Source: an uncultured Clostridia bacterium (GTDB taxonomy: Bacteria > Bacillota > Clostridia > Oscillospirales > JAAYOS01). Taken from it: a DNA stretch of 64,000 nt. This document shows, one piece after another, positions 1 through 64,000 of this stretch; position 1 is the stretch's first letter, and the number at the start of each line of letters is the position of its first letter. Position numbers and translations under genes: made by a program. The stretch lies in assembly GCA_947630675.1 (NCBI GenBank), contig CANRIN010000004.1:2545-66544 (forward strand). The letters are read 5' to 3'. The notes beneath the pieces are model-generated. The model did not search any database. It was given only the letters and a program-made list of their open reading frames with translations, and was not told the DNA's origin.

Positions 1-111
1 GAAAGCGGGTATTACGGCGATAAGGGCTTGCTGGAGCGATGCACAGAGATAAAACGTATCCTGATAGCCTCACTTAATACCGCAAAGAAAGACGTCAAAA
101 GTGATGACTGA
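1..111 (+). CDS. 3' end of an unidentified CDS entering from upstream of the window
   Basis: Frame 1 is open from nt 1 to TGA at 109-111 (...KKDVKSDD*). Only 36 codons are visible, so no family can be assigned. Confidence 0.3.
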   Translation, partial: ESGYYGDKGLLERCTEIKRILIASLNTAKKDVKSDD

Positions 112-162
112 AAACATCCGACCGGCACTTGACATCCGGGCGGATATTTTTTCGCAAAGTTG

Positions 163-191
163 TTGACAAGTGTAGACAAACCTGTTATAAT
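163..191 (+). promoter_or_regulatory. sigma-A type promoter of the blaI-blaR1-like operon
   Basis: TTGACA (163-168), 17-nt spacer, TATAAT (186-191), about 38 nt upstream of the blaI ATG. Confidence 0.6.
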
Positions 192-206
192 TTGATTACA
201 GATGTA
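165..206. promoter_or_regulatory. Candidate BlaI/CopY-type operator half-site palindromes (TACAnnTGTA) overlapping the promoter
   Basis: TACAgaTGTA at 197-206, just downstream of the -10. A degenerate copy, gACAagTGTA at 165-174, overlaps the -35. The TACA/TGTA dyad is the known recognition motif of the BlaI/MecI/CopY family. Confidence 0.5.
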
Positions 207-228
207 GACAGAAAGGAGTGTATATCAA

Positions 229-618
229 ATGGATGAAAAAAATATAAGCCTTACTCCCGCCGAGTGGAGCGTGATGGAGTGCCTGTGGGAGCGGTCACCG
301 ATGACCGGGCGCGAGCTCACCGATGCCATGCGCGGGCAGTGCGGCTGGAGCCGTTCGACGACGCTGACGCTCCTCGGCCGGATGGAGGCCAAGGGCGCGG
401 TCGCGGGTGACACAGAGAGCGGGAAGAAGTCTTTCCGCCCGCTCGTGGGGCGGGATGAGATAGCCCTGAAGGAGACAGAGGACTTCCTCGACAGAGTCTA
501 CAACGGCAGCCTCAGCCTGCTTGTGAGCTCCTTTACAAAAAAACAACCGCTCTCCCAGAAAGAGATAGATGAGCTCTACGACATACTGAAGAAAATGGAG
601 GAGGACAGAGATGCTTGA
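229..618 (+). CDS. BlaI/MecI/CopY-family winged-helix transcriptional repressor
   Basis: 129-aa ORF with an AAGGAG RBS at 212-217. The N-terminal wHTH pattern (LTPAEWSVMECLW...TGRELTDAM...WSRSTTLTLLGRMEAKG) is typical of penicillinase-repressor proteins. It overlaps the downstream M56 peptidase gene by 8 nt. Confidence 0.9.
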   Translation: MDEKNISLTPAEWSVMECLWERSPMTGRELTDAMRGQCGWSRSTTLTLLGRMEAKGAVAGDTESGKKSFRPLVGRDEIALKETEDFLDRVYNGSLSLLVSSFTKKQPLSQKEIDELYDILKKMEEDRDA

Positions 619-3600
619 GTGGATAGTTTCTTCTACACTGCTCATCCTCGTGGTGGCGGCGCTCCGCGCCGCGCTGAAAGGACGCATAAGCCCGCGCCTT
701 CAGTACGCCCTCTGGCTGCCGGTGCTGCTGCGCCTGCTCATCCCGGTGAGCTTCGGCTCGTCACAGGTGAGCGTAAACAATCTGGTGCGGGTAGCCTCCG
801 GCACAGAGACGGGGCAGGCGATAACCTCCTTCTCGCAGGCAGAGCTTCCGCGTATGACCTACAGCGCCGCATATTCCGAGGTATCGCGCGAGTATGAGGA
901 AAGAGGTGTCGACATCTCGGCGCTGCCGTCCGCAGAGCGAGAGGCGGCTGACCGCGAGGTGCTTTCGCGTATGAACGGAGGGCTTACCGTCCGCGAGATG
1001 CTGACCGTCGTGTGGGCGGCGGGAGCCGCCGCAGTAGGGTGCGCGTTTGTTTTCTCAAACCTGCGATTTTACGCGTGTCTCAGAAGATCGAGAAAAAAGC
1101 TCGGAACGCGCGGAACGCTTGACGTGTACGTCTCCGGGGCGGTCGAGACGCCCTGCCTCTTCGGCCTTGTCCTGCCCTCGATATACGTCACGCCGGAGGC
1201 GGCGGAGAACGCTGCCGCGATGCGCCATGTCACCGAGCACGAGCTTACGCACTTCCGCCACGGCGACAACGTATGGTCGCTGCTGCGCGGCGTGTGCCTC
1301 GCGCTCCACTGGTACAACCCCTTCGTCTGGTGCGCGGCGCTGCTTTCGTGCAGGGACTCCGAGCTCGCCTGCGACGAGGCGGCGATAAAGCGCCTCGGCG
1401 AGAGCGAGCGCGCCGACTATGGCAGAACGCTCATCGGCATGACCTGCCGCAAGCGCCCAAATCTCTTCGGTTTTGCCACCACCATGACCGGCAGCGGCAG
1501 GAGCATTAAGGAGCGCGTCATATTTATCGCAAAGAAGCCGAGGACGACCGTGCTTGCGCTTATTGCGGTGCTTATAGTCGCGGCTGTCGCGGCGGGATGT
1601 ACGTTTACCGGGGCGAAGGAGCCGGCGGAGGACGCGCTTGCCGTCTTCGACTTCTCGCTTTACGACCGCCTGGCGCGCTCCACTTACGACGACATAGTGG
1701 AGGAACTCGGACTTTCCGGGGACGAGGCGGAGCTTGATATGGGCGGCCTCTTTATCGACTCGGTCGAGTATAGGGGGCGGGAGTTCGGCGAGTGGCTGAA
1801 CTTCATGTCGAAGCTCTCCGGCTCGGATTTCCCGGATGAAGCCGTGCCGACGCTTAACAACATCGCCTACAACTACTTTCTGCCGGAGGGCAGCGAGGAT
1901 GAGGCGAAGGAGGTCGTGGCAGAGCTGTATAACGACCTCACGAAGAAGTACGGCAGCCCCGTCATACAAGACACCGTCGCGAAAATGCTCGCGGGCGACG
2001 ACGTCGATTTCTGCGGCGCAGGGTGGGCCTTCCCGGATAACCCCTACTATACGCTGTCGCTTGTGGGAGAGTTTGGGCAGGGCGGCTGCACGGTGCGCCT
2101 TTCATGCACTCCCGGACCGATGGCGTTCATAGCCGGTGCGGAGGACCCGGAGACGGCGGAGATAACGGTGGACGAGAGCGGCGTGCCGTATATCCGATAT
2201 TCTCCCGAGGAGGAGTGGGTGCGCCTCGGTGAGCCGATAGCGCCGCCAAAGGAGTGGGCGACTGATGTCGACGGCGGCGGCGAAGGGCTTGCCGGCCGGA
2301 ACGAGGCTTCCGCGCTCTTTGTTTATCCTGATACCACCGAGCTGTGGGCGCGGCTCGTCTCTCAAACAGACGGATGGCTCGTCGCCTGTTGCCCGCGCGG
2401 GGTCTCGTCGGCGGACACATACGTCTACAAAACGGAGGACGGAGGCGTCACCTGGATCGAGACCGCGCGGCCCGAGGAGGGCTGGCTTGTGGGCGCGGTC
2501 GGATTTATAAACCCCGAGCGCCTGATAGTCGCAAAACGTCTCTTTGACGGCGCTCCGTGCTTCATCACAAAGGACAGCGGCGGGACATGGGATGAGATCC
2601 CTCTTCCCGGAGAGAACCTTCAAGTGCGGTCGATAACGGTGGACGGCAGCACCGTTTCCATGGAGGTCGGGCCGTCCGAGGCTTCGCCTGAGTGGTACGT
2701 TATGACCTCCCGCGACCTAGGCGACACATGGGAGACGGCGGAGGTAACGGTGTCGGACTACGCTTCCCTCGGTCCCATGGTGGACTACGCCGAGCAGCGC
2801 GCATCGGATGCGGAGTCGGTCACGGTGTCATACTTCCGTGAGGATGGAAAGCTCACCGAAACGGTGCGGGACACCGTCGCAGACGCCCGCGCAGTCGGTC
2901 TGCAAAAGCTCGGCGAGCTGGACGGCCTCGCGCCGGACGGAACGCTCGAACTCTGGGAGTGGTACCTTGAGATAAAGCCGACGAACGCCGGGGGACGCGA
3001 GATAGCCCCCATCGGCGGCGAATACGTCACGGAGGACGGCTACCTCGGCGAGGGAAGCGGCGTGTTCACGATAGCGCTCCAACGGGACGACGGCGGTTTC
3101 GAGGTCCTCGCCGAGCCGGAGCCGGTGTTCTTCGGGATGTACCGCTACACGGTGGAGGAGTCGCTGTACGACTGGTACGTCACCGAGTACGGCATGGACG
3201 AACTGCCGCTCTATGTCGAGGACTGGGCAGACCGCTTGACCTTTCCGGAGGGCGGCGGCTTCGGAAGCTTCCCGGCCCACCGCTATGACGGCGACGGGTG
3301 GTACATATACATCCCGGTAGAAGCGTGGACGCCCGCGGAGGCGGACGGGAGCGAAGCGGCGTGGGAGTCGGAGTACGGCACCGGCTCGACGGTCTCGGTG
3401 TCCCGCTCCGAAAACTCCGTCGAGGATGAGGAAAAGCAGCTCCTAGAGCAGGGCTTTGAATCGTCGGACGGCGGTGTCTACGAGAGAGATGCCGACGGCG
3501 TGCACGAGAGCTGCCGGCTCTTCTCGGCGGGGTCCGGGTGCCTGTGCGTCCGCACGGTCTGGACCGAGGACGGCGTCACCGAATACCCGTATATCGCGAT

Positions 3601-3661
3601 AGAGCCGGAGGTGCTCCGCCTGATTTCGGAGAGCTTCGCGGCGCAGGTTTACTCCTTCTGA
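611..3661 (+). CDS. BlaR1/MecR1-like M56 family membrane zinc-metalloprotease with a very large non-PBP C-terminal extracytoplasmic domain
   Basis: 1016 aa with N-terminal TM helices. The HEXXH motif is HELTH at nt 1238-1252, followed by FRHGDN as in peptidase family M56. An extra TM lies near aa 315 (TTVLALIAVLIVAAVAAGC). The C-terminal ~685 aa carry three Asp-box/BNR motifs (TEDGGVTW, TKDSGGTW, SRDLGDTW). Confidence 0.85.
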   Translation: MLEWIVSSTLLILVVAALRAALKGRISPRLQYALWLPVLLRLLIPVSFGSSQVSVNNLVRVASGTETGQAITSFSQAELPRMTYSAAYSEVSREYEERGVDISALPSAEREAADREVLSRMNGGLTVREMLTVVWAAGAAAVGCAFVFSNLRFYACLRRSRKKLGTRGTLDVYVSGAVETPCLFGLVLPSIYVTPEAAENAAAMRHVTEHELTHFRHGDNVWSLLRGVCLALHWYNPFVWCAALLSCRDSELACDEAAIKRLGESERADYGRTLIGMTCRKRPNLFGFATTMTGSGRSIKERVIFIAKKPRTTVLALIAVLIVAAVAAGCTFTGAKEPAEDALAVFDFSLYDRLARSTYDDIVEELGLSGDEAELDMGGLFIDSVEYRGREFGEWLNFMSKLSGSDFPDEAVPTLNNIAYNYFLPEGSEDEAKEVVAELYNDLTKKYGSPVIQDTVAKMLAGDDVDFCGAGWAFPDNPYYTLSLVGEFGQGGCTVRLSCTPGPMAFIAGAEDPETAEITVDESGVPYIRYSPEEEWVRLGEPIAPPKEWATDVDGGGEGLAGRNEASALFVYPDTTELWARLVSQTDGWLVACCPRGVSSADTYVYKTEDGGVTWIETARPEEGWLVGAVGFINPERLIVAKRLFDGAPCFITKDSGGTWDEIPLPGENLQVRSITVDGSTVSMEVGPSEASPEWYVMTSRDLGDTWETAEVTVSDYASLGPMVDYAEQRASDAESVTVSYFREDGKLTETVRDTVADARAVGLQKLGELDGLAPDGTLELWEWYLEIKPTNAGGREIAPIGGEYVTEDGYLGEGSGVFTIALQRDDGGFEVLAEPEPVFFGMYRYTVEESLYDWYVTEYGMDELPLYVEDWADRLTFPEGGGFGSFPAHRYDGDGWYIYIPVEAWTPAEADGSEAAWESEYGTGSTVSVSRSENSVEDEEKQLLEQGFESSDGGVYERDADGVHESCRLFSAGSGCLCVRTVWTEDGVTEYPYIAIEPEVLRLISESFAAQVYSF

Positions 3662-3686
3662 AGCAGTTGATCGAAGAAACTTCGGA

Positions 3687-3728
3687 AAGCCCCAAACGGC
3701 GGTCTGCCGTTTGGGGCTTGCTTTCGTT
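3687..3728 (+). terminator. Rho-independent terminator after the blaR1-like gene
   Basis: 12-bp GC-rich stem (GCCCCAAACGGC 3689-3700 with GCCGTTTGGGGC 3706-3717) followed by a T-rich tail. Confidence 0.7.
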
Positions 3729-3741
3729 CACGATTTGCTTA

Positions 3742-3771
3742 TTGACTCGCACGGGGGCGCAGGGCTATAAT
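3742..3771 (+). promoter_or_regulatory. sigma-A type promoter for the transglutaminase-like lipoprotein gene
   Basis: TTGACT (3742-3747), 18-nt spacer, TATAAT (3766-3771). Confidence 0.5.
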
Positions 3772-3804
3772 GATTCCCGGAAATCTTTTTGAGGAGAAGA
3801 TAGG

Positions 3805-5160
3805 ATGAAAAGAATTGCGGCGGTCTGCCTGCTTTTCATATTGATTTTTACGTCCTGCGCCGAGAAAAGCGAGGTGCGGGAACCGTCAGCGGAACAGCTT
3901 GCGGCCGCCGTGCTCGCGAGTCAGGATACTCTTCCGCCGCTCTACGCCGTGCGGTACGGTGAGGACGGCTTTGAGGACTACGCCTCGCTGTACCTCACGG
4001 ACGTCTCGGGCGTCACGGACGGCGTGATATGCTATCCCTACGGCGTGGACGCGACCGAGCTCGCGGTGCTCCGCTTTGCGGACGCGGACGCGGCGGAGAC
4101 TGGCGAAGAGAGCATGACGGACTATCTTCTCTCCCGCGCTTCCGCGTTCGAGGGCTACGCTCCCGAACAGGCGGCGCAGGTTGAGAACGGCAGGGTAGTC
4201 CGCGACGGGCGAACCGTCCTGCTCGCGGTCTTCCGCGACACGGACGCGTCCGTTGAGGCGTTTGAGGCGTGCATAGACGGCGCGGCGCCGTCCGGGACGC
4301 TTGATTCTCTGCTTGCGGCTTCGCCGTCGCCGAGCGTGGAGCCGACGAAGGAGCCATCGGCAGAACCGACGCCTGCGGCCACAGAGGAACCGACAGAGGA
4401 GCCGAAGGTCACGGAGGAACCGAGCGCTGAACCGGCATCCTCGGAGCCTTCGGGAACCGAGCCGAGCGCGGCGCCGTCCGAAGTGCCGCCAGAGACCGCG
4501 GCGCCGTCCCCGGCAGAGGAGGCTTCCGCCGAACCGTCCGGAGAGGTTTCGTCCGAGCCGGAGATATATCCTCCCTCGCCGGATGACTTATATGACCACG
4601 ACGCGGTGCTCGAGGCATACCGAAGCGGGGACGCTTCCGCGCTCTCTCCGAAGAACGCCGCCATCTACGAGTGCGTCACGGAAGCGATAGCGGAGCATAT
4701 CAACGACGGCATGAGCGACTACGAAAAGGAACTCGCCGTACATGACTACATAATAGACTGCGGGGAATATGACCGCGCGGTGCTCTATCCCGGTTTCGGC
4801 TCGCCGGACCCGGACAACTCAAATCCGTACGGAACGCTGATAAACGGCAGCGCGATATGCTCCGGATATTCAGGCACGTTCCAGCTGTTTATGGACATGC
4901 TCGGCATTGAGTGCGTCACGGTGAACGGCACGGCGAACGCCGAACGGGAGGATCACGCGTGGAACATGGTGCGCCTCGGCGGGGAGTGGTACTGCGTCGA
5001 CGTGACGTGGGACGACCCTGTGGGGCTCGTCACGCACAGCGCCTTCGAGCGCCATCAGTATTTCAACGTCACGAGCGAGTATCTGCGCGCCACCGGCCAC
5101 TATTGGGAAGAAGAGAACGTCCCGGAAGCAACAGCGACGGAGTTTGCGTGGAAGCATTGA
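3805..5160 (+). CDS. Lipoprotein with a C-terminal transglutaminase-like cysteine-protease-fold domain
   Basis: 451 aa. Signal peptide with lipobox (LIFTSC). Pro/Glu/Ser-rich low-complexity linker (nt ~4320-4570). The C-terminal core has the Cys...His...Asp pattern of the transglutaminase-like superfamily (AICSGYSGTFQLFM...EDHAWNMV...WYCVDVTWDD). Confidence 0.8.
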   Translation: MKRIAAVCLLFILIFTSCAEKSEVREPSAEQLAAAVLASQDTLPPLYAVRYGEDGFEDYASLYLTDVSGVTDGVICYPYGVDATELAVLRFADADAAETGEESMTDYLLSRASAFEGYAPEQAAQVENGRVVRDGRTVLLAVFRDTDASVEAFEACIDGAAPSGTLDSLLAASPSPSVEPTKEPSAEPTPAATEEPTEEPKVTEEPSAEPASSEPSGTEPSAAPSEVPPETAAPSPAEEASAEPSGEVSSEPEIYPPSPDDLYDHDAVLEAYRSGDASALSPKNAAIYECVTEAIAEHINDGMSDYEKELAVHDYIIDCGEYDRAVLYPGFGSPDPDNSNPYGTLINGSAICSGYSGTFQLFMDMLGIECVTVNGTANAEREDHAWNMVRLGGEWYCVDVTWDDPVGLVTHSAFERHQYFNVTSEYLRATGHYWEEENVPEATATEFAWKH

Positions 5161-5360
5161 CCCGATGCGCCGGTGTAGGCCTCACCTCTGACTTAAGACC
5201 CACAACCAAAACCGCCAGCACAGGACAAACCTGCGTCACAACAACATCGAACGATTCCTGCGTCGTAGAATTCACAATCCGGTTCAACGCTCCGACTATA
5301 AGCGTAATGCAGATGCTTTCACTAGGAGATGGAACTGTCGGTTCTATGCAGAAAGAATAA

Positions 5361-5396
5361 GCGGGGAAGCTGATACCAGCTTCCCCGCTATTTTTG
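5361..5396 (+). terminator. Rho-independent terminator
   Basis: GCGGGGAAGCTG (5361-5372) pairs with CAGCTTCCCCGC (5377-5388), followed by TATTTTT. Confidence 0.7.
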
Positions 5397-5430
5397 GCGT
5401 GGTAGAGACTTGATATGTAGAAAGAGGGGT

Positions 5431-5473
5431 ACATAGGGGAGAAAACTGGTTTTCTCCCCTATGTGTGTTTTTG
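5431..5473 (+). terminator. Second terminator-like hairpin
   Basis: 15-bp stem ACATAGGGGAGAAAA / TTTTCTCCCCTATGT (5431-5464) followed by GTGTTTTTGG. Confidence 0.6.
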
Positions 5474-5475
5474 GC

Positions 5476-5730
5476 TACTTTTTGCACAAGCAAAAAGTAG
5501 TGCCGGACGCGGGGGCGCAGCCCCCGCATGGTGCCCGTGAGGCTCTGCCTCACTTAGGGACGCGGGGGTCGCCCCGCAGATTCCCGCGGGGCTTCCCCGC
5601 TAGAGGGGTGTGGGGCACAGCCCCGCAAAGGTAGTGATGAGGCTCAGCCTCACTTCAGGACGCGGGTCTCGCCCCGCAGATTCCTGCGGGGCTTCCCCGC
5701 TGGATGGGTGTGGGCGGTATGCCCGCCATA
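5476..5730. repeat. Hairpin array containing a ~99-nt tandem duplication (units 5537-5635 and 5636-~5730, with a partial third copy upstream)
   Basis: Direct comparison shows GTGAGGCTCTGCCTCACTTAGGGACGCGGGGGTCGCCCCGCAGATTCCCGCGGGGCTTCCCCGCT... repeated as GATGAGGCTCAGCCTCACTTCAGGACGCGGGTCTCGCCCCGCAGATTCCTGCGGGGCTTCCCCGCT.... Each unit is a string of 4-5 short GC hairpins. Confidence 0.7.
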
Positions 5731-5732
5731 TA

Positions 5733-5767
5733 TAAAAAATTCCCCGGTTCACACCGGGGGATTTTTC
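5733..5767. terminator. Bidirectional terminator hairpin
   Basis: CCCCGGT (5742-5748) pairs with ACCGGGG (5753-5759), flanked by an A-run upstream and a T-run downstream. It lies immediately 3' of the minus-strand micro-ORF. Confidence 0.6.
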
Positions 5768-5770
5768 AAT

Positions 5771-5854
5771 TCATATCTTATCTCTTCTGTGGCGAAGTAT
5801 CTCGAAGACCACGGCGATCGGGAAGAAGATCGCGGCAATTTTCAGTATCAGCAT
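5771..5854 (-). CDS. Candidate 27-aa hydrophobic micro-protein (MLILKIAAIFFPIAVVFEILRHRRDKI)
   Basis: Found by hand; it is below the ORF-track cutoff. ATG at 5854, with GAAGGA RBS-like purine tract just upstream. One TM-like helix plus a basic C-terminus. TGA at 5771-5773, followed directly by the terminator at 5733-5767. Confidence 0.35.
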   Translation of the reverse strand: MLILKIAAIFFPIAVVFEILRHRRDKI

Positions 5855-5918
5855 ACTTTTTCCTTCTTTCGGGGGAGTATCGCGGACATGAAGGACTGCC
5901 GCGTAAATTCATGTAAAT

Positions 5919-5947
5919 ATAATAACATACATCGCGGCGTCTGTCGA
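5919..5947 (-). promoter_or_regulatory. sigma-A-like promoter upstream of the 27-aa micro-ORF
   Basis: Minus-strand TCGACA (5942-5947), 17-nt spacer, TATTAT (5919-5924). Confidence 0.35.
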
Positions 5948-5992
5948 GAAATTTTTAATATTCCGCGAACCACCGCCGAAATATGTATTTCG

Positions 5993-6574
5993 CTACGCCT
6001 TGCAGCGCTTAAGCCAGGACTGCCGCCACTCGCTGCGGAGGATGGAGTAGACCTCGAGGTCGTGCCACGTACCGTCACGGTGGTGCCACGCCTCGCGGCG
6101 GACGCCGTCCCGCGTCATGCCGCACTTTACCATGACGCGCCCGCTCCTTGGGTTGTGCGCGTCGTGCTCGGCTTCTATCGCGTGGAATCCGACGGTTCCG
6201 AACAGGTAGTCGATGACCGCCGAGAACGCCTCCGGCATTATGCCCTTGCCCCAGTGGTGATGAGCGAGGCAGTAGCCGATAGTGGCGCGCTCGTTCCGCT
6301 CGCGGACCCGCACGACCGAGATGTTGCCGACTATCTCGCCCTCGTACTCTATCGCCCAGTTGTAGTGGTCGAGATCCTCATACTGCGCGCACCAGATGTC
6401 GAGCAGAGACCTGGTCGCGTCAGAGGAGGCGTGCGGGTCCCACGACAGATATTCGGTGACGACGGGGTCGCCCGCCCAGTTTGCAAACATCATCTCCGCG
6501 TCCTCGGGAACGAAGCGGCGGAGCTTCAGCCTGTTAGTCTCGAGTTCGACCGTGCCGGTATGGTTGAGTGCCAT
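5993..6574 (-). CDS. GNAT family N-acetyltransferase (RimJ/RimL-like)
   Basis: The start is trimmed to ATG 6574 (MALNHTG...), which has an AAGGAG RBS. ETNRLKLRRF...DAEMMF and IGYCLAHHHWGKGIMPEA are typical of ribosomal-protein-serine acetyltransferase-like GNATs. Confidence 0.85.
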   Translation of the reverse strand: MALNHTGTVELETNRLKLRRFVPEDAEMMFANWAGDPVVTEYLSWDPHASSDATRSLLDIWCAQYEDLDHYNWAIEYEGEIVGNISVVRVRERNERATIGYCLAHHHWGKGIMPEAFSAVIDYLFGTVGFHAIEAEHDAHNPRSGRVMVKCGMTRDGVRREAWHHRDGTWHDLEVYSILRSEWRQSWLKRCKA

Positions 6575-6671
6575 GGTAATTTCTCCTTTGAACAGTATTT
6601 GTTTTGGCAGGCAGATGCCGAAGACATCGGAATAATTGAAGATCACAGGGAGAGAGCGTGCGTGTAAAAAT

Positions 6672-6714
6672 ATAAGGCGGTGTGGTAACTATACGCGCCA
6701 CACCGCCTTTTTGA
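6672..6714. terminator. Bidirectional terminator hairpin
   Basis: AAGGCGGTGTGG (6675-6686) pairs with CCACACCGCCTT (6699-6710), with T/A runs on both sides. It lies 3' of the 31-aa micro-ORF. Confidence 0.6.
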
Positions 6715-6732
6715 TGTTATATTTTTTATAAC

Positions 6733-6828
6733 TCAAAAGAACGATGCAGGCGGCAAAGCCGATACGGCGTTAAAGCCTATCGACATCATGACGGTAACTA
6801 TGCAGTTGTGAGTATGTATGGAAAACAT
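6733..6828 (-). CDS. Candidate 31-aa micro-protein (MFSIHTHNCIVTVMMSIGFNAVSALPPASFF)
   Basis: Found by hand. ATG at 6828 sits 8 nt downstream of GGAGG (6837-6841). It has its own promoter (6857-6885) and terminator (6672-6714). TGA at 6733-6735. Confidence 0.4.
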   Translation of the reverse strand: MFSIHTHNCIVTVMMSIGFNAVSALPPASFF

Positions 6829-6856
6829 ATCTGAAACCTCCGTCTGCTGTAACTTA

Positions 6857-6885
6857 ATCATATCATCACCGGAGCCGATTGTCAA
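6857..6885 (-). promoter_or_regulatory. sigma-A type promoter of the 31-aa micro-ORF transcription unit
   Basis: Minus-strand TTGACA (6880-6885), 17-nt spacer, TATGAT (6857-6862). Confidence 0.5.
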
Positions 6886-6959
6886 CCGAATAAGAAAATT
6901 TCATTGTTTGTTCAAAGTCTGCTCTGTACTTCCGTTCGTTCATATGATATAATATCGGT

Positions 6960-8393
6960 ATGTGCAAAATGGATGATAAGCGCCGACGGGCGGCAAATAC
7001 CGTGAGGCACGGACGGGCGGCAACGCGGGTCCTGTGTGTCGCGCTCGTATTTTGTCTTTTGCTCGGCGGCTGCTCCGGATTTGACGGGTCGGGGGACGAG
7101 CTCTTCGCGCTTCCGAAGACTGCCGGTTCGATACTCGCGCTCCAGTCCGCAATAGACGAGACGATGGCTGGCGGCGGCGAATACTCCGCGCCGGTGGGCG
7201 GCATAAACCGGCAGTCGGTGCAGATGTCCGACCTGAACGGAGACGGAACGGAGGAGGCCATACTCTTCCTCAGAATGCCGGAGACGCTCAAGATATGCGT
7301 CTACGAGCAGGATTCCGAGGGAAACTACTCGCTCTTTGCGGAAGCGGAGGGTGAGGGGGTGAACTTCGACAGTGTCAGCTATGCCGACCTCACCGGAGGA
7401 GGAACGCTGGATCTTCTCGTCGGACGGGGCCTCGGCAGCGGAGTGCCGAAGGCGCTCTCGGTCCTGTCGCTCGGCCCGGACGGATTCTCGCAGCTGCTTT
7501 CGGCTACCTACTCGGGCTGCACGCAGCTCGACATGGACTCGGACGGGCGTCTTGAACTGATAATAGCGCGCCAAGATCTGGAGCTTGCGAGCGGCGTCGT
7601 CGAGGTCTACCGGTACAGCGCCGGAGACGGCGCGATGCTGCTCGACAGCAGCGTCGAGCTCAGCCGGGATATAGCTTCCCTGCGCCGGCTGAGGACCGGC
7701 TACCTCACCGACGGAGTACCGGCAGTGTTCATCACCGCCGCCATGAACTCCGGCGAGATGCTCACCGACGTCTGCGCCTATCGGGACGGGACGCTTGCAA
7801 ACATCACTCTCGACCCGGAGCTGGGGCGCAGCCGCGAGGTCGTCACCGGCTACGACGTGAACGCCGCAGACATCAACGGAGACGGCGTGTTCGACCTCCC
7901 TATGCCGGTACTGCTTGCGACATACGAGGGTCGGACCTCAAACGAGGTCTTCCGCAAGACGATATGGCGGGATTACTCGCTTGACGGCGAGAGCGTGGAG
8001 GTGCTCCAGACCTTCCACAACCAGGCGGACGGATGGTACTTCGTCCTGCCGGAGGAGTGGTATGACGCGCAGATAGCGGCGGACAGGCAGTCCGGTGTGA
8101 CCGGAGAGAGGACCATCACCTTCTCCGTGCTGAACCCGGACACCGGAGAGGCTGTCCCTATACTTCGGATATTCGCGCTTACGGGCGACAACCGCGTGAG
8201 CCGCAGCTTGCTGCCGGGACGGTTTACCATACTCAATTCACAGACGCGAACGGTGGCGTCCACCATATATGCGGCGCAGCTCGTCGACCTCACCGGCACC
8301 GCCTTCGAGCGCTATGCGCTCACCGAGGAGCAGGTGACCGACGCGTTCCGCCTCACTCAGACAGAATGGATAACCGGGGAGTTGACAAACTGA
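6960..8393 (+). CDS. Lipoprotein with FG-GAP/VCBS-like repeats
   Basis: 477 aa. Lipobox LLLGGC. Four D-x-N/D-x-D-G type repeats (DLNGDGTEE, DLTGGGTLD, DMDSDGRLE, DINGDGVFD). The exact start is uncertain (ATG 6960 or 6969). Its stop overlaps the response-regulator start (TGATG at 8391-8395). Confidence 0.7.
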   Translation: MCKMDDKRRRAANTVRHGRAATRVLCVALVFCLLLGGCSGFDGSGDELFALPKTAGSILALQSAIDETMAGGGEYSAPVGGINRQSVQMSDLNGDGTEEAILFLRMPETLKICVYEQDSEGNYSLFAEAEGEGVNFDSVSYADLTGGGTLDLLVGRGLGSGVPKALSVLSLGPDGFSQLLSATYSGCTQLDMDSDGRLELIIARQDLELASGVVEVYRYSAGDGAMLLDSSVELSRDIASLRRLRTGYLTDGVPAVFITAAMNSGEMLTDVCAYRDGTLANITLDPELGRSREVVTGYDVNAADINGDGVFDLPMPVLLATYEGRTSNEVFRKTIWRDYSLDGESVEVLQTFHNQADGWYFVLPEEWYDAQIAADRQSGVTGERTITFSVLNPDTGEAVPILRIFALTGDNRVSRSLLPGRFTILNSQTRTVASTIYAAQLVDLTGTAFERYALTEEQVTDAFRLTQTEWITGELTN

Positions 8394-9082
8394 TGAGAAA
8401 GATACTTGTACTCGAGGACGAGGAATCTATACGCAGCTTCGTCGTCATAAACCTCAAGCGCGCCGGATACGACGTCGTCGAGGCCGGCACCGGCGAGCAG
8501 GCGATACAGCGCCTCGTCGAAAATCCGGACGTCTCGGTGGCGCTGCTTGACATCATGCTTCCGGATATCGACGGCTTTGAGGTCTGCCGGAGGATTCGCG
8601 CCATGAATCTGTCGGTGGGCATAATCATGCTCACCGCGCGCACGCAGGAGATAGACAAGGTCACGGGTCTCATGACCGGAGCGGACGACTATGTCACAAA
8701 ACCGTTTTCACCGACCGAGCTTATCGCGCGGATAGACGCGGTCTGCCGCCGCGTCCGCGGCGAGGAGCCGCAGCCGCAGAGAAACGAACTCAGGAGCGGC
8801 CCGTTCACCCTGAATATGGAGAGCCGCACGCTCGACCGCGGGGACAAGCACATCAAGCTCACCCAGGTCGAATATACGATAGTCAGGCTCTTCATGGAGA
8901 ATCCCGGAAAGGCGCTCTCCCGCGAGGAGATACTGAACGCCGTCTGGGGAAAGGACTACTTCGGAGACCTCAAGATAGTCGACGTAAACGTCCGCCGCCT
9001 CCGCATGAAGATAGAACGGGACCCGCAGAACCCCGAATTTCTCACTACCATCTGGGGCTACGGCTACCAGTGGGGAAAATGA
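8393..9082 (+). CDS. OmpR/PhoB-family response regulator
   Basis: The start is trimmed to ATG 8393 (MRKILVLEDEES...). Receiver domain with the phospho-acceptor context LLDIMLPDIDG. The C-terminal winged helix (LTQVEYTIVRLFMENPGKALSREEIL...VDVNVRRLRMKIE) is also present. Confidence 0.9.
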   Translation: MRKILVLEDEESIRSFVVINLKRAGYDVVEAGTGEQAIQRLVENPDVSVALLDIMLPDIDGFEVCRRIRAMNLSVGIIMLTARTQEIDKVTGLMTGADDYVTKPFSPTELIARIDAVCRRVRGEEPQPQRNELRSGPFTLNMESRTLDRGDKHIKLTQVEYTIVRLFMENPGKALSREEILNAVWGKDYFGDLKIVDVNVRRLRMKIERDPQNPEFLTTIWGYGYQWGK

Positions 9083-9099
9083 ATTGACGGAGGCGCCGA

Positions 9100-10563
9100 G
9101 TGAACGAGGCAATTGATACGATAACCGCAGAGCGGCCGCGCAGAGGGCCGGGAATAAAGCGACGCTGGATGCTCAACAGCCTCAGCATCGTCTTTATCGT
9201 GCTGCTCGCGGCGGTCATTGCGGTGAGCACCTTTGTTTCCGGCTACTACTACTCCAATATGAGAACGTCCTTGGAGCAGAGCGCGAAGTCCACGGCACAG
9301 GTCTTCAGCGACTACTACACATCCAATTACAGCACCTACTACGCCTCCGCAAAGGCATACGTCGAGAACTTTGCCGAGAGGAACCGCCTCGAGCTTCAGT
9401 TTCTGAGCTCCGCGGGAAGGCTGAACTTTTCCTCGAGCGGGCTGCTGGCCGGCTCGGACCCCGGCACACAGGACATAGCGATGGCGCTCACCTCCGGCGA
9501 GCTGTCCTCATGGAGCGGCCGTGACCCGGATACCGGCGAGCGTATCATGGCGGTTAGCTGCCCCATAACGCTAGCGAACGGGCAGCCGGTCGGCCTTGTG
9601 CGCTATGTCTCCTCGCTCTCAAAGGTGGATGCGCGTGTCATAACCTTCATCCTCGGGGCGATAGCGATAGGCGCGGTGATAGTCGCGTTCGTCGTCGCGT
9701 CCAACCGCTTCTTCATCCGCTCGATAGTCAACCCCGTCCGCGAGATAAACGACTTTGCAAAGCAGATAACGAAGGGGAGCTACGGCGCGCAGATCGACGC
9801 AAAGTTTGACGACGAGATAGGCGAGCTCTGTGACACAATAAACGAGATGTCGGTCGAGATATCCAAGACCGAGAAGATGAAAAACGACTTCATCGCTTCG
9901 GTCTCGCACGAGCTCCGCACGCCGCTCACCGTCATAGCCGGATGGGCCGAGACGGTGATGTACATGGACGACCCGGGCGAGATGAAAAGCGGCGTCGAGA
10001 CGATACTCAAGGAGGCACGGCGCCTCACGTCGCTTGTCGAGGAGCTGCTGGTGTTCACGTCGATAGACGGCGGGCGGATGAAGCTCCACATGGAGCAGAT
10101 GGACCCCGCGGCGGAGTTCGAGGAGGTCATGTTCGTCTACCGCGACACGCTGAAGACGCAGAACATACAGCTCGAGTACAGCTGTGACGAGGATATCCCC
10201 GAGATAACCGGAGACGCGGAGCGCCTAAAGCAGGTGTTCTACAACATCCTCGACAATGCCGCAAAGCACGGCGGCTCCGGCGGCAGGATAACGACATCGG
10301 TCTCCTGCAACGGGAGCGAGATACTTATCCGCGTGCGGGACTACGGCGCGGGGATCCCCGCGGCCGACCTGCCTTACGTCAAGCAGAAGTTCTACAAGGG
10401 CGCGAGCTCTGCGCGCGGCAGCGGCATAGGTCTCGCCGTGGCAAACGAGATAGTCGAGCTGCACGGAGGCAGCCTTGACATAGTATCGAACGAGGGCGAG
10501 GGAACGGCGGTGACCATACGCCTGCCGCTCTCAATGGAAGCAGACATGAAGAAAAGGAAGTAA
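9100..10563 (+). CDS. Sensor histidine kinase (two TM helices, periplasmic-type loop, HAMP, HisKA, HATPase_c)
   Basis: GTG start with a GGAGG RBS. H-box FIASVSHELRTPLT, N-box YNILDNAAKHG, G-boxes DYGAGIP and GSGIGLAV. Confidence 0.9.
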   Translation: MNEAIDTITAERPRRGPGIKRRWMLNSLSIVFIVLLAAVIAVSTFVSGYYYSNMRTSLEQSAKSTAQVFSDYYTSNYSTYYASAKAYVENFAERNRLELQFLSSAGRLNFSSSGLLAGSDPGTQDIAMALTSGELSSWSGRDPDTGERIMAVSCPITLANGQPVGLVRYVSSLSKVDARVITFILGAIAIGAVIVAFVVASNRFFIRSIVNPVREINDFAKQITKGSYGAQIDAKFDDEIGELCDTINEMSVEISKTEKMKNDFIASVSHELRTPLTVIAGWAETVMYMDDPGEMKSGVETILKEARRLTSLVEELLVFTSIDGGRMKLHMEQMDPAAEFEEVMFVYRDTLKTQNIQLEYSCDEDIPEITGDAERLKQVFYNILDNAAKHGGSGGRITTSVSCNGSEILIRVRDYGAGIPAADLPYVKQKFYKGASSARGSGIGLAVANEIVELHGGSLDIVSNEGEGTAVTIRLPLSMEADMKKRK

Positions 10564-11529
10564 ATGCAAGTGAAAAAGCAGGAGAACGGAAAATTCAAGA
10601 CGTCTATAGGCGGTCAGGCGCTAATTGAAGGCGTGATGATGCGCGGCCCGCACAAGATAGCCATGTCGGTCCGCACGCCGGACGGGATAGTGACCGAGGT
10701 TGAGGACTACGTCGCGCCGAAGGAGAAACATAAGATATGGGGAGTGCCGTTCATTCGGGGCATCATAGGCTTCGGCTCGTCAATGAAGATAGGCGTGAAG
10801 TCGCTCCTCCGCTCCGCGGACCTCGCGGTCGAAGGTTCGGACGACGGAGAGGAGCCCTCAAGGTTTGACAGGTGGCTCGACCGCCACTTCTCCAAAAAGA
10901 CGATAGACACGATGATAACCACCGTCGCGCTGGTGTTCGGCATAGCTATCCCGATAGTGCTGTTCTTCCTCCTGCCGAGCTTTATTGCGGGACTTTTCGG
11001 GAAGTGGCTCGGCACCGGGATACTCCGCAGCCTTGTCGAGGGCGCGATAAGGATAGCGATATTCATACTCTACCTGTTCCTCATTAGCCTCATGAAGGAT
11101 ATGAAGCGGACGTTTGCCTACCACGGCGCGGAGCACAAGTCGATATACTGCTACGAGGCGGGGCTTGAGCTCACCGTCGACAACGTCAGAGTACAGCGCA
11201 GACAGCACCCGCGCTGCGGCACGAGCTTTCTCTTTGTCGTCATAATCATAAGCATACTCGTCACGAGTCTCCTCGGATTTGCGAACATATCAAACCCCTT
11301 CGCGCGCGCCGGACTGCGCCTCGCGCTCCTGCCGGTGATAGTCGCGATAAGCTACGAGTTCAACATGTGGGCGGGGCGGCACGACAACATAGTCTCGCGC
11401 GTGCTCCGCGCGCCGGGGATGTGGCTGCAGAACCTCACCACGAACGAGCCGGACGACTCAATGATGGAGGTCGCCATAGCGTCGCTGAAGGCGGTCATCC
11501 CCGAGGTGGAAGGCGAGGACCGCTGGTGA
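10564..11529 (+). CDS. DUF1385 (YqhQ-like) membrane protein
   Basis: IGGQALIEGVMMRGP...YHGAEHKSI...HPRCGTSF are hallmark motifs of DUF1385. The gene commonly precedes prmC, as it does here. Confidence 0.8.
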   Translation: MQVKKQENGKFKTSIGGQALIEGVMMRGPHKIAMSVRTPDGIVTEVEDYVAPKEKHKIWGVPFIRGIIGFGSSMKIGVKSLLRSADLAVEGSDDGEEPSRFDRWLDRHFSKKTIDTMITTVALVFGIAIPIVLFFLLPSFIAGLFGKWLGTGILRSLVEGAIRIAIFILYLFLISLMKDMKRTFAYHGAEHKSIYCYEAGLELTVDNVRVQRRQHPRCGTSFLFVVIIISILVTSLLGFANISNPFARAGLRLALLPVIVAISYEFNMWAGRHDNIVSRVLRAPGMWLQNLTTNEPDDSMMEVAIASLKAVIPEVEGEDRW

Positions 11530-12377
11530 GCGCGTCATATCAGGAGATGATCGTCGATACGCGGAAGGCTTTGGAGCAGGCGGGCGTCAGCTCCGCCGGG
11601 CTGGAGGCGCGGCTGCTCGTCGCGTCGGCGGCGGGCAAGACTGCGGACGAGCTCCTGCGGGACATACGGATGTATCCGTCGGCCGAACGGCTCGAAGCCG
11701 TGGCGGAGCATCTTCGCCGCCGGCTCTCGGGTGAGCCGCTTGCGTACATAATCGGGGAGTGGAGCTTTATGGGCCATATCTTCGAGGTGACGCGGGACAC
11801 GCTCATACCCCGTTCGGACACCGAGCTCCTGTGCGAGACCGCGCTGGAGGCCCTGCCCGAGAAGGGGAATCTTCTTGACCTCTGCTGCGGCGGCGGATGC
11901 ATCGGACTCTCCGCGCTCGCGGAGCGTAAGGACGTAAACGCCGTGCTGGTAGAGCTCTCACAGCCGGCGCTCGCCGTGGCGAAGCGGAACGCCATGCACC
12001 TCGGCGTCACCGGCAGAGCGTTCTTCATCTGCGGAGACGCGACGGAGCCTCCGGCGGACGCTCTCGGGCAGTTCGACGTCATAGTTTCAAACCCGCCCTA
12101 CATACCGGTGGGCGACATACCTGGGCTCGACCGTTCCGTGAAGGACTACGAGCCGCACATCGCGCTGGACGGCGGGGAAGACGGACTCGACTTCTACCGC
12201 GCGTTTGCCCGGAACCTGAAGCGGGCGCTGAAGCCCGGAGGGCTGCTTACCGTCGAGGTCGGGGCGGGCGAGGCGAGAGAAGTCGCGGAGATATTCCGTC
12301 GGAACGGATGGCTGCGGCCGGAGATACTCTGCGACCTCTCCGGTATCGAAAGAGTCGTAAAATGTACGCTTGCTTAA
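11526..12377 (+). CDS. prmC: Peptide chain release factor N5-glutamine methyltransferase
   Basis: The start is trimmed to GTG 11526, overlapping the DUF1385 stop; ATG 11547 is an alternative. SAM motif LDLCCGGGCIG and catalytic NPPY (SNPPYIP). Confidence 0.85.
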   Translation: MSASYQEMIVDTRKALEQAGVSSAGLEARLLVASAAGKTADELLRDIRMYPSAERLEAVAEHLRRRLSGEPLAYIIGEWSFMGHIFEVTRDTLIPRSDTELLCETALEALPEKGNLLDLCCGGGCIGLSALAERKDVNAVLVELSQPALAVAKRNAMHLGVTGRAFFICGDATEPPADALGQFDVIVSNPPYIPVGDIPGLDRSVKDYEPHIALDGGEDGLDFYRAFARNLKRALKPGGLLTVEVGAGEAREVAEIFRRNGWLRPEILCDLSGIERVVKCTLA

Positions 12378-12398
12378 TGTACATTTAGGATGTATACT
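12370..12398 (+). promoter_or_regulatory. Possible recA promoter
   Basis: TTGCTT (12370-12375), 17-nt spacer, TATACT (12393-12398). No canonical GAAC-N4-GTTC LexA box is seen. Confidence 0.35.
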
Positions 12399-12433
12399 AA
12401 AACAGGACAGAAAGACATACGGAGGTAACGGAA

Positions 12434-13534
12434 ATGGACAGCGAAAAGAAGAAAGCGTTGGAAACCGCGATAGCGGGCATAGAGAAGCAGTTCGGCAAGA
12501 ACGCGGTCATGCGTCTCGGCGAGAAGAGCGACATGTACGTCAGCTCGATACCGACCGGCTCGCTCTCGCTCGACCTCGCGCTCGGCTGCGGCGGCATACC
12601 GCGCGGAAGGATAGTCGAAATATACGGCCCGGAGTCGTCCGGCAAGACGACGGTGGCGCTCCACATAATAGCCGAGGCGCAGAAGCTCGGCGGCGTCGCC
12701 GCGTTCATCGACGCGGAGCACGCTCTTGACCCGACATACGCCGCGGCGCTCGGCGTCCAGGTGGACGACCTTCTCATATCCCAGCCGGACACCGGAGAGC
12801 AGGGCCTCGAGATAACCGAAGCCCTCGCGAGAAGCGGCGCAGTCGACGTCATAGTCGTCGACTCGGTCGCGGCGCTCGTGCCGAGGATGGAGATAGAGGG
12901 AGCGATGGGAGACAGCTTCGTCGGCCTGCACGCGCGGCTGATGAGCCAGGCGCTCCGCAAGCTTGCGGGCGTGGTATCGAAGGGCAACTGCGCCGTCATA
13001 TTCATAAACCAGCTCCGTGAGAAGGTCGGCGTCATGTACGGCAATCCGGAGGTCACGACCGGCGGCCGTGCGCTGAAGTTCTACTCCTCTGTGCGTATAG
13101 ACATCCGCCGCGCAGACTGGATAAAGTCGGGCAGCGAGAACATCGGCGTCTATACCCGCGCCCGCGTAGTCAAGAACAAGATGGCGCCCCCGTTCCGCGA
13201 GGCGTACTTCGACATAATGTTCGGAACCGGCATCAGCCATGAAAGCGAGATAGTCGAGCTCGGCGAGCGCGCGGGTCTGATAAACAAGAGCGGCTCATGG
13301 TACAGCATCGGCGACGAGCGCGTGGGACAGGGCCGCGACAGCGTCAAGCAGTACCTCTCCGACCATCCCGAGGTGGCGGAGGAGCTGGACCGGAAGATAC
13401 ACGAGCTCTACCGCGAGGATCCCGCCGTCTTCAACGCAAAGAAGGGCGCCAAGGCTGCCAAGGCCGTGAAGCCCGCGAAGTCGTCCGCGAAGGCCGTGGA
13501 TGTAGACGCGGGAGACGAGGACGCCGAGGAGTAA
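12434..13534 (+). CDS. recA: Recombinase A
   Basis: Unmistakable RecA sequence: [15 protein letters not shown], Walker [30 protein letters not shown]. Confidence 0.97.
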
Positions 13535-13537
13535 GCG

Positions 13538-14134
13538 ATGGCGAGGATACTCTCGCTTTCCCCGTCGGAAAACGGCTACGTCATAGAGCTCGAACCCTAC
13601 GGCGAGATCTCCTTTAAGGGCGACCTCGCACCGCTCCGCCCGCTTGTAGGCGAGGAGCTTGACCGCGAGGGCGAGGAGGAGCTTTGGGGAGTTCTCGTGA
13701 AGCCCGCCTTATCGGACGGCGCGGCGGCGCTCGCGATGCGTCCGATGACGCGCGCGATGCTCATTGAGAAGCTTGAGGACAAGGGTCACGACGAACAGCT
13801 CGCGGAGCGCGCCGCGTATAAGCTGGAGAGCTACGGCGCCATTGACGACGCGGAGTATGCGAGACTCTTCGCGCAGGAGCGGCGAGCGCGCGGCTGGGGT
13901 TCGATGCGGATACGGAGCGAGCTCCGGCGGCGCGGCGTGGACGAGGATATAACCGGGGAAGTGCTTGACGAGCTAGGCACGGGCGAGGAGGCCATCGAGA
14001 GCTTTATCCTCTCAAAAGCAGGGGACGGACTTCTCGATAGGAAGGAAGCAAAGAAGGTGTCCGACGCGCTCATGCGCCGGGGCTTCCGCTGGCAGGATAT
14101 AGCGCCCATTCTGAGGGAGTACACGGAGGAATAG
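13538..14134 (+). CDS. recX: RecA regulator RecX
   Basis: Lies immediately downstream of recA. 198-aa helical-repeat protein with RecX-like repeats (AERAAYKLESYGAIDDAEYARLFAQER, SDALMRRGFRWQDI). Confidence 0.8.
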   Translation: MARILSLSPSENGYVIELEPYGEISFKGDLAPLRPLVGEELDREGEEELWGVLVKPALSDGAAALAMRPMTRAMLIEKLEDKGHDEQLAERAAYKLESYGAIDDAEYARLFAQERRARGWGSMRIRSELRRRGVDEDITGEVLDELGTGEEAIESFILSKAGDGLLDRKEAKKVSDALMRRGFRWQDIAPILREYTEE

Positions 14135-14139
14135 GATTT

Positions 14140-15480
14140 ATGGCAAAAGTGGGTCTTGTGTCGCTCGGGTGCGACAAAAACCTTATCAACGGAGAACAGA
14201 TGCTCTGGCGGCTGATGAGCGCCGGGCACGAGATAGTCGAGATGCCGGAGATGGCGGAGGTCGTGCTTGTAAACACCTGCGCCTTCATTGAGCCTGCGCG
14301 CGAGGAGTCGGTGGAAAACATCCACGAGATAATCGCCGCAATGGTGAAGAACCGCATAGACGGCATCGGCGGCAATGTGGAGCATATAATCGTTACAGGC
14401 TGTATGGCCGAGCGGTACCGCGACGAGATACTCGACGAGATACCCGAGGTCGACGCCGTCGTCGGATGCGGCAGCTATGACGAGATAGAGGACGTCGTGG
14501 AGCGCGTGCTTGCGGGCGAGCGCGTGAGCGAGTTCGGAGACATAAATGCGCCCATGACCGAGACGCCGCGCTTCATCACCGGCGAGAGCTTCACCGCGTA
14601 CCTAAAGATAGCGGAGGGATGCTCTAACAACTGCGCCTACTGCGTCATTCCGAAGCTCCGCGGCAAGTACCGCAGCCGCGACCCGGAGCGCGTCCTTGAG
14701 GAAGCGGAGGCGCTCGCGCAGATGGGCGCAAAGGAGATAATTCTTGTCGCGCAGGACCTCACGATGTACGGACGCGACCTCTGCGGACGGTCGATGCTCC
14801 CCGAGCTTATCGACAGGATATGCGAAATAGAGGAGGTAAAGTGGCTTCGCCTTCTCTACCTCTACCCGGAGGGAGTCACCGACGAGCTTATCGAGTGCAT
14901 AAAGCGCAATCCGAAGGTCCTGCGCTGCCTCGACATACCGATACAGCACATCAACAGCGGCATCCTCAAGAAGATGCGCCGCCGCACCGATGGCGATGAG
15001 ATCCGCGCCCTCTTCCGCAAGCTCCGCGAGGAGCTGGAGGGCGTCGTGCTGCGCACGAGCATCATCATCGGGCTCCCCGGAGAAGGGGAGGAGGAATTCG
15101 CGGAGCTCTGCGACTTCCTGCGGGAGTACCGCCCCGAGCGCGCCGGATTCTTCGCGTTCTCGCCGGAGGAAGGAACGCCGGCGGCAGAGATGGACTATCC
15201 CGACGAGGACATAGTCTCCCGCCGTATGGAGGCGGCCGAGATGATCCGCGACGAGATAGTCGGGGAGTACAATCAGAGCCTTGTGGGCAAGGTCGTCGAC
15301 GTGCTCTGCGAGGGCGCCGACCCGATAATCAAGCTGGCCTTCGGGCGCACCTACGCCGATGCGCCTGAGATAGACGGAAAGGTATTCTTCCCGCCGCGCG
15401 GCGGCGCAAGGCCCGGAGACATCAAACAGGTGCTCATCAACGAAGTTATAGACGGAGACCTCTTCGGCAAGATGCTCTGA
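14140..15480 (+). CDS. rimO: Ribosomal protein S12 methylthiotransferase
   Basis: N-terminal UPF0004 domain (VSLGCDKN), radical-SAM CSNNCAYC, and a C-terminal TRAM domain. Domain order and length match RimO. Confidence 0.9.
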   Translation: MAKVGLVSLGCDKNLINGEQMLWRLMSAGHEIVEMPEMAEVVLVNTCAFIEPAREESVENIHEIIAAMVKNRIDGIGGNVEHIIVTGCMAERYRDEILDEIPEVDAVVGCGSYDEIEDVVERVLAGERVSEFGDINAPMTETPRFITGESFTAYLKIAEGCSNNCAYCVIPKLRGKYRSRDPERVLEEAEALAQMGAKEIILVAQDLTMYGRDLCGRSMLPELIDRICEIEEVKWLRLLYLYPEGVTDELIECIKRNPKVLRCLDIPIQHINSGILKKMRRRTDGDEIRALFRKLREELEGVVLRTSIIIGLPGEGEEEFAELCDFLREYRPERAGFFAFSPEEGTPAAEMDYPDEDIVSRRMEAAEMIRDEIVGEYNQSLVGKVVDVLCEGADPIIKLAFGRTYADAPEIDGKVFFPPRGGARPGDIKQVLINEVIDGDLFGKML

Positions 15481-15589
15481 GCCGCAAGTACGGAGGAGAC
15501 TCCGAAAAATACGGCGTCCGTCACGGACAGCCGCCAACCCCTACGCGCGGAGACAGCCTTCGCCGGAACTCATAAGGAGGGACACCCCC

Positions 15590-16147
15590 TTGAAAGCAGC
15601 AAACATAATCACGCTCATACGTATCGCGCTCGTGCCGGTGTTCATAGCGGCGTGGTACTTCCTGCCGTGGTACGCGGCGTTTACCGTGTTCGTCGTCGCG
15701 AGCGTCACCGACAAGCTCGACGGGTATATCGCGCGTCACTACAATCAGGTTACAAACTTCGGGAAGTTTGTGGACCCGCTCGCGGATAAGCTGCTCATAA
15801 CCTCCGCGCTGCTGCTCTTTGTGAAGAGCGGAACGGTCGGCACAGTGTACGCCATTCTCATAATCGCGAGGGAGTTTATAGTGACGAGCCTGCGCGTCGT
15901 CGCGATGAGCGACGGGCGGGTGCTTGCAGCCTCGGTCTCCGGCAAGATAAAGATGGTGGTGCAGTGCGTCGTGCTCGCGGCTCTGCTTGTCGAGCCGCTC
16001 TTCGGCGCGGCGGGAAGCGTCGGCACGGCGGTGGTATTCGGCGCGGTCACCGTGGGCGACCTGCTCGTCATACTCATGACGGCGGTGACGCTGTGGTCGG
16101 GGATAGAATATCTCGTGAGAAACCGCGACGTCATAAACAGCTTTTAA
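15590..16147 (+). CDS. pgsA: CDP-diacylglycerol--glycerol-3-phosphate 3-phosphatidyltransferase
   Basis: TTG start with an AAGGAGG RBS. CDP-alcohol phosphatidyltransferase motif DKLDGYIARHYNQVTNFGKFVDPLADK. Confidence 0.9.
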   Translation: MKAANIITLIRIALVPVFIAAWYFLPWYAAFTVFVVASVTDKLDGYIARHYNQVTNFGKFVDPLADKLLITSALLLFVKSGTVGTVYAILIIAREFIVTSLRVVAMSDGRVLAASVSGKIKMVVQCVVLAALLVEPLFGAAGSVGTAVVFGAVTVGDLLVILMTAVTLWSGIEYLVRNRDVINSF

Positions 16148-16232
16148 GCTGTCTGCTTTTGCCGCGAAAAATCCGCGGCGGAACTGCCGCTTGCCGGCGG
16201 CTGTCAAATAACGATACGGAGGTAATACTGCT

Positions 16233-17624
16233 ATGAGAGTTTATAATACGCTCAGCCGCGATAAGGAGGAGTTCAGGCCGCTTGAAGGGAATACGGTGCG
16301 GATGTATTCCTGCGGCCCGACCGTGTACGGCTACGCGCACATCGGCAACCTGCGCACCTACGTCTTCATGGACGAGCTTCGCCGCGTGCTGAAGTACAAC
16401 GGCTTCGGGCTCCGCCACGCCATGAACATCACCGACGTCGGCCATCTCGTGAGCGACGGGGACGACGGCGAGGACAAGATGGCAAAGACCGCCCGCGAGC
16501 AGAAGAAGACCCCGTGGGAGATAGCGGAGTTCTACACCGCGCAGTTTATGAAGGATATCGACCGGCTGAATATCGGCAGACCGGAGATAATATGCAAGGC
16601 GACCGACCACATCAAAGAGATGATAGACTACGTCGTGGCGCTCGTGGAGCGCGGCTACGCCTACGAGACCTCCGACGGCATCTACTTCGATATAGGAAAG
16701 CTCCCGGACTACGGCAAGCTCTCCCGTGCGAACCTCGAAGAGCAGCAGGCCGGCGCGCGCGTCGAGGTGAACACCGAGAAGCGCCACCCCGCCGACTTCG
16801 CGCTCTGGAAGAAGGCTCCGAAGGAGCACATCATGCAGTGGGAGTCGCCGTGGGGGATGGGGTACCCCGGCTGGCACATAGAGTGCTCGGCGATGGGCCT
16901 CAAATATCTCGGCGAGGAGTTCGACATCCACACCGGCGGTGTGGACGCCATTCCGATACACCACGAGAACGAGATAGCGCAGGCGGAGGGCCTCTTCGGC
17001 CATCCGGCGGCGCGCATCTGGATGCACGGCGAGTTCATGCTCGTCGACGGCGGCAAGATGAGCAAGTCGCTCGGCAACACCTACACGATAGACCAGCTCA
17101 TGGAGCGCGGCTATGAGCCGCTCGACTTCCGCTACTTCTGCCTCGGCGCACACTACCGCAACAAGCTGAACTTCACCTTTGAGGGAATGGACTCCGCAAA
17201 GTCCGGCCTGAAGAACCTCCGCGCCGCAGTACACGCGCACAAGGGTGCGTCCGGAGTGCTGCCGGAGGAGGAGAAAGCCTCCATCGTCGCCGCGTTTGAC
17301 GAGGCAATAAACGACGACCTCAATATCCCGAAGGCGCTCGGCGTCGTCTGGGGAGCTGCCCGCCGCGCGGAGAAGTCGAACGGCATCTACGAGCTGATGA
17401 AGAAGTTTGACGAGGTGCTCGCCATCGACATTACCCGCGAGCCGGAGAAACCGGCGGAGGACGAGTACGTTCCGGACGCAGAGACTCAGGCGCTCATCGA
17501 CGCGCGTACAGCTGCCAAGAAGGCAAAGAACTGGGCCGAGGCCGACCGCATCCGCGACGAGCTCGCGGCAAAGGGCATAAAGCTCATCGACACGCCGCAG
17601 GGCGTGAAGGCCGTAAAAGCGTAA
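16233..17624 (+). CDS. cysS: Cysteine--tRNA ligase
   Basis: Class I motifs HIGN and KMSKS. The CGPTVYGYAHIGN N-terminus is typical of CysRS. Confidence 0.95.
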   Translation: MRVYNTLSRDKEEFRPLEGNTVRMYSCGPTVYGYAHIGNLRTYVFMDELRRVLKYNGFGLRHAMNITDVGHLVSDGDDGEDKMAKTAREQKKTPWEIAEFYTAQFMKDIDRLNIGRPEIICKATDHIKEMIDYVVALVERGYAYETSDGIYFDIGKLPDYGKLSRANLEEQQAGARVEVNTEKRHPADFALWKKAPKEHIMQWESPWGMGYPGWHIECSAMGLKYLGEEFDIHTGGVDAIPIHHENEIAQAEGLFGHPAARIWMHGEFMLVDGGKMSKSLGNTYTIDQLMERGYEPLDFRYFCLGAHYRNKLNFTFEGMDSAKSGLKNLRAAVHAHKGASGVLPEEEKASIVAAFDEAINDDLNIPKALGVVWGAARRAEKSNGIYELMKKFDEVLAIDITREPEKPAEDEYVPDAETQALIDARTAAKKAKNWAEADRIRDELAAKGIKLIDTPQGVKAVKA

Positions 17625-17708
17625 AGCGTTTAACTTTACTGGCTTTACAATGCTGTAAAGTACAATGCATTACAGCATTTATCAAAATCATTCGGAGGGA
17701 AGCGCAAC

Positions 17709-20339
17709 ATGAAGCTCATGCTGCTCGACGGTACTAATCTCGTCCACCGAGCCTACTACGGTATACGCCCGTTCACCACAAAGGACGGACTGCATACAAA
17801 CGCCGTCTACGGCTTTTTCACGACGCTTGTGCGGCTCCTCGAGGAGGAGAAGCCGGACGGGGTGCTCGTCGCGATGGACACACACGCGCCCACCTTCCGA
17901 AGACAGAAATACGAAGCCTACAAAGCTCAGCGTGCCCCGATGGACGCTGAGCTTCTCGAACAGATGCCGCTTGTCGACGAACTGCTCGACGCCATGGGCG
18001 TCCGCCGCTATTCGGCGGACGGATACGAGGCGGACGACATCATCGGAACGCTCAGCCGCCTCAACGCAGAGCGGGGCGGGGAGACGGTCGTCGTCAGCGG
18101 CGACCGCGACATGCTCCAGCTCACTGGCGAAAGAGTTTGCGTCAAATTCGTCTCGACGGCGCAGGGTCAGACGACGACAAAGGTCTATACACCGGAGAGC
18201 TTTTTGGAGGAGTACGGCTTCGAGCCACTGCGCCTCATTGACCTGAAAGCGCTGATGGGCGACTCGTCGGACAACATTCCCGGCGTTCCCGGCATAGGAA
18301 AGAAGGGCGCAAGCGACCTGCTTCACATGTTCGGCACGCTCGACAGAGTGTACGAAAATCTTGACGACGAGCGGATAAAGCCCGCCATGCGCCGCAAGCT
18401 TACCGAAGGAAAGGACAGCGCATACTCGAGCTACGACCTCGCGACGATAGACAGATCCATGCCGCTTGACTTCGGCCCGGATGACATCGGACCGGCGAAC
18501 CCGGACAACTCAAAGCTGTATAGACTCTGCGTGAAGCTGGAGTTCCGCTCCTTCATAGAGAAATTCGGACTCTCGGACGGCGGCGGAGAGTCTGCCCCTG
18601 AGCATACAGCCGAGAAGTTCGAGCGGAGAGAGCTCGACGCGGAGACCGTAGGGGAGCTGCTCTCGCTTGACGGATTCGCTGTCGCGTGGCAGCCGGGTCT
18701 CGGCGCGTTCGCGGCTGCGGCGGACGGAAGGAGCTTTCTTGTCCGTGCCTCCGGCTTTACGCGCGAAGGCTACGATGACCTGCTCAAAAAGGCGTTCGGC
18801 GGCGAAAAGAAGCTTACACTGCACGGCTCGAAGCAGTTCTTCCGTGAGCTCATGGAGTGCGGCGTGGAGCCGTCGCCGGCGGAGTTTGACACCGAGCTTG
18901 CGGCGTACCTCATTGACCCGTCGCTCGGGAAGTACCCGCTTGAGCGGGTGGGGTTTTCTTACCTCGGCCGCGAGCTTCCGCCCTCGTCGGCGTATGCCGG
19001 TGAGGACAGCTTGGGGGTGCTCGGAGACGCGGCCGCCGCCTCGGACGCGCTTTATTCCCATGCCGAAGCGGTGTGGGAGCTTCGGAAGCTGCTCGGGGAG
19101 AGGATAGATTCGTTCGGTATGCGCCCGCTTCTCACCGAGCTTGAGCAGCCGCTTGCGCTGGTGCTCGCAGAGATGGAGCGCGCGGGGATGGCCCTTGACG
19201 GCGCGGCGCTCCGCGCCTTCGGCGATACTCTCGGCTCGCGCATCACAGAGCTTGAGGAGACGATATACTCGCTTGCCGGCAAGCGCTTCAACATCAACTC
19301 AACGAAGCTCCTCGGCGAGCTGCTGTTCGAGACACTGGGTCTTCCGCCGGTGAAAAAGACCAAGACCGGCTACTCGACCGACATCGACGTGCTCGAGAAG
19401 CTCCGCGGCAAGCACCCGATAATCGACTGCATAATAGAGTTCAGACAGCTCACCAAGCTCAAGAGCACCTACTGCGACGGGCTTCTCAAGGTTATAGATG
19501 AGGACGGGCGGGTGAGGACGACCTTCAACATGACCGCCACCGCCACCGGCCGCCTCAGCTCCACCGACCCGAACCTCCAGAACATCCCGGTGCGGCGTGA
19601 GCTCGGAAGCGAGATACGCCGCTGCTTCCGCGCGGAGGAGGGTTGCACCCTCGTCGACGCGGACTATTCGCAGATCGAGCTGCGGCTCCTCGCGCATATA
19701 GCGGATGACGAGGCTATGATAAAGGGCTTTTCCGAGGGGGAGGACATCCACACGATAACCGCGTCGCAGGTGTTCGGCGTACCGCAGAGCGAGGTCACGG
19801 GCGAGCTCCGCCGCCGCGCCAAGGCCGTTAACTTCGGCATCGTGTACGGCATATCCGCATTCTCGCTTGCCGACGACCTGCACGTCTCGAACGCCGAGGC
19901 CAAGACCTGTATCGAAAACTACCTCAGCCACTATCACGGTATCCGCGACTACATGGAGCGCTCGCGCAAGAGCGCGAAGGAGCTCGGATATGTTACGACC
20001 CTGCTCGGGCGGAGACGGTACCTCCCCGAGCTGAAGTCCAAGAATTTCAACCTGCGCTCGTTCGGTGAGCGGGCGGCGATGAACGCCCCGATACAGGGCA
20101 GTGCTGCCGACGTGATAAAGCTCGCTATGCTCCGTGTCCGCGACCGGCTCCGCCGGGACGTGCCGGAGGCAAAGCTCGTCATGCAGATACACGACGAGCT
20201 TATCGTAGAGACGCCGGCGGAGCGCGCGGAGGAGGTAAAGCGCCTGCTCTGCGAGGAGATGGAGGGCGTGATGCAGCTCCGCGTACCGCTCGTGGCGGAC
20301 GCGGCGAGCGGCCGCACCTGGTACGACGCGAAGAACTGA
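17709..20339 (+). CDS. polA: DNA polymerase I
   Basis: 876 aa. 5'-3' exonuclease domain (LLDGTNLVHRAYY, SGDRDMLQL), a central exonuclease-like domain, and family A polymerase motifs (DYSQIELRLLAH, RRRAKAVNFGIVYG, QIHDELIVE). Confidence 0.95.
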   Translation: MKLMLLDGTNLVHRAYYGIRPFTTKDGLHTNAVYGFFTTLVRLLEEEKPDGVLVAMDTHAPTFRRQKYEAYKAQRAPMDAELLEQMPLVDELLDAMGVRRYSADGYEADDIIGTLSRLNAERGGETVVVSGDRDMLQLTGERVCVKFVSTAQGQTTTKVYTPESFLEEYGFEPLRLIDLKALMGDSSDNIPGVPGIGKKGASDLLHMFGTLDRVYENLDDERIKPAMRRKLTEGKDSAYSSYDLATIDRSMPLDFGPDDIGPANPDNSKLYRLCVKLEFRSFIEKFGLSDGGGESAPEHTAEKFERRELDAETVGELLSLDGFAVAWQPGLGAFAAAADGRSFLVRASGFTREGYDDLLKKAFGGEKKLTLHGSKQFFRELMECGVEPSPAEFDTELAAYLIDPSLGKYPLERVGFSYLGRELPPSSAYAGEDSLGVLGDAAAASDALYSHAEAVWELRKLLGERIDSFGMRPLLTELEQPLALVLAEMERAGMALDGAALRAFGDTLGSRITELEETIYSLAGKRFNINSTKLLGELLFETLGLPPVKKTKTGYSTDIDVLEKLRGKHPIIDCIIEFRQLTKLKSTYCDGLLKVIDEDGRVRTTFNMTATATGRLSSTDPNLQNIPVRRELGSEIRRCFRAEEGCTLVDADYSQIELRLLAHIADDEAMIKGFSEGEDIHTITASQVFGVPQSEVTGELRRRAKAVNFGIVYGISAFSLADDLHVSNAEAKTCIENYLSHYHGIRDYMERSRKSAKELGYVTTLLGRRRYLPELKSKNFNLRSFGERAAMNAPIQGSAADVIKLAMLRVRDRLRRDVPEAKLVMQIHDELIVETPAERAEEVKRLLCEEMEGVMQLRVPLVADAASGRTWYDAKN

Positions 20340-20352
20340 GGAGGCGCGTTCT

Positions 20353-20787
20353 TTGGAGATACTTTTCGTATGCACCGGCAACACCTGCCGCAGCCCGATG
20401 GCGGAGGGACTGATGAACCTCGCGGCAACGCGGGATAACCTCCCGATCCACGCCTCGTCCTGCGGACTTTCGGCGATAAGCGTTCCCGCGAGCGAAAACG
20501 CCGTCGCAGCGGCGGCGGAGCTCGGAGCGGATATATCGCGCCACACCGCGCGGCAGGTAACGGAGGAGCTGCTTCGGCGCGCCGACGTCGTCCTCTGTAT
20601 GGGTGCGCGGCACCTCTATGCGTTGAAAAACGCATTCCCGCAGTATTCCGACAAGATATTCACGCTTTCCGGGCGTGATATAGCCGACCCCTACGGCGGC
20701 ACGCTCGACGACTACCGAAAGTGCGCGGGTGAGATACGTGACGCGATAGATTCGATACTGCCCGCGTTGAAGGAGAGACTGAAATGA
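20353..20787 (+). CDS. ywlE: Low-molecular-weight protein arginine/tyrosine phosphatase (YwlE-like)
   Basis: TTG start with a GAGGAGG RBS. P-loop CTGNTCRSPMAE (CX5R with Thr as in YwlE) and DIADPYG. Confidence 0.75.
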   Translation: MEILFVCTGNTCRSPMAEGLMNLAATRDNLPIHASSCGLSAISVPASENAVAAAAELGADISRHTARQVTEELLRRADVVLCMGARHLYALKNAFPQYSDKIFTLSGRDIADPYGGTLDDYRKCAGEIRDAIDSILPALKERLK

Positions 20788-21239
20788 CCTTCGCCATACT
20801 GCCGATGACATTCTCGCACCTTGACGAGATGGCGGCGCTCGAGCAGGTCTGCTTCTCGATGCCGTGGAGCCGCGCGAGCCTTCAGGACGAGCTCTCACAC
20901 GAGTACGCCGTCTACTATGTCGCCGAGGACGGAGACGGGAAGGTCGCGGGCTACGCTGGTATGCACGTCGTCCTCGACGAGGCGTACATAACAAACGTCG
21001 CCGTCCGGCCGGACGCCCGCCGCAACGGCGTGGCGACGGCGCTCATGCGGCGGCTTGAGAACGTCGCTCGGGGGAGCGGTGCCGTGCGGATGCTCCTAGA
21101 GGTCCGCGAGTCGAACTCGGCGGCGCGCGCCGCATACGAAAAGCTGGAGTTCAGGCCGATAGCCGTGCGTCCGAGGTACTACATCCGACCGACTGAGGAC
21201 GCCGTGATATATGAGAAGATATTAAAAGAGGACGAATAA
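20784..21239 (+). CDS. rimI: Ribosomal-protein-alanine N-acetyltransferase
   Basis: GNAT fold (ITNVAVRPDARRNGVATALM). Classic position overlapping and upstream of tsaD. Confidence 0.8.
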   Translation: MTFAILPMTFSHLDEMAALEQVCFSMPWSRASLQDELSHEYAVYYVAEDGDGKVAGYAGMHVVLDEAYITNVAVRPDARRNGVATALMRRLENVARGSGAVRMLLEVRESNSAARAAYEKLEFRPIAVRPRYYIRPTEDAVIYEKILKEDE

Positions 21240-22264
21240 TGCTTATTTTATCTGTTGAAAGCTCCTGCGACGAGACCGCCGTCGCTGTCACACGGGACGG
21301 GCGGGAGATCCTCTCGGACAAGGTCGCAAGTCAGGTCGAGATGCACGCGATATACGGCGGCGTCGTGCCGGAGCTCGCATCCCGCAGTCACGCGGAGGCG
21401 ATATCCGGGCTGTACCGCGAGGCGATACGCGAGGCCGGGATAAGACCGGAGGAGATAGACGCCGTCGCGGCGACCTTCGCGCCGGGGCTTATCGGCGCGC
21501 TGCTCGTGGGGCTGAACTTTGCGAAGGGGCTTGCCTTCGCGCTTGACCGTCCGCTCGTGCCGGTCCACCACCACAGGGGACACGTCGCGGCAAACTATCT
21601 CGCGTACCCCGAGCTCGAGCCGCCGTTCTGCGCGCTCGTCGCGAGCGGGGGACACACGCTCATCCTCGGCGTGGACGGATACACCGACTACCGCGTGCTC
21701 GGCTGCACGCGTGACGACTCGGCGGGCGAGGCATTCGACAAGGTGGCGCGGGTGATGGGGCTCGGATACCCCGGCGGCGTCGCGATAGACAGAGCGGCGG
21801 AGGGTGCGGACGAGCACGCCTACGCGCTACCCAGGTCCCGCGTGGACGGCGCGCCGCACGATATGAGCTTCTCCGGTCTCAAGACCGCCATGATAAACCT
21901 CGTACACAACGCGGAGCAGAAGGGCAAGACGCTACCCGTGGGCGACCTCGCGGCCTCCTTCCGCCTTGCGGTCTGCGAGGAGATAGTCCCGCGCGTCATC
22001 GACTGCGCCGTCTCGGAGGGGTACGGAAAGGTCGTGCTCGCCGGCGGCGTCGCCGCGAACAAGCGCCTGCGCGAGATGATGACGGAGGCGGCGGGGGAGA
22101 AGTCGCTCGAGCTGTTCATTCCGCCGGTGCGCCTCTGCGGAGACGCGGCGGCGATGATAGGCGCGCAGGGCTACTACGAGTTCATGGCGGGTCACGTCTC
22201 GGGAATGGAGCAGAACGCTTACGCCTCGCTTGACGCGGACTATAAGGAGCTGCCAAAAGAATAA
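21239..22264 (+). CDS. tsaD: tRNA N6-adenosine threonylcarbamoyltransferase
   Basis: ILSVESSCDETAVAV, metal site HHRGHV, SGGHT and DDSAGEAFDKVAR are canonical TsaD/Kae1 motifs. Confidence 0.95.
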   Translation: MLILSVESSCDETAVAVTRDGREILSDKVASQVEMHAIYGGVVPELASRSHAEAISGLYREAIREAGIRPEEIDAVAATFAPGLIGALLVGLNFAKGLAFALDRPLVPVHHHRGHVAANYLAYPELEPPFCALVASGGHTLILGVDGYTDYRVLGCTRDDSAGEAFDKVARVMGLGYPGGVAIDRAAEGADEHAYALPRSRVDGAPHDMSFSGLKTAMINLVHNAEQKGKTLPVGDLAASFRLAVCEEIVPRVIDCAVSEGYGKVVLAGGVAANKRLREMMTEAAGEKSLELFIPPVRLCGDAAAMIGAQGYYEFMAGHVSGMEQNAYASLDADYKELPKE

Positions 22265-22278
22265 TTACGGAAAAGACG

Positions 22279-22311
22279 AACGGACGGCGCATCAGCGCCG
22301 TCCGTTTTTTC
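22279..22311 (+). terminator. Rho-independent terminator after tsaD
   Basis: ACGGACGGCGC (22280-22290) pairs with GCGCCGTCCGT (22295-22305), followed by TTTTT. Confidence 0.75.
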
Positions 22312-22432
22312 GTACAAAACTTCGTCAGACTATTATGCAGCCTGTTGCGCGGTCAAATCGGCCTGCCGCGAGCATTTTAATCAAAAGTTCTTCCGCAAGG
22401 CGCGCGGAGCAAGCGCGTTTCGCCGCTAAAGT

Positions 22433-23068
22433 CTATATATGTTCACCTCGTTTGAGCTTTGACATGAGGACGAGCAGCGTCCCGCTCTCCGCTGAAACCT
22501 TGGCCTCCCCGGATGCCCATGTGTTGCTCACGCCGAGAGGGAAACCGTTCGTGAGCTCTGCGCCGCGCACCTCGTATTTTGTCCCGCTTATCGAGACGCA
22601 CTCGCATCTGTCCGAGAGAGCGAATACCGAGAGCGACCACCCGCCGCGGCGCGGAAAGCGCCGCGCGCCGCCGGAGAACGCCTCGGCGGCGGTGTCCTTG
22701 CCGAAGAGGCGCGCCCTCGCACCGCGCTCCGCTATGTACGCCGCCGTCTGGATGTTCGCGAGCGTGTGATCGAGCCGCCCCCCGAAGGCGCAGCAAACTG
22801 CGATGTCGTCATACCCATGCTCGAGCGCGTACTTCGCGGCAAGCATCGTGTCGGTGTCGTCCTTGACGGACGGGAAACGTATCACCGGGATGCCCGGCGC
22901 GTCCGGTGCGTCCGCCGAGTCAAAGTCGCCGATGACGACGTCCGGTGACACCCCGAGCTTCTCCGCGTACTCAAAGCCCCTGTCGCACGCTATGATGAGA
23001 TCGAAGCGCTCGGATACGCCTTCGCGGGAGAAGTCCCCGCCGGATACGATAAGACAGCTTTTTCCCAT
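22433..23068 (-). CDS. thiN: Thiamine diphosphokinase
   Basis: 211 aa. CLIVSGGD...IIACDRG...VVIGDFDS...KDDTD is the TPK catalytic signature, and a C-terminal thiamine-binding domain follows. Confidence 0.85.
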   Translation of the reverse strand: MGKSCLIVSGGDFSREGVSERFDLIIACDRGFEYAEKLGVSPDVVIGDFDSADAPDAPGIPVIRFPSVKDDTDTMLAAKYALEHGYDDIAVCCAFGGRLDHTLANIQTAAYIAERGARARLFGKDTAAEAFSGGARRFPRRGGWSLSVFALSDRCECVSISGTKYEVRGAELTNGFPLGVSNTWASGEAKVSAESGTLLVLMSKLKRGEHI

Positions 23069-23153
23069 ACGACCGTGCCCCCGTGCAGATTTTGATATTC
23101 AGAGTATATCACCCGCCGGCGGCGCGGTCAAGCCGTGGCAGACACGAACGCCT

Positions 23154-23708
23154 TCACCCTTCGTGAAGCGCTTCGTAAAACGAGTAGTCGACAGAGCCGC
23201 TCATCTTGTCCAACGCGCCCGTTTCAAGCTCTTTCACCATCAGGCAGTCGGGATGCGGCAGATGTATATTCGGACCGGCCTCGATCCCAAACCGATAACT
23301 CGGCTGGAAGCCGCGCAATCTGTAGTTCGCGGGGTTCCCCTCGACGAGTACGGCCTTGAACCCCATAGACTTGGCTTTCTCAAATCCGTATTCCAGCAGG
23401 TCTTTCGAGATGTGCTGCCTCTGCAGCTCGGTTTTAACGGCCACGGGCGTCAGCATCAGCAGCTCGTCCTCATACCTGCCCTCGATGTGGAAACGTGAGA
23501 ACATGGCGTATCCCACTACCTCGTCATACTCGGTGACCGTTATAAGCTCCAGCTCCGGGATGTAATATTTCTTTCGGCGGATCTCCTCGGCCAGCCGCCG
23601 GACGGTCTTGCCCTTCTCCGGGCTGTCCCACTCCGCAAAAACATCTTCGACGAGTTCCAGCGACGGAAGCAGGTATTTATCTTCCATCGGCTTTATTATC
23701 CTTTGCAC
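23154..23708 (-). CDS. GNAT family N-acetyltransferase
   Basis: The start is trimmed to GTG 23708, 7 nt downstream of GGAGG (23716-20). Acetyl-CoA binding region LTPVAVKTELQRQHISKDLL. Confidence 0.75.
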   Translation of the reverse strand: MQRIIKPMEDKYLLPSLELVEDVFAEWDSPEKGKTVRRLAEEIRRKKYYIPELELITVTEYDEVVGYAMFSRFHIEGRYEDELLMLTPVAVKTELQRQHISKDLLEYGFEKAKSMGFKAVLVEGNPANYRLRGFQPSYRFGIEAGPNIHLPHPDCLMVKELETGALDKMSGSVDYSFYEALHEG

Positions 23709-23880
23709 CGTGTTTCCTCCTAATATCTTTATTTGCATATATCATACCATCGAGATCCGTAATGCGCAACGCCTGACGCGATATGCGCGCGGAGCGAGTC
23801 GAATGAGGGATGCGCAAAGTTTCGCTCGGTTTCAACCCTGCGGCGGCGCTATAATAGCTTGGTGGACAGGGGGTGCCGAT

Positions 23881-24747
23881 GTGAGGACGGTTTATATAGA
23901 CGAGTTGTTTTTGGTGAATTTAGCGGCGGACTACATCCTGCTTTACGGCACGGCGCAGGCGGCCGCCGCGCCCTACGGGCGTCTGCGGCTGCTCGCTGGC
24001 GCGGTGTTAGGAGGACTGTACGCCGTCGCGGCGTATCTGCTCCCGGCGGCGGGGTGCCTTCCCGCAAAGCTCGTCTCCGCCGCCGCGATGCTTCTCATAG
24101 CGTTCGGATACGTCTCGCGAAGGCTGTTCCTACGCAGGGCGGCAGCGCTCTTTATATTCTCCGCGATAATGGGCGGCGCAGCTTTCGCGCTCTCCCTTGC
24201 CATGGGCGGGGATGCCGGGGGCGGGATGATATACGCGCCATGGACGCTCCGCACTGCCTTACTCGTGAGCGCAGCGGCGGTGGGAGTGATAAGCGCAGCC
24301 TCTCGAGGCGGTGCCGCTCAGCGGGAAGCGGGAAGCGTCCGTATAAAGCTTACGGTAGGAGAGAGAACGGCGGAGTTTTCGGCGCTGCGGGACAGCGGGA
24401 ATACTCTCCGCGACCCGCTCGACGGTTCTCCGGTGCTCGTAGTCGAGGCGGACGCACTCACGCCGCTCTTTTCCGGGGAGACTCTGCGGCTCCTGCGCGA
24501 CCATTTCCCTGCGGACGTGCTCGAAATGCTGCCGCGGGACGTAAAGTGGCGGCTGCTGCCGTTCGTGACCGCGGCAGGCTCGCGCCTCGCACCGGCATTC
24601 CGGCCGGACTCGGCAGAGGCGGACGGCAGACGCATACATATCCTCGCGGCGGTGTGCTGCGAGCCGCTCGGAGCGTTCCCTGCGCTCATAGGAGACATCG
24701 AGGAAGAGAGGAGGGATATAAGTGAGCGTCTTGAAAAGGCTTCTTGA
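23881..24747 (+). CDS. spoIIGA: Sigma-E processing aspartic peptidase SpoIIGA
   Basis: The start is trimmed to GTG 23881, preceded by AGGGGG. Five TM helices. N-terminus [18 protein letters not shown] and catalytic DSGNTLRDP (DxGN) motif. Lies immediately upstream of sigE. Confidence 0.85.
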
Positions 24748-25432
24748 ACTCATACGCGGCGCCGTCGCGCATCTTCGCGGAGGGTTCCTGCACTACGTCG
24801 GAGGAAGCGAGCTGCTGCCCGCGCCGCTTCCGCCGGACGAGGAAGCAAAGCAGATCTCACTTCTCGCGGAAGGCTCCGCCGAGGCGCGTAAGACGCTTAT
24901 CGAACACAACCTCCGCCTTGTAGTGTACATAGCGCGCAGATTTGACAACACCGGCGTGGGCCTGGAGGATCTTGTGTCTATAGGTACGATAGGGCTGATA
25001 AAGGCCATAAACACCTACGACCCCGAAAAAAAGATAAAACTCGCTACCTACGCCTCTCGCTGCATAGAAAACGAGATACTGATGCACCTGAGGAAAAACT
25101 CCTCGCGGAGGGGAGAGATATCGATAGACGAGCCTCTCAGCACCGACTGGGACGGCAACGAGCTGCTGCTCGGGGACGTGCTCGGCACCGAGCCGGACGT
25201 CGTACACCGTCCCATAGAGGACGAGGCGGACAGGATGATGCTCCACGCGGCCATAGAGCGGCTGTCCGGCCGCGAGCGGGACATAATCACACGCCGCTTC
25301 GGGCTCGACGGCCGGCCGGAGCAGACGCAGAAGGAGGTGGCGGACGCGATGGGCATATCCCAGAGCTACATATCCCGCCTTGAGAAGAAGATAATAGCAA
25401 GGCTCCGGAGGGAAATAAAGAAAATGATGTGA
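24722..25432 (+). CDS. sigE: RNA polymerase sporulation sigma factor E (pro-sigma-E)
   Basis: GTG start with an AGGAGG RBS. Pro-sequence followed by [12 protein letters not shown], regions 2.x ([50 protein letters not shown]) and region 4 ([21 protein letters not shown]). Confidence 0.9.
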
Positions 25433-25549
25433 AACGCTTGCGTCGGGACTGTTTTTGTCGTAAAATATTTAAGGCATATGCCGCTATTATTTTCAAATAT
25501 CATGTTTTCCGGCGCGGCGAACGCCGCACCGTGTCTATGAGGTCAAAAA

Positions 25550-27919
25550 ATGGAAAAAGCAGATAAAAACGTCACAACTCTCCCGATGCTTGTGCTGCGC
25601 GGACTTACTGTCTTTCCGCGCATGATAATGTTCTTCGACGTCGCGCGGGAAAAGAGCGCCGCCGCCGTCGATGCGGCGCTGCGCTCCTCGAACCAGCTCG
25701 TGTTCCTTGCCGCGCAGAAGGACTTCAGGACGGAGGATCCCTCTCCCGACGAGGTCTATGAGGTTGGCACCGTCTCGAAAGTGTGTCAGGTATTCAAGCT
25801 GCCGGACGAGACCGTCCGCGTACTTGTGGAAGGGCTGTTCCGCGCCCGCCGCGTCGGCATATCGGGCGAAGAGGGCTGCTTCATCGCCGATGTAGAGCGG
25901 CTCGAGGACCGTCCTTCCGCGCGTGTGTCCGCAAAGAAGCTCGAGGCGCTCGTCCGCCGCACCCACAGCGAATTCGAGCGGTACGCCGAAATATCGCCGC
26001 GTATCTCACAGGAGATACTGCACGGCGTCCTCGGCTCGGACGACGCGGCGTATCTTTCCGACTACATAGCCCAGAACCTTCCCGTCGCCGTCGAGGCAAA
26101 GCAGGCAATACTCGAGGAACTGCGGGTAGTGCCGCGCCTTGAGAGCGTCGCGGCGATGCTCGAGAGCGAAAACGAGATAATCGAGCTTGACCGCGGGATA
26201 CAGCACCGCGTTCAGCAGCGCGTCGGCCGCAGCCACAGAGAACAGTTCCTCCGCGAGCAGCTCCGCGTCATACGCGAGGAGCTTGGCGAGGAACCGGAGG
26301 AGACCGGCGCAGATGAGTACCGCAGGAAAATAGCCGCGCTGAAGCTGCCCCAGGAGTACACGGAAAAGCTGATAAAAGAGGTCGCGCGGCTCGAGCTGAT
26401 GCACCCGTCGTCCGCCGAGGCGGCGGTCTCGCGCACATACCTCGACACCGTCCTCGAGCTCCCGTGGAACGTCGAGACAAAGGACAACACCGACCTCGCC
26501 CGCGCCGCCCGCATCCTCGACAGGCAGCACTACGGCCTGGAGAAGGTCAAGGAGCGCATACTCGAGTTCCTAGCCGTGCGCAAATTAAAGCCGGATATAG
26601 GCGGACAGGTTATCTGCCTCGTCGGCCCTCCGGGAGTGGGCAAGACGTCGATAGCGATGAGCCTCGCTTCCGCCATGGGACGGAAGACCGCGCGCCTGAG
26701 CCTCGGCGGCATACGCGACGAGGCGGAGATACGCGGCCACCGCAAGACCTACGTCGGCGCGATGCCGGGGCGCATAATGAACGCGCTTGCGCAGGCAGGC
26801 TCGAAGAACGCCGTGCTCATTCTCGACGAGGTGGATAAGCTCGGCGCGGACTTCCACGGCGACCCCGCCGCCGCGCTTCTCGAGGTGCTTGACGCGGAGC
26901 AGAACCATGCCTTCCGCGACCACTACATAGAGATACCCTTCGACCTCTCGCAGACGCTGTTCGTGACGACGGCGAACACTCTCGACACTATACCGCGTCC
27001 TCTCCTTGACCGCATGGAGGTGATAGAGCTCTCGAGCTACACCGACGAAGAGAAGATGAAGATAGCAACGAAGTACCTCCTTCCCAAGCAGATGGCAAAG
27101 CACGGCCTCAGCACGAAGACAATGCGCGTCGACGGCAAGGCCATACGCGACATCATCACTCTCTACACGAGGGAGAGCGGCGTCCGCAGCCTCGAACGCG
27201 AGCTTGCCTCGCTCTGCCGCAAGACAGCAAAGGAAATAGCCTCCGGAGAGGAGTCGGTACATATCCGCGCGCGCGATCTTGAGACGCTTCTCGGGCCGCA
27301 CCGTTACAAGCCGGAGCGCCTGAGCAGACGGGACGAGGTAGGCGTCGTCTGCGGCCTCGCATGGACGTCGGTCGGAGGAGAGATACTCGAGACCGAGGCC
27401 GGCGTGATGCCGGGAACCGGCAGGATAGAGCTCACCGGCAACCTCGGCGACGTTATGAAGGAGAGCGCCCGCGCCGCGATAAGCTACATCCGTTCGGTCG
27501 CGGAGGAGCTCGGCATAGACCCGGATTTCTACAAGACAAAGGACATACACATCCACTTCCCGGAGGGAGCGATACCGAAGGACGGACCGTCCGCCGGCGT
27601 CACTATAGCGACGGCGATATGCTCGGCGCTCCTCGGCGCGCCGGTCCGCTCGGACGTCGCAATGACGGGTGAGATAACGATACGCGGGCGCGTCCTGCCG
27701 ATAGGCGGCCTCAAGGAAAAGACGATGGCGGCGTATCGGAACGGCATCCGCACGGTGATAATACCGGAGGACAACGAGAGCGACCTTGCGGAGATAGACC
27801 CGACCGTCCGCGCCTCGCTCAGCTTCATCACGGCGGGGAGCGCGCTCGACGTGTTCAAGGCAGCCATTCTGCCCGTTGAAAGCAAGGAGCCGACAAAGTA
27901 TGCCGATAAATCTGCATAA
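25550..27919 (+). CDS. lon: ATP-dependent Lon protease (LonA)
   Basis: LON N-domain (LPMLVLRGLTVFP), Walker A GPPGVGKTS, and proteolytic serine motif KDGPSAG. Confidence 0.95.
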   Translation: MEKADKNVTTLPMLVLRGLTVFPRMIMFFDVAREKSAAAVDAALRSSNQLVFLAAQKDFRTEDPSPDEVYEVGTVSKVCQVFKLPDETVRVLVEGLFRARRVGISGEEGCFIADVERLEDRPSARVSAKKLEALVRRTHSEFERYAEISPRISQEILHGVLGSDDAAYLSDYIAQNLPVAVEAKQAILEELRVVPRLESVAAMLESENEIIELDRGIQHRVQQRVGRSHREQFLREQLRVIREELGEEPEETGADEYRRKIAALKLPQEYTEKLIKEVARLELMHPSSAEAAVSRTYLDTVLELPWNVETKDNTDLARAARILDRQHYGLEKVKERILEFLAVRKLKPDIGGQVICLVGPPGVGKTSIAMSLASAMGRKTARLSLGGIRDEAEIRGHRKTYVGAMPGRIMNALAQAGSKNAVLILDEVDKLGADFHGDPAAALLEVLDAEQNHAFRDHYIEIPFDLSQTLFVTTANTLDTIPRPLLDRMEVIELSSYTDEEKMKIATKYLLPKQMAKHGLSTKTMRVDGKAIRDIITLYTRESGVRSLERELASLCRKTAKEIASGEESVHIRARDLETLLGPHRYKPERLSRRDEVGVVCGLAWTSVGGEILETEAGVMPGTGRIELTGNLGDVMKESARAAISYIRSVAEELGIDPDFYKTKDIHIHFPEGAIPKDGPSAGVTIATAICSALLGAPVRSDVAMTGEITIRGRVLPIGGLKEKTMAAYRNGIRTVIIPEDNESDLAEIDPTVRASLSFITAGSALDVFKAAILPVESKEPTKYADKSA

Positions 27920-28499
27920 CGCCGAATTTCTGCGCTCCGCCGCGGGAAAGAGCGGCTTCATACGCGACGGGCTGCCGAAGGTGGCGTTCGCGGGGCGTTC
28001 CAACGTCGGGAAGAGCTCGACGATAAACGCCATCCTCAACCGCAACTCGCTCGCCCGCGTGAGCGAAAGCCCCGGCAAGACCGCGCACGTCAACTACTTC
28101 TCGATAGACGGCAAGGCGTACCTTGTCGACCTGCCGGGCTACGGCTTTGCAAAGGTGTCGCAGAAGGAGCGGGACAGGTGGGGAGAGATGATGGAGGACT
28201 ACTTCGCCGACCGCGAGGCGGGCCCCGCGCTCTGCGTTCTCATCGTCGACAGCCGCCACGCACCCACCGCCGACGACCGGAACATGTGTGACTACTTCCG
28301 CCAGTGCGGCTATCCCTTCATCGTCGCGGCAAACAAGTCGGACGGACTGAAGAAAAGCGCGCGCGAGGATGCGGTGCGGACGATACGCGAGACGCTCACG
28401 CTCGACGAGCGCGACCCGGTCATACTCTACTCCGCAAGGAAGAAGGAGAACATCGAACCGCTCCGCGCGGCGGTCATAGCCGCGTGGGAGGGGAAGTAA
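27900..28499 (+). CDS. engB: Ribosome biogenesis GTPase YsxC/EngB
   Basis: The start is trimmed to ATG 27900, overlapping the lon stop. G1 GRSNVGKSS, G3 DLPGYG, G4 NKSD. The lon-engB order is conserved. Confidence 0.9.
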   Translation: MPINLHNAEFLRSAAGKSGFIRDGLPKVAFAGRSNVGKSSTINAILNRNSLARVSESPGKTAHVNYFSIDGKAYLVDLPGYGFAKVSQKERDRWGEMMEDYFADREAGPALCVLIVDSRHAPTADDRNMCDYFRQCGYPFIVAANKSDGLKKSAREDAVRTIRETLTLDERDPVILYSARKKENIEPLRAAVIAAWEGK

Positions 28500-28521
28500 A
28501 GCAAATCACGGAGAAGCAACA

Positions 28522-28558
28522 AACGAGGCACAGCTTTGCTGCGCCTCGTTTATTTATG
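28522..28558. terminator. Terminator hairpin shared by convergent engB and the GH18 gene
   Basis: AACGAGGCACAGC / GCTGCGCCTCGTT stem (28522-28550), then TATTTAT. Confidence 0.6.
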
Positions 28559-28566
28559 TTGAAGGT

Positions 28567-30207
28567 CTATCCCAGCAGCGACGCCACATTGAGCCAGGCC
28601 GCGACGTTCCGCTCATCCGGGATCGTACCGAGCCGCCACACCGACACTCCCGTGACGCCGAAGAGACGCATGAGGTCGAGCTTCGCGCCGACGCTCCGTT
28701 CGTCCTCGTACCAAAGGAAGATGTTCTGTCCGTCCTCGGTGCGGTAGGTGAGGTACGGGTTTCCGAGCGCGGATGACCATCCCATTGTTGCGCCGCCCTC
28801 TATGCGGCGGAGCACCGTATCGTAGGACGGGTACTGCGGCTGTGTGGAAGTGAGCTTTCCGGAGTCATCGGTCTCCCACGCCATGGCCGTCATGCTGACG
28901 GCAAGGGCGAGCTTCGACCGGTCTCGGACGCCGGTCTCGGGGTCGCACGCTGCGCGGAGCGAGTAGTAGACCGAGTTTATCGGGGTGAGCGCCGCGTTTT
29001 TGTAGAACGTCGAGCCGATGAGGTTTTCGTCCATCTGGCGCGGCGCGTAGTCGTGCGCCATGAGTATCACCTTGTCTGCAAGCCCGCCTATCTCGCGGTA
29101 GTCGTATCCGTCGTAGTAGACCCCGTCGGCGGTGGCCGGCATCACCGCGACATAGAGGGTGAGACCTGCCGACTCGAGCGCCGCGTCAAGCTCACGCAGG
29201 AAGAGCGTGAAAGGCTCGCGGGCTGGGGCGCGAAGTCCCTCAAAGTCTATCGTCGCACCGTCGAGCCCGAGCCCCTTCACTTCTTTAAGTATCATGTCGA
29301 CTGCGGCGGAGCGGTTCTCGGGAAGGGAGAAGGCGTCAAAAAAACCTGCGCTCGTCACGTCGTTCATCACGACGTCGAGGTGCATACGGACGCCGCCTTC
29401 GGAGAGCGCCGCCGTGACGGTTTCGTATCCCTCCGGTATGCAGTACTCGTTCCCGCCGGACGGGGAGGTGAAAAGCCGCGGCGCGCCGTTCTCGACGCGC
29501 ATACGGCTCCAGCCGAGGCTCACCGCGTCGAGCGACTTTGCAAGCTCGAGCTGGCTGTACGAGGATATGGCGTAGAATGCGTGGCGCCATTCGAGCGGGG
29601 AGACGCGGCGCTCGTATATCCGGACTAGCATCGCCGCCGCTTCCTCACGCTTCGCATATCCTTCCGGGGCAAAGGAGGTAGCCGAGACGCCGGTCGTCAT
29701 TCCGATGTCGTATGCGACCGAGATGTAGCCCTTGTCCTCGGAGACGTCGGTAAACGGAAGCCCGCCCCACTTCTCGGAAGCCTCGGCCTCGCCGCCGTAA
29801 CCGAGCGCGCGGACGAGCATCACCGCCATCTCGCGGCGCGTAATCAGGTCCTCGGGGCGGAAGCTCCCGCCCGTGTCCACCGCGCCGCGCTTTGCCGCCG
29901 CGTTGATATATGTGCGGGACCAACGGCCCGCGATGTCGTCGAACGCGTCCTCCTGTTCCTCAGCCCATCCGAACATCCTTACAAGCACAGTCGCAAATTC
30001 CTCGCGGCGGATAGTCCGGCCGGTACCGAAAAGTCCGCCGCCGACGCCCTCCATAAGTCCGTATTCCTTTGCCTTTGTCACGGCTGTCCGCGACCACTCG
30101 GCAGTGGGCATATCCGAATACGGCTCGTCTGCGGGCGCGGCGAAGGCGGACGCCGCCGGCAGCAGCATGGCCAATGCGAGCATGAACGATATAAGTCTTT
30201 TACGCAT
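28567..30207 (-). CDS. Secreted SLH-domain glycoside hydrolase family 18-like protein
   Basis: The start is trimmed to ATG 30207 (MRKRLISFMLALAMLLPAASAFA signal peptide). Three S-layer-homology repeats (FSDMP.., FDDIAG.., FTDVSED..). GH18 core with DGATIDFE (DxxDxDxE-type catalytic motif). Confidence 0.8.
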   Translation of the reverse strand: MRKRLISFMLALAMLLPAASAFAAPADEPYSDMPTAEWSRTAVTKAKEYGLMEGVGGGLFGTGRTIRREEFATVLVRMFGWAEEQEDAFDDIAGRWSRTYINAAAKRGAVDTGGSFRPEDLITRREMAVMLVRALGYGGEAEASEKWGGLPFTDVSEDKGYISVAYDIGMTTGVSATSFAPEGYAKREEAAAMLVRIYERRVSPLEWRHAFYAISSYSQLELAKSLDAVSLGWSRMRVENGAPRLFTSPSGGNEYCIPEGYETVTAALSEGGVRMHLDVVMNDVTSAGFFDAFSLPENRSAAVDMILKEVKGLGLDGATIDFEGLRAPAREPFTLFLRELDAALESAGLTLYVAVMPATADGVYYDGYDYREIGGLADKVILMAHDYAPRQMDENLIGSTFYKNAALTPINSVYYSLRAACDPETGVRDRSKLALAVSMTAMAWETDDSGKLTSTQPQYPSYDTVLRRIEGGATMGWSSALGNPYLTYRTEDGQNIFLWYEDERSVGAKLDLMRLFGVTGVSVWRLGTIPDERNVAAWLNVASLLG

Positions 30208-30248
30208 ATATTCACTTCCTTTTTGGGTACACCGGATCCTTTGATACG

Positions 30249-30277
30249 ATTGTAGCACATCCGAGCGGACAATACAA
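30249..30277 (-). promoter_or_regulatory. sigma-A type promoter of the SLH-GH18 gene
   Basis: Minus-strand TTGTAT (30272-30277), 17-nt spacer, TGcTACAAT extended -10 (-10 hexamer at 30249-30254). Confidence 0.45.
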
Positions 30278-30279
30278 GC

Positions 30280-31026
30280 TCAGTCCGGCGCCTCCGCCAC
30301 TATGTCGTAGTCACCGTAGAGCTCGCGCGGGGATGCGCCGGTATCCTCGAGGTATGTGTATGCCTCCGGCACGTCTCCGACTATGACCGTCTCGGCGACA
30401 ACTACTTTCGACGATACTCTCGTCGAAGTCTCGTAACCGGGCAGCAGCACGGAAATATCCGCCGTCACGGTGACTATCATCTGATGGCGCGTCTGATTTA
30501 TACCGGCGGTAACGAGCGCCGTGGAGAAGTCCGCCTCAGCCGTCCCGACCGGCACGACTATCACCGGTATCTCCGGCCCGCGCCCGCTGAACAGCTCGCC
30601 GTCGATGATGTTTCCGAGCGGTATGGCGAGCTCGGAGGTATCCATGTCTTTGATCCTCTCGAGCACGAGCGCGGTTATGTCGGTCTTGAGCTTGTTTATG
30701 GCGGACATATTCGTCTTCAGCGCCGTGACCTTACCGTCGGCGTCCTTTTCGAGCAGGACGAGATCGTCGTAGCTCACGCCGCCCTCGGCTATCTGCTCGT
30801 TTATGGCGTTATTTATCACTTCGCCCGCGAGGTACGCGACGCGGCTTGCCGCGAGCTGTTCCACAACAGGCCGCAGCCGTTTCTGAAACCACGCAAGCAT
30901 CAGCGACGCTGCCGCGAGCAGTACCGCAAGCCGCAGCAGTATGCGCCGTCCCTTTTTCCCGGACGCTGCCCGGCGTGCCCTGCGCCGGACGAGCATCAGC
31001 CGCAGCGACGACATTATCCTACGCAT
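30280..31026 (-). CDS. yunB: Sporulation protein YunB
   Basis: The start is trimmed to ATG 31026, which has a GGGAGGTG RBS. One N-terminal TM. VINNAINEQI...DADGKVTALKTNM...IPLGNI...GPEIPV...TAGINQT match the YunB family. Confidence 0.8.
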   Translation of the reverse strand: MRRIMSSLRLMLVRRRARRAASGKKGRRILLRLAVLLAAASLMLAWFQKRLRPVVEQLAASRVAYLAGEVINNAINEQIAEGGVSYDDLVLLEKDADGKVTALKTNMSAINKLKTDITALVLERIKDMDTSELAIPLGNIIDGELFSGRGPEIPVIVVPVGTAEADFSTALVTAGINQTRHQMIVTVTADISVLLPGYETSTRVSSKVVVAETVIVGDVPEAYTYLEDTGASPRELYGDYDIVAEAPD

Positions 31027-31141
31027 CTCAACACCTCCCGCCATATCCAGTGTATGCGCCGCCGCCTGTCCCGTTTCGCATAATCCGGCGATATGCGGGC
31101 AAATATAGTGGCGAGCGACAAAATTTCGGGAGGCGGGGCAG

Positions 31142-31819
31142 TTGCAGGTACTGTTTGTGAGGGCCATTATCCTCTATGTCACAATAATCGCCGCCATGCG
31201 CGCCATGGGAAAGCGGCAGCTCGGACAGCTCTCGGCAAGCGAGTTCGTCGTGGCGATGATGATAAGCGAGCTTGCGTCGATACCCATGCAGGACAACAAC
31301 ATCCCGCTGCTCTACGGGCTGATACCCATAATAGTTCTCGTCGGACTTGAGTATATCTCCACATTCGGGGCGCTGAAGAGTCTGCGCTTCCGCGCGATCG
31401 TGAGCGGCAGACCCGCCATAGTCCTGCGCGAAGGAAAGATAGATCAGCGCGAGCTGCACAAGAGCCGGATGTCGGTGGACGAGCTGATAGAGGAGCTCCG
31501 CAAGAAGGGAATCACCGACCTCGACACGCTGAGGTACGTCATACTCGAGCCGGGCGGGGAGGTGAGCGCCATACGCTACTCCGCCGACGACAGCGCGACG
31601 CCGAAGGACCTCGGCGTCACCCCAAAGGAGCACGGCCTTCCGATGACGATAATAAGCGACGGGCGGGTGATAGGCCGAAACCTCGCTCTCCGCGGCATGG
31701 ACAGGAGCGGGCTTGAAAAGTGGCTCCGCGAGAACGGCCACCCGTCGCCGGAGGGAATATTCCTCATGACGATAGACGACAGCGGAAAGATATACGTCGA
31801 ACGCAGGGAGGAAAACTGA
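31142..31819 (+). CDS. DUF421 (YetF/YrbG-like) membrane protein
   Basis: TTG start. RAIILYVTIIAAMRAMGKRQLGQLSASEFVVAMMI is the typical DUF421 N-terminus, and a C-terminal YetF domain follows. Confidence 0.8.
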   Translation: MQVLFVRAIILYVTIIAAMRAMGKRQLGQLSASEFVVAMMISELASIPMQDNNIPLLYGLIPIIVLVGLEYISTFGALKSLRFRAIVSGRPAIVLREGKIDQRELHKSRMSVDELIEELRKKGITDLDTLRYVILEPGGEVSAIRYSADDSATPKDLGVTPKEHGLPMTIISDGRVIGRNLALRGMDRSGLEKWLRENGHPSPEGIFLMTIDDSGKIYVERREEN

Positions 31820-32196
31820 TGCGCTATCTTCTGATAGGTCTCGCGGTGCTCGTGGCGGTCGGGGCGGTCTGCGTCGTCTCCGGTATCACGCTCGAGCGGA
31901 ACATGGAGGAGATATCCGAGGAACTCACCCTCTCGGAGGAGAGGTTCAGAGCGGGAGACATTCAGGGTGCGCTCACGCTCGCGCACGCCGCCCGCGGGCG
32001 CTGGGAAGCCCACAGCCGCTTCTTCGGCGCGGTGCTCCACGGCGAGGCGTCTGCCTCGGCGGAAAGAAAGCTGGATGTGCTGATACGTCTGCTTGAAACC
32101 GACCCGGAGGCGGCGGCAGAGGCATATTCGGAGGCGATAGAGGAGCTTCGGCTGATAGGCAGCGGAGAGCGGATGACGCTCGGAAATCTCCTCTGA
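31819..32196 (+). CDS. DUF4363-like small membrane-anchored protein
   Basis: The start is trimmed to ATG 31819, overlapping the DUF421 stop. One TM plus a helical domain. DUF4363 proteins usually pair with DUF421. Confidence 0.6.
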   Translation: MRYLLIGLAVLVAVGAVCVVSGITLERNMEEISEELTLSEERFRAGDIQGALTLAHAARGRWEAHSRFFGAVLHGEASASAERKLDVLIRLLETDPEAAAEAYSEAIEELRLIGSGERMTLGNLL

Positions 32197-32199
32197 CTC

Positions 32200-34264
<2,065 letters not shown>

Positions 34265-34339
34265 GAAATTTACTTTACAGATTTTAAAACACGGAAATCT
34301 ATATAAATTTATTTGCTTTACAGCATAGAATGAGATGAA

Positions 34340-34368
34340 GGACGGTGCATCTGCACCGTCCTTTTTTC
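34340..34368 (+). terminator. Rho-independent terminator after ligA
   Basis: GGACGGTGCA (34340-34349) pairs with TGCACCGTCC (34352-34361), followed by TTTTTT. Confidence 0.75.
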
Positions 34369-34377
34369 GGTATTCAG

Positions 34378-34405
34378 GAATATTCGCCGGGGACAGGCAT
34401 ATCTT
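34378..34405 (+). promoter_or_regulatory. sigma-E-type promoter of the spoIIIA operon
   Basis: GAATATT (34378-34384), 13-nt spacer, CATATCTT (34398-34405). This resembles the Bacillus sigma-E consensus (ATATT ... CATACA-T). spoIIIA is sigma-E dependent in B. subtilis. Confidence 0.5.
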
Positions 34406-34430
34406 TTCAGTGGACAAGGGGGTGCGGCGG

Positions 34431-35327
34431 ATGGAATACTTTCTTTCGAGATATCTCGGGGCGTGCGAGCTGCTTCCATCAAGGCTCCGCCTGCGCGCTC
34501 TCGCCGTGAGCGAGGCGCTTATGGCGGAGGCGGAGGAAATACGTCTCCGCGCGGGGAGAACGCCCGCGGTCGTGGCGGGGTCCGGCGAGCACGACCTTGA
34601 CGGGCCACCAGTGACACCCGACGACATTCTCGACACGCTGACGAGGGCGGCAAGGGGTTCGCTTCACACCTTCGCGGGCGAGCTTGCGTCCGGCTTTCTT
34701 ACCGCCTCCGGAGGATACCGCCTGGGCGTCTGCGGACGCGCCGCAATGAGCGGCGGGGAATGTGTGGGGATGCGGGAGTTTTCTTCGCTCGACCTACGTA
34801 TATCCAAGGAGGTCCGCGGCGCGGCGGAGAATATTTCGCGGGAGATATGCTCCGGCGGACGCGTGCGCTCGACGCTCATAGTCTCACCTCCGGGCGGCGG
34901 GAAGACGACGCTTCTCCGCGACCTTGTGAGAACGGTGAGCGACCTCGGCTTTCGCGTCTCGCTTGCGGACGAGCGCGGCGAAATAGCGGCTTGCTCCGGC
35001 GGCGTTCCTGGGTTTGACGTGGGTGCACGGACCGACGTGCTCTCCGGTGCGCCTAAGGCGTGGAGCGCGCTCACGCTGCTCCGAGCCATGAATCCGCAGG
35101 TTTTGGCGCTCGACGAGATAACCGACCCCGCCGACGCGCGAGCGCTCCAGTACGCCGCAGGCTGCGGGACGGCGGTTTTCGCGACGGTACACGCTGCGTC
35201 CCCTGAGGAGACCGCCGCGCGCCCCGCGCTTGCCGGTGTAATACATATATTTGAAAAGGCGGTACTGATAGAGCGCCGTGAGGACGGACGGAGGGCGAGC
35301 ATATCCGATATGCCGCGCCGCATGTGA
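34431..35327 (+). CDS. spoIIIAA: Stage III sporulation protein AA (ATPase)
   Basis: The start is trimmed to ATG 34431, which has an AAGGGGG RBS. Walker A SPPGGGKTTLLRD and Walker B VLALDEI. First gene of an eight-gene spoIIIA array. Confidence 0.85.
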   Translation: MEYFLSRYLGACELLPSRLRLRALAVSEALMAEAEEIRLRAGRTPAVVAGSGEHDLDGPPVTPDDILDTLTRAARGSLHTFAGELASGFLTASGGYRLGVCGRAAMSGGECVGMREFSSLDLRISKEVRGAAENISREICSGGRVRSTLIVSPPGGGKTTLLRDLVRTVSDLGFRVSLADERGEIAACSGGVPGFDVGARTDVLSGAPKAWSALTLLRAMNPQVLALDEITDPADARALQYAAGCGTAVFATVHAASPEETAARPALAGVIHIFEKAVLIERREDGRRASISDMPRRM

Positions 35328-35818
35328 CGCGCGCCGTCGGCGCCATGCTCGTGATACTCGGCTCGTCCGGCGCGGGTGTGGCTGCGTTCCGCGCCGCCGC
35401 CGCACGGGTGAGAACGCTTTCGTCCTACGCGGCGATGCTCGGCGCGCTTAGGCGGGAGATATACCCGGAGCTTGCTACGCTCGAGGAGGCGCTTGAAGCC
35501 GCAGTCCGTGCGGACGCCGCGCCGGACTTCGCGCGGAACGTGCTCTGCGGTATACGCGCGCGGGGCGGCGCGGAGGCGTCCGGCTGTTGGAAAGACGCAT
35601 GCGCCGCTGCGCCGCGCGAGATACGCCAGATACTCGCGGAGCTCGCTCCGCTGCTTGGGCAGTGCTCCGCGGAGGAGCAGAGCCGCGCGCTTGAGAAGGC
35701 GGAGCAGCGCATAGAGCGGCTGCGCGACGCGGCGGAGGACGAGCGGCGGCGCTCGGGACGGATGTATATAACCTTCGGAGTATGCGGAGGAGTGGCCGCT
35801 GCGGTGATGCTCCTTTAG
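35324..35818 (+). CDS. spoIIIAB: Stage III sporulation protein AB
   Basis: 164 aa with an N-terminal TM (GAMLVILGSSGAG) and a C-terminal TM. Position and size match SpoIIIAB. Confidence 0.8.
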   Translation: MTRAVGAMLVILGSSGAGVAAFRAAAARVRTLSSYAAMLGALRREIYPELATLEEALEAAVRADAAPDFARNVLCGIRARGGAEASGCWKDACAAAPREIRQILAELAPLLGQCSAEEQSRALEKAEQRIERLRDAAEDERRRSGRMYITFGVCGGVAAAVMLL

Positions 35819-35834
35819 AGAAAGGGATGTCTGT

Positions 35835-36029
35835 GTGCAGGTAGACCTGATATTCAGAATAGCGGCGATAGGCATACTCGTCGCAGTCTTGAACCAACTT
35901 CTCGTGCGCTCGGGGCGGGAGGAGCAGGCGATGATGACAACGCTTGCGGGACTTGTCGTGGTGCTCATGATACTCCTGCAGGAGATAAACACCCTGTTCG
36001 AGACAGTGCGCACCCTCTTCGGGCTTTAA
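35835..36029 (+). CDS. spoIIIAC: Stage III sporulation protein AC
   Basis: 64 aa with two TM helices. IFRIAAIGILVAVLNQLL...GREEQA is the conserved SpoIIIAC sequence. Confidence 0.85.
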   Translation: MQVDLIFRIAAIGILVAVLNQLLVRSGREEQAMMTTLAGLVVVLMILLQEINTLFETVRTLFGL

Positions 36030-36035
36030 AGATGT

Positions 36036-36428
36036 ATGGATACTGCGTTGAAGGCTGCCGTCACGGGACTGGTGGCGGTGGCGGCGGTGCTTGCGGTAAA
36101 ACGGGACAATCCCGCCGGAGCGTTCGTACTTGCGCTGGCCGTCGGAGCGGTCATACTGACCGCAGCGGCGGGGATATTCTCTCCCGCGGCGGAGTTCCTC
36201 TCGGAGCTTGCGGAGGCGGCGGGGTTGTCGCCGGAGATATTGGGTACGCTCCTGCGCGTGCTGACGGTGGCGAGCGCCGCGCACATAGCCTCGGAGAGCT
36301 GCAGGGACGCGGGGGAACGCGGCGTCGGAGCCGCGATAGACCTTGCAGGCGGGGCGGCCGCGCTTGTCGTATCGCTGCCGCTTCTCTCGGCTGTGTTCTC
36401 CTTTTTGCGTGGCTTTGCTCCGCGGTAG
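36036..36428 (+). CDS. spoIIIAD: Stage III sporulation protein AD
   Basis: 130-aa polytopic membrane protein with the SpoIIIAD pattern (..ASESCRDAGE..). Confidence 0.85.
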   Translation: MDTALKAAVTGLVAVAAVLAVKRDNPAGAFVLALAVGAVILTAAAGIFSPAAEFLSELAEAAGLSPEILGTLLRVLTVASAAHIASESCRDAGERGVGAAIDLAGGAAALVVSLPLLSAVFSFLRGFAPR

Positions 36429-36481
36429 CGGCGGAGCTGCACCCGCACAGCGTAGGGGAGAACGAAGCCGCAGCGCCGGAC

Positions 36482-37471
36482 ATGGCGTTCGATATCCCGT
36501 CCGAGGCGGCGGATTTTCTCGGCGGTGACCCGGAGAACATGACCCTCGACGAGGGGATAGGCGCGCTCGCGGACGGTATCGCCTCGCGCTCGGGCGGCAT
36601 TCTCCGCGCCGCCGCGCTCCCCGCCGTGACAGTGCTGGCGGCGGCGCTCTTCTGCGGCGTGGCGGAGACCGCGTTCAGTGTGAAGGACAGCGTGATGAAG
36701 GTGATCCCGCTCGCCGGCGCGCTTGCGATAGTCGCGGCGGCGGGCTCCGATCTCGCGGCGCTTTTGAACATGGGTCGGAGTGCGGTGGATACCCTCTCTG
36801 ACTTTTCCAAAGGGCTTCTTGCGTCGCTCGCGGCGGCAGGCGGGCTGCTCGGTTCACCCGGCGGGGCGGCGGCACGGTACACGGCGGCGATGCTCTTCTC
36901 CGGCGCACTCGCAACGGTGATAGAGCGTGTGGCTGTTCCCGCGCTCTACGCCTACGTCGCGGTCATAACGGCGGACGCGGCGGTGGGAGGCGGATCGCTT
37001 GCCGCGCTTGCAAAGCTGATAAAGAGTACGGTGACGGCCGCACTCGGGATGCTGCTTGCGGCATTCACGCTTTACCTGGCCCTGAGCGGCATTGCGGCCG
37101 GGGGCACGGACGCGCTTGCGATAAAGGCGGCAAAGACGGTCATCTCAAATGCCGTTCCGGTGGTGGGCGGAGTGCTGAGCGACGCGAGCGAGACCGTGAT
37201 AGTGTCCACCCGCGCTGTGCGGAGCGCGGCGGGTATAACCGGGCTTGTGACCTTTGCGGCGCTGGTACTCCCTCCGTTTCTGCACATCGGGCTTCGGTAC
37301 CTGTTCCTGAAGCTTGCGGCTGCTGTGAGCCCGCTCGTATGCGAGGGACGGCTCTCGGCGCTTATCGAAAATCTGTCGGGGGCCTTCGGTATGCTTCTCG
37401 GGATGCTGGGGGCGTGTTCGCTCATTACGCTTGTGTCCACGGTGAGCATGATCTCGCTCTCTGCGGGCTAG
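36482..37471 (+). CDS. spoIIIAE: Stage III sporulation protein AE (N-terminus uncertain)
   Basis: Polytopic membrane protein in the SpoIIIAE position. 36482 is the first in-frame ATG downstream of spoIIIAD, but it has no good RBS. A signal-peptide-like segment is encoded in frame upstream (see findings). Confidence 0.7.
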   Translation: MAFDIPSEAADFLGGDPENMTLDEGIGALADGIASRSGGILRAAALPAVTVLAAALFCGVAETAFSVKDSVMKVIPLAGALAIVAAAGSDLAALLNMGRSAVDTLSDFSKGLLASLAAAGGLLGSPGGAAARYTAAMLFSGALATVIERVAVPALYAYVAVITADAAVGGGSLAALAKLIKSTVTAALGMLLAAFTLYLALSGIAAGGTDALAIKAAKTVISNAVPVVGGVLSDASETVIVSTRAVRSAAGITGLVTFAALVLPPFLHIGLRYLFLKLAAAVSPLVCEGRLSALIENLSGAFGMLLGMLGACSLITLVSTVSMISLSAG

Positions 37472-37522
37472 TCAGGCCCGGACAAACCGCGCGGTCCGCG
37501 CGGAGCTCTGTGAGGTTAAACG

Positions 37523-38008
37523 ATGGAATTCATACAGAACTGGATAATAGGAATAAGCGCGGCGTCGATACTCTATGCCGCCGTGTATTCGCTCGCGCCG
37601 GACGGCAGGGCGAAGCGCGCGGTTCGGCTCGCCGGCGGCGCGTGCGTACTGATAGCCGTCTGTGCGCCGATAAGCAGGGTCGACATGAGCAGCCTCGCGC
37701 TCGAAGCAGAGGAGCTCTCGGACGGGTACGCCGCCGAGGCGGAGCGCATGGAGCGCGAGCGCTTCGAGTTCATGCGGTCGGTCATAGAGAAGGAAGCCAA
37801 AGCATATATTTTTGACAAAGCGGACGCGCTTGGGGTGACGTGCGACGTGGACGTGATGTGCTCCGACTCGGAGGGCGTGCCGATACCCGTGTCGCTGCAC
37901 GGAGTCTGGTCGGGAGAGGAGGACGCGCGCGAGCGCCTTGCGGAAGCCGTGGCGCGCGACCTCGGCATACCGCGCGCGTCGCAGAGCTGGGGAGCTGACG
38001 GCGGATGA
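37523..38008 (+). CDS. spoIIIAF: Stage III sporulation protein AF
   Basis: 161 aa with two N-terminal TM helices (IQNWIIGISAASILYAAV...). Position fits SpoIIIAF. Confidence 0.75.
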   Translation: MEFIQNWIIGISAASILYAAVYSLAPDGRAKRAVRLAGGACVLIAVCAPISRVDMSSLALEAEELSDGYAAEAERMERERFEFMRSVIEKEAKAYIFDKADALGVTCDVDVMCSDSEGVPIPVSLHGVWSGEEDARERLAEAVARDLGIPRASQSWGADGG

Positions 38009-38517
38009 AGGCGGAAGTTCTGAAGAAGCTCTCGGAGGCGGTAAAGCGGTACAGGTATATGCTGCTCGTCATTGCGGCGGGACTGCTGCTTCTGCTGCTT
38101 CCTACCGGGAAAAAGACGGAGACCGAGCCCGCCGCCGCGCCGGACTACGAAGCCTTTGAGCTCGCGGAATTCGAGAGTCGGATAGAGAGCGCGCTCGAGA
38201 AGATAGACGGCGTGGGAAAAACGGAGGTGGTTCTGACACTGGGGTCCACAATGGAGACTGTCTACCAGTCCGACCTTACAAGCGACGAGCGGGACGGCTC
38301 CGCGTCCCGCAGGAGCGACACGGTGCTCGAAAACTCCGGCTCCGGCACGCAGTCGGCGGTAGTACGGGAGCGGATATATCCCAAGTTTCGCGGAGCGCTC
38401 GTAGTGTGCGAAGGAGCCTCGAGCGCGAGCGTGCGTCTTGAGGTGACCCGGGCGGTGGAGACGCTTACTGGGCTTTCCGGCGACAGCATCACCGTGCTCA
38501 GGCGCGGAGCAGACTGA
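38005..38517 (+). CDS. spoIIIAG: Stage III sporulation protein AG
   Basis: N-terminal TM. The C-terminal ring-building motif region (LEKIDGVGKTEVVLTL ... YPKFRGALVVCEG) is typical of SpoIIIAG. Confidence 0.8.
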   Translation: MKAEVLKKLSEAVKRYRYMLLVIAAGLLLLLLPTGKKTETEPAAAPDYEAFELAEFESRIESALEKIDGVGKTEVVLTLGSTMETVYQSDLTSDERDGSASRRSDTVLENSGSGTQSAVVRERIYPKFRGALVVCEGASSASVRLEVTRAVETLTGLSGDSITVLRRGAD

Positions 38518-38541
38518 TCTATAAAGAGAGGAGTTCAGACA

Positions 38542-39156
38542 ATGAAGAACGCAAAGATTTGGAAGAAAAACGCGGTGCTTGCCACCGTCATACTGTTCGT
38601 ATGCGTGGCGGTGTACCTCAACTGGTCCTACGGGAGGGACGCCGCGGCCGTGGCGGAGGTCTCGCCATCGCCGTCGGAGGCGTTGGGCACGAAGGTGTCG
38701 GGCGGCGAAGAGGGCGGCTCCGCAGAGCTCTCGGCTGTGGGAGTGAGCACCGAGCCGGCGGCGGCCGACCCGTCGGGGGAGGCGTCCGAAACGGACGCGG
38801 AGGCAAACGAGTACTTTGCCGAAGCGCGCCTCAGCCGCGAGCAGGCACGGGCAAGCTCGATAGCGATACTCCGCGAGTCGGGCGAGACGGAAGCCGCGTC
38901 GCAGGAGGCGCGGGACGAGTCGATAGCGGCGGCAAACCTCATCGCCGCGAACGCTCTCAAGGAGGCGGAGATCGAGGGTCTCGTCATGGCGAAGGGGTTT
39001 GGGGACTGCGTCGCGTACATATCCGACGGCGGGATAGACGTCATCGTCGCCGAGCCGGAGGGAGGGCTTGTCAGCGAGCAGGTCTCGCAGATAAAAGACA
39101 TAGTCCTCAGCAAGACGGACATCCCGATAGAGAACGTGAGGATAGTCGGGGCATAA
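38542..39156 (+). CDS. spoIIIAH: Stage III sporulation protein AH
   Basis: N-terminal TM, acidic linker, and a YscJ/FliF-like C-terminal domain (YFAEARLSREQARA...IEGLVMAKGF). Last gene of the operon. Confidence 0.75.
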   Translation: MKNAKIWKKNAVLATVILFVCVAVYLNWSYGRDAAAVAEVSPSPSEALGTKVSGGEEGGSAELSAVGVSTEPAAADPSGEASETDAEANEYFAEARLSREQARASSIAILRESGETEAASQEARDESIAAANLIAANALKEAEIEGLVMAKGFGDCVAYISDGGIDVIVAEPEGGLVSEQVSQIKDIVLSKTDIPIENVRIVGA

Positions 39157-39163
39157 CAAAACG

Positions 39164-39197
39164 GCGGACGGCTGAATGGACAGACGTCCGCTTTTTT
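39164..39197 (+). terminator. Rho-independent terminator after spoIIIAH
   Basis: GCGGACG (39164-39170) pairs with CGTCCGC (39185-39191), followed by TTTTTT. Confidence 0.7.
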
Positions 39198-39253
39198 GCG
39201 TCCGCACGGCGGGAAACATAGACGGCAAACACCTTGTCTTTTTTTTTAGTCCG

Positions 39254-39262
39254 TGTTATAAT
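39254..39262 (+). promoter_or_regulatory. Extended -10 promoter element (TGTTATAAT) for the asp23-nusB-xseAB-ispA operon
   Basis: TGnTATAAT at 39254-39262. The same 10-mer GTGTTATAAT recurs in front of the ncRNA at 44011-44020. Confidence 0.4.
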
Positions 39263-39310
39263 CTGAATGTATGCGGAGTAACCGCCGCAATTTGCTTTGG
39301 GGGTGCGGAA

Positions 39311-39649
39311 ATGCCCGACAATAAGGAATATATCAGAAGCGAGGACGAATTCGGAAGCATCAGCATATCCGAGGAAGTGATATGCTCCATCGCGTCCGCC
39401 GCCGTGGGCGAAGTGAAGGAATTTACGCTCGCGGGCGGAAGGGGCAGAGCCGTGCGCGTGACGCTCGGAGACGCTTCCGCCTCGGTCGACATAGCGGTAT
39501 CCGTGAAGAGCGGAACTAAGATCCCCGTCGCGGCGGCCGCGCTGCAGAAGTCGGTCGCGCAGGCGCTCGAGGCCATGGCGGGGCTTCCGACGGATGCGGT
39601 AAACATTCACGTCGTAGGGCTTGACCCGGTGGAGGAAAAGAATCGATGA
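39311..39649 (+). CDS. Asp23/Gls24-family alkaline shock protein
   Basis: The start is trimmed to ATG 39311. ISISEEVICSIASAAVGEV is the Asp23 N-terminal signature. This family commonly precedes nusB in Firmicutes. Confidence 0.8.
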   Translation: MPDNKEYIRSEDEFGSISISEEVICSIASAAVGEVKEFTLAGGRGRAVRVTLGDASASVDIAVSVKSGTKIPVAAAALQKSVAQALEAMAGLPTDAVNIHVVGLDPVEEKNR

Positions 39650-40143
39650 CAAGACGTGCCGCGCGCGAGGCAGCGCTGCAGATAGTTTTCGAGATGAGCT
39701 TCAAGCTGCCGTATGAGGCAGCAAACTGGCGCCTCAGTGACGACGGACTGAAGAGCCTCTCCGACCAGACAGAGCTTTTCGGTATGCCGATAGACAGCGA
39801 TTCTCTCGGCTACATAAACGCGGTCGTAAACAACATCGTCGAGCACTACGATGAGATAGACGGATTTATTTCGAAGTATTCCCACGGATGGAAGATCTCG
39901 CGGATAAGCCGGATATGCCTTGCCGTGCTGCGGCTGTGCATCTGCGAGCTCAGATACATGGGCGACACGGTGCCGGCCTCGGTCGCGATAAACGAGGCCA
40001 TACGCATGCTCAAGTGCTACGATGCGGACGACAGCTCCGCCTTTGTAAACGGCATCCTCGGCGCGTACTACCGCGCGGAGCACGGCGGCGATGCGCCGGA
40101 GACTGCGGAGAAAGCGCTTGGGGCGGAGGAAGAGGTAAAGTGA
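39646..40143 (+). CDS. nusB: Transcription antitermination factor NusB
   Basis: RRAAREAALQIVFE...ILRLCICELRY...VAINEAIRMLKCY...FVNGIL are canonical NusB motifs. Confidence 0.9.
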   Translation: MTRRAAREAALQIVFEMSFKLPYEAANWRLSDDGLKSLSDQTELFGMPIDSDSLGYINAVVNNIVEHYDEIDGFISKYSHGWKISRISRICLAVLRLCICELRYMGDTVPASVAINEAIRMLKCYDADDSSAFVNGILGAYYRAEHGGDAPETAEKALGAEEEVK

Positions 40144-41078
40144 GCTTGTTTGTCGGCTTCGACACCTCGAATTACACGACCTCGATAGCTGCCGTAAGCG
40201 GTGGCGAGGTCATCGGAAGGAAACGTCTGCTCGACGTGAAGCCGGGGGAGCTCGGTCTGCGCCAGAGCGACGCGGTGTTCGCTCACACAAAACGCCTCCC
40301 CGAGCTTGCGGAGGCGCTGTTTTCATGCATCAGCGGAGAACTCTCCGCCGTCGCGGCGTCTACGCGTCCGCGCGCCGTCGAGGGTTCATACATGCCCTGC
40401 TTTCTCGTAGGAGAGGGGCAGGGAAGGACGCTTGCGGCGGCTGCGGGCGTTCCGTTCTACGCGGTGTCGCACCAGCAGGGACATATCGCCGCCGCCGCGT
40501 GGTCGGCGGGTAGTTTTGGGCTGCTCGAGCGAGAGTTCCTCGCGTACCACGTCTCGGGCGGCACTACCGAGCTTCTTCACGTCGTGCCGGGGGAGGACGG
40601 GCTTCCGGTCTGCCGCCGCGCCGGCGGGACGGCAGACCTCGCGGCGGGACAGGTGATAGACCGCTGCGGCGTCGCGCTCGGACTCGGGTTCCCGGCGGGG
40701 CCGGAGCTTGAACGCCTTGCCCTGGAAAGCGGACCGGTAAAGCCGTTCCTCCCGAGAGCGTCCGGCGGTGATTTCTCGCTTTCCGGAATAGAAAACAAGT
40801 TCAAAGAGCTGATAGGTACAAAACCGCCGGAGTATATCGCACGGTTTGTGATAGAAAGCGTGTCGGCGGTGCTCGAGCGCGCGGCGGCGCGCGCTCTTGA
40901 GGAGCGTCCCGGTCTTGAGCTTCTCTGTGCGGGCGGCGTAATGTCCAACAGTATAATACGCGCGCGCTTCGAGGAGAGGTTCGGCGCACACTTCGCGGAG
41001 CCGTCCTTTTCAAGCGACAATGCCTGCGGCGTCGCGCTGCTCGCGGAGAGACTGTTCGTAAGGGAGGGGAGAGGATGA
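40140..41078 (+). CDS. Short Kae1/TsaD-family (ASKHA fold, peptidase M22-like) paralogue of unknown function
   Basis: The start is trimmed to GTG 40140, which has a GGAGGA RBS and overlaps the nusB stop. FVGFDTSNYTTS, HQQGH metal-site-like motif, VSGGTTE and AGGVMSN resemble TsaD. The protein is about 312 aa and distinct from the bona fide tsaD at 21239. Confidence 0.7.
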   Translation: MSLFVGFDTSNYTTSIAAVSGGEVIGRKRLLDVKPGELGLRQSDAVFAHTKRLPELAEALFSCISGELSAVAASTRPRAVEGSYMPCFLVGEGQGRTLAAAAGVPFYAVSHQQGHIAAAAWSAGSFGLLEREFLAYHVSGGTTELLHVVPGEDGLPVCRRAGGTADLAAGQVIDRCGVALGLGFPAGPELERLALESGPVKPFLPRASGGDFSLSGIENKFKELIGTKPPEYIARFVIESVSAVLERAAARALEERPGLELLCAGGVMSNSIIRARFEERFGAHFAEPSFSSDNACGVALLAERLFVREGRG

Positions 41079-42334
41079 ACCGCACCGTCTACACCGTCTC
41101 TGAGATAACGTATCACGTCAAAATGCTCGTCGAGAGCGACCGCGCCCTCGCGGACGTCTACGTCTCGGGCGAGCTGTCAAACTACAAGACCTATCCCTCC
41201 GGCCACCACTACTTTACCCTCAAGGACGCGGAGAGCACTCTGAAATGCGTGATGTTCCGCGGAGACGCGTCCAAGCTGCGCTTCAAGCCGGAGAGCGGGA
41301 TGAAGGTCATCATACGCGGCCGCGTCGCTGTCTACCCGCGCGACGGCGCGTATCAGCTCTATGCCTCCGAGATGATCCCGGACGGGTTGGGGGCGCTCTA
41401 CGTCGCCTACGAGCAGCTGAAGCAGAAGCTCGAGAAAAAGGGGTACTTTGACGAGTCGCACAAGAAGCCCATACCGAGGTACCCCGGTAAGATATGCCTT
41501 GTCACCTCGCCCGCCGGCGCGGCGGTGAGGGACATGCTCCGCATCCTCGGCGGACGCTGGCCGGCGGCGGAGGTCGTGATAGTCCCGACGCGCGTCCAGG
41601 GCGAGGAGGCGCCAGCGGAGATAGCGGCCGGCATCGACTATGTAAATAAACACATCACCTGCGACCTTATCATCACGGGACGCGGCGGCGGTTCGATAGA
41701 GGACCTGTGGGCGTTCAACGACGAGCGTGTGGCGGACGCCATCTTCCGCTCGCAGATACCGGTGATAAGCGCCGTCGGGCACGAGCCGGACTTCACTATA
41801 TCCGACTCTGTGGCGGACCTCCGCGCGGCGACGCCGTCGAACGCGGCGGAGCTCGCCGTCCCGGATGCGGACGAGGTAAGGATACAGCTTGACGGCATAG
41901 GCGCGCGGCTCCGCGCGCTCGCCGACCGGCACATACGGCTTGCGCGGATACGTCTCGATGCGCTCGCTAAAAAGCCGGTATTCTCCGGCCCGGAGGGGAC
42001 GCTCCGCGAGAGGCGGCACCGCCTCGAGCTCGCGGAAAATGCCTTTTTCGTCGCGGCGGAGAAGAGAGTGGAACGGGAAAGAGCGAGACTTTCGAGGATA
42101 GCGGCGTCGCTCGACGCGCTAAGTCCGCTCGCGGTTCTTGCGCGCGGATACGCCATCGCAAGCCTTCCGGACGGAACGGCGGTCCGCAGCGTAAAGACGC
42201 TGAAGCCGGGAATGACGCTCCGGCTGAGATTTTCGGACGGAACGGCGGAGGCGGCGGTTCTTGGCGGCGCGCCGAAGCGGCGCGCGAGAGCCGCCGACCC
42301 GGGCGAAACGCCCGAACAGCTTGAGATAGGTTGA
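41075..42334 (+). CDS. xseA: Exodeoxyribonuclease VII large subunit
   Basis: OB-fold N-terminus (VYVSGELSNYKTYPSGHHYFTLKD) and catalytic core (ITGRGGGSIEDLWAFNDE, SAVGHEPD). Confidence 0.9.
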   Translation: MNRTVYTVSEITYHVKMLVESDRALADVYVSGELSNYKTYPSGHHYFTLKDAESTLKCVMFRGDASKLRFKPESGMKVIIRGRVAVYPRDGAYQLYASEMIPDGLGALYVAYEQLKQKLEKKGYFDESHKKPIPRYPGKICLVTSPAGAAVRDMLRILGGRWPAAEVVIVPTRVQGEEAPAEIAAGIDYVNKHITCDLIITGRGGGSIEDLWAFNDERVADAIFRSQIPVISAVGHEPDFTISDSVADLRAATPSNAAELAVPDADEVRIQLDGIGARLRALADRHIRLARIRLDALAKKPVFSGPEGTLRERRHRLELAENAFFVAAEKRVERERARLSRIAASLDALSPLAVLARGYAIASLPDGTAVRSVKTLKPGMTLRLRFSDGTAEAAVLGGAPKRRARAADPGETPEQLEIG

Positions 42335-42354
42335 TAAACTTCCGAGGTGATAAT

Positions 42355-42597
42355 ATGGCGGAAAAGAAGAAACTGAGCTTTGAACAGTCGTTAAAGAGGC
42401 TTGAGGAGATAGCTGCGCTGCTCGAAAACGGTGAGACGCCGATAGAGGAGTCGCTGAAGCTGTTTGAAGAGGGCGCGGCGCTTCTGGCGGACTGCAGCAA
42501 GGTCCTCGAGGAGGCGGAGAAAAAGGTAAGTATCCTCGTCGGTACGTCCGACGGAGGCGAGCCGGTCACGGAGCCGTTCGGGGGAGCGGAAGAATGA
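42355..42597 (+). CDS. xseB: Exodeoxyribonuclease VII small subunit
   Basis: The start is trimmed to ATG 42355, which has a GAGGTG RBS. LSFEQSLKRLEEIAALLENGE..LEESLKLFEEG is typical of XseB. Confidence 0.85.
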   Translation: MAEKKKLSFEQSLKRLEEIAALLENGETPIEESLKLFEEGAALLADCSKVLEEAEKKVSILVGTSDGGEPVTEPFGGAEE

Positions 42598-43463
42598 GCG
42601 CGCACCGGGACGCGCTTGCGCGGGAAGTAAATACCGCGCTTGACTCGCTTCTGCCGGAGGGCGGCGAGACGTCGCGCCTGTACGAGGCGATGCGTTACAG
42701 CCTCACTGGCGGCGGAAAGCGCCTCCGTGCGTTGATGCTCCTCGAGTTCTGCGAGCTTTTCGGAGGCGACAGGGAGCTTGCGATGAAGTTCGCATGCGCT
42801 ATAGAGTGCATCCACGCCTACTCGCTCATCCACGACGACCTGCCCTGCATGGACGACGACGATATGCGGCGCGGAAAGCCGTCCTGTCATATAGCCTTCG
42901 GGGAGAACGTTGCCGTGCTTGCCGGCGACGCGCTCCAGACCTTTGCCTTCGAGCAGATGGCGCTCGCGGCGGCGGAGCATCCGGCGGAGGGACTCGAGGC
43001 GCTGCGCGTCGCGGCATGCGCTGCCGGTCCCGCGGGAATGTGCGGCGGACAGCTCCTCGACCTTGAGAACGAGACGCGGCGCGCCTCCCGCGCGCGGCTT
43101 GAGACGACCTGCGCGCTCAAGACCGGCGCGCTCATCTCCGCCGCCTGCGAGATAGGCGCGATACTCGGCGGAGCGGACAGTGATGGCCGCAAGGCAGCGT
43201 GTCGGTACGCGGAGGGCGTCGGCCTCGCGTTTCAGGTGATGGACGACCTGCTCGACGTAGTCGGCAGCGCCGAGAGCTTCGGCAAGGCTACCGGCGCGGA
43301 CGAACGGCGCGGAAAGAGCACGTTTGCCTCCGAGCTCGGCACGGAGGAGTGCGAAAGGCTCATCCGCTCCCTCACGGACGGAGCGGTTGCGGCGATAAAG
43401 GACATACCCGGCTCGGAAGAACTCGTGGCGCTTGCCGAAGAGCTCGCCCGGCGCAGCTTCTAG
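42594..43463 (+). CDS. ispA: Farnesyl diphosphate synthase (geranyltranstransferase)
   Basis: First and second Asp-rich motifs: LIHDDLPCMDDDDMRRG and FQVMDDLLD. Confidence 0.9.
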   Translation: MSAHRDALAREVNTALDSLLPEGGETSRLYEAMRYSLTGGGKRLRALMLLEFCELFGGDRELAMKFACAIECIHAYSLIHDDLPCMDDDDMRRGKPSCHIAFGENVAVLAGDALQTFAFEQMALAAAEHPAEGLEALRVAACAAGPAGMCGGQLLDLENETRRASRARLETTCALKTGALISAACEIGAILGGADSDGRKAACRYAEGVGLAFQVMDDLLDVVGSAESFGKATGADERRGKSTFASELGTEECERLIRSLTDGAVAAIKDIPGSEELVALAEELARRSF

Positions 43464-43479
43464 GCGGAAAGGGGACAAG

Positions 43480-43950
43480 ATGTTTACTCCGTATCTGCTT
43501 ATATCCACGGCGGTGAGCTTTCTCACCGGCAACCGGATAGTAAACGCCGCCGTCGTCGCATGGCTCATAGCCCAGGTGACGAAGGTGGCCATAGAGTCGC
43601 TTCGCCTGAAGAAATTCGTGTGGCGGCGGTTCTTTGTCGGCTCGGGCGGGATGCCCAGCTCGCACTCGGCCTGCGTCTGCGCGGCGACAGTCGCCGTCGC
43701 GCGAGTGGCGGGGATACAGAGCGTTGAGTTCGGGATATCCGCGATATTTGCGTTTATAGTCATCTTTGACGCGGTGAACGTACGCCGGGCGGCAGGCGAG
43801 CACTCCCACGTTCTGAACGTCATGATACAGAGCGCGGACAAGCAGTCCCCGGAGCTGTTCGGCAGACAGATGAAGGAGCTGCTTGGGCACACGCCGCTTC
43901 AGGTATTCGTGGGGATACTGCTCGGCGCCGCCGTAGGTTTCTTCATGTGA
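43480..43950 (+). CDS. Divergent PAP2 / DUF212 (YuiD-like) membrane protein
   Basis: The start is trimmed to ATG 43480. NAAVVAWLIAQ..K......GGMPSSHSA...FDAVNVRR..GEH is the DUF212 (acid phosphatase/vanadium haloperoxidase-related) signature. Confidence 0.8.
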   Translation: MFTPYLLISTAVSFLTGNRIVNAAVVAWLIAQVTKVAIESLRLKKFVWRRFFVGSGGMPSSHSACVCAATVAVARVAGIQSVEFGISAIFAFIVIFDAVNVRRAAGEHSHVLNVMIQSADKQSPELFGRQMKELLGHTPLQVFVGILLGAAVGFFM

Positions 43951-43984
43951 CCGCGGCTGTCTAATTAGTTAAACAGATTTTATT

Positions 43985-44015
43985 CCTCCCCTTGAATAAA
44001 GGGGAGGTTTGTGTT
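43985..44015 (+). terminator. Rho-independent terminator ending the nusB-ispA-yuiD-like operon
   Basis: CCTCCCC (43985-43991) pairs with GGGGAGG (44001-44007), followed by TTTGTGTT. Confidence 0.7.
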
Positions 44016-44020
44016 ATAAT
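44012..44020 (+). promoter_or_regulatory. Extended -10 promoter (TGTTATAAT) in front of the large ncRNA
   Basis: TGnTATAAT at 44012-44020, overlapping the terminator tail. The predicted transcription start is around 44027. Confidence 0.45.
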
Positions 44021-44027
44021 AAGAAAC

Positions 44028-44665
44028 TGCATAATGGTGGCGCAGTATCCTAGTCAGAGCATCCGGCTCCTAGGACGGGCCTAAAAATCCGTTGAAGGGC
44101 ACATCGATGAAGTCCCTGGTGTTTGCTTCTTTCGCCCAGACTGGGGTGGATGCTGGGGGTTAAGGTTTCAGGGCGGCTTGCAACGGCATGCATCCCCCGA
44201 CCCTGTTTCCGTGGAGACCCGTTATTGTGCCGTACTCCCATCGGACGCGCGAAAGTGCCCCGGGGTAATCGGGTACGAGACGGGGTGAAACCTGTATTGC
44301 GGTGCGAAAGGTCGCTTGCGACCCGTGTAGCGCTGTGTGCAGCGTAGCCTGCCTTGAGTGGGCATGGCGGATCCGGGATCAGACTCGTCTGCCGCCGGCC
44401 GCGGCGGACGAGTTATCGCTCGAAGAAATCATGCCTGCAAAAGAGGCTAAGAGTCGGTTTGCCTGCAGTGGAAAACACCTAGGCTGTCCGCGGCGAAAGT
44501 CGGGGGCGGCGAGAGGATTGCAGTACGGACTAAGTGGTAATCCGGTACCCATTTTGGGCGAGGGCTTCAAAGGGAAACCGCCCTCTGCGGCGACGCGGGG
44601 CAGCCCTCCGTGGAAATCAGACCGGACCTAAGCCGTAAGATTTACTTTCGCTGCCGCCACTTTAT
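44028..44665 (+). ncRNA. ole: Large structured non-coding RNA; best interpretation is OLE (ornate, large, extremophilic) RNA
   Basis: About 800 bp without a credible ORF or RBS inside a compact operon. A terminal helix (44037-44045 with 44651-44660) encloses ~620 nt dense in hairpins, including GAAA and CTTG tetraloops and a 13-bp stem at 44383-44413. The flanking order ispA...[RNA]-[4-TM protein]-dxs-tlyA-nadK-argR-recN equals the published OLE/oapA context. Ends are approximate (+/-30 nt). No covariance-model search was run. Confidence 0.7.
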
Positions 44666-44757
44666 TATGCTCCCGTGCGGACGTTGTCCGCGCGCCGCCG
44701 TCTATGCGGCGGAAGCTTTATTTCATACAACTTTTTGTTTCAAGGAGCGATATCGAT

Positions 44758-45390
44758 ATGGAAGGCGACCGAAGTAGCACCGAACCGAAACGAAGCGACG
44801 CGCGGCTTACCGACAAGAAAAAGAAGCCGCCGTCATCAAAGAAAAACTTCAACCCGCGCTGGATAATAACCCTGTTCTTTATGACGATGGCTATATCCAT
44901 GACGATGTCGTTTATCTCAAGCGAAGCGCTGCGCGGTGTTGGGGACATAGTCGCGTTCTGTGTGCTCGGTTTTTTCATACTGCTCGGTATAGTTTTTGAC
45001 GTTATAGGCGTGGCGGTGACTGCGGCGGACGAAAAGCCGCTCAATTCGATGGCCGCCCGCAAGGTGAACGGCGCGCGCGAAGCGCTCGCGCTCGTGCGGT
45101 CGGCGGACAAGGTGTCCTCCTTCTGCAACGACGTCGTGGGGGACATATCCGGCATCATCTCCGGCGCCACCGGAGCCATAATCGCCACGCGCCTTGTCGC
45201 GAGCTTCGACCTGCCGAACGTCGTAGTGAGCCTCCTGATGAGCGGAATGATCTCCGCTCTCACTGTCGGAGGCAAGGCGGTGGGCAAGAGCCTCGCGATA
45301 AATTACAGCACCGTCATAGTCCACTATGCCGGACGCGTGGTGTATTTTGTAAAGCGTCCCTTCACCTTCAGAAAACACAAACACAAATAA
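44758..45390 (+). CDS. oapA: Four-TM membrane protein immediately downstream of the ncRNA; candidate OLE-associated protein A
   Basis: The start is trimmed to ATG 44758, which has an AAGGAG RBS. 210 aa (about 22 kDa) with four hydrophobic helices and Lys/Arg-rich N- and C-termini. Size, topology and position match the description of OapA. The sequence family was not verified by search. Confidence 0.65.
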   Translation: MEGDRSSTEPKRSDARLTDKKKKPPSSKKNFNPRWIITLFFMTMAISMTMSFISSEALRGVGDIVAFCVLGFFILLGIVFDVIGVAVTAADEKPLNSMAARKVNGAREALALVRSADKVSSFCNDVVGDISGIISGATGAIIATRLVASFDLPNVVVSLLMSGMISALTVGGKAVGKSLAINYSTVIVHYAGRVVYFVKRPFTFRKHKHK

Positions 45391-45419
45391 GTCGGACACA
45401 GAGGGACGGGGGTGTTTCG

Positions 45420-47240
45420 GTGTCCATCCTCGATGGGATACATTCCCCCGAAGACGTAAAAAAGCTGGATATGGCGCAGCTCGACGAACTTTGTGCCGAG
45501 CTGCGCCGCGAAATAACGGACAGCGTGCTCCGCACCGGCGGGCACCTGGCCTCAAGTCTCGGCGCGGTGGAGATCATTGTTGCTCTTCATCGTGTTTTTT
45601 CGACCCCTAAGGATAAAATCATCTTCGATGTCGGCCATCAGTCCTACGCTCATAAGCTCCTCACCGGACGCCGGGACACGTTTGACACACTGCGCCGGTT
45701 CGGCGGGCTCTCCGGCTTTCCCGACCCCGCCGAGAGCGAGCACGACGCGTTCCGCGTCGGCCACGCATCCACATCGGTGTCCGCCGCGCTCGGCATGGCT
45801 CGGGCAAGGACGCTGAAGGGAGAGGACCGCAACATCGTCGCTCTGCTTGGCGACGGGGCGCTTACCGGCGGGCTCGCATATGAGGCGCTTACCGACGCGG
45901 GTCAGTCCCGCGAGCGCCTTATAGTAATACTCAACGACAACGAGATGTCGATAGCGCACAACGTCGGCGGTGTGGAGCAGATGCTCGGAAGGCTGCGCCT
46001 GCGCCCGGGATACATGCGCGCAAAGGACAAATTCCGCGCCGCCACCAGCAGGGGCCGCATAGGCCACGCCGTGTACCGCGTCGTACACGGCTCGAAGCAG
46101 TTTCTCAAGAGCCTTCTCATACGCTCAAACATATTCGAGGACATGGGCTTTACCTACCTCGGACCGGTGGACGGGCATGACGTGAAAAATCTCTGCCGGC
46201 TGCTCGAGCTCTCGAAGAGCTACAACGGACCGGTGCTGATACACGCGGTCACCGTCAAGGGCAGGGGATACGGCCCTGCGGAAAACGACCCGGAGAAGTA
46301 CCACAGCGTCTCGCCGGCGGGCAGCGCAAAGCCCGGGATGAGTTATTCACGCGCGTTCGGGGACGCGCTCGTCGAGCTTGCGCGCGAGGACAGCCGGATA
46401 TGCGCCATCACGGCGGCCATGGAGAGCGGAACAGGTCTTGAGAAGTTCGCGCGTGAATTCCCCGAGCGCTTTTTTGACGTGGGCATAGCGGAGGAGCACG
46501 CCATGACGATGGCGGCAGGGCTCTCGGCGGCGGGGATGAAGCCGGTGTTTGCCGTCTACTCCACCTTCGCGCAGAGAAGCTATGACGAGCTGCTGCACGA
46601 CGTCGCGCTTCAAAAGCTGCCGGTCGTCATAGCCGTCGACCGCGCGGGCCTCGTCGGAGAGGACGGCGCTACGCACCACGGAGTTTTTGACCCGGGCTTT
46701 CTTGCACAGGCTCCGGGGATAAGAGTATACTGCCCGGCAAACGCGGCGGAGACGCGGGAGTATCTGCGCCTCGCGTTCGACTGCGGTGCCCCCTGCGCGA
46801 TACGCTATCCGCGCGGAGGCGAGGGCAGGTTCACAGGGATCTCCCACGGCGGGGCGGAGGTCGTGAGACGCGGTTCGGACGTGACGGTGGCCGCTTACGG
46901 GCACATGCTCTCAAACGCGCTTGACGCCGCCGACATCCTCGAAAAGCGCGGTGTTTCTGCCGAAATAGTGAAGATAAATACGCTCGTGCCGCTCGACACC
47001 GAAACCGTGTTTGCGTCCGCCGGGCGGACGGGGTGCCTCGTCGTGGCGGAGGACTGCTGCGCCGAGGGCTCTGCGGGGCAGCGGCTGGCCGCGAAGGCGG
47101 CATGCGCCGGAGAGAGATTCGAAATAAAGCTTCTGAACCTCGGGAACCGCTTCTGTGAGCACGGTCCCGTGTCGGAGCTCGAGAGATATTACGGCATTGA
47201 CGGCGAAGGTATCGCGGAGGTGGCGCTGTGGCAAAAATGA
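45420..47240 (+). CDS. dxs: 1-deoxy-D-xylulose-5-phosphate synthase
   Basis: GTG start. GGHLASSLGAVEI, DVGHQSYAHKLLTGR, thiamine-PP motif GDGALTGGLAYEALTDAG, and a transketolase-like C-terminus. Confidence 0.95.
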   Translation: MSILDGIHSPEDVKKLDMAQLDELCAELRREITDSVLRTGGHLASSLGAVEIIVALHRVFSTPKDKIIFDVGHQSYAHKLLTGRRDTFDTLRRFGGLSGFPDPAESEHDAFRVGHASTSVSAALGMARARTLKGEDRNIVALLGDGALTGGLAYEALTDAGQSRERLIVILNDNEMSIAHNVGGVEQMLGRLRLRPGYMRAKDKFRAATSRGRIGHAVYRVVHGSKQFLKSLLIRSNIFEDMGFTYLGPVDGHDVKNLCRLLELSKSYNGPVLIHAVTVKGRGYGPAENDPEKYHSVSPAGSAKPGMSYSRAFGDALVELAREDSRICAITAAMESGTGLEKFAREFPERFFDVGIAEEHAMTMAAGLSAAGMKPVFAVYSTFAQRSYDELLHDVALQKLPVVIAVDRAGLVGEDGATHHGVFDPGFLAQAPGIRVYCPANAAETREYLRLAFDCGAPCAIRYPRGGEGRFTGISHGGAEVVRRGSDVTVAAYGHMLSNALDAADILEKRGVSAEIVKINTLVPLDTETVFASAGRTGCLVVAEDCCAEGSAGQRLAAKAACAGERFEIKLLNLGNRFCEHGPVSELERYYGIDGEGIAEVALWQK

Positions 47241-48037
47241 GACTTGACGTGCTGCTCGTAGAGCGCGGGATATTCCAGAGCCGCGAGCGCGCCCGTGCAG
47301 CGATAATGAGCGGCGAGGTGTTCGTGGCGGGCGTACGCGTGGACAAGGCCGGAGCGTCGGTGCCGGAGGACGCGGAGGTGGAGTTCCGCGGCCGCGCGAT
47401 ACCGTATGTGAGCCGGGGAGGACTGAAGCTTGAAAAGGCGCTCTCTGTCTTTCCGGTGGATCTCGAGGGCGTCCGCGCGGCGGATGTCGGCGCTTCCACC
47501 GGCGGCTTTACCGACTGTATGCTCCGAAACGGCGCGGCGAAGGTCTACGCGATAGACGTGGGCTACGGGCAGCTCGCGTGGTCGCTCCGCACGGACGAGC
47601 GCGTCGTCGTCATGGAGCGGACGAATATCCGCAGCGTCACACCGGATATGATAGGCGAACCGCTCGACTTCGCGTCGATAGACGTGAGCTTCATTTCGCT
47701 TCGGATAGTTCTTCCGTGCGTGAAGCCCCTGCTCCGCGCCGGAGGGGAGGTCGTTGCGCTGGTGAAGCCTCAGTTTGAGGCGGGGCGCGAAAAGGTGGGA
47801 AAGAAGGGCGTCGTCCGCGATCCGGCAACGCACCTCGAGGTTTTGGAAGCGTTCCTCACCCACGCGCATGACGCCGGATTTGCCGTGAAAGGGCTGGACT
47901 TCTCTCCCGTCAGAGGACCGGAGGGCAACATAGAGTATCTTGCGCACCTCTCAAGCGAGGGCGAGAGCGGAGACTTCGACCTGGAGAAGCTGGTGGAGAG
48001 CTCACACTCCGCGCTCGACGGAAAGGAGAGCGTGTGA
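47228..48037 (+). CDS. tlyA: TlyA-family 16S/23S rRNA (cytidine-2'-O)-methyltransferase
   Basis: S4 domain (RLDVLLVERG...SRERA) plus FtsJ-like methyltransferase (DVGASTGGFTDCML, ALVKPQFEAGRE). Confidence 0.9.
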   Translation: MAKMRLDVLLVERGIFQSRERARAAIMSGEVFVAGVRVDKAGASVPEDAEVEFRGRAIPYVSRGGLKLEKALSVFPVDLEGVRAADVGASTGGFTDCMLRNGAAKVYAIDVGYGQLAWSLRTDERVVVMERTNIRSVTPDMIGEPLDFASIDVSFISLRIVLPCVKPLLRAGGEVVALVKPQFEAGREKVGKKGVVRDPATHLEVLEAFLTHAHDAGFAVKGLDFSPVRGPEGNIEYLAHLSSEGESGDFDLEKLVESSHSALDGKESV

Positions 48038-48888
48038 TGACGCGAATCAATACTCTGCTGATATATTCAAATCCCGACCGCGACCCCAGCCTGGTGTACG
48101 CGGCGAAGATGGAAGAGACCGCACGCCGCCTCGGCGCCTCCGTCACTCTCTGTGACTCACACTGCGGGCGGGACGAGCTTCTCTCCCTGCTTGCCGGGCG
48201 GGATATGGCGGCGGTGCTCGGCGGGGACGGAACGATACTTTCCGCCGCCGTTCCGGCTGCGGAGGCGGGCGTTCCGATACTCGGGATAAACCTTGGAAAT
48301 ATAGGCTTCATGAGCGCGTTCGACGCCTCCGACGGAGACTCGCTCGAAACGGTGCTCAAGGGCAGTTACGTCACGGACGAACGCGCGCTCCTATCGGTAC
48401 GCGCGGAGCGGGACGGCAGAGAGTTCTTCCACGCTGCGGCGCTCAACGACGCGGTCATCTCCGCGGGAGAGCTCGGAAGGATGGTGCGCGTCGAGATATC
48501 CTGCGGCGGGAGCCGAGTAGCAGTTCTGCGCGGCGACGGCGTCATCGCCGCGACGCCTACCGGCTCGACGGCGTACTCGCTTTCGGCGGGAGGCCCGATA
48601 ATCGACCCGCGCTCCGACTGCATGGTTTTGACGCCGGTCTGTGCGCACACACCGTACGCACGTCCTATCGTGCTGCCGCTCTGCTCCGAAGTGCGGCTCA
48701 GAGCGCCCGAGAGCGCCGTCCTGACGGTGGACGGTCGGCAGGGAACGCGGCTTGAACCGGGAGACAGTGTGCTCATCGGCAAATACGCCAAAAAAACTAC
48801 ATTGATACGCTTGCAAAATTATGACTTTTATGGTATCATTGGTACAAAACTTTGGCAGACACAAATATCGGAGGTGGGCAATCTGTGA
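48034..48888 (+). CDS. nadK: NAD kinase
   Basis: GGDGT motif (VLGGDGTILSAA), INLGNIGFM, and ATPTGSTAYSLSAGGPI. Confidence 0.9.
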   Translation: MMTRINTLLIYSNPDRDPSLVYAAKMEETARRLGASVTLCDSHCGRDELLSLLAGRDMAAVLGGDGTILSAAVPAAEAGVPILGINLGNIGFMSAFDASDGDSLETVLKGSYVTDERALLSVRAERDGREFFHAAALNDAVISAGELGRMVRVEISCGGSRVAVLRGDGVIAATPTGSTAYSLSAGGPIIDPRSDCMVLTPVCAHTPYARPIVLPLCSEVRLRAPESAVLTVDGRQGTRLEPGDSVLIGKYAKKTTLIRLQNYDFYGIIGTKLWQTQISEVGNL

Positions 48889-49340
48889 AAAAGGAGCGTC
48901 ACGAGAAAATAATCGAGCTTGTGAGGACAAGCAAGGTCGGTACACAGGATGAGCTCGTCGATATGCTGCGCGAAGCGGGCTACGACGTGTCTCAGGCCAC
49001 TATTTCCCGGGACATCAAGGAGCTGCGGCTGCAAAAGGCGGCCGCCCCTTCTTTCGGATACAGGTACGTTCTTCCGGACGAGCGGCCGGACAGCACAGGC
49101 GACGAGCGCCTTCAGGACATATTCCGCAAGAGCGTTTCCAATGTGGACTATGCGGCAAACATTATCGTCATAAAGACCATGGCCGCCCTTGGCAGCGCGG
49201 CGTGCGCCGCAGTCGACGGGATGAAGTACGACGGCATAGTCGGCACCCTCGCGGGTGACGATACGGGGCTTATCATAGTGCGCAGCGAAGAACAGGCGCG
49301 CAGGCTCTGCGAACATCTGCGCGAGCTTATTGAGGGCTGA
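48885..49340 (+). CDS. argR: Arginine repressor
   Basis: The start is trimmed to GTG 48885, with GGAGGTG 8 nt upstream; it overlaps the nadK stop. RHEKIIELV....TQDELVDMLREAGYDVSQATISRDIKEL, and GTLAGDDT in the C-terminal domain. Confidence 0.9.
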   Translation: MKKERHEKIIELVRTSKVGTQDELVDMLREAGYDVSQATISRDIKELRLQKAAAPSFGYRYVLPDERPDSTGDERLQDIFRKSVSNVDYAANIIVIKTMAALGSAACAAVDGMKYDGIVGTLAGDDTGLIIVRSEEQARRLCEHLRELIEG

Positions 49341-49342
49341 AG

Positions 49343-51028
49343 ATGCTTCTCTTTCTGCAAATCGAGAATATAGCCGTAGTGGAACGCGCGGAGGTCGAGC
49401 CGGGCGAGCGACTGAGCGTCCTCACCGGTGAGACCGGCGCGGGCAAGAGCATCGTCATAGATGCGATAAACGCCGTCCTCGGCGAGAGAATGCCGCGCGA
49501 CCTGATACGCTCCGGCGAGAAGAGCGCCACCGTGAGCGCGTGTTTTTCGCCGCTCGCTCCCAGCGTGCTTGAATGGCTTGATGAAAACGGCTACGAACCG
49601 GACGAGGACGGCTCGCTCATTATACGCAGGAGCCTTTCGGCGGACAGTCGGAACCTCTGCCGTATAGGCGACCGGCCGGTGAGCGTGTCCGCGCTGAAAA
49701 AGCTAGGAGCGCTTCTTGTCAACATACACGGTCAGCACGACAGCGGACGTCTGCTCGACGAGCACGCGCACCTCGGCTATCTTGACGGATTTGCGGGAGA
49801 CGGCGAGCTTCTAGGAAGCTATCACGCTGTCTGGGGCGAGCTGCGGGAGATACGCGGGGAGATAGAAAGGCACACCCTCGGCGAGGAGGAAAAGGCGTTC
49901 CGCGCAGACTTCCTGCGGCGGCGGATAGAGGATGTCGAGGGAGCAGAGCTTGAAGCGGGCGAGGAGGAGGAGCTTACCGCGCGGAGGAAAATACTCCAAA
50001 GCGCACAGAAGCTCTCCGATGCCGTGGACGACAGCATTTCCGAGCTCTACGGAGGCGAGGACTACTCCGGCGCGCTCGCGCTTATCGAGAGTGCAGCCGG
50101 GCGCATTGATGAGGCCGCGCAGACCGATGCAAGCCTTTCTGAGCTTGCGTCAAAGCTCCGCGACCTTCGGTTTGCCGCGGAGGATGCGGCGGACGACCTG
50201 AGAAGGCTCCGCGGCGAGTACGACTTCTCGCCTGAAGAAATAGACGAGGTGGAAAGCCGCCTCGACGTCATAAATACTCTCGAGCACCGCTACGGCGGCA
50301 CGGTCGAGACGCTGCTCAGCGACCTCGACAAGTGGCGCGCGGAGCTTTCGGACATAGAGTTTTCGGAGGAAGCGCTCGAGAGGCTCCGCCGGCGCGAGGC
50401 GGATACGCTGAAGCGCGCGGAGAAGCTTGCGGATGAGCTCGGCGCTGTACGCCGCGAGGCGGGCGTCCGGCTCGCCGAAGCGATAGAACGCGAGCTCCGC
50501 GAGCTCGATATGCCGGGCGTACGGTTTGTCACCGAAGTCGAAAAGAGCGCCCTCGGCGCGGACGGCGGAGACGGCGTCCGCTTCCTTATCTCCGCGAACG
50601 CGGGCGAGGAGCTGAAGCCACTCAGCAGGATAGCGTCCGGCGGCGAGCTGTCGAGGATAATGCTTGCGATGAAGTCGGTGCTGACATCCGGCGACGAAGT
50701 GGCCACGCTCATATTCGACGAGGTGGACTCCGGCGTGAGCGGACGTGCTGCGCAGCGCGTAGCGGAAAAGCTTGCCAAGATCGGGCGCTCGAGACAGGTG
50801 CTCTGCGTGTCGCACCTGCCGCAGCTTGCGGCCATGGCGGACTGCCAGCTCCTTGTCGAGAAGCGCGAGCGGAACGGGCGCACCTTCACGTCGGTGATAA
50901 ATCTCGACGGCGAGGCGCGCGAGCACGAGCTTGCGCGTATAATCGGAGGCGAAGAGGTGACCGACACCATCCTCCGAAGCGCGCGCGAGCTCATCGACGC
51001 GGCGGACCGCTACAAACAAAACTTGTAA
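49343..51028 (+). CDS. recN: DNA repair protein RecN
   Basis: Walker A LTGETGAGKS, long coiled coil, SMC signature SGGELSRIMLA, and Walker B LIFDEVDSG. Confidence 0.95.
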   Translation: MLLFLQIENIAVVERAEVEPGERLSVLTGETGAGKSIVIDAINAVLGERMPRDLIRSGEKSATVSACFSPLAPSVLEWLDENGYEPDEDGSLIIRRSLSADSRNLCRIGDRPVSVSALKKLGALLVNIHGQHDSGRLLDEHAHLGYLDGFAGDGELLGSYHAVWGELREIRGEIERHTLGEEEKAFRADFLRRRIEDVEGAELEAGEEEELTARRKILQSAQKLSDAVDDSISELYGGEDYSGALALIESAAGRIDEAAQTDASLSELASKLRDLRFAAEDAADDLRRLRGEYDFSPEEIDEVESRLDVINTLEHRYGGTVETLLSDLDKWRAELSDIEFSEEALERLRRREADTLKRAEKLADELGAVRREAGVRLAEAIERELRELDMPGVRFVTEVEKSALGADGGDGVRFLISANAGEELKPLSRIASGGELSRIMLAMKSVLTSGDEVATLIFDEVDSGVSGRAAQRVAEKLAKIGRSRQVLCVSHLPQLAAMADCQLLVEKRERNGRTFTSVINLDGEAREHELARIIGGEEVTDTILRSARELIDAADRYKQNL

Positions 51029-51054
51029 AAAACGCGCAAACGAGCGTATAAAAA

Positions 51055-51088
51055 GACAGGAGCGGGCTTTGCCCGCTCCTGTCTTTTA
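51055..51088 (+). terminator. Rho-independent terminator after recN
   Basis: GACAGGAGCGGGC (51055-51067) pairs with GCCCGCTCCTGTC (51071-51083), followed by TTTT. Confidence 0.8.
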
Positions 51089-51090
51089 CT

Positions 51091-51657
51091 GCTTCGCACG
51101 CTGCGAACAGCGAAAGCGCGAACCAATTTCTCATCCGACACTCTACTGCTTTCGCCTGCAATATTCACTTCGCGAATATTGCCCGACCTTGAGCACGTTA
51201 CTGGCGGAGCGGCTTCGCCGCGTCCGCCTCGCAGAGAATGCGCCCCTCAACTTGTTACGCACCGTAATTTTCTACCGGGCGCATCAGACCTCGGCGCTTC
51301 GCGCCGACGTCCCGACTTTCTGCTAATTGAAGAAAAAAACTCATCTCGCGGAGCGCGTTTCAAGCGGCGAAGCCGCTTCCGCGCCGGTTCGCGCGGTTGA
51401 AGTTGGCGGCTGCGTCGCCAACTTCGCGCAGGGGCAATTCACTTGCCCCGAGCATTTCAATCGGAAGGGCTCCCACGCGGTCGCGACCGCGTGGGAATTG
51501 CGTAGCGGAGCGTTTGGCACCGGCAGAGCTACGCTCTGTCCGGTACCCTCGGCACGAAAGGGTGCGCAGCGAAGCGAGCACATTTCGTGCCGAGCAATCT
51601 CGCGGCAAATTGGTAAGGGCGCGGATTTCATCCGCGCCCGCGATTTGCCGCGATAAG
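51091..51657 (+). repeat. Hairpin-rich non-coding modular repeat, copy A (inverted relative to copy B at 59754-60350)
   Basis: About 570 bp without a credible ORF, made of consecutive short GC hairpins. The core 51364-51503 aligns to the reverse complement of 59927-60071, including a 37-nt identical run (51446-51482 = rc of 59949-59985). Further colinear blocks are 51222-51322 with 60085-60275, and 51548-51594 with 59754-59810. Confidence 0.75.
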
Positions 51658-52416
51658 ATATTCTTTCATCAGGTCGTCCATGCCGTAGAGTCCGGGCGCT
51701 GTACGCTCCGAGATGAACCTTGCGGCTCGGAGCGCACCCTCCGCGAACACCGCGCGGCTCTGAGCCGTGTGCTTCAGTTCTATTATCTCGTCGTTTCCGG
51801 CAAATATGACCTCGTGCTCGCCGACAATGGTGCCGCCGCGTATGGAGCTTATGCCTATCTCGCCGCGCGGACGCTCACGGCGGCGCTCGTGGCGGTCGTA
51901 GACGTACTCAGCCGAACCGCCCTGAGCTCTGCGTGCGGCGTCCGCAAGCATAAGGGCGGTGCCGGATGGCGCGTCAAGCTTTCTGCGGTGGTGCCGCTCA
52001 AGTATCTCGATATCGTATCCGGCGCCGAGGACTCCCGCGACCTCCTCAACGAGTGCGGTGAGAAGCGCTATGCCGAGCGACATATTTGCCGAGCGGAACA
52101 CCGGCAGCGTCTCCGCTGCGCGCCTGACCGCCTCCGTCTGCTCCTCCGAGTATCCGGTGGTGCAGAGCACGAGCGGAAGCGAACGGGGGAGGGCGTAGTC
52201 GAGTATCCCGCGCAGGGCGGAGGGATGCGAGCAGTCCACGAGGACGTCCGCCGTGCCGGGAAAATCCGCCGGTGAGCGGTATATCTCGAAACCTGCCTTT
52301 TCGGCGCCGTTGATATCGACGCCCGCGGCGATCTCAAAGTCCGGATCCTGCTTTGCCGCGTCCGCGATAAATCCGCCGAGCCTTCCTCCGGCACCGCAGA
52401 GAAGTATCTTAGTCAT
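51628..52416 (-). CDS. dapB: 4-hydroxy-tetrahydrodipicolinate reductase
   Basis: The start is trimmed to ATG 52416, which has a GAGGTG RBS. NAD(P) site LLCGAGGRLG and the EILERHHRRKLDAPSGTA signature. Confidence 0.9.
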   Translation of the reverse strand: MTKILLCGAGGRLGGFIADAAKQDPDFEIAAGVDINGAEKAGFEIYRSPADFPGTADVLVDCSHPSALRGILDYALPRSLPLVLCTTGYSEEQTEAVRRAAETLPVFRSANMSLGIALLTALVEEVAGVLGAGYDIEILERHHRRKLDAPSGTALMLADAARRAQGGSAEYVYDRHERRRERPRGEIGISSIRGGTIVGEHEVIFAGNDEIIELKHTAQSRAVFAEGALRAARFISERTAPGLYGMDDLMKEYLIAANRGRG

Positions 52417-52513
52417 TCCTGTCACCTCTGTCCCGCAGCCGCGCGACGGCGGCGGAACATCCCTTTCTTTAGAATTCAGGGGGCGAACGCTCGCCCCCAA
52501 GATAGTTAGAATG

Positions 52514-53401
52514 TCAGTCGAGGAGCCCGTAGTCCGCGAGAGTGTCGCGGAGCATCTCTTCGTTTGCCTCGCTCATTTCGACGAGAGGCATACGCGTCGG
52601 TCCGACGCCCATACCCATCATGTTCATCGCCGTCTTGACCGGTATCGGGTTTGTCTCGACAAAGAGGGCGCGCATGAGGGGGTAGTACTTGTAGTGCAGC
52701 TCGCGCGCCCGCTCGAAGTCACCCTCGAGGCAGGCGTGGGAGAGCTCGACCATCGCGCCGGGCAGGATGTTCGAGAGGACCGAGATAATGCCCTTTGCGC
52801 CGAGCGACATCATCGGAAGCGTTGCGCTGTCGTCTCCGCTCCAGATATTGAGGTCGTCTCCGCAGGCCATTTTTGTGCGGCTGACGAGCTCGAGGTCGCC
52901 GCTCGCCTCCTTGACGCCGTTGATGTTCGGGTGCTTCGAGAGCTCCTTGTAGGCGTCCACAGTGAAGCCCATGCCGGTGCGGCTGGGGATGTTGTAGAGG
53001 ATTATCGGGATGTTCACCCTGTCCGCGACGGCCTCAAAGTGGCGGACAAGTCCGCGCTGGGTCGTCTTGTTGTAGTAGGGGGTGACCATCAGAAGTGCGT
53101 CCGCGCCGCTCTTCTCGGCGTTCTGGCTCATCATGATGGCGTGTGCCGTGTCATTTGAGCCGGTGCCGGCTATTATCTTTATCCGGCCCGCCGCGCGCTT
53201 TATCGCGTATTCGACGGTAGCGAGGTGCTCCGGGATAGTCTGCGTAGACGCTTCGCCGGTGGTGCCGCATACGACGAGAGCCTCGACCCCGGCGTCGATC
53301 TGCTGCTCGATGAGCTCACCGAGCTTCTCGAAGTTGACAAAATCGGATGTGAATGGGGTGATCAGTGCCGTACCTACTCCTGTAAAAATCGGCTGCTTCA
53401 T
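52514..53401 (-). CDS. dapA: 4-hydroxy-tetrahydrodipicolinate synthase
   Basis: GVGTALITPF, VVCGTTGEASTQT, YNIPSRTG, and the active-site Lys context GVKEASG. Confidence 0.95.
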   Translation of the reverse strand: MKQPIFTGVGTALITPFTSDFVNFEKLGELIEQQIDAGVEALVVCGTTGEASTQTIPEHLATVEYAIKRAAGRIKIIAGTGSNDTAHAIMMSQNAEKSGADALLMVTPYYNKTTQRGLVRHFEAVADRVNIPIILYNIPSRTGMGFTVDAYKELSKHPNINGVKEASGDLELVSRTKMACGDDLNIWSGDDSATLPMMSLGAKGIISVLSNILPGAMVELSHACLEGDFERARELHYKYYPLMRALFVETNPIPVKTAMNMMGMGVGPTRMPLVEMSEANEEMLRDTLADYGLLD

Positions 53402-53458
53402 ACTATTCGGCTCCTTTATAGGGTTCTTGTTTGCTGTTTTTTGTCTGATACCGTGCGT

Positions 53459-54532
53459 TCAGTCGATGTACCCCTCCGCGCAGAGCAGCTCCGCTAGCTG
53501 CACCGCGCCTCCGGCGGCGCCGAGGAGGGTGTTGTGCGAAAGCGAAACGAACTTGTAGTCGTACTGCGTATCCTCGCGCAGACGTCCGACCGACACCGCC
53601 ATACCGCCCTCGAGCTCACGGTCGAGGCGGGTCTGCGGACGATCGGGCTCCTCAAAGTAGTGGATGAACTGCTTAGGGGCGCTCGGAAGCGCGAGCGACT
53701 GCGGCCGTGCGCGGTAGCCCGCCCACGCCGCTTTTATCTCCTCAACGGAGGGCTTCTCCTCAAAGGAGACGAACACCGCCGCGAGGTGACCGTCCGTCAC
53801 AGGCACGCGAATACACTGCGTGGTGATGGACGGAGTCTCTGCGTTCACTATCACGCCGTTTTCGATGCGGCCCCATATCTTCAGAGGCTCGAGCTCGCTC
53901 TTCTCCTCCTCGCCGCCTATGTAGGGGATGACGTTGTCTATCATCTCCGGCCAGGTCTCGAAGTTCTTGCCCGCGCCGCTTATCGCCTGATATGTGCAGG
54001 CGAGCACCTTTGTGGGACGGTATTTCAGCAGCGGATGGAGCGCCGGAACGTAGGACTGTATCGAGCAGTTCGACTTTACGGCTATCAGTCCGCGCTTTAT
54101 CCCGAGGCGCTTGCGGAAGCTGTCTATCACCTGAATGTGCTCCGGGTTTATCATGGCGACGACCATCGGGACATCCGGATCTCCGCGGTGCGCGGAGTTG
54201 TTGGATATAACCGGACACTCGCGCTTCGCGTACTCGAGCTCGAGCGCGTATATCTCCTGCTTCGTCATGTTGACGGCGGAGAAGACGAAGTCGACCTCGC
54301 CCGCTATCCTGTCCATATCCGCCGTCGCGTCGAGAACGGTCATGTTCGCCGCGCTCTCCGGCATCGGCTCGCTCATCATCCAATGCGCCGCGTCGCGGTA
54401 GAGCTTGCCCGCCGAGCGGGGAGAGGCGGCGAGCGCCGCAAGCTCGAACCACGGGTGCTTGCTCACGAGTGTCACGAACCGCTGCCCGACCATCCCGGTC
54501 GCACCGATGATGCCGACCCTGTACTTTTTCAT
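53459..54532 (-). CDS. asd: Aspartate-semialdehyde dehydrogenase
   Basis: GIIGATGMVGQRF, active-site Cys context SNCSIQ, and SHNTLLGAAGGAV. Confidence 0.93.
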   Translation of the reverse strand: MKKYRVGIIGATGMVGQRFVTLVSKHPWFELAALAASPRSAGKLYRDAAHWMMSEPMPESAANMTVLDATADMDRIAGEVDFVFSAVNMTKQEIYALELEYAKRECPVISNNSAHRGDPDVPMVVAMINPEHIQVIDSFRKRLGIKRGLIAVKSNCSIQSYVPALHPLLKYRPTKVLACTYQAISGAGKNFETWPEMIDNVIPYIGGEEEKSELEPLKIWGRIENGVIVNAETPSITTQCIRVPVTDGHLAAVFVSFEEKPSVEEIKAAWAGYRARPQSLALPSAPKQFIHYFEEPDRPQTRLDRELEGGMAVSVGRLREDTQYDYKFVSLSHNTLLGAAGGAVQLAELLCAEGYID

Positions 54533-54581
54533 ATTGATCTCCTCCGAATTTCTGCCATCTGCTAAGTTCTCAAAAAGCCGG

Positions 54582-54609
54582 TTGAAAAACCGACAAAATC
54601 TGCTATAAT
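54582..54609 (+). promoter_or_regulatory. sigma-A type promoter for the SpoIID/LytB-domain gene
   Basis: TTGAAA (54582-54587), 16-nt spacer, TGcTATAAT (-10 hexamer at 54604-54609). Confidence 0.45.
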
Positions 54610-54660
54610 TAGAGAGGTGCTTCGTTTACATAATATGCGGGAATTCTCCCGCCGGCTATC

Positions 54661-54689
54661 ATTGTAGCACAGCATGTACTTTTTGTCAA
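54661..54689 (-). promoter_or_regulatory. sigma-A type promoter for asd-dapA-dapB
   Basis: Minus-strand TTGACA (54684-54689), 17-nt spacer, TACAAT (54661-54666). This gives a leader of about 120 nt. Confidence 0.55.
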
Positions 54690-54714
54690 CGCAAACCCCG
54701 TTTGGAGGAACAAA

Positions 54715-56526
54715 ATGAAACGAATTACTGCTTTCCTACTCGCGCTTTCACTGCTTCTCGGCGGAGCGGCCTACGCCGCGGGCGAAGGAACGGACTTTAT
54801 CCCCGCCACAGGAGAGGATCCGTCGGCCAACCCACCCGCTCCCGTCACCTCCGAGGCTACTCCGACCCCGGCTCCGGCGCAGCCTGCGTCCTACGTCTCC
54901 GCTGCCGTGGACCCGGCCTCCGTAACATACCCCATAGAGTGCGAGCCGGAGGAGTACGTCGTCCGCGCCGGACTGTTCTACGGCTCGACGGCGCTGGCAT
55001 CCGCAAACCTCCAGAACTTTGACGGATCGGGGTATATGTTCGGCTGGTACGACAAGAACGGTATGTTCACTGCTGTCGGATACACCGCTCAGGAGAGGAT
55101 AACGACCTTCTCCGACCGCAACATGTACGTCAAGGACAGCACTTATTACGATTCGATGGGACCGTCCGGTGCGACGTCGATAGGCGCATACCATGTCCAG
55201 ACGCCGGACTCCTACCCGACATACCAGGCGGCGCTTGCCGCCGCCGGCACATATGCATCCGCGTTCCCGGCATACATAAACGGTGAGTGGCGCGTCCGCG
55301 TCGGCTCCTATCGCTCTTCCGGCGCAGCAAGCGAGGCGGCGGCTTCGCTCGGCGTGGCGAACGGCACGGTCGTCGGCGCGTCCAATACCTGCTACACGGT
55401 ATCGGTCACACCCACCGGGACCATCATATTCGAGTTTGACAACGGCGGCGACCGCTTTGGGATACGTCCGATAGGCGCGGAGGAGCCGGTCACCTGGCAC
55501 AAGGGCTACAAGTGGTCGGGCGGCTTCGAGTACAAGCGGAACTCCTCAGGCTCGCTCGTCGTTATAAACGTCGTCGAAATAGGCGACTATACCAAGGGAG
55601 TTATCCCATACGAGATAGGCACCAACTGGACCGAGGAGGGCACGAAGGTCGGCGCGGTCTGCGCCTCCAGCTACGCCGTGTTCAACAAGAACCGCCACAG
55701 CACCTACGGCTTCGACGTCTGCAACACCGACCACTGCCAGGTCTATCAGGGTCTGAACCGCGCCACTGCACAGACGAACGCCTACTGTGACGCCGTCGCC
55801 GATCTCGCTATGTTCTACGACGGGAAGATATGCGACACCGTCTACCACTCCACGAACGGAGGCTACACGGAGGATGCGGTGAATGTCTGGGGCGTGGACT
55901 ACCCGTATCTCAAAGCGGTGCCCGACACCTACGAGGACCTCGACCGCGCCCAGTACGGGCGCTGGAGCTACACCTACACCGGCGAGGAGATAGCGTGGGT
56001 GCTCAATCAGAAAAACTATTCGATAGGCACAGTCACGCAGGCGTGGGTCGAGAAGTTCACCCCCGCAGGAAACGTGTACACCGTGAGCTTTATGGACGCG
56101 AGCGGGAAAAAACTGAGCTTTTCCAAGGAGCAGGCGCGCACCATCCTCACAAGCAGCACCCTCGGCAAGGGCACAAGGAGCCAGCGCTACACCATCTCCA
56201 CCGGGACGGTCGAGATAGCCGCAGGGGAGAGCGGGACCCCGGTGTCCGCCTCCACTGCGCAGGTCATAGGTAAAGACGGCGTCGTCTCCGGTCTCCGCAA
56301 TCCGGGAGAGGTGTACGTCGTGACGGCGACCGGCAAAGATGTGCTCCGCTCCACGTCCTCCTCCGGCGTGTTCGTCGTGAGCGGGACCGGGTGGGGCCAC
56401 AACGTCGGCCTCAGCCAGTGGGGAAGCCGAGGCCGCGCGGAGGCGGGCTGGGACTATGTCTCCATACTCGAATACTACTACACCGGCGCTAAGGTGATGA
56501 ATATTCAAGAGGTACTTGGCGGATGA
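54715..56526 (+). CDS. SpoIID/LytB-domain protein with an N-terminal SPOR-like module
   Basis: 603 aa with a signal peptide. SPOR-like segment (..[22 protein letters not shown]..). SpoIID domain motifs ([48 protein letters not shown]). Confidence 0.85.
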
Positions 56527-57542
56527 AAAAAAGCGACTTCTGGTATGAGCTCCCCGAGGAGCTGATAGCGCAGACGCCGTCCCCCGAACGGGACGGCTCG
56601 TCTCTTATGCTCCTTGACAAGTCGACGGGAGAGTACTCCTTTCATGTTTTCCGCGAGATAGCGGACTTTCTGCACGAAGGCGATCTTCTCGTCATGAACG
56701 ACTCGCGCGTCCTCCCCGCGCGTCTTATCGGCGCGCGGAGCGGCGGTGGAGCGGCGGAGGTCCTGCTGCTCCGCGAGCGTGAGGGAGGTCTGTGGGAATG
56801 CCTCGTCCGGCCCGGACGGAAGCTCCGGCCCGGCGCGCGTGTCACCTTCGGCGACGAGCTCGCATGTGAGATAGTGTCCGTCGAGGAGGGGGGGAACCGC
56901 CTCGTTCGGTTCGAGTACGACGGTATCTTTCTCGAGATACTCGAGCGCCTAGGACGTATGCCGCTCCCGCCGTACATCAAGGAGACCCTTGACGACCCGG
57001 AGCGCTATCAGACGGTATATTCAAAACATCTCGGCTCCGCGGCCGCGCCGACGGCGGGGCTTCACTTCACCGAGGAGCTGCTTCAGCGCATACGGGAAAA
57101 GGGCGTAGAGGAAAAATTCGTGACGCTGCACGTTGGGCTCGGGACCTTCCGTCCGGTGAGCGAGGACGAGATAGAAGATCACCCGATGCACTCTGAGTTC
57201 TGCATCCTTCCGGAGGACACTGCCGAGGCCGTGAGCCGCGCGAAGCGGGAGGGACGGCGGGTGATCTCCGTCGGGACGACGTCCTGCCGCGTGCTCGAGA
57301 CCTTTGCGCGGGAGGACGGGACGATGGAGCCGGGCTCGCGCTGGACGGATATTTTCATCTATCCCGGATACAGGTTCAAGGCTGTCGACGCGCTCATAAC
57401 AAACTTTCACCTACCGGAGAGCACACTTATTATGCTCGTCTCGGCGCTTGCGGGAAGGGAACACATCCTCGAGGCGTACAAAGCTGCGGTAGAACATAGA
57501 ATGAGGTTCTTCTCGTTCGGGGATGCGATGTTCATTCATTGA
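56523..57542 (+). CDS. queA: tRNA preQ1(34) S-adenosylmethionine ribosyltransferase-isomerase
   Basis: [35 protein letters not shown], and [12 protein letters not shown]. Confidence 0.95.
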
Positions 57543-57565
57543 ATTTCAGGAAAGGCGGATATAGT

Positions 57566-59752
57566 ATGCCGATAAAAGCAAACAAGAACGCAAACACGAT
57601 ACGCATACTCACAAACAACACCGAGTACCAGATAAAGGTCGACAAATTCGGCATACTCAAGCACGTCTGGTACGGCCGGCCGGTCTGGGACGACATGGAC
57701 CATCTCCTCGACTATCCCGGCATCGGCTTTGCGGGAAACATACACGAGTCGGGCGACCGGCGCGAATACTCGCCGGATACGCTCCCGCAGGAGTACGGGT
57801 GCAGCGGCGGCGCGGACTACCGTGTGCCGTCGATAAGCGTCGTATTTCCGGACGGCTCGCGCACGGTAGACCTCCGCTACATCGGCTACACGATAGAGAA
57901 GGGGAAGTACTCCATACCCGGCCTTCCCGCGGTCTACGCCTCGGAGGACGACGCAGAGACGCTTGAGATATACCTTCAGGACACCGCAAGCGAGCTCGTG
58001 GTGCGCCTCCGCTACGGCGTCCTGCCGCAGTACGACGTTATAACGAGGAGCGCCGTTATCTCCAACAAGGGAAGCGCGCCTGTCCGCTTGGAGAACGCCA
58101 TGAGCTTCTGCCTCGATATTCCGTTCGGCGACTGGGACAGGATGACCTTTGTCGGCCGTCACGCCATGGAGCGCGTGCCCGACCGTCAGCCGGTCGACCC
58201 CGGGATACACGAGAGCTCGAGCGCGAGGGGAGCGTCGAGCCACCAGCAGAACCCGTCGGTCATACTCTGCTCGAAGGACTGCACAGAGACGGCGGGCGAG
58301 TGCTACGGAGCGGCGCTCGTGTACAGCGGGAGCTTCAAGACGCAGATAGAGCGCGACCAACTCGGCGGAACGCGCCTCGTCATGGGAATAAATCCCGACC
58401 TCTTCAGCTGGGAGCTCGGGGCGGGGGAGGACTTCTACACCCCCGAGGCGATAATCACATACAGCGGCGAGGGATTTGACCGCCTCTCGCAGAATTTCCA
58501 CAGTGTCATACGCAACAACGTCTGCCGCGGAAAGTACAAGCTCGCGCCGCGCCCCGTACTCATAAACAACTGGGAGGCGACATACTTCAACTTCGATGAG
58601 GAGAAGCTTGCCGCGATAGCTAAGCAGGCGTCCGAGCTCGGCGTCGACCTCTTCGTGATGGACGACGGCTGGTTCGGAAAGCGCGACGGGGACACCTCCG
58701 GTCTCGGCGACTGGAAGGTAAACGAAAACAAGCTCAAGGGCGGTCTCAAGCCGCTTGTCGACAGGGTAAAGAGCTGCGGGATGAAGTTCGGTATCTGGTT
58801 TGAGCCGGAGATGGTGAGCGAGGACAGCGACCTCTTCCGTGCGCATCCAGACTGGGCGATAGCCGTTCCGGGACGTGCGCCGGTGCTGAGCCGCAGCCAG
58901 CTCCTGCTCGACCTCACGCGGGCGGACGTCCGCGAATACCTCTACGGCGCGATAAGCGGTATACTTTCGAGCGCCGACATATCCTATGTGAAGTGGGACT
59001 TCAATCGAAGCATGTGCGACTGGTATTCCCACGAAATTCCGAAAGAGCGTATGGGCGAGATGCCGCACCGCTACATGCTCGGCCTCTACGAGCTCCTGGA
59101 GCGGCTCACGCACGACTTCCCGGACGTGTTGTTCGAGGGATGCAGCGGCGGTGGAGGACGGTTCGACGCCGGCATGCTCTACTACACGCCGCAGATATGG
59201 TGCAGCGATGACACCGACGCCTACGAGCGCACGAAAATACAGTACGGCACGAGCTTTATATATCCCGTCTCCGCAGTCGGTTCGCACGTCTCCGCCGTCC
59301 CGAACCATCAGACCGGCCGTGTGACGCCGCTCGAGGCGCGGGCCGTCACCGCCATGGCGGGGAGCTTCGGCTATGAGCTCGACCTCGGAAAGCTCTCGGA
59401 CAAGGAAAAGGCCGCCGTGAAGGAGCAGATAACACGCTTCAGAAAGTACGACGACCTTATCCATAACGGCAGCTATCACCGCATCTCCGACCCGACGGCG
59501 GACAGGTTCGCCGCGTGGGAATATGTGTCGTTTGACAGGACCGAGGCGCTTGTCCACGGCATGGTCTTCCGCACCGAGCCGAGCGCGATGCGCTATCGGA
59601 TACGTCTCCGCGGCCTCGACCCGGAAAAGCTCTACCGCTTCGACACCGACGGAAAGATATACTCCGGAACTGCGCTGATGAACGGCGGTATACTTCTTCC
59701 GCGCACATGGGGCGACTACGCGCCGTTCGAGCTGCACTTCACAGAGTTCTAA
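57566..59752 (+). CDS. Alpha-galactosidase, glycoside hydrolase family 36
   Basis: The start is trimmed to ATG 57566. NNWEATYFNF, FVMDDGWFGKRD, YVKWDFNR, and CSGGGGRFD are GH36 (AgaA/MelA-type) signatures. Confidence 0.9.
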   Translation: MPIKANKNANTIRILTNNTEYQIKVDKFGILKHVWYGRPVWDDMDHLLDYPGIGFAGNIHESGDRREYSPDTLPQEYGCSGGADYRVPSISVVFPDGSRTVDLRYIGYTIEKGKYSIPGLPAVYASEDDAETLEIYLQDTASELVVRLRYGVLPQYDVITRSAVISNKGSAPVRLENAMSFCLDIPFGDWDRMTFVGRHAMERVPDRQPVDPGIHESSSARGASSHQQNPSVILCSKDCTETAGECYGAALVYSGSFKTQIERDQLGGTRLVMGINPDLFSWELGAGEDFYTPEAIITYSGEGFDRLSQNFHSVIRNNVCRGKYKLAPRPVLINNWEATYFNFDEEKLAAIAKQASELGVDLFVMDDGWFGKRDGDTSGLGDWKVNENKLKGGLKPLVDRVKSCGMKFGIWFEPEMVSEDSDLFRAHPDWAIAVPGRAPVLSRSQLLLDLTRADVREYLYGAISGILSSADISYVKWDFNRSMCDWYSHEIPKERMGEMPHRYMLGLYELLERLTHDFPDVLFEGCSGGGGRFDAGMLYYTPQIWCSDDTDAYERTKIQYGTSFIYPVSAVGSHVSAVPNHQTGRVTPLEARAVTAMAGSFGYELDLGKLSDKEKAAVKEQITRFRKYDDLIHNGSYHRISDPTADRFAAWEYVSFDRTEALVHGMVFRTEPSAMRYRIRLRGLDPEKLYRFDTDGKIYSGTALMNGGILLPRTWGDYAPFELHFTEF

Positions 59753-59753
59753 A

Positions 59754-60350
59754 CGTCGGCGCGAAATGTGCTCGGGCAATGAATTGCCCTGCGCACCCTT
59801 TCGCGCCGAGACTTTCACTTGAAATTGCGCAGGCGCAATTTCAAGTGAAGCTGTCGGATAGGGCGAAGCCCTACCGACAGCAACGCTTCGCTACGCGCCG
59901 AGTTTTTTGCCTCTGGCAAAAAATCGACGCAATTCCCACGCGGTCGGTGACCGCGTGGGAGCCCTTCCGATTGAAATGCTCGGGGCGAATGAATCGCCCC
60001 TGCGCAAAGTTGCTTGCCTGTGGCAAGCAACTTTAACCGCGCGAACAGGCGCGGACGCCGCCTTTGGCGGCGTAGAAAGTCGGACGCGGTATGGGGTGGC
60101 AGGCGCATTGTACACGCCGCCTAAATCTACCGATTGGAATCTATTTCGCGCCTAACGTCGCCCTCCGGCTCATAAAATGTAGGGCATTCGGCGCTTCGCG
60201 CCGAATGCTGATGCGTCCGGTAGCAAAGTTCTTGGGCATAAATAAGTCGCAGGGTGCATTCTCCGCGAGGCGTTTGTTGAACAAGATCAAAATGTCGGGC
60301 GCAGTTCTGCGCCCGACATTTCCATGCAAATCTCGCAATATTCAATGAAA
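59754..60350 (-). repeat. Hairpin-rich non-coding modular repeat, copy B (inverted relative to copy A)
   Basis: About 600 bp without a credible ORF. Its reverse complement is colinear with 51160-51594. It carries extra inserted hairpin modules, for example at ~59811-59925 and ~60100-60195. Confidence 0.75.
60286..60320 (-). terminator. Terminator hairpin 3' of the MBL-fold hydrolase gene
   Basis: AATGTCGGGCGCAG (60291-60304) pairs with TGCGCCCGACATT (60308-60320), with a T-run on the minus strand (rc of 60286-60291). Confidence 0.6.
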
Positions 60351-60390
60351 TTAATTTCGGTATAGTTTACCTCGTAAACTCGGCACGCAC

Positions 60391-61269
60391 CTACGCTTTC
60401 CGCCAGAGGAGAGTATTGTCCGAGATTTCCGCCGTGACGCGCCCAAGGCCCTTCATCCAGGCGAGGTAGGAGCGCACGGTGCTCCCGATGAGCGCGTGCT
60501 GCTCGAAGGTCATCGCAAGCGAAAACTCTTCAAATACCCGCTTGAGGAGCGCTTCAAAGGTAGTAGGCTCCGCAAGGAGCTTCGCTATCCGCTCCGCCGT
60601 ATCGTATGTCGCCGCGATGTTGAGGTCGGCGAGCTCGGTGATGTCCTCCGCCGCGTCCGCATGGGATGGGACGAACAGCTTTGCATTGAGCGTCTTCACC
60701 TTTTCAAGCGTCGCGAGGTATGCCCCAACGTCATAGACAAACGCTATGCCGTACTTCTCAAGCGTCTCGCGGCTCGCAAGGCAGTCCGCGAGGTAGACGA
60801 CGTCGTCCGGGGTGCGGAAGCCGACCATGTCGAGAAAGTGACCGGGCAGGGGAATGACTTCAACCCCGTCCGGCAGGACCTCCTGCGTCAACGGCTCGGC
60901 GTCGCTCGGCTCTGCGAGCAGGAACTTGCGGCGGAGCTCGTCCGGCGGGCAGCCTCCGTAAAGGAAGGACGGCTCAAGAACCGGGTGCCGTACAAAGCCG
61001 AGCTCCGCGCCCGGGGCGTATATCTTGCATCCCGTCCTGTCCTGAAGGAATTTGTTGCCGCCTATGTGGTCGGCGTGGGAGTGTGTGTTGTATATCGCGC
61101 GGAGATGCCAGCCGTTCTCATCGAGCAGGCGGCGGACCTTGCGGCCGGCGTCCTTGTCGCCGCCGCTGTCTATAAGGCAGACATCGCCGCCGTCAAGCCG
61201 CACGAGCCCTATCTTGGCGGGACATTGAAGATAATAGCTGCTGCCTGAGGCAAGTGTCAGTTCGTACAT
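60391..61269 (-). CDS. MBL-fold metallo-hydrolase
   Basis: 292 aa. Zn-binding HxHxDH motif (THSHADHIGG) and downstream His/Asp ligands. Confidence 0.8.
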   Translation of the reverse strand: MYELTLASGSSYYLQCPAKIGLVRLDGGDVCLIDSGGDKDAGRKVRRLLDENGWHLRAIYNTHSHADHIGGNKFLQDRTGCKIYAPGAELGFVRHPVLEPSFLYGGCPPDELRRKFLLAEPSDAEPLTQEVLPDGVEVIPLPGHFLDMVGFRTPDDVVYLADCLASRETLEKYGIAFVYDVGAYLATLEKVKTLNAKLFVPSHADAAEDITELADLNIAATYDTAERIAKLLAEPTTFEALLKRVFEEFSLAMTFEQHALIGSTVRSYLAWMKGLGRVTAEISDNTLLWRKA

Positions 61270-61293
61270 GGCGGCTCCTTTCGCTGGAACGGC

Positions 61294-62292
61294 TCAGTCC
61301 CCGAATCTCTTGATATAGTCATCACAGAATGCGTCGATCTTCGCGTCATACGCTTCGTCGACCAACCTGTCGCCGCACAGCAGTGCTTCCACGGACATCC
61401 TCGCGCCAATGCTGAACGGCACCGTGCAGATAAACGACGGCACGAACCGCTTTATCTTCGTCGTGTCGAAGACCATGCTCTCCGCTTTGTCGCCGAGGAG
61501 ACCACCCCTGTACTCGGGGAGCTTCCGCGCGATGTAGTCGCTCGGGACGTGGAGAATATTCGGCTCCACGCCGAGTATTTCGCACTCGATCTCTATTATG
61601 CGGTCCCAGCTCAGCGCCTCGTCGGAGGTGATGTGAAACGCATGTCCCACCGCCTGCATGTTTCCCACAAGCCCGCAGAACGCCTTCGCGAAGTCGGTAT
61701 TGTGCGTCACGGTCCAGAGCGACCGCCCGTCCCCGTGGACGACCGTGGGCTTGCCCGCAAGCATCCGCGCGGCGTAGGTCCACTGTGTCTTCGCCCCGGA
61801 GAGAGGAACGAGCAGCTTGTCCCGCCCATAGGTGTGCGACGGGCGGACAACGGTGGCGGGGAAGCCGTCCTCGCGGAAGTGTCGGAAAAGCGCCTCCTCC
61901 GCGTCCGCCTTGTTCTGCGCGTAATCCCAGTACCTGTTGCCGAGGGGATTGCTCTCGGTGATGGGGTAGGAGGTTATCGGCTTTGAGTAGGCGGAGGCGC
62001 TGGAAATGAAGATGTACTGCTTGGTCCTGCCGTCGAAGAGACGGAAGTCCCGCTCGATATCGTCCGGCGTGTAGGCTATCCAATCGGCGACGGCGTCGAA
62101 AACAAGGCCGTGCAGAAGCTCCTGCACGGCCTTTTCGTCCCTGATGTCGCCAATGAGATACTTTGCGCCGAGCGCCTCATACCTGCGGTTCGAGCCGCGG
62201 TTGAGGAGAAACACCTCGTGCCCGGAGCGGAGCAGGCTTTCGGTGACGGCGGAGCTTATCAGCCCCGTCCCTCCTATGAAAAGTATCTTCAT
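61294..62292 (-). CDS. NAD-dependent epimerase/dehydratase family (extended SDR) protein
   Basis: Rossmann motif ILFIGGTGLISSAV, and YxxxK (YAQNKADAE). Confidence 0.8.
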   Translation of the reverse strand: MKILFIGGTGLISSAVTESLLRSGHEVFLLNRGSNRRYEALGAKYLIGDIRDEKAVQELLHGLVFDAVADWIAYTPDDIERDFRLFDGRTKQYIFISSASAYSKPITSYPITESNPLGNRYWDYAQNKADAEEALFRHFREDGFPATVVRPSHTYGRDKLLVPLSGAKTQWTYAARMLAGKPTVVHGDGRSLWTVTHNTDFAKAFCGLVGNMQAVGHAFHITSDEALSWDRIIEIECEILGVEPNILHVPSDYIARKLPEYRGGLLGDKAESMVFDTTKIKRFVPSFICTVPFSIGARMSVEALLCGDRLVDEAYDAKIDAFCDDYIKRFGD

Positions 62293-62301
62293 GGCAGCCG
62301 C

Positions 62302-62922
62302 TTACTTGAGTCCCGCAAGTTCGAGAGCCTTTATGATGAGGTCGACCGACGCGTCATCGTCTATAAGGCCGGTGTTGATCGTGAGGTCGTAGTTATCGAG
62401 CTCGTCCCAGGTGCGGTTGGTGTAGTAGTTATAGTAGTTGCGGCGGCTCTTGTCCATACGGCGCAGATAGTTCTCACGCTCACGGTCGGTCTTGAGCTCG
62501 GGCGAGTCCTCAACGAGGAAGGCCATGCGCTTCTCAAGCGGAGCGGTGATGAACACGCGGAGCAGATCCTTGCGCTCGCGGAGGATGAAGTCGGCGCAGC
62601 GCCCGACTATCACGCAGGGGTTCGCCGAAACCTTGCGGATGACCTCCGCCTGTATGTTGAAGAGCGTGTCGTTGGTAAGTACGTCCGAACCGCCGAAGAA
62701 CAGCGAACGCGAGTTGTAGTTGCCGGTGACTATCGAGTAGAGCAGGCTGTTGGACGGCCTTTCGTCGGCATTCTCGAAGAGCGCCTCGGTAAAACCGCTG
62801 TCGCGTGCGGCGATGGAAAGGAGCTCCTTGTCATAGAAGGGAATTCCGAGCTTCTTTGCAACATTCTGCCCTATGACGCGTCCGCCGCTTCCGTAGTACC
62901 TGTTTATCGCGATGATTGCCAT
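62302..62922 (-). CDS. Cytidylate kinase-like family protein
   Basis: IAINRYYGSGGRVIG N-terminus and overall 206-aa layout are typical of the cytidylate-kinase-like (AAA_28/Cytidylate_kin2) family. Confidence 0.7.
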   Translation of the reverse strand: MAIIAINRYYGSGGRVIGQNVAKKLGIPFYDKELLSIAARDSGFTEALFENADERPSNSLLYSIVTGNYNSRSLFFGGSDVLTNDTLFNIQAEVIRKVSANPCVIVGRCADFILRERKDLLRVFITAPLEKRMAFLVEDSPELKTDRERENYLRRMDKSRRNYYNYYTNRTWDELDNYDLTINTGLIDDDASVDLIIKALELAGLK

Positions 62923-63072
62923 GATCTGACCCCCTTCAAAGAACTGATTTTTCTATACATATTATACACCGTTGTCTGTCAATAATCAAGAGCATCCTGT
63001 GTACTTTGTCCACCTAATTTGATACCACAAGCTGTAAATTAAAATACTTCACAAGTTTGAAAGGCTGTAAAG

Positions 63073-63567
63073 CTACCTGCCTGTACGTTCGATAAAGCTT
63101 CCCACAAGCCTTGCGGTCTCGGTCAGTCCCGTAAGATCCTCCCCGTCAAACATCCCGGTAGAGGGGCTGTCTATGTCGATAACGCCAAACAGCTCTCCCG
63201 CCGCGTAAATCGGTACGACTATCTCGGAGGAGGATGCCGCGTCACAGGCGATGTGGTTTGTACACTTATGTACATCCTCAACTATCTGCGCGCGGTTTTC
63301 CGCGACCGCCGTCCCGCAGACCCCGGAGCCCGGCTCTATCCTCACGACTGCGGGCTTTCCCTGAAACGGCCCGAGTATCAACACACCGCCCTTCATAAGG
63401 TAGAAGCCCGCCCAGTTGGTGTCGCGGAGCTCCATTTTCAGCAGTGCGGAGATATTTGCGAGAACGGCGCAGACGTCGTCCGTTTCGGCAATTATCTTTT
63501 CGACATTCTCGTTGATGTAGCCGTATGTTTCGCACTTGGTTTCAAATTCCCTGTATTCTATATCCAT
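63073..63567 (-). CDS. msrC: GAF-domain free methionine-(R)-sulfoxide reductase
   Basis: 164 aa. WAGFYL, GPFQGKPA, and HIACDAASSSEIVVP match the fRMsr/YebR family. It lies adjacent to msrA. Confidence 0.8.
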   Translation of the reverse strand: MDIEYREFETKCETYGYINENVEKIIAETDDVCAVLANISALLKMELRDTNWAGFYLMKGGVLILGPFQGKPAVVRIEPGSGVCGTAVAENRAQIVEDVHKCTNHIACDAASSSEIVVPIYAAGELFGVIDIDSPSTGMFDGEDLTGLTETARLVGSFIERTGR

Positions 63568-63576
63568 GTTTTTACC

Positions 63577-64000
63577 TCAGTCAAAGTGTATGTGGCAGTA
63601 GCCGCCGGGATTCTTCTCGAGATATTTCTGGTGGTACTCCTCGGCAGGGTAGAAGTTCTCGAGAGGCTTCAGCTCCACGGCAAGTGGTTTGTCATACCCG
63701 CCCGCGAGCTCGGACAGCATCCTCGCTGCGGTTTTCTCATCCGACGGGTCTGTGTAATATATCCCCGTGCGGTACTGTATGCCGAAATCCTCGCCCTGGT
63801 GGTTGACGGCGGTGGGGTCTATGACGGCAAAGTACCGCTGAAGCAGCGTCTCGAGCGGGAGCACATCCGGGTCGTACTTCACGTATACTGTCTCGGCGTG
63901 GCCGGTGTGCTCATGCTTGACCTGTTCATAGGTGGGATTCGGCGTGGGACCGTTCGCATATCCCACGGTAGTTTCCACCACGCCGGGAATGAGGTCGAAG
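63577..64000 (-). CDS. msrA: Peptide-methionine (S)-S-oxide reductase (5' end lies beyond the window)
   Basis: GVVETTVGYANG, HAETVYVKYDP, QGEDFGIQYRTGIYY, and AEEYHQKYLEKNP. The frame stays open to nt 64000, so the N-terminal GCFW active site is outside the window. Confidence 0.85.
   Translation of the reverse strand, partial: FDLIPGVVETTVGYANGPTPNPTYEQVKHEHTGHAETVYVKYDPDVLPLETLLQRYFAVIDPTAVNHQGEDFGIQYRTGIYYTDPSDEKTAARMLSELAGGYDKPLAVELKPLENFYPAEEYHQKYLEKNPGGYCHIHFD

Follow-up and report, generated by a model that had tools for sequence, protein, structure and literature searches.

A probable OLE RNA and OapA locus with a truncated P13 helix in an uncultured Clostridia bacterium

A stretch of 64,000 nucleotides from an uncultured Clostridia bacterium, referred to here as the window, very probably carries a full-length OLE RNA at 44021-44676 and, as the next gene, OapA at 44758-45390. 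The Rfam OLE model RF01071 matched the window at 44021-44676 on the plus strand with 440.4 bits (E 5e-126; gathering threshold, 50 bits), and the match extends without truncation over model positions 1-616 of 616, with the structured core occupying 44037-44660 from P1 to P1. The original prediction of an OLE RNA at this place, made by eye from the letters, was upheld by this covariance-model search, in which RF01071 was the only Rfam family matched in the 64-kb window. The ornate large RNA of this locus, which we take to be OLE (ornate, large, extremophilic) RNA of family RF01071, ranks, to our knowledge, among the bacterial non-coding RNAs of greatest size and conservation that have no assigned biochemical function. 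Its hallmarks are a stable transcript of about 600 nt, localization to the membrane through OapA and the formation of a homodimer, and in recent work the RNA has reportedly been proposed to span the membrane. The locus is a further member of a known, Rfam-detectable RNA family, and its identification is routine; another OLE copy adds little alone, because Rfam detects the OLE RNA of the window at once.

The family structure was projected on a comparison set of 99 independently fetched OLE RNAs, in which 85.7% of the cells were paired versus 40-48% in slid controls, and compensatory changes on both sides were counted at 127 of the 153 family pairs in a MAFFT alignment, which is unreliable in variable stems. 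The observed pairing and covariation values were reached by none of 500 shuffles, and helices 10-14 of the projected structure, which are variable stems in the MAFFT alignment, were only 35-62% paired. In the window sequence itself, 139 of the 153 family base pairs are canonical, and 186 of the 192 near-invariant positions (columns with a conservation of 95% or more among the 98 other OLE RNAs) are kept, four of the six misses being the deleted tip of P13; the conserved OLE core, whose absence would speak against the call, is thus present. OLE is also the best-conserved segment of the locus against the closest relatives, with 95.5% identity to the relative L120, where the neighbouring genes show 87-92%, and 82.5% identity to L122, where they show 71-76%.

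The ends of the RNA are joined by P1, in which GUGGC (44037-44041) pairs with GCCAC (44656-44660). Each of its five pairs is 95-100% paired and has changed on both sides, with compensatory changes from GC to AU in 15, from UA to CG in 13 and from CG to UA in 30 sequences. P1 is absent from the structure annotated by Rfam. The terminal helix of the original prediction contained these five outer base pairs, which covary and were retained, together with four inner base pairs, which were rejected because they conflict with a covarying long-range helix (helix 17; 44505-44515 with 44645-44655) that closes the 3' domain, is 96.2% paired and shows both-side changes at 11 of 11 pairs. Every complementary string picked out by eye does lie where it had been placed, but about half of the helices drawn from them were wrong pairings. 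GGCATG/CATGCC and the 13-bp hairpin that it encloses are identical to helices of Rfam. The pairing GGTCG/CGACC is supported as a clade-specific apical hairpin, GGUCG-CUUG-CGACC (44310-44323), which is formed by an insertion at 44306-44329 that lies at the tip of helix 44292-44305/44330-44342 and goes 22 nt beyond the loop of the model (44307-44328); of 40 relatives with an insertion at this site, 36 have a hairpin of 4 bp or more, built from differing sequences, with a mean dG of -7.9 versus -4.0 after shuffling. Another insertion relative to the RF01071 model, 36 nt long and variable, extends the apex of a conserved stem at 44234-44269, and the proposed hairpin GCGC-GAAA-GUGC (44247-44258) is weakly supported as real by its occurrence in the MFE structure and by an analogous hairpin of different sequence in L122. 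As for the pairings that were not kept, two positions of TCCTAG/CTAGGA are unpaired in 84-86 of the 99 sequences; CGCTG/CAGCG shows no covariation and clashes with helix 44292-44305/44330-44342; GGATT/AATCC is near-invariant with no both-side change, and its 3' columns covary with other partners; and GAGGGC/GCCCTC at 44560-44585 is 47% paired, the true partner of GAGGGC being a second GCCCTC at 44602-44610. The consensus sequences of J4a/5 and J5/6 (CAUCGAUGAAG ... UUAAGG), which may form the k-turn near P5 to which OapC binds, are present in the window at the level of sequence.

The RNA departs from the family at P13 (44547-44558, ACCCAUUUUGGG), where 10 positions of the RF01071 model are deleted and a 12-nt stub of about 4 bp is left without the GNRA tetraloop and without the bulged nucleotide. 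P13 is 20-24 nt long with a central GNRA in 94 of the 99 OLE RNAs, and the stub is common to the window and its relatives L120, L121 and L122. The GNRA tetraloop and single-nucleotide bulge of P13 constitute the primary OapB-binding site, and the loop of P14.1 is a weak secondary site in H. halodurans (PMC7936274); the GCGA tetraloop closing P14.1 is retained in the window at 44590-44593 in the RF01071 alignment. On the basis of the P13 stub, the particle is predicted to work without OapB bound at P13; OapB would either be missing altogether or be bound solely at the GCGA loop of P14.1, which is kept. The P13 site is not universal in the family, in which functional-looking OLE variants without it have been described, and a comparable loss was described in the reduced TANB77 and RF39 symbionts (PMC11332333). 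A tentative proposal, which we hold to be possible and somewhat less probable than its negation, is that the window, the rabbit-gut metagenome-assembled genomes L120 (CANQDU01) and L121 (CANRJS01), and L122 (CAMNWZ01) have an otherwise full-length OLE ribonucleoprotein without OapB docking at P13, and have it in a spore-forming, high-G+C, apparently unreduced genome; the window contains sporulation genes at a G+C content of 61%, and the surrounding genome gives no sign of reduction in these respects. If the proposal is true, OapB would not belong to the core of the OLE particle but be an accessory to it, and the clade would amount to a natural experiment on the contribution of P13 and OapB. 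No KOW- or L7Ae-type protein was found in a Pfam scan of ten window ORFs (seven of them small, 85-165 aa), and no CNNM-CBS transporter in a scan of ten large window ORFs, results that say little because genes for such accessory proteins normally lie elsewhere in the genome.

The deletion in P13 could mean reduced function, and at its extreme the OLE gene would be a decaying relic, in which the missing tip marks the loss of function and oapA persists for another role. Four near-invariant nucleotides are indeed missing at the tip, and in some related lineages oapA is present without OLE beside it (loci L148, L164, L171, L195 and L198), which shows that OLE loss does occur in the group; according to a published statement, oapA is confined to organisms that contain ole. 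A relic is nevertheless very improbable, because outside the P13 tip only two conserved positions deviate, the 139 canonical family pairs persist, OLE exceeds every other segment of the locus in conservation in two relatives of unequal distance, the stub itself is conserved as a small hairpin with compensating sequence differences in L120, L121 and L122, and functional-looking variants without the OapB site have been published (PMC11332333); a pseudogene reading was accordingly rejected on conservation. OLE RNAs with a deleted OapB site and lineages with oapA only are natural variants for questions about which parts are essential.

The OLE RNA lies in a gap of 807 nt between the stop codon of the DUF212 (yuiD-like) gene at 43950 and the ATG at 44758, in agreement with the gap of about 800 bp without a credible gene that had been described there, the ORFs within it not being conserved. 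The gap contains a terminator-like hairpin at 43985-44007 on the plus strand, with a 9-bp stem, six G-C pairs and the tail TTTGTGTTAT, which would close the upstream ispA-DUF212 unit (RNAfold, -17.7 kcal/mol); the hairpin is conserved in L120, and an analogous hairpin is found in L122. Its T-rich tail extends into the -10 box of a candidate sigma-70-type promoter at 43992-44020 on the plus strand (TTGAAT-17-TATAAT with an upstream TG, 10/12 matches), in which the -35 element TTGAAT (43992-43997) falls within the loop and stem of the terminator and the extended -10, TGTTATAAT, spans 44012-44020 with the -10 box at 44015-44020. The terminator/promoter module is 96% identical to that of L120 and is present in L120 and L122, and analogous -35/-10 elements are found in L124 and L131. 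The earlier suggestion of a terminator that overlaps an extended -10 was therefore confirmed to the extent that the hairpin, the T-rich tail and the promoter-like site were all found and are conserved in relatives. From the position of these elements, OLE transcription would start near 44027. The locus documents a self-contained candidate promoter/terminator arrangement for ole that is kept in relatives.

Between OLE and oapA, two G+C-rich hairpins followed by AAGCUUUAUUU occupy 44675-44722 on the plus strand (hairpins at 44675-44693 and 44695-44712, the latter terminator-like; U-rich tail within 44695-44722; spacer MFE, -36.1 kcal/mol) and may act as a 3'-end element or a partial terminator. 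The L120 spacer is different, that of L122 is without a hairpin, and the spacer of the window gave no match among relatives in the identity comparison; the hairpins were rejected as a conserved terminator, since they vary even among close relatives. It has very little probability that the structured region is mainly a cis-acting leader or attenuator for oapA-dxs instead of a stand-alone RNA. It does lie on the same strand as oapA-dxs, and the terminator-like hairpins and U-rich tail (44695-44722) before oapA could modulate read-through, but neither the spacer nor the hairpins are conserved even in the closest relatives, whereas the conserved part is the 620-nt RNA, which in the studied species is a stable trans-acting component of a ribonucleoprotein (PMC12265935, PMC9723947), and no riboswitch or leader family was matched by Rfam in the 64-kb window.

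Practically negligible, and rejected as no ORF is conserved, is the reading that the gap codes for one or more small proteins, such as a 109-aa ORF (44302-44631) or a 74-aa ORF (44123-44347), for although ORFs of 63-109 aa occur on both strands, long spurious ORFs are common in DNA of 61% G+C, no RBS is present, the substitutions fall in the pattern of a paired RNA, and the ORFs are broken in relatives by stop codons and by indels of lengths not divisible by three, the 74-aa ORF already in the closest relative at 97% identity and the 109-aa ORF through stops and frameshifts in L122, L124 and L131. An annotation based on ORFs only would leave 800 nt blank here, possibly with spurious ORFs called inside.

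The gene that follows the OLE RNA, oapA (44758-45390, plus strand), encodes a CNNM-like protein of 210 aa with four predicted transmembrane helices (residues 33-60, 63-89, 116-149 and 154-206) and with hydrophobic peaks. A hallmark of OapA is cooperative binding of OLE RNA near P2 and P4a. An AAGGAG ribosome-binding site (44742-44747, plus strand), also present in L120, stands 10 nt before the ATG at 44758, and this start is favoured over the in-frame ATG at 44704 on account of the lengths of the homologues, which are 188-212 aa; one of them has 210 aa and is 95% identical with 100% coverage. The OapA assignment proposed earlier is supported by the four predicted helices, by homology to OLE-adjacent proteins and by the DxxxD motif. 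A homologue of the protein lies directly after OLE in 100 of the 105 testable loci (OLE loci with a downstream ORF) across diverse Bacillota, with E values of about 1e-30 to 1e-50 against these OLE-adjacent proteins, for example 4.5e-42 in Lederbergia lenta, 3.8e-43 in Caldalkalibacillus and 3.9e-51 in Caloramator. The DxxxD motif (D125-V-V-G-D129; codons 45130-45144, plus strand) has both aspartates invariant in 40 homologues, and it is a signature of OapA that CNNM domains lack, while these have a conserved proline that OapA lacks (PMC11332333). No domain was found in the protein by Pfam/NCBIfam at default thresholds (Pfam, 1e-3), in which there is no curated OapA model, and only at a relaxed threshold did PF01595 (CNNM) match residues 72-199, with E 0.004 and 17.3 bits, below the cut-off of 28.4; against CNNM, P0009 and P0015, which are relatives, reach 34.4 and 26.0 bits. 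An AlphaFold model of moderate confidence (mean pLDDT 68, pTM 0.57) gave MtCorB (7M1T/7M1U) as the top three Foldseek matches with a probability of 1.00 each, weak E-values of 0.014-0.14 and TM-scores of 0.39-0.52 on the query, and a CorB-like (CNNM-like) fold is therefore predicted from this model.

The surrounding genes, all on the plus strand, are nusB (39646-40143), xseA (41075-42334), xseB (42331-42597), ispA/FPP synthase (42594-43463) and the divergent PAP2 gene DUF212 (43432-43950) by Pfam/NCBIfam upstream, and dxs (45420-47240), the gene for a tlyA/FtsJ-like methyltransferase (47228-48037), nadK (48034-48888), argR (48852-49340) and recN (49343-51028) by Pfam downstream. The same gene order was found in related OLE loci, and among 118 independent OLE loci, ispA lies upstream in 98 and oapA downstream in 104, so the operon context invoked in the original prediction is canonical both by Pfam in the window and by measurement in related loci. 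No published list of ole neighbours was met in the indexed literature. The position of DUF212 between ispA and ole was considered as an oddity and rejected, since in 26 fetched loci across Clostridia DUF212 is the immediate upstream neighbour of OLE. The relatives are Clostridia or Oscillospiraceae by name; of the earlier placement of OLE in anaerobic or extremophilic Firmicutes, the anaerobic half agrees with this host and the extremophilic half does not, the source being a gut-type Clostridia lineage.

A mode of action is proposed for this organism, with the promoter and the transcript ends projected from its sequence and the functional steps from homology to the OLE systems of H. halodurans and C. 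botulinum (PMC12265935, PMC9723947, PMC7936274, PMC11332333). A sigma-70-type promoter of its own, lying within the terminator of the ispA-DUF212 unit, would drive transcription of the OLE RNA, and the 5-bp P1 helix would join the 5' and 3' ends of the RNA. The variable 3' hairpins may define the 3' end of the RNA and let some transcription reach oapA-dxs. OapA, presumed from its homologues to be a dimeric, CNNM-like membrane protein and putative divalent-metal transporter, would then bind the OLE RNA and hold it at the membrane or possibly across it. The ribonucleoprotein so formed may help the cell to cope with short-chain alcohols, cold, excess Mg2+ and poor carbon sources. No evidence contradicting the identification of OLE and OapA was encountered.

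Among known systems, GOLLD and ROOL are also large structured non-coding RNAs and form homo-oligomers in cryo-EM (PMC12286853); they are like OLE in size and structured character but bear no relation to it in sequence or structure and lack a membrane protein as dedicated partner, and neither was detected in the window by the Rfam scan. The "variant 1" OLE RNAs, which come mostly from the TANB77 clade, have shortened P7-P9 and score 310-390 bits with the authors' model, and those clades are largely without OapB and OapC (Fernando and Breaker 2024, PMC11332333). The RNA of the window scores 440.4 bits with a different model, so that the two scales are not strictly comparable, and its deletion relative to the Rfam model is confined to the P13 tip, besides two stem-tip insertions, with helices taken from the Rfam model and not from the P7-P9 numbering; the TANB77 symbionts have reduced genomes, and the genome around the window shows no sign of reduction. 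The full-length OLE RNAs of Halalkalibacterium (Bacillus) halodurans and Clostridium botulinum share with the window the same helices, its 186 of 192 near-invariant nucleotides, the J4a/5 and J5/6 sequences of the putative k-turn (retained at sequence level), and the same slot between ispA and oapA-dxs in a spore-former of the Bacillota. The window differs from them by the 12-nt P13 stub without GNRA loop or bulge, by the apical insertions of 36 nt (44234-44269) and 22 nt (44307-44328), by a putative promoter of the RNA's own nested in the upstream terminator, and by its host, a gut-type uncultured Clostridia bacterium of 61% G+C, whereas H. halodurans is an alkaliphile.

Like the OapA proteins of H. 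halodurans (BH2780 / WP_010898928.1) and C. botulinum (CLB_RS09010), the window protein is encoded directly downstream of ole, has a mass of about 21-23 kDa, four predicted transmembrane helices, DxxxD, weak CNNM similarity and a predicted CorB-like fold, and is basic in the N-terminal tail, the cytoplasmic loop and the C-terminus. It is moderately identical to OapA of Bacillaceae, with phmmer E values of about 1e-41 to 1e-45, the link to H. halodurans OapA running through OLE-adjacent proteins of other Bacillaceae. With the CNNM Mg2+ transporters MpfA, CorB and CorC it would share the transmembrane fold, as suggested by the top three Foldseek matches and the sub-threshold PF01595 match, but it ends at residue 210 without a CBS pair and without CorC/HlyC, has four predicted transmembrane helices where those proteins have three, and possesses an RNA partner and the DxxxD motif, which is absent from CNNM (PMC11332333). 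OapA thus resembles the CNNM transporter family and is not a member of it.

The gap downstream of the DUF212 (yuiD-like) gene holds an OLE RNA that belongs to its family in sequence and structure, is under selective constraint and is linked to the gene for its membrane-protein partner OapA. A Rfam 15 scan of the whole window gave a single match above the gathering threshold, RF01071 (OLE), at 44021-44676 of the forward strand (440.4 bits against a threshold of 50, E 5e-126, model positions 1-616 of 616, untruncated). This was the check proposed with the original prediction of an OLE RNA, and it supports that interpretation; the RNA adds one more member to a well-known family and is picked up at once by a routine Rfam scan. 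An independent set was collected from GTDB species genomes, comprising 119 loci retrieved with a core OLE motif of 17 nt and a further 80 retrieved with the downstream protein; OLE was located in the fetched loci by nhmmer, and 98 non-redundant full-length copies plus the window form alignment A1, onto which the Rfam structure was projected from the Rfam-model alignment of the window. In A1, standard pairs make up 85.7% of 14,645 cells, a share that falls to 40-48% once the 3' partners are shifted by 1-3 columns; changes on both sides occur in 127 of 153 pairs, and the observed values were reached by 0 of 500 column shuffles. The window itself forms 139 of the 153 pairs canonically; of the 192 columns with at least 95% conservation among the other 98 RNAs, it has the consensus base in 186. 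Because its RNA is 95.5% identical to that of the closest relative, L120 (surrounding genes 87-92%), and 82.5% identical to that of the more distant L122 (surrounding genes 71-76%), the OLE RNA is more constrained than its protein-coding neighbours, which opposes its reading as a decaying relic. OLE was also seen on contigs binned to non-Bacillota MAGs, L023 (labelled Fibrobacter sp.) and L029 (labelled Deltaproteobacteria, with a normal oapA downstream), probably through mis-binning or rare transfer; 24 OLE matches outside Bacillota are given in the literature.

The individual helices originally drawn fared unevenly in the alignment. GGCATG/CATGCC with its enclosed 13-bp hairpin coincides with Rfam helices, and GGTCG-CTTG-CGACC (44310-23) is a clade-specific apical hairpin, in that 36 of 40 relatives with the insertion form a hairpin of differing sequence. 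In the terminal helix, the outer five pairs (44037-41/44656-60) stand, being 95-100% paired with GC>AU in 15, UA>CG in 13 and CG>UA in 30 sequences; the inner four pairs do not, as they are 25-44% unpaired, show zero double changes and compete with a helix at 44505-15/44645-55 that is 96% paired and covaries at 11 of 11 pairs. The outer five pairs lie outside Rfam's annotated structure; in published models a P1 belongs to "domain 2" (PMC12265935), and this supported helix may be that P1. GCGC-GAAA-GTGC (44247-58) is a weakly supported hairpin within a variable insertion. TCCTAG/CTAGGA is lineage-specific at best, with two positions unpaired in 84-86 of 99 sequences; CGCTG/CAGCG lacks covariation and clashes with a supported helix (44292-305/44330-42); GGATT/AATCC is near-invariant with zero changes on both sides, and the columns of its 3' side covary with other partners; and GAGGGC/GCCCTC (44560-85) is 47% paired, the true partner of GAGGGC being a second GCCCTC at 44602-10. 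About 17 Oscillospiraceae OLE RNAs have an altered J4a/5, in which CAUAGCUGUGAAAC replaces CACAUCGAUGAAGU (A1 columns 60-100 and 146-178; for example L123:5166-5829, L136:3517-4174 and L165:5079-5731), and a G+C-rich hairpin inserted at the usual place of UUAAGG (J5/6). The window is outside this subgroup; J4a/5 and J5/6 constitute the region forming the OapC-bound k-turn.

In the sequence of 43800-45500, 807 nt separate the DUF212 stop (43950) from the next credible start, ATG 44758, which is preceded by the RBS AAGGAG (44742-44747, forward strand). Sequence and consensus scan agree with the gap, terminator and promoter first described there, all on the forward strand: a terminator-like hairpin at 43985-44007, with 9 bp (6 of them G-C) and a T-rich tail, and, overlapping it, a promoter-like site at 43992-44020 (TTGAAT-17 nt-TATAAT with TG upstream, 10 of 12 matches), a kind of site found twice in the region against 0.8 +/- 0.9 in shuffles. 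The loop and 3' stem of the upstream terminator hairpin contain the -35 box TTGAAT, and the T-tail of that hairpin enters the extended -10 (43985-44020); L120 and L122 keep this compact overlap, and analogues occur in the related loci L124 and L131. The OLE RNA would have its own promoter, with transcription starting near 44027, a 3' end predicted within 44660-44720 and possibly some read-through into oapA. Hairpins between OLE and oapA (44675-44712, forward strand; spacer MFE -36 kcal/mol) are not conserved and differ even in close relatives. The ORFs of the gap (63-109 aa) include none that is conserved in the relatives compared: the 74-aa ORF does not survive intact even in the closest relative, and stops and frame-breaking indels build up in the 109-aa ORF in L122, L124 and L131.

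The gene order of the original prediction was verified by Pfam and NCBIfam as nusB (39646-40143), xseA, xseB, ispA, DUF212, ole-oapA, dxs, a tlyA/FtsJ-type methyltransferase gene, nadK, argR and recN. Among 118 fetched OLE loci, 98 have ispA upstream, and downstream 104 have oapA and 80 have dxs; the DUF212 gene directly precedes OLE in 26 loci and is therefore no oddity but a variant that recurs. The rest of the window (recA, cysS, ligA, spoIIIAE/AG, SpoIID; G+C ~61%) is ordinary spore-former chromosome. Uncultured Clostridia MAGs labelled "Lapin", taken to mean rabbit gut, are closest to the window (95% identity in OapA, ~90% in DNA); Oscillospiraceae and Butyricicoccus come next. Long antisense ORFs of 280-641 aa (37573-39228, 41177-42019 and 41967-43892, all reverse strand), opposite spoIIIA/nusB/xseA/ispA, arise as artefacts of the high G+C content (61-63%), and naive longest-ORF gene calling takes them instead of the real genes. 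Between nusB and xseA, ORF 39888-41078 (forward) overlaps nusB as listed, its true start probably being further downstream, and shows sub-threshold TsaD/Kae1-like NCBIfam matches (103.6 bits against a cut-off of 296); Pfam at 1e-3 matches none of the four forward ORFs after recN (51069-53497; 85, 292, 301 and 90 aa).

The 210-aa product of the gene that begins at ATG 44758 has no family in Pfam or NCBIfam at default thresholds; its homologues number in the thousands, most of them unnamed "hypothetical proteins" from Oscillospiraceae and other Clostridia. Its assignment to OapA was settled by linkage: 105 of the loci found by the OLE DNA motif alone carry, no more than 600 nt downstream of OLE, an ORF of 100 aa or longer, and 100 of these ORFs are homologous to it (E 1e-30 to 1e-50), including those of the Bacillaceae Lederbergia, Alkalihalobacillus and Caldalkalibacillus. 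ATG 44758 is favoured over the in-frame ATG 44704 because the homologues are 188-212 aa long; one of 210 aa aligns over its full length with 95% identity. Published OapA features are a DxxxD motif, four helices, basic tails and loop, and CNNM similarity (PMC11332333, PMC12265935). The motif is D125-V-V-G-D129, both aspartates being invariant in 40 homologues, and the expected four hydrophobic helices and Lys/Arg-rich termini are matched by four long predicted helices (33-60, 63-89, 116-149 and 154-206; AlphaFold2, mean pLDDT 68) and by 11 K/R in residues 1-34 and 7 in 181-210, with 6 more in the loop (91-118). The CNNM match is sub-threshold (E 0.004, 17.3 bits against a cut-off of 28.4), and the best three PDB matches of the predicted fold are the archaeal CNNM protein MtCorB (7M1T and 7M1U), likewise the published fold match of H. 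halodurans OapA. Unlike CNNM transporters, the protein lacks CBS and CorC domains, and is therefore not a strict CNNM transporter. By homology to characterized particles, OapA dimers would bind a dimerizing OLE RNA near P2 and P4a and keep it at, or possibly across, the membrane, and the particle could help the cell withstand alcohols, cold, Mg2+ and poor carbon sources, perhaps with OapA serving to transport divalent metals (PMC12265935, PMC11332333, PMC9723947).

The only leads past the routine are related loci that keep oapA without adjacent ole, and a truncated P13. Five Oscillospirales-type loci (L148:5500-6600, L164:2000-2850, L171:5600-6600, L195:5500-6520 and L198:5800-6520) have an oapA that encodes the DVVGD motif, with dxs-tlyA-nadK-argR-recN after it; xseA, xseB and ispA are absent upstream, and OLE was found neither at the Rfam gathering threshold nor by nhmmer at E<=10. 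In the three where it is clear (L164, L171 and L198), oapA lies about 100-300 nt from the previous ORF. Published work confines oapA to organisms that have ole (PMC9723947); in these five cases OLE may be located at another place in the genome or have been lost. The accessory protein OapB binds OLE RNA primarily at the P13 hairpin, which bears a GNRA tetraloop and one bulged nucleotide (PMC7936274). Of the 99 aligned RNAs, 94 have a P13 of 20-24 nt, in every case with a central GNRA; in the window it is reduced to ACCCAUUUUGGG (44547-44558, forward strand). The close relatives L120 and L121 have CCCGUUUUGGG there, and L122 has CUCCUCGGAG. Of the six positions at which the window departs from the conserved core, four belong to this deletion. 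The GCGA loop of P14.1 (44590-93), a weak secondary OapB site, is retained. Other P13 variants are a 66-nt expansion in L038:3083-3735 (same contig as L124), a 41-nt version keeping GCAA in L163:5273-5892 and a 16-nt hairpin with a UCUG loop in L190:5321-5948, and P13 seems evolutionarily labile in gut Clostridia. We predict that OapB does not dock at P13 in the window's lineage. Loss of the P13 tip has been reported in "variant 1" OLE RNAs from gut clades with reduced genomes, in which OapB is largely absent too (PMC11332333); the tip is likewise gone from the window RNA, but this RNA is otherwise full-length.

Follow-up and report, generated by a model that had tools for sequence, protein, structure and literature searches.

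Two Islands in One Window

In the 64-kb window, the whole stretch of DNA analyzed here, two intergenic regions resemble each other in inverted orientation, which raises the question of what kind of element they are. An earlier note on this DNA took them to be two diverged copies of one 0.55–0.6 kb element. Setting the limits of each where likeness to other loci begins and ends, we place island A at 51099–51653 (+ strand), between the terminator of a recN-like gene and dapB, and island B at 59756 to ~60271 (− strand), between the stop of a GH36 α-galactosidase gene (59752) and the terminator of an MBL-fold gene. Positions 60272–60350, which comprise unique DNA and the terminator hairpin of the MBL gene (60289–60322), lie outside island B. 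The window holds these two copies only.

Much of what the earlier note described is borne out. Alignment shows that the islands are inverted relative to each other and colinear, with an identical 37-nt run, CCCCGAGCATTTCAATCGGAAGGGCTCCCACGCGGTC (51446–51482, + strand; 59949–59985, − strand), that had no match in 100 shuffles. A repeat search returned inverted arms of 64 nt at 94% identity and 34 nt at 88%. Flanking blocks align as well (51226–51316 with 60179–60271; 51548–51594 with 59756–59810), and all three proposed compensatory stem changes are present: GGGGCA/TGCCCC in A versus GGGGCG/CGCCCC in B, GGCACGAAA/TTTCGTGCC versus GGCGCGAAA/TTTCGCGCC, and GAAGTTGGCG.. versus AAAGTTGCTTGCC... Both regions fold much more stably than shuffled sequence, with z = −10.5 for island A and z = −13.3 for 59754–60350, which contains island B. 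Credible reading frames are absent, as had been claimed: both regions are intergenic, and their eight internal ORFs (82–109 amino acids) have no Pfam match at E ≤ 0.01 (best, 0.066). A promoter scan found no sigma-70-like site in either island.

Both islands resolve into modules. Island A begins with an Mc module (51099–51194, − strand; a GCAATATTC hairpin and ..GTCGGATGAGAAATTGGTTCG.., with 13 related copies), which runs in the opposite direction to the rest of the island; elsewhere Mc has the same orientation as the core. All further parts of island A are on the + strand. A cap (GCCTCGCAGAG) with an Mb module (..CTACCGGGCGCATCAGACC-TCGGCGCttcGCGCCGA-CGTCCCGAC) occupies 51226–51316, followed by the core unit (51377–51501), which is supported by pair counts and by a covariance model match of 144.8 bits (E = 5e-27). 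The core contains hairpins H1 (51379–51396), H2 (51398–51426), H3 (51431–51449), and H4 (51471–51496), with an invariant linker at 51450–51470, and the 37-nt run common to both islands is made up of the end of H3, the linker, and the start of H4. Next come H5 (51516–51547), a two-part hairpin with a G·T wobble and a bulged C; the end module (51548–51594; CTCGGCACGAAA..GAGCACATTTCGTGCCGAG), which aligns with 59756–59810 and of which a remnant survives in locus L024; and a terminal long hairpin (51599–51653; CTCGCGGCAAATTGGTAA-GGGCGCGGAT ttc ATCCGCGCCC-GCGATTTGCCGCGA). The dapB stop codon (51628–51630, − strand) sits in the loop of this last hairpin. The gene runs a net 8 codons further, into the hairpin, and its product ends in KEYLIAANRGRG in the window and in KEYLK in L024.

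Island B, read on the − strand throughout, opens by alignment with a cap variant (GCCTCGCGGAG) and an Mb-like module (60179–60271). An extra module containing ..GGCGTGTacaATGCGCC.. follows (60098–60152), then a core unit (59929–60056; 146.2 bits, E = 2.6e-27) with H1 at 60037–60054, H2 at 60005–60035, H3 at 59982–60000, a linker at 59961–59981, and H4 at 59934–59960. A second unit then starts (59897–59930; GCGTCGA and an H0-type hairpin), at a junction that L020 and L023 also have in their tandem arrays. The remainder, 59814–59881, consists of H5 (59850–59881) and H6 (59814–59849, a 16-bp hairpin, TTCACTTGAAATTGCG), and the end module (59756–59810) finishes 3 nt from the GH36 stop codon. Positions 59789–59882 are 100% identical to L004 2631–2724. 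The extra module and the second-unit start are missing from island A. The islands are not, however, two copies of one element; each is a mosaic assembled independently from common modules that belong to one dispersed family.

Size and Distribution of the Family

The earlier note had named a lack of further copies as evidence that would tell against it, and relatives clearly hold many. A 19-mer of the core occurs 60 times and a 27-mer 25 times, all in the same three rabbit-gut Clostridia MAGs (~20 occurrences of the 19-mer in each), and a covariance model detects ~88 units (E < 1e-6) in 451 kb of clade DNA. Beyond the clade, the exact core gave 1 chance match in 596 Gb of other genomes, 2 chance matches in metagenomes, and none in viral contigs. 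The covariance model found no unit in 1.38 Mb of other Clostridia loci (best match, E = 0.18), and clade loci contain the cap motif 50 times, compared with 0 times in 1.24 Mb of other loci. This is a multi-copy hairpin-module family, undescribed and confined to four closely related rabbit-gut Clostridia genomes.

The statement that the regions match no named family also stands, as Rfam searches of both islands at E ≤ 10 returned noise only, all far below family gathering scores, and sixteen further loci yielded tRNAs only. Elsewhere in the window, OLE (44021–44676) is the sole Rfam match at the gathering threshold.

Constraint on Pairing

The earlier note placed the constraint on pairing and not on a reading frame, and proposed covariation as the check. 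In pair counts over 37 units, covariation is strong: 97.5% of stem cells pair, compared with 32–45% when partners are slid, and double changes occupy 177 cells versus 58.6 ± 6.1 in shuffles, being present in 21 of 42 pairs. The stems of H2, H3, and H4, in a family whose hairpins measure 17–55 nt, exist in many fully paired variants across units, whereas no variation is seen in the loops or in a 27-nt linker. In H5, both stem segments covary, and the G·T wobble and bulged C are kept in 30 of 31 instances. Thus, the stems are free in sequence yet must pair, and the loops, linker, wobble, and bulge are fixed, from which it follows that a single strand, folded back on itself, is the working form. 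This folded (forward) strand is + for island A and − for island B.

Outside H5, the asymmetry between strands is real but modest. G·U-type intermediates account for 14 of 1484 cells (~1%), internal mismatches are G·T in 49 cases and A·C in 27 (p = 0.015, for copies that are not independent), and the folding energies of the two strands differ by <2%.

Position Relative to Genes

All units lie in intergenic gaps, where they occupy 22 of 45 convergent, 22 of 115 tandem, and 5 of 38 divergent gaps. In ~25 of 37 islands, the 3′ end is 0–6 nt from a stop codon or over it. Units in tandem gaps show no orientation bias (17 versus 15). Islands A and B are opposite in orientation with respect to replication but are placed alike with respect to the abutting gene. 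The genes flanking islands, 77 in number, are of the housekeeping type and match 134 Pfam families in all, the 25 most frequent of which include no transposase or integrase family and no RAYT (Y1 HUH transposase).

A terminator scan called none in island A, where TTACCAATTT comes next after the terminal stem, read along the direction of the abutting gene. In most copies, no canonical T-run follows the terminal hairpin. Some orthologous terminal hairpins (L123 and L126) do have one, and a minority of copies end in a hairpin, either H4 or UUCG-type, and a T-run on the forward strand (L007, L107, L106, L126, and L123).

Turnover of Modules

Across the family, islands are composed of cap, Mb, Mc, the 126-nt four-hairpin core unit, H5, H6, the end module, and the terminal long hairpin. 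Cap and end/terminal modules recur, an island holds 0–2 core units, some islands having none, and neither order nor orientation is fixed; the cap-to-end distance ranges from 215 to 787 nt. Six orthologous island sets and the copy B site in four genomes differ by whole modules, despite flanks that are 89–96% identical. Units are in tandem in L020, L023, L114, L115, and L126 and inverted in L007, L011, and L134, and L002 contains a stretch of 345 nt duplicated locally at 98% identity. The islands stay at fixed intergenic sites, being found at the same sites in species whose flanks are 5–11% different, and whole modules within them are gained, lost, duplicated in tandem, inverted, or replaced. 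The process behind this turnover is probably recombination at short GC-rich repeats together with short-tract exchange between copies.

The compared loci show no sign of recent transposition of whole elements. Near-identical stretches between non-orthologous loci are module-sized only (≤135 nt), so that nothing in them indicates recent movement, and no target motif was found at the islands. The earlier note had left the choice between a family of structured RNAs and a modular repeat of the REP, BOX, or MITE kind, and had suggested looking for target-site duplications at the element ends. Our results favor a modular dispersed repeat. The MITE label fails because terminal inverted repeats and target-site duplications are both absent: the ends (..GATTTCCCGCGA or ..CACATTTCGCGCCGA) do not repeat the cap (GCCTCGCAGAG..) in inverted form, and matching flanks are lacking in all 28 cap-to-end spans.

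Comparison with Known Repeats

REPs and BIMEs between convergent genes, modular BOX elements, terminator-like SPRITEs, and bcr1 with its compensatory changes have been reviewed together (PMC3184786). The family resembles REP/BIMEs, which in Enterobacteria and Pseudomonas are linked to mRNA stability and recombination (PMC3184786). In both, GC-rich extragenic hairpins (here, palindromes of 17–55 nt with ~20 exact cores per MAG) are present in many copies and in both orientations (here, in the Mc module of island A and in L007, L011, and L134), form mosaics with other conserved motifs, are found preferentially in convergent gaps and at the 3′ ends of genes, and gain polarity from hairpin asymmetry. 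However, there is no sequence similarity, and the palindrome sequence is not conserved here; invariant loops and linker beside varying stems are the reverse of the arrangement in REPs. The modules are also larger, including the 126-nt four-hairpin unit, the copies number tens, not hundreds, the host is a Clostridia lineage, and RAYT is absent from the 25 most frequent Pfam families of the flanking genes.

Compared by description, BOX (boxA-boxB(n)-boxC) and SPRITE elements of Streptococcus pneumoniae are similar in coming from Firmicutes and in being modular, with variable internal units, 67–637 nt long, strongly folded, and non-coding. The module set here is larger and its order less fixed, the family is restricted to four uncultured genomes, all close relatives, and, in contrast to BOX/SPRITE, we know of no partner insertion sequence for it. 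The dRS3 junction repeats of Neisserial intergenic mosaic elements (NIMEs) are phage integration sites; nothing like dRS3 was seen in the islands, and the sequences are unrelated. NIMEs are likewise recombination-prone intergenic arrays of repeat units with short inverted repeats between them (PMC3184786). A Firmicute repeat, bcr1 of the Bacillus cereus group, is intergenic, ~155 nt long, and keeps its fold through compensatory changes (PMC3184786). It consists of one unit between 5-bp direct repeats, and its position differs between strains, whereas the islands have no direct repeats at their ends and keep their sites from species to species. In integron attC sites and REPINs, structure is kept while stems drift, and extrahelical or mismatched bases set polarity, features that the wobble and bulge of H5 match. 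The islands differ from these in having no cassette ORFs, no integrase or RAYT among the 25 most frequent Pfam families of the flanking genes, and a much longer conserved single-stranded sequence.

What the Islands Might Do

We consider it reasonably probable that the islands belong to a clade-specific, non-coding, mosaic intergenic repeat family, BIME/NIME/BOX-like, that acts as a single-stranded structure (RNA or DNA) at gene 3′ ends. It is solely from their placement at gene 3′ ends, abutting the stop codon, that we infer a role as structured 3′ regions acting in cis. Under this proposal, an island would usually sit between convergent genes, its 3′ end abutting the stop codon of one gene and the terminator of the other lying upstream of it. 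It could then terminate or obstruct read-through and shield the 3′ end of the mRNA from the abutting gene, and its conserved single-stranded parts may be bound by a putative factor. Several observations count against this explanation. Variable stems with conserved loops would sooner be expected in functional RNAs or in DNA sites recognized by structure than in REPs. Most terminal hairpins have no canonical T-run, tandem gaps reveal no orientation bias, strand asymmetry is modest, and the two strands fold nearly equally well. Nor is a mobilizing enzyme present among the 25 most frequent Pfam families of the flanking genes.

Less likely, in our judgment, is that the units fold as single-stranded DNA and that an enzyme whose gene lies at another site in the genome recognizes them in this form and acts in trans to spread or rearrange them. 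A RAYT, an IS200/IS605-type HUH transposase, or a tyrosine recombinase would be candidates for that enzyme, as for REPINs or attC sites. Conservation of structure and not of stem sequence would suit such a substrate, as would near-equal folding of both strands, the gain and loss of modules at orthologous sites, and the rarity of G·U-type intermediates, which fits DNA hairpins better than RNA helices. The asymmetric wobble and extrahelical base kept in H5 are also of the type that gives attC sites and Escherichia coli REPs their polarity. However, the 25 most frequent Pfam families of the 77 flanking genes include no transposase or integrase, and the islands show no target motif, target-site duplication, or terminal inverted repeat. 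The small size of stretches shared between non-orthologous loci, the persistence of sites in diverged species, and the orientation of the window islands, which follows the abutting gene and not replication, argue in the same direction.

Lower still we would place the idea that each island is the gene of a large modular structured RNA from a new family, transcribed from the forward strand, trans-acting or protein-binding, with tens of paralogues per genome. It draws on the strong covariation, the invariant loops and 27-nt single-stranded linker, the G·U wobble conserved in H5, folding z-scores of −10 to −13, and the short variants in which a hairpin precedes a T-rich run. On the other side, varying length and module order, with inversions and sometimes no core unit, are unlike an RNA of one defined architecture. 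G·U pairs are scarce, the antisense strand folds almost equally well, and islands often overlap the stop codon of an opposite-strand gene. As for a stand-alone sRNA or ncRNA gene, which would have its own promoter and a defined 3′ end, the window islands contain no sigma-70-like site and a hairpin with a T-run ends only a minority of copies. Finally, a chance local likeness, whether from a segmental duplication in two copies or from decayed fragments of pseudogenes, might be suggested by the pair in this window but is refuted by dozens of copies at unrelated loci in three other genomes, covarying stems, and internal ORFs without protein-family signal.

A bolder reading, which we think rather improbable, is that the family represents a new class of element read by structure, in which free stems would present the fixed loops, linker, wobble, and bulge as recognition sites for a putative factor, and which, in one uncultured lineage of gut Clostridia, would have colonized the position that directly follows stop codons. 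It could be either a new modular RNA with tens of paralogues per genome or a new single-stranded DNA substrate of a putative recombinase.

To our knowledge, much work has been done on mosaic intergenic repeats in Proteobacteria and streptococci but very little in gut Clostridia. The family is a natural experiment, with dozens of paralogous hairpins whose stems have been replaced with pairing kept, beside long invariant single-stranded tracts, a combination that suggests a specific binding partner and might open the way to a new RNA–protein or DNA–protein recognition system. The islands could also serve as lineage markers for this clade. They alter gene ends, as in dapB, and they break MAG assemblies, several copies being located at contig ends.

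Results

Both intergenic regions that the earlier note described as diverged, inverted copies of one element are colinear in inverted orientation in our alignment (A1), and the details of that description held: the 37-nt identical run is exact at 51446-51482 (+) and 59949-59985 (-), where chance would give none, and the flanking blocks and all three compensatory stem changes quoted are present in the sequence. A repeat search between the regions recovered 64-nt arms at 94% and 34-nt arms at 88%. Judged by the extent of similarity to other copies, island A spans 51099-51653 and island B 59756-60271. Both occupy convergent intergenic gaps, island A between a recN-like gene (49343-51028, +), with its terminator hairpin at 51051-51087, and dapB (51628-52500, -), and island B between a GH36 alpha-galactosidase gene (57539-59752, +) and an MBL-fold gene (60391-61269, -). 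Both fold far better than shuffled sequences (z = -10.5 for A and -13.3 for B), and no promoter-like site was found in either. A pseudogene or coding remnant is ruled out: the islands contain eight ORFs of 82-109 aa, none with a Pfam match, and it is pairing, not a reading frame, that is preserved in the modules.

Hairpin-by-hairpin comparison of the copies yields a modular grammar, given here in forward orientation. A cap (GCCTCGCAGAG plus a GTTCGCCGCC hairpin) is followed by the optional module Mb (..CTACCGGGCGCATCAGACC-TCGGCGC ttc GCGCCGA-CGTCCCGAC) and the optional modules Mc and Md, which hold a conserved ~30-nt loop within a GAGGGC/GCCCTC stem. The core unit, of ~126 nt, consists of hairpins H0, H1 (CCGCGC cggttc GCGCGG) and H2 (GAAGTT..AACTTC), the motif GCGCAG, H3 (loop ATTCAYT), the linker GAGCATTTCAATCGGAAGGGC and H4, then AATTGCGTAGCGGAGCG. 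H5 and an optional H6 come next, and one or both of an end module (CTCGGCGCGAAA..GAGCACATTTCGCGCCGA) and a terminal long hairpin (TCGCGGGAAATTGGTAA-variable hairpin-GCGATTTCCCGCGA) complete the array. Island A reads inverted Mc, cap, Mb, one unit, H5, end module and terminal hairpin; island B reads cap, Mb-like module, extra module, one unit, the start of a second unit, H5, H6 and end module. Length from cap to end varies from 215 to 787 nt among islands.

A 15-codon ORF, MSDEELVRALAVRSG, with GAGGG upstream, recurs in many Mc modules with several synonymous differences, for example at ~4270-4320 of L016 (L-numbers denote loci from the other genomes compared); the inverted copy in the window is at 51108-51160. 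It is intact in several copies; a stop interrupts it in L008, the start is missing in L126 and the stop is missing in L106. In island A the Mc stem has changed from GAGGGC/GCCCTC to GAAAGC/GCTTTC, which keeps the pairing and destroys the ribosome-binding site. From these comparisons, we read the micro-ORF as structure rather than as coding sequence. A hammerhead-like CUGA...GAUGA in Md departs from the hammerhead core and matches no Rfam family.

Constraint on pairing was measured in 37 aligned core units (A3), with the structure written by us from the hairpins. Standard pairs fill 97.5% of 1484 cells, compared with 32-45% when the 3' partners are slid by 1-3 columns. Both sides have changed at 21 of the 42 pairs, and double-change cells number 177 versus 58.6 +/- 6.1 in shuffles, none of 500 of which reaches 177. 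H2, H3 and H4 each have at least five fully paired variants (those of H3 include GGGGCA, GGGGCG, GGCGGA, GCCCCG, GCTCCG and GCCGGA), and H1, the loops and the 27-nt linker are invariant across the 37 units. A purely mutational origin of such perfect stems, through templated correction within palindromes, is still conceivable, although it leaves the invariant loops unexplained.

Changes on one side only, of the G.U type, occupy 14 of the 1484 cells. In H5, 30 of 31 instances retain a G.T wobble and a bulged C, and both stem segments covary; this hairpin is the clearest strand marker, and on the opposite strand the wobble would be an A.C mismatch. Strand asymmetry elsewhere is weak: internal mismatches comprise 49 G.T versus 27 A.C (p = 0.015, for copies that are not independent), and mean folding energies are -72.0 (forward) and -71.0 (reverse) kcal/mol for units and -276.9 and -272.2 kcal/mol for islands.

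Rather than forming a two-copy element, the islands belong to a dispersed, multi-copy family. The 27-mer GAGCATTTCAATCGGAAGGGCTCCCAC has 25 copies, spread over 23 loci and confined to the rabbit-gut "uncultured Clostridia" MAGs CANRJS01, CANPWY01 and CANQDU01, and the 19-mer GCATTTCAATCGGAAGGGC has 60 copies, all within these three MAGs (22, 21 and 17, respectively). Beyond them, the 19-mer has one chance match in the remainder of the 596 Gb of genomes, two unrelated chance matches in JGI metagenomes and none in IMG/VR. A wider distribution is ruled out, as the two JGI matches and the Paucibacter match arose by chance in unrelated DNA that is AT-rich or coding; a phage origin is rejected on the lack of a match in IMG/VR. 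Coding flanks are 93-96% identical among the three MAGs, and the window is ~89% identical to CANPWY and is therefore a fourth, closely related genome; outside this four-genome group, DapA identity drops from 97% to at most 65%. A covariance model built on the core unit (R1), counted at E<1e-6, finds ~88 units in 451 kb of clade DNA, many of them lacking the exact 19-mer, and nothing significant in 1.38 Mb of other Clostridia loci, other rabbit MAGs included (best E = 0.18). The other module motifs are clade-confined too. No module has an Rfam match, and we reject a known RNA family on that basis. Within the window, the model also has a weak match at 3612-3721 (+) (29.4 bits, E 0.001), at the end of a gene at 611-3661, which is probably noise. 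Repeat copies stand at the very ends of MAG contigs in six loci (L014, L019, L104, L107, L111 and L125), which suggests that islands break short-read assemblies and that the copy numbers are therefore underestimates.

By a GC3-based gene call that reproduces the window's Pfam-supported genes, units occur in 22 of 45 convergent, 22 of 115 tandem and 5 of 38 divergent gaps in the clade DNA examined. An orientation bias relative to genes seen with the 19-mer set (16 versus 7) is gone in the larger model-based set, where orientation in tandem gaps is unbiased (17 versus 15). Islands are asymmetric in placement. The cap usually starts from a few to ~25 nt past the other gene's terminator hairpin, and in ~25 of 37 islands the 3' end overlaps the converging gene's stop codon or comes within 0-6 nt of it. 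Island B ends 3 nt from the GH36 stop. The loop of island A's terminal hairpin contains the dapB stop, and the DapB C-terminus is therefore ..KEYLIAANRGRG in the window and ..KEYLK in CANPWY; the frame enters this hairpin (51628-51657, -) with a net gain of eight codons (IAANRGRG) over the CANPWY orthologue. A converging ORF likewise ends inside a repeat hairpin loop in L013, L115 and L117. The flanking genes are ordinary housekeeping genes (e.g. SpoVAD, MreB, PFK, FtsH-like and MetRS), with no transposase family among the 25 most frequent Pfam families listed for them. Core units directly adjoin tRNA genes in several loci (L108 5616-6431; L127 6253-6491 and 7432-7811; L011 7309-7697; L016 1-269).

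In six sets of orthologous islands, with flanks 90-96% identical, the islands differ in that whole modules have been cleanly inserted, deleted or replaced. All four genomes have an island at the site of island B. It measures ~520 nt in the window and ~850 nt in CANPWY, where an extra inverted unit, Mb and Mc are present; the islands of CANQDU (~250 nt) and CANRJS (~330 nt) lack a core unit. At the site of island A, CANPWY has lost the island and retains an end-module remnant; a 1.3-kb AT-rich insert (L024 4151-5480) takes its place, with a 372-aa ORF whose sole match is a sub-threshold SAP domain (E 2e-4), and appears to be foreign DNA inserted at this site. Tandem units with a period of ~110-150 nt occur in L020, L023, L114, L115, L125 and L126, and L002 contains a local duplication of 345 nt at 98% identity. 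Between non-orthologous loci, stretches of at least 97% identity are at most module-sized, up to 135 nt, which leaves recent whole-element transposition unsupported; the window shares one 94-nt H5-H6 stretch, at 100% identity, with a CANRJS locus that is not orthologous. Neither target-site duplications nor terminal inverted repeats were found on the islands, and a MITE is rejected for this reason. Taken together, the module-wise differences between orthologues, the tandem units, the module-sized identity and the lack of duplications and inverted repeats point to islands that are old, keep their sites and have been reshaped through local recombination and the exchange of short tracts. They do not point to an actively jumping element.

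Discussion

The earlier note had left a choice between large structured RNAs and a modular repeat, and it is the latter form that our analysis supports. The evidence best supports a mosaic repeat that is specific to this clade and of the same kind as REP/BIME, NIME or BOX/SPRITE elements. Those elements are GC-rich hairpins in mosaic clusters, biased to convergent 3' regions and affecting mRNA stability, and bcr1, a Firmicute repeat, shows compensatory changes (PMC3184786). The present family differs from that kind in its constant loops and long constant linker beside freely varying stems, its large four-hairpin unit, its conserved wobble and bulge and the abutment of its 3' end on stop codons. 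From the position of the islands, we infer that they may act in cis as a structured 3' region, which could serve as a terminator, a read-through block or a protector of mRNA 3' ends.

Two less probable readings compete with this one. First, the modules could be a family of structured RNAs made from the forward strand. The conserved single-stranded sequence, the wobble and the hairpin plus T-run that ends some copies favour such RNAs, but promoters are missing and the architecture is very variable. Second, a folded single strand of DNA could be recognised by an enzyme encoded elsewhere. That G.U-type pairs are almost absent and that the two strands fold about equally well favours this reading, but no sign of recent movement was seen, which weakens it. 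Under the mosaic-repeat reading, the family is a new clade-restricted form of a known kind of element, and the testable question is what reads its conserved single-stranded parts.

The window has other structured features. A full-length OLE RNA lies at 44021-44676 (+) (RF01071, 440 bits, model positions 1-616), and its presence groups the host with the anaerobic Firmicutes that have this large RNA. Another convergent gap holds a second hairpin-array island, different from the family above, at 5161-5992, with tandem 100-nt units at 5512-5611 and 5612-5711 and hairpins that include GGGGC..GCCCC, GAGGC..GCCTC and GCCCCGCAG attc CTGCGGGGC. It has homologues at 81-85% identity in L119, L004 and L121, so that more than one repeat family of this sort is present in these genomes.
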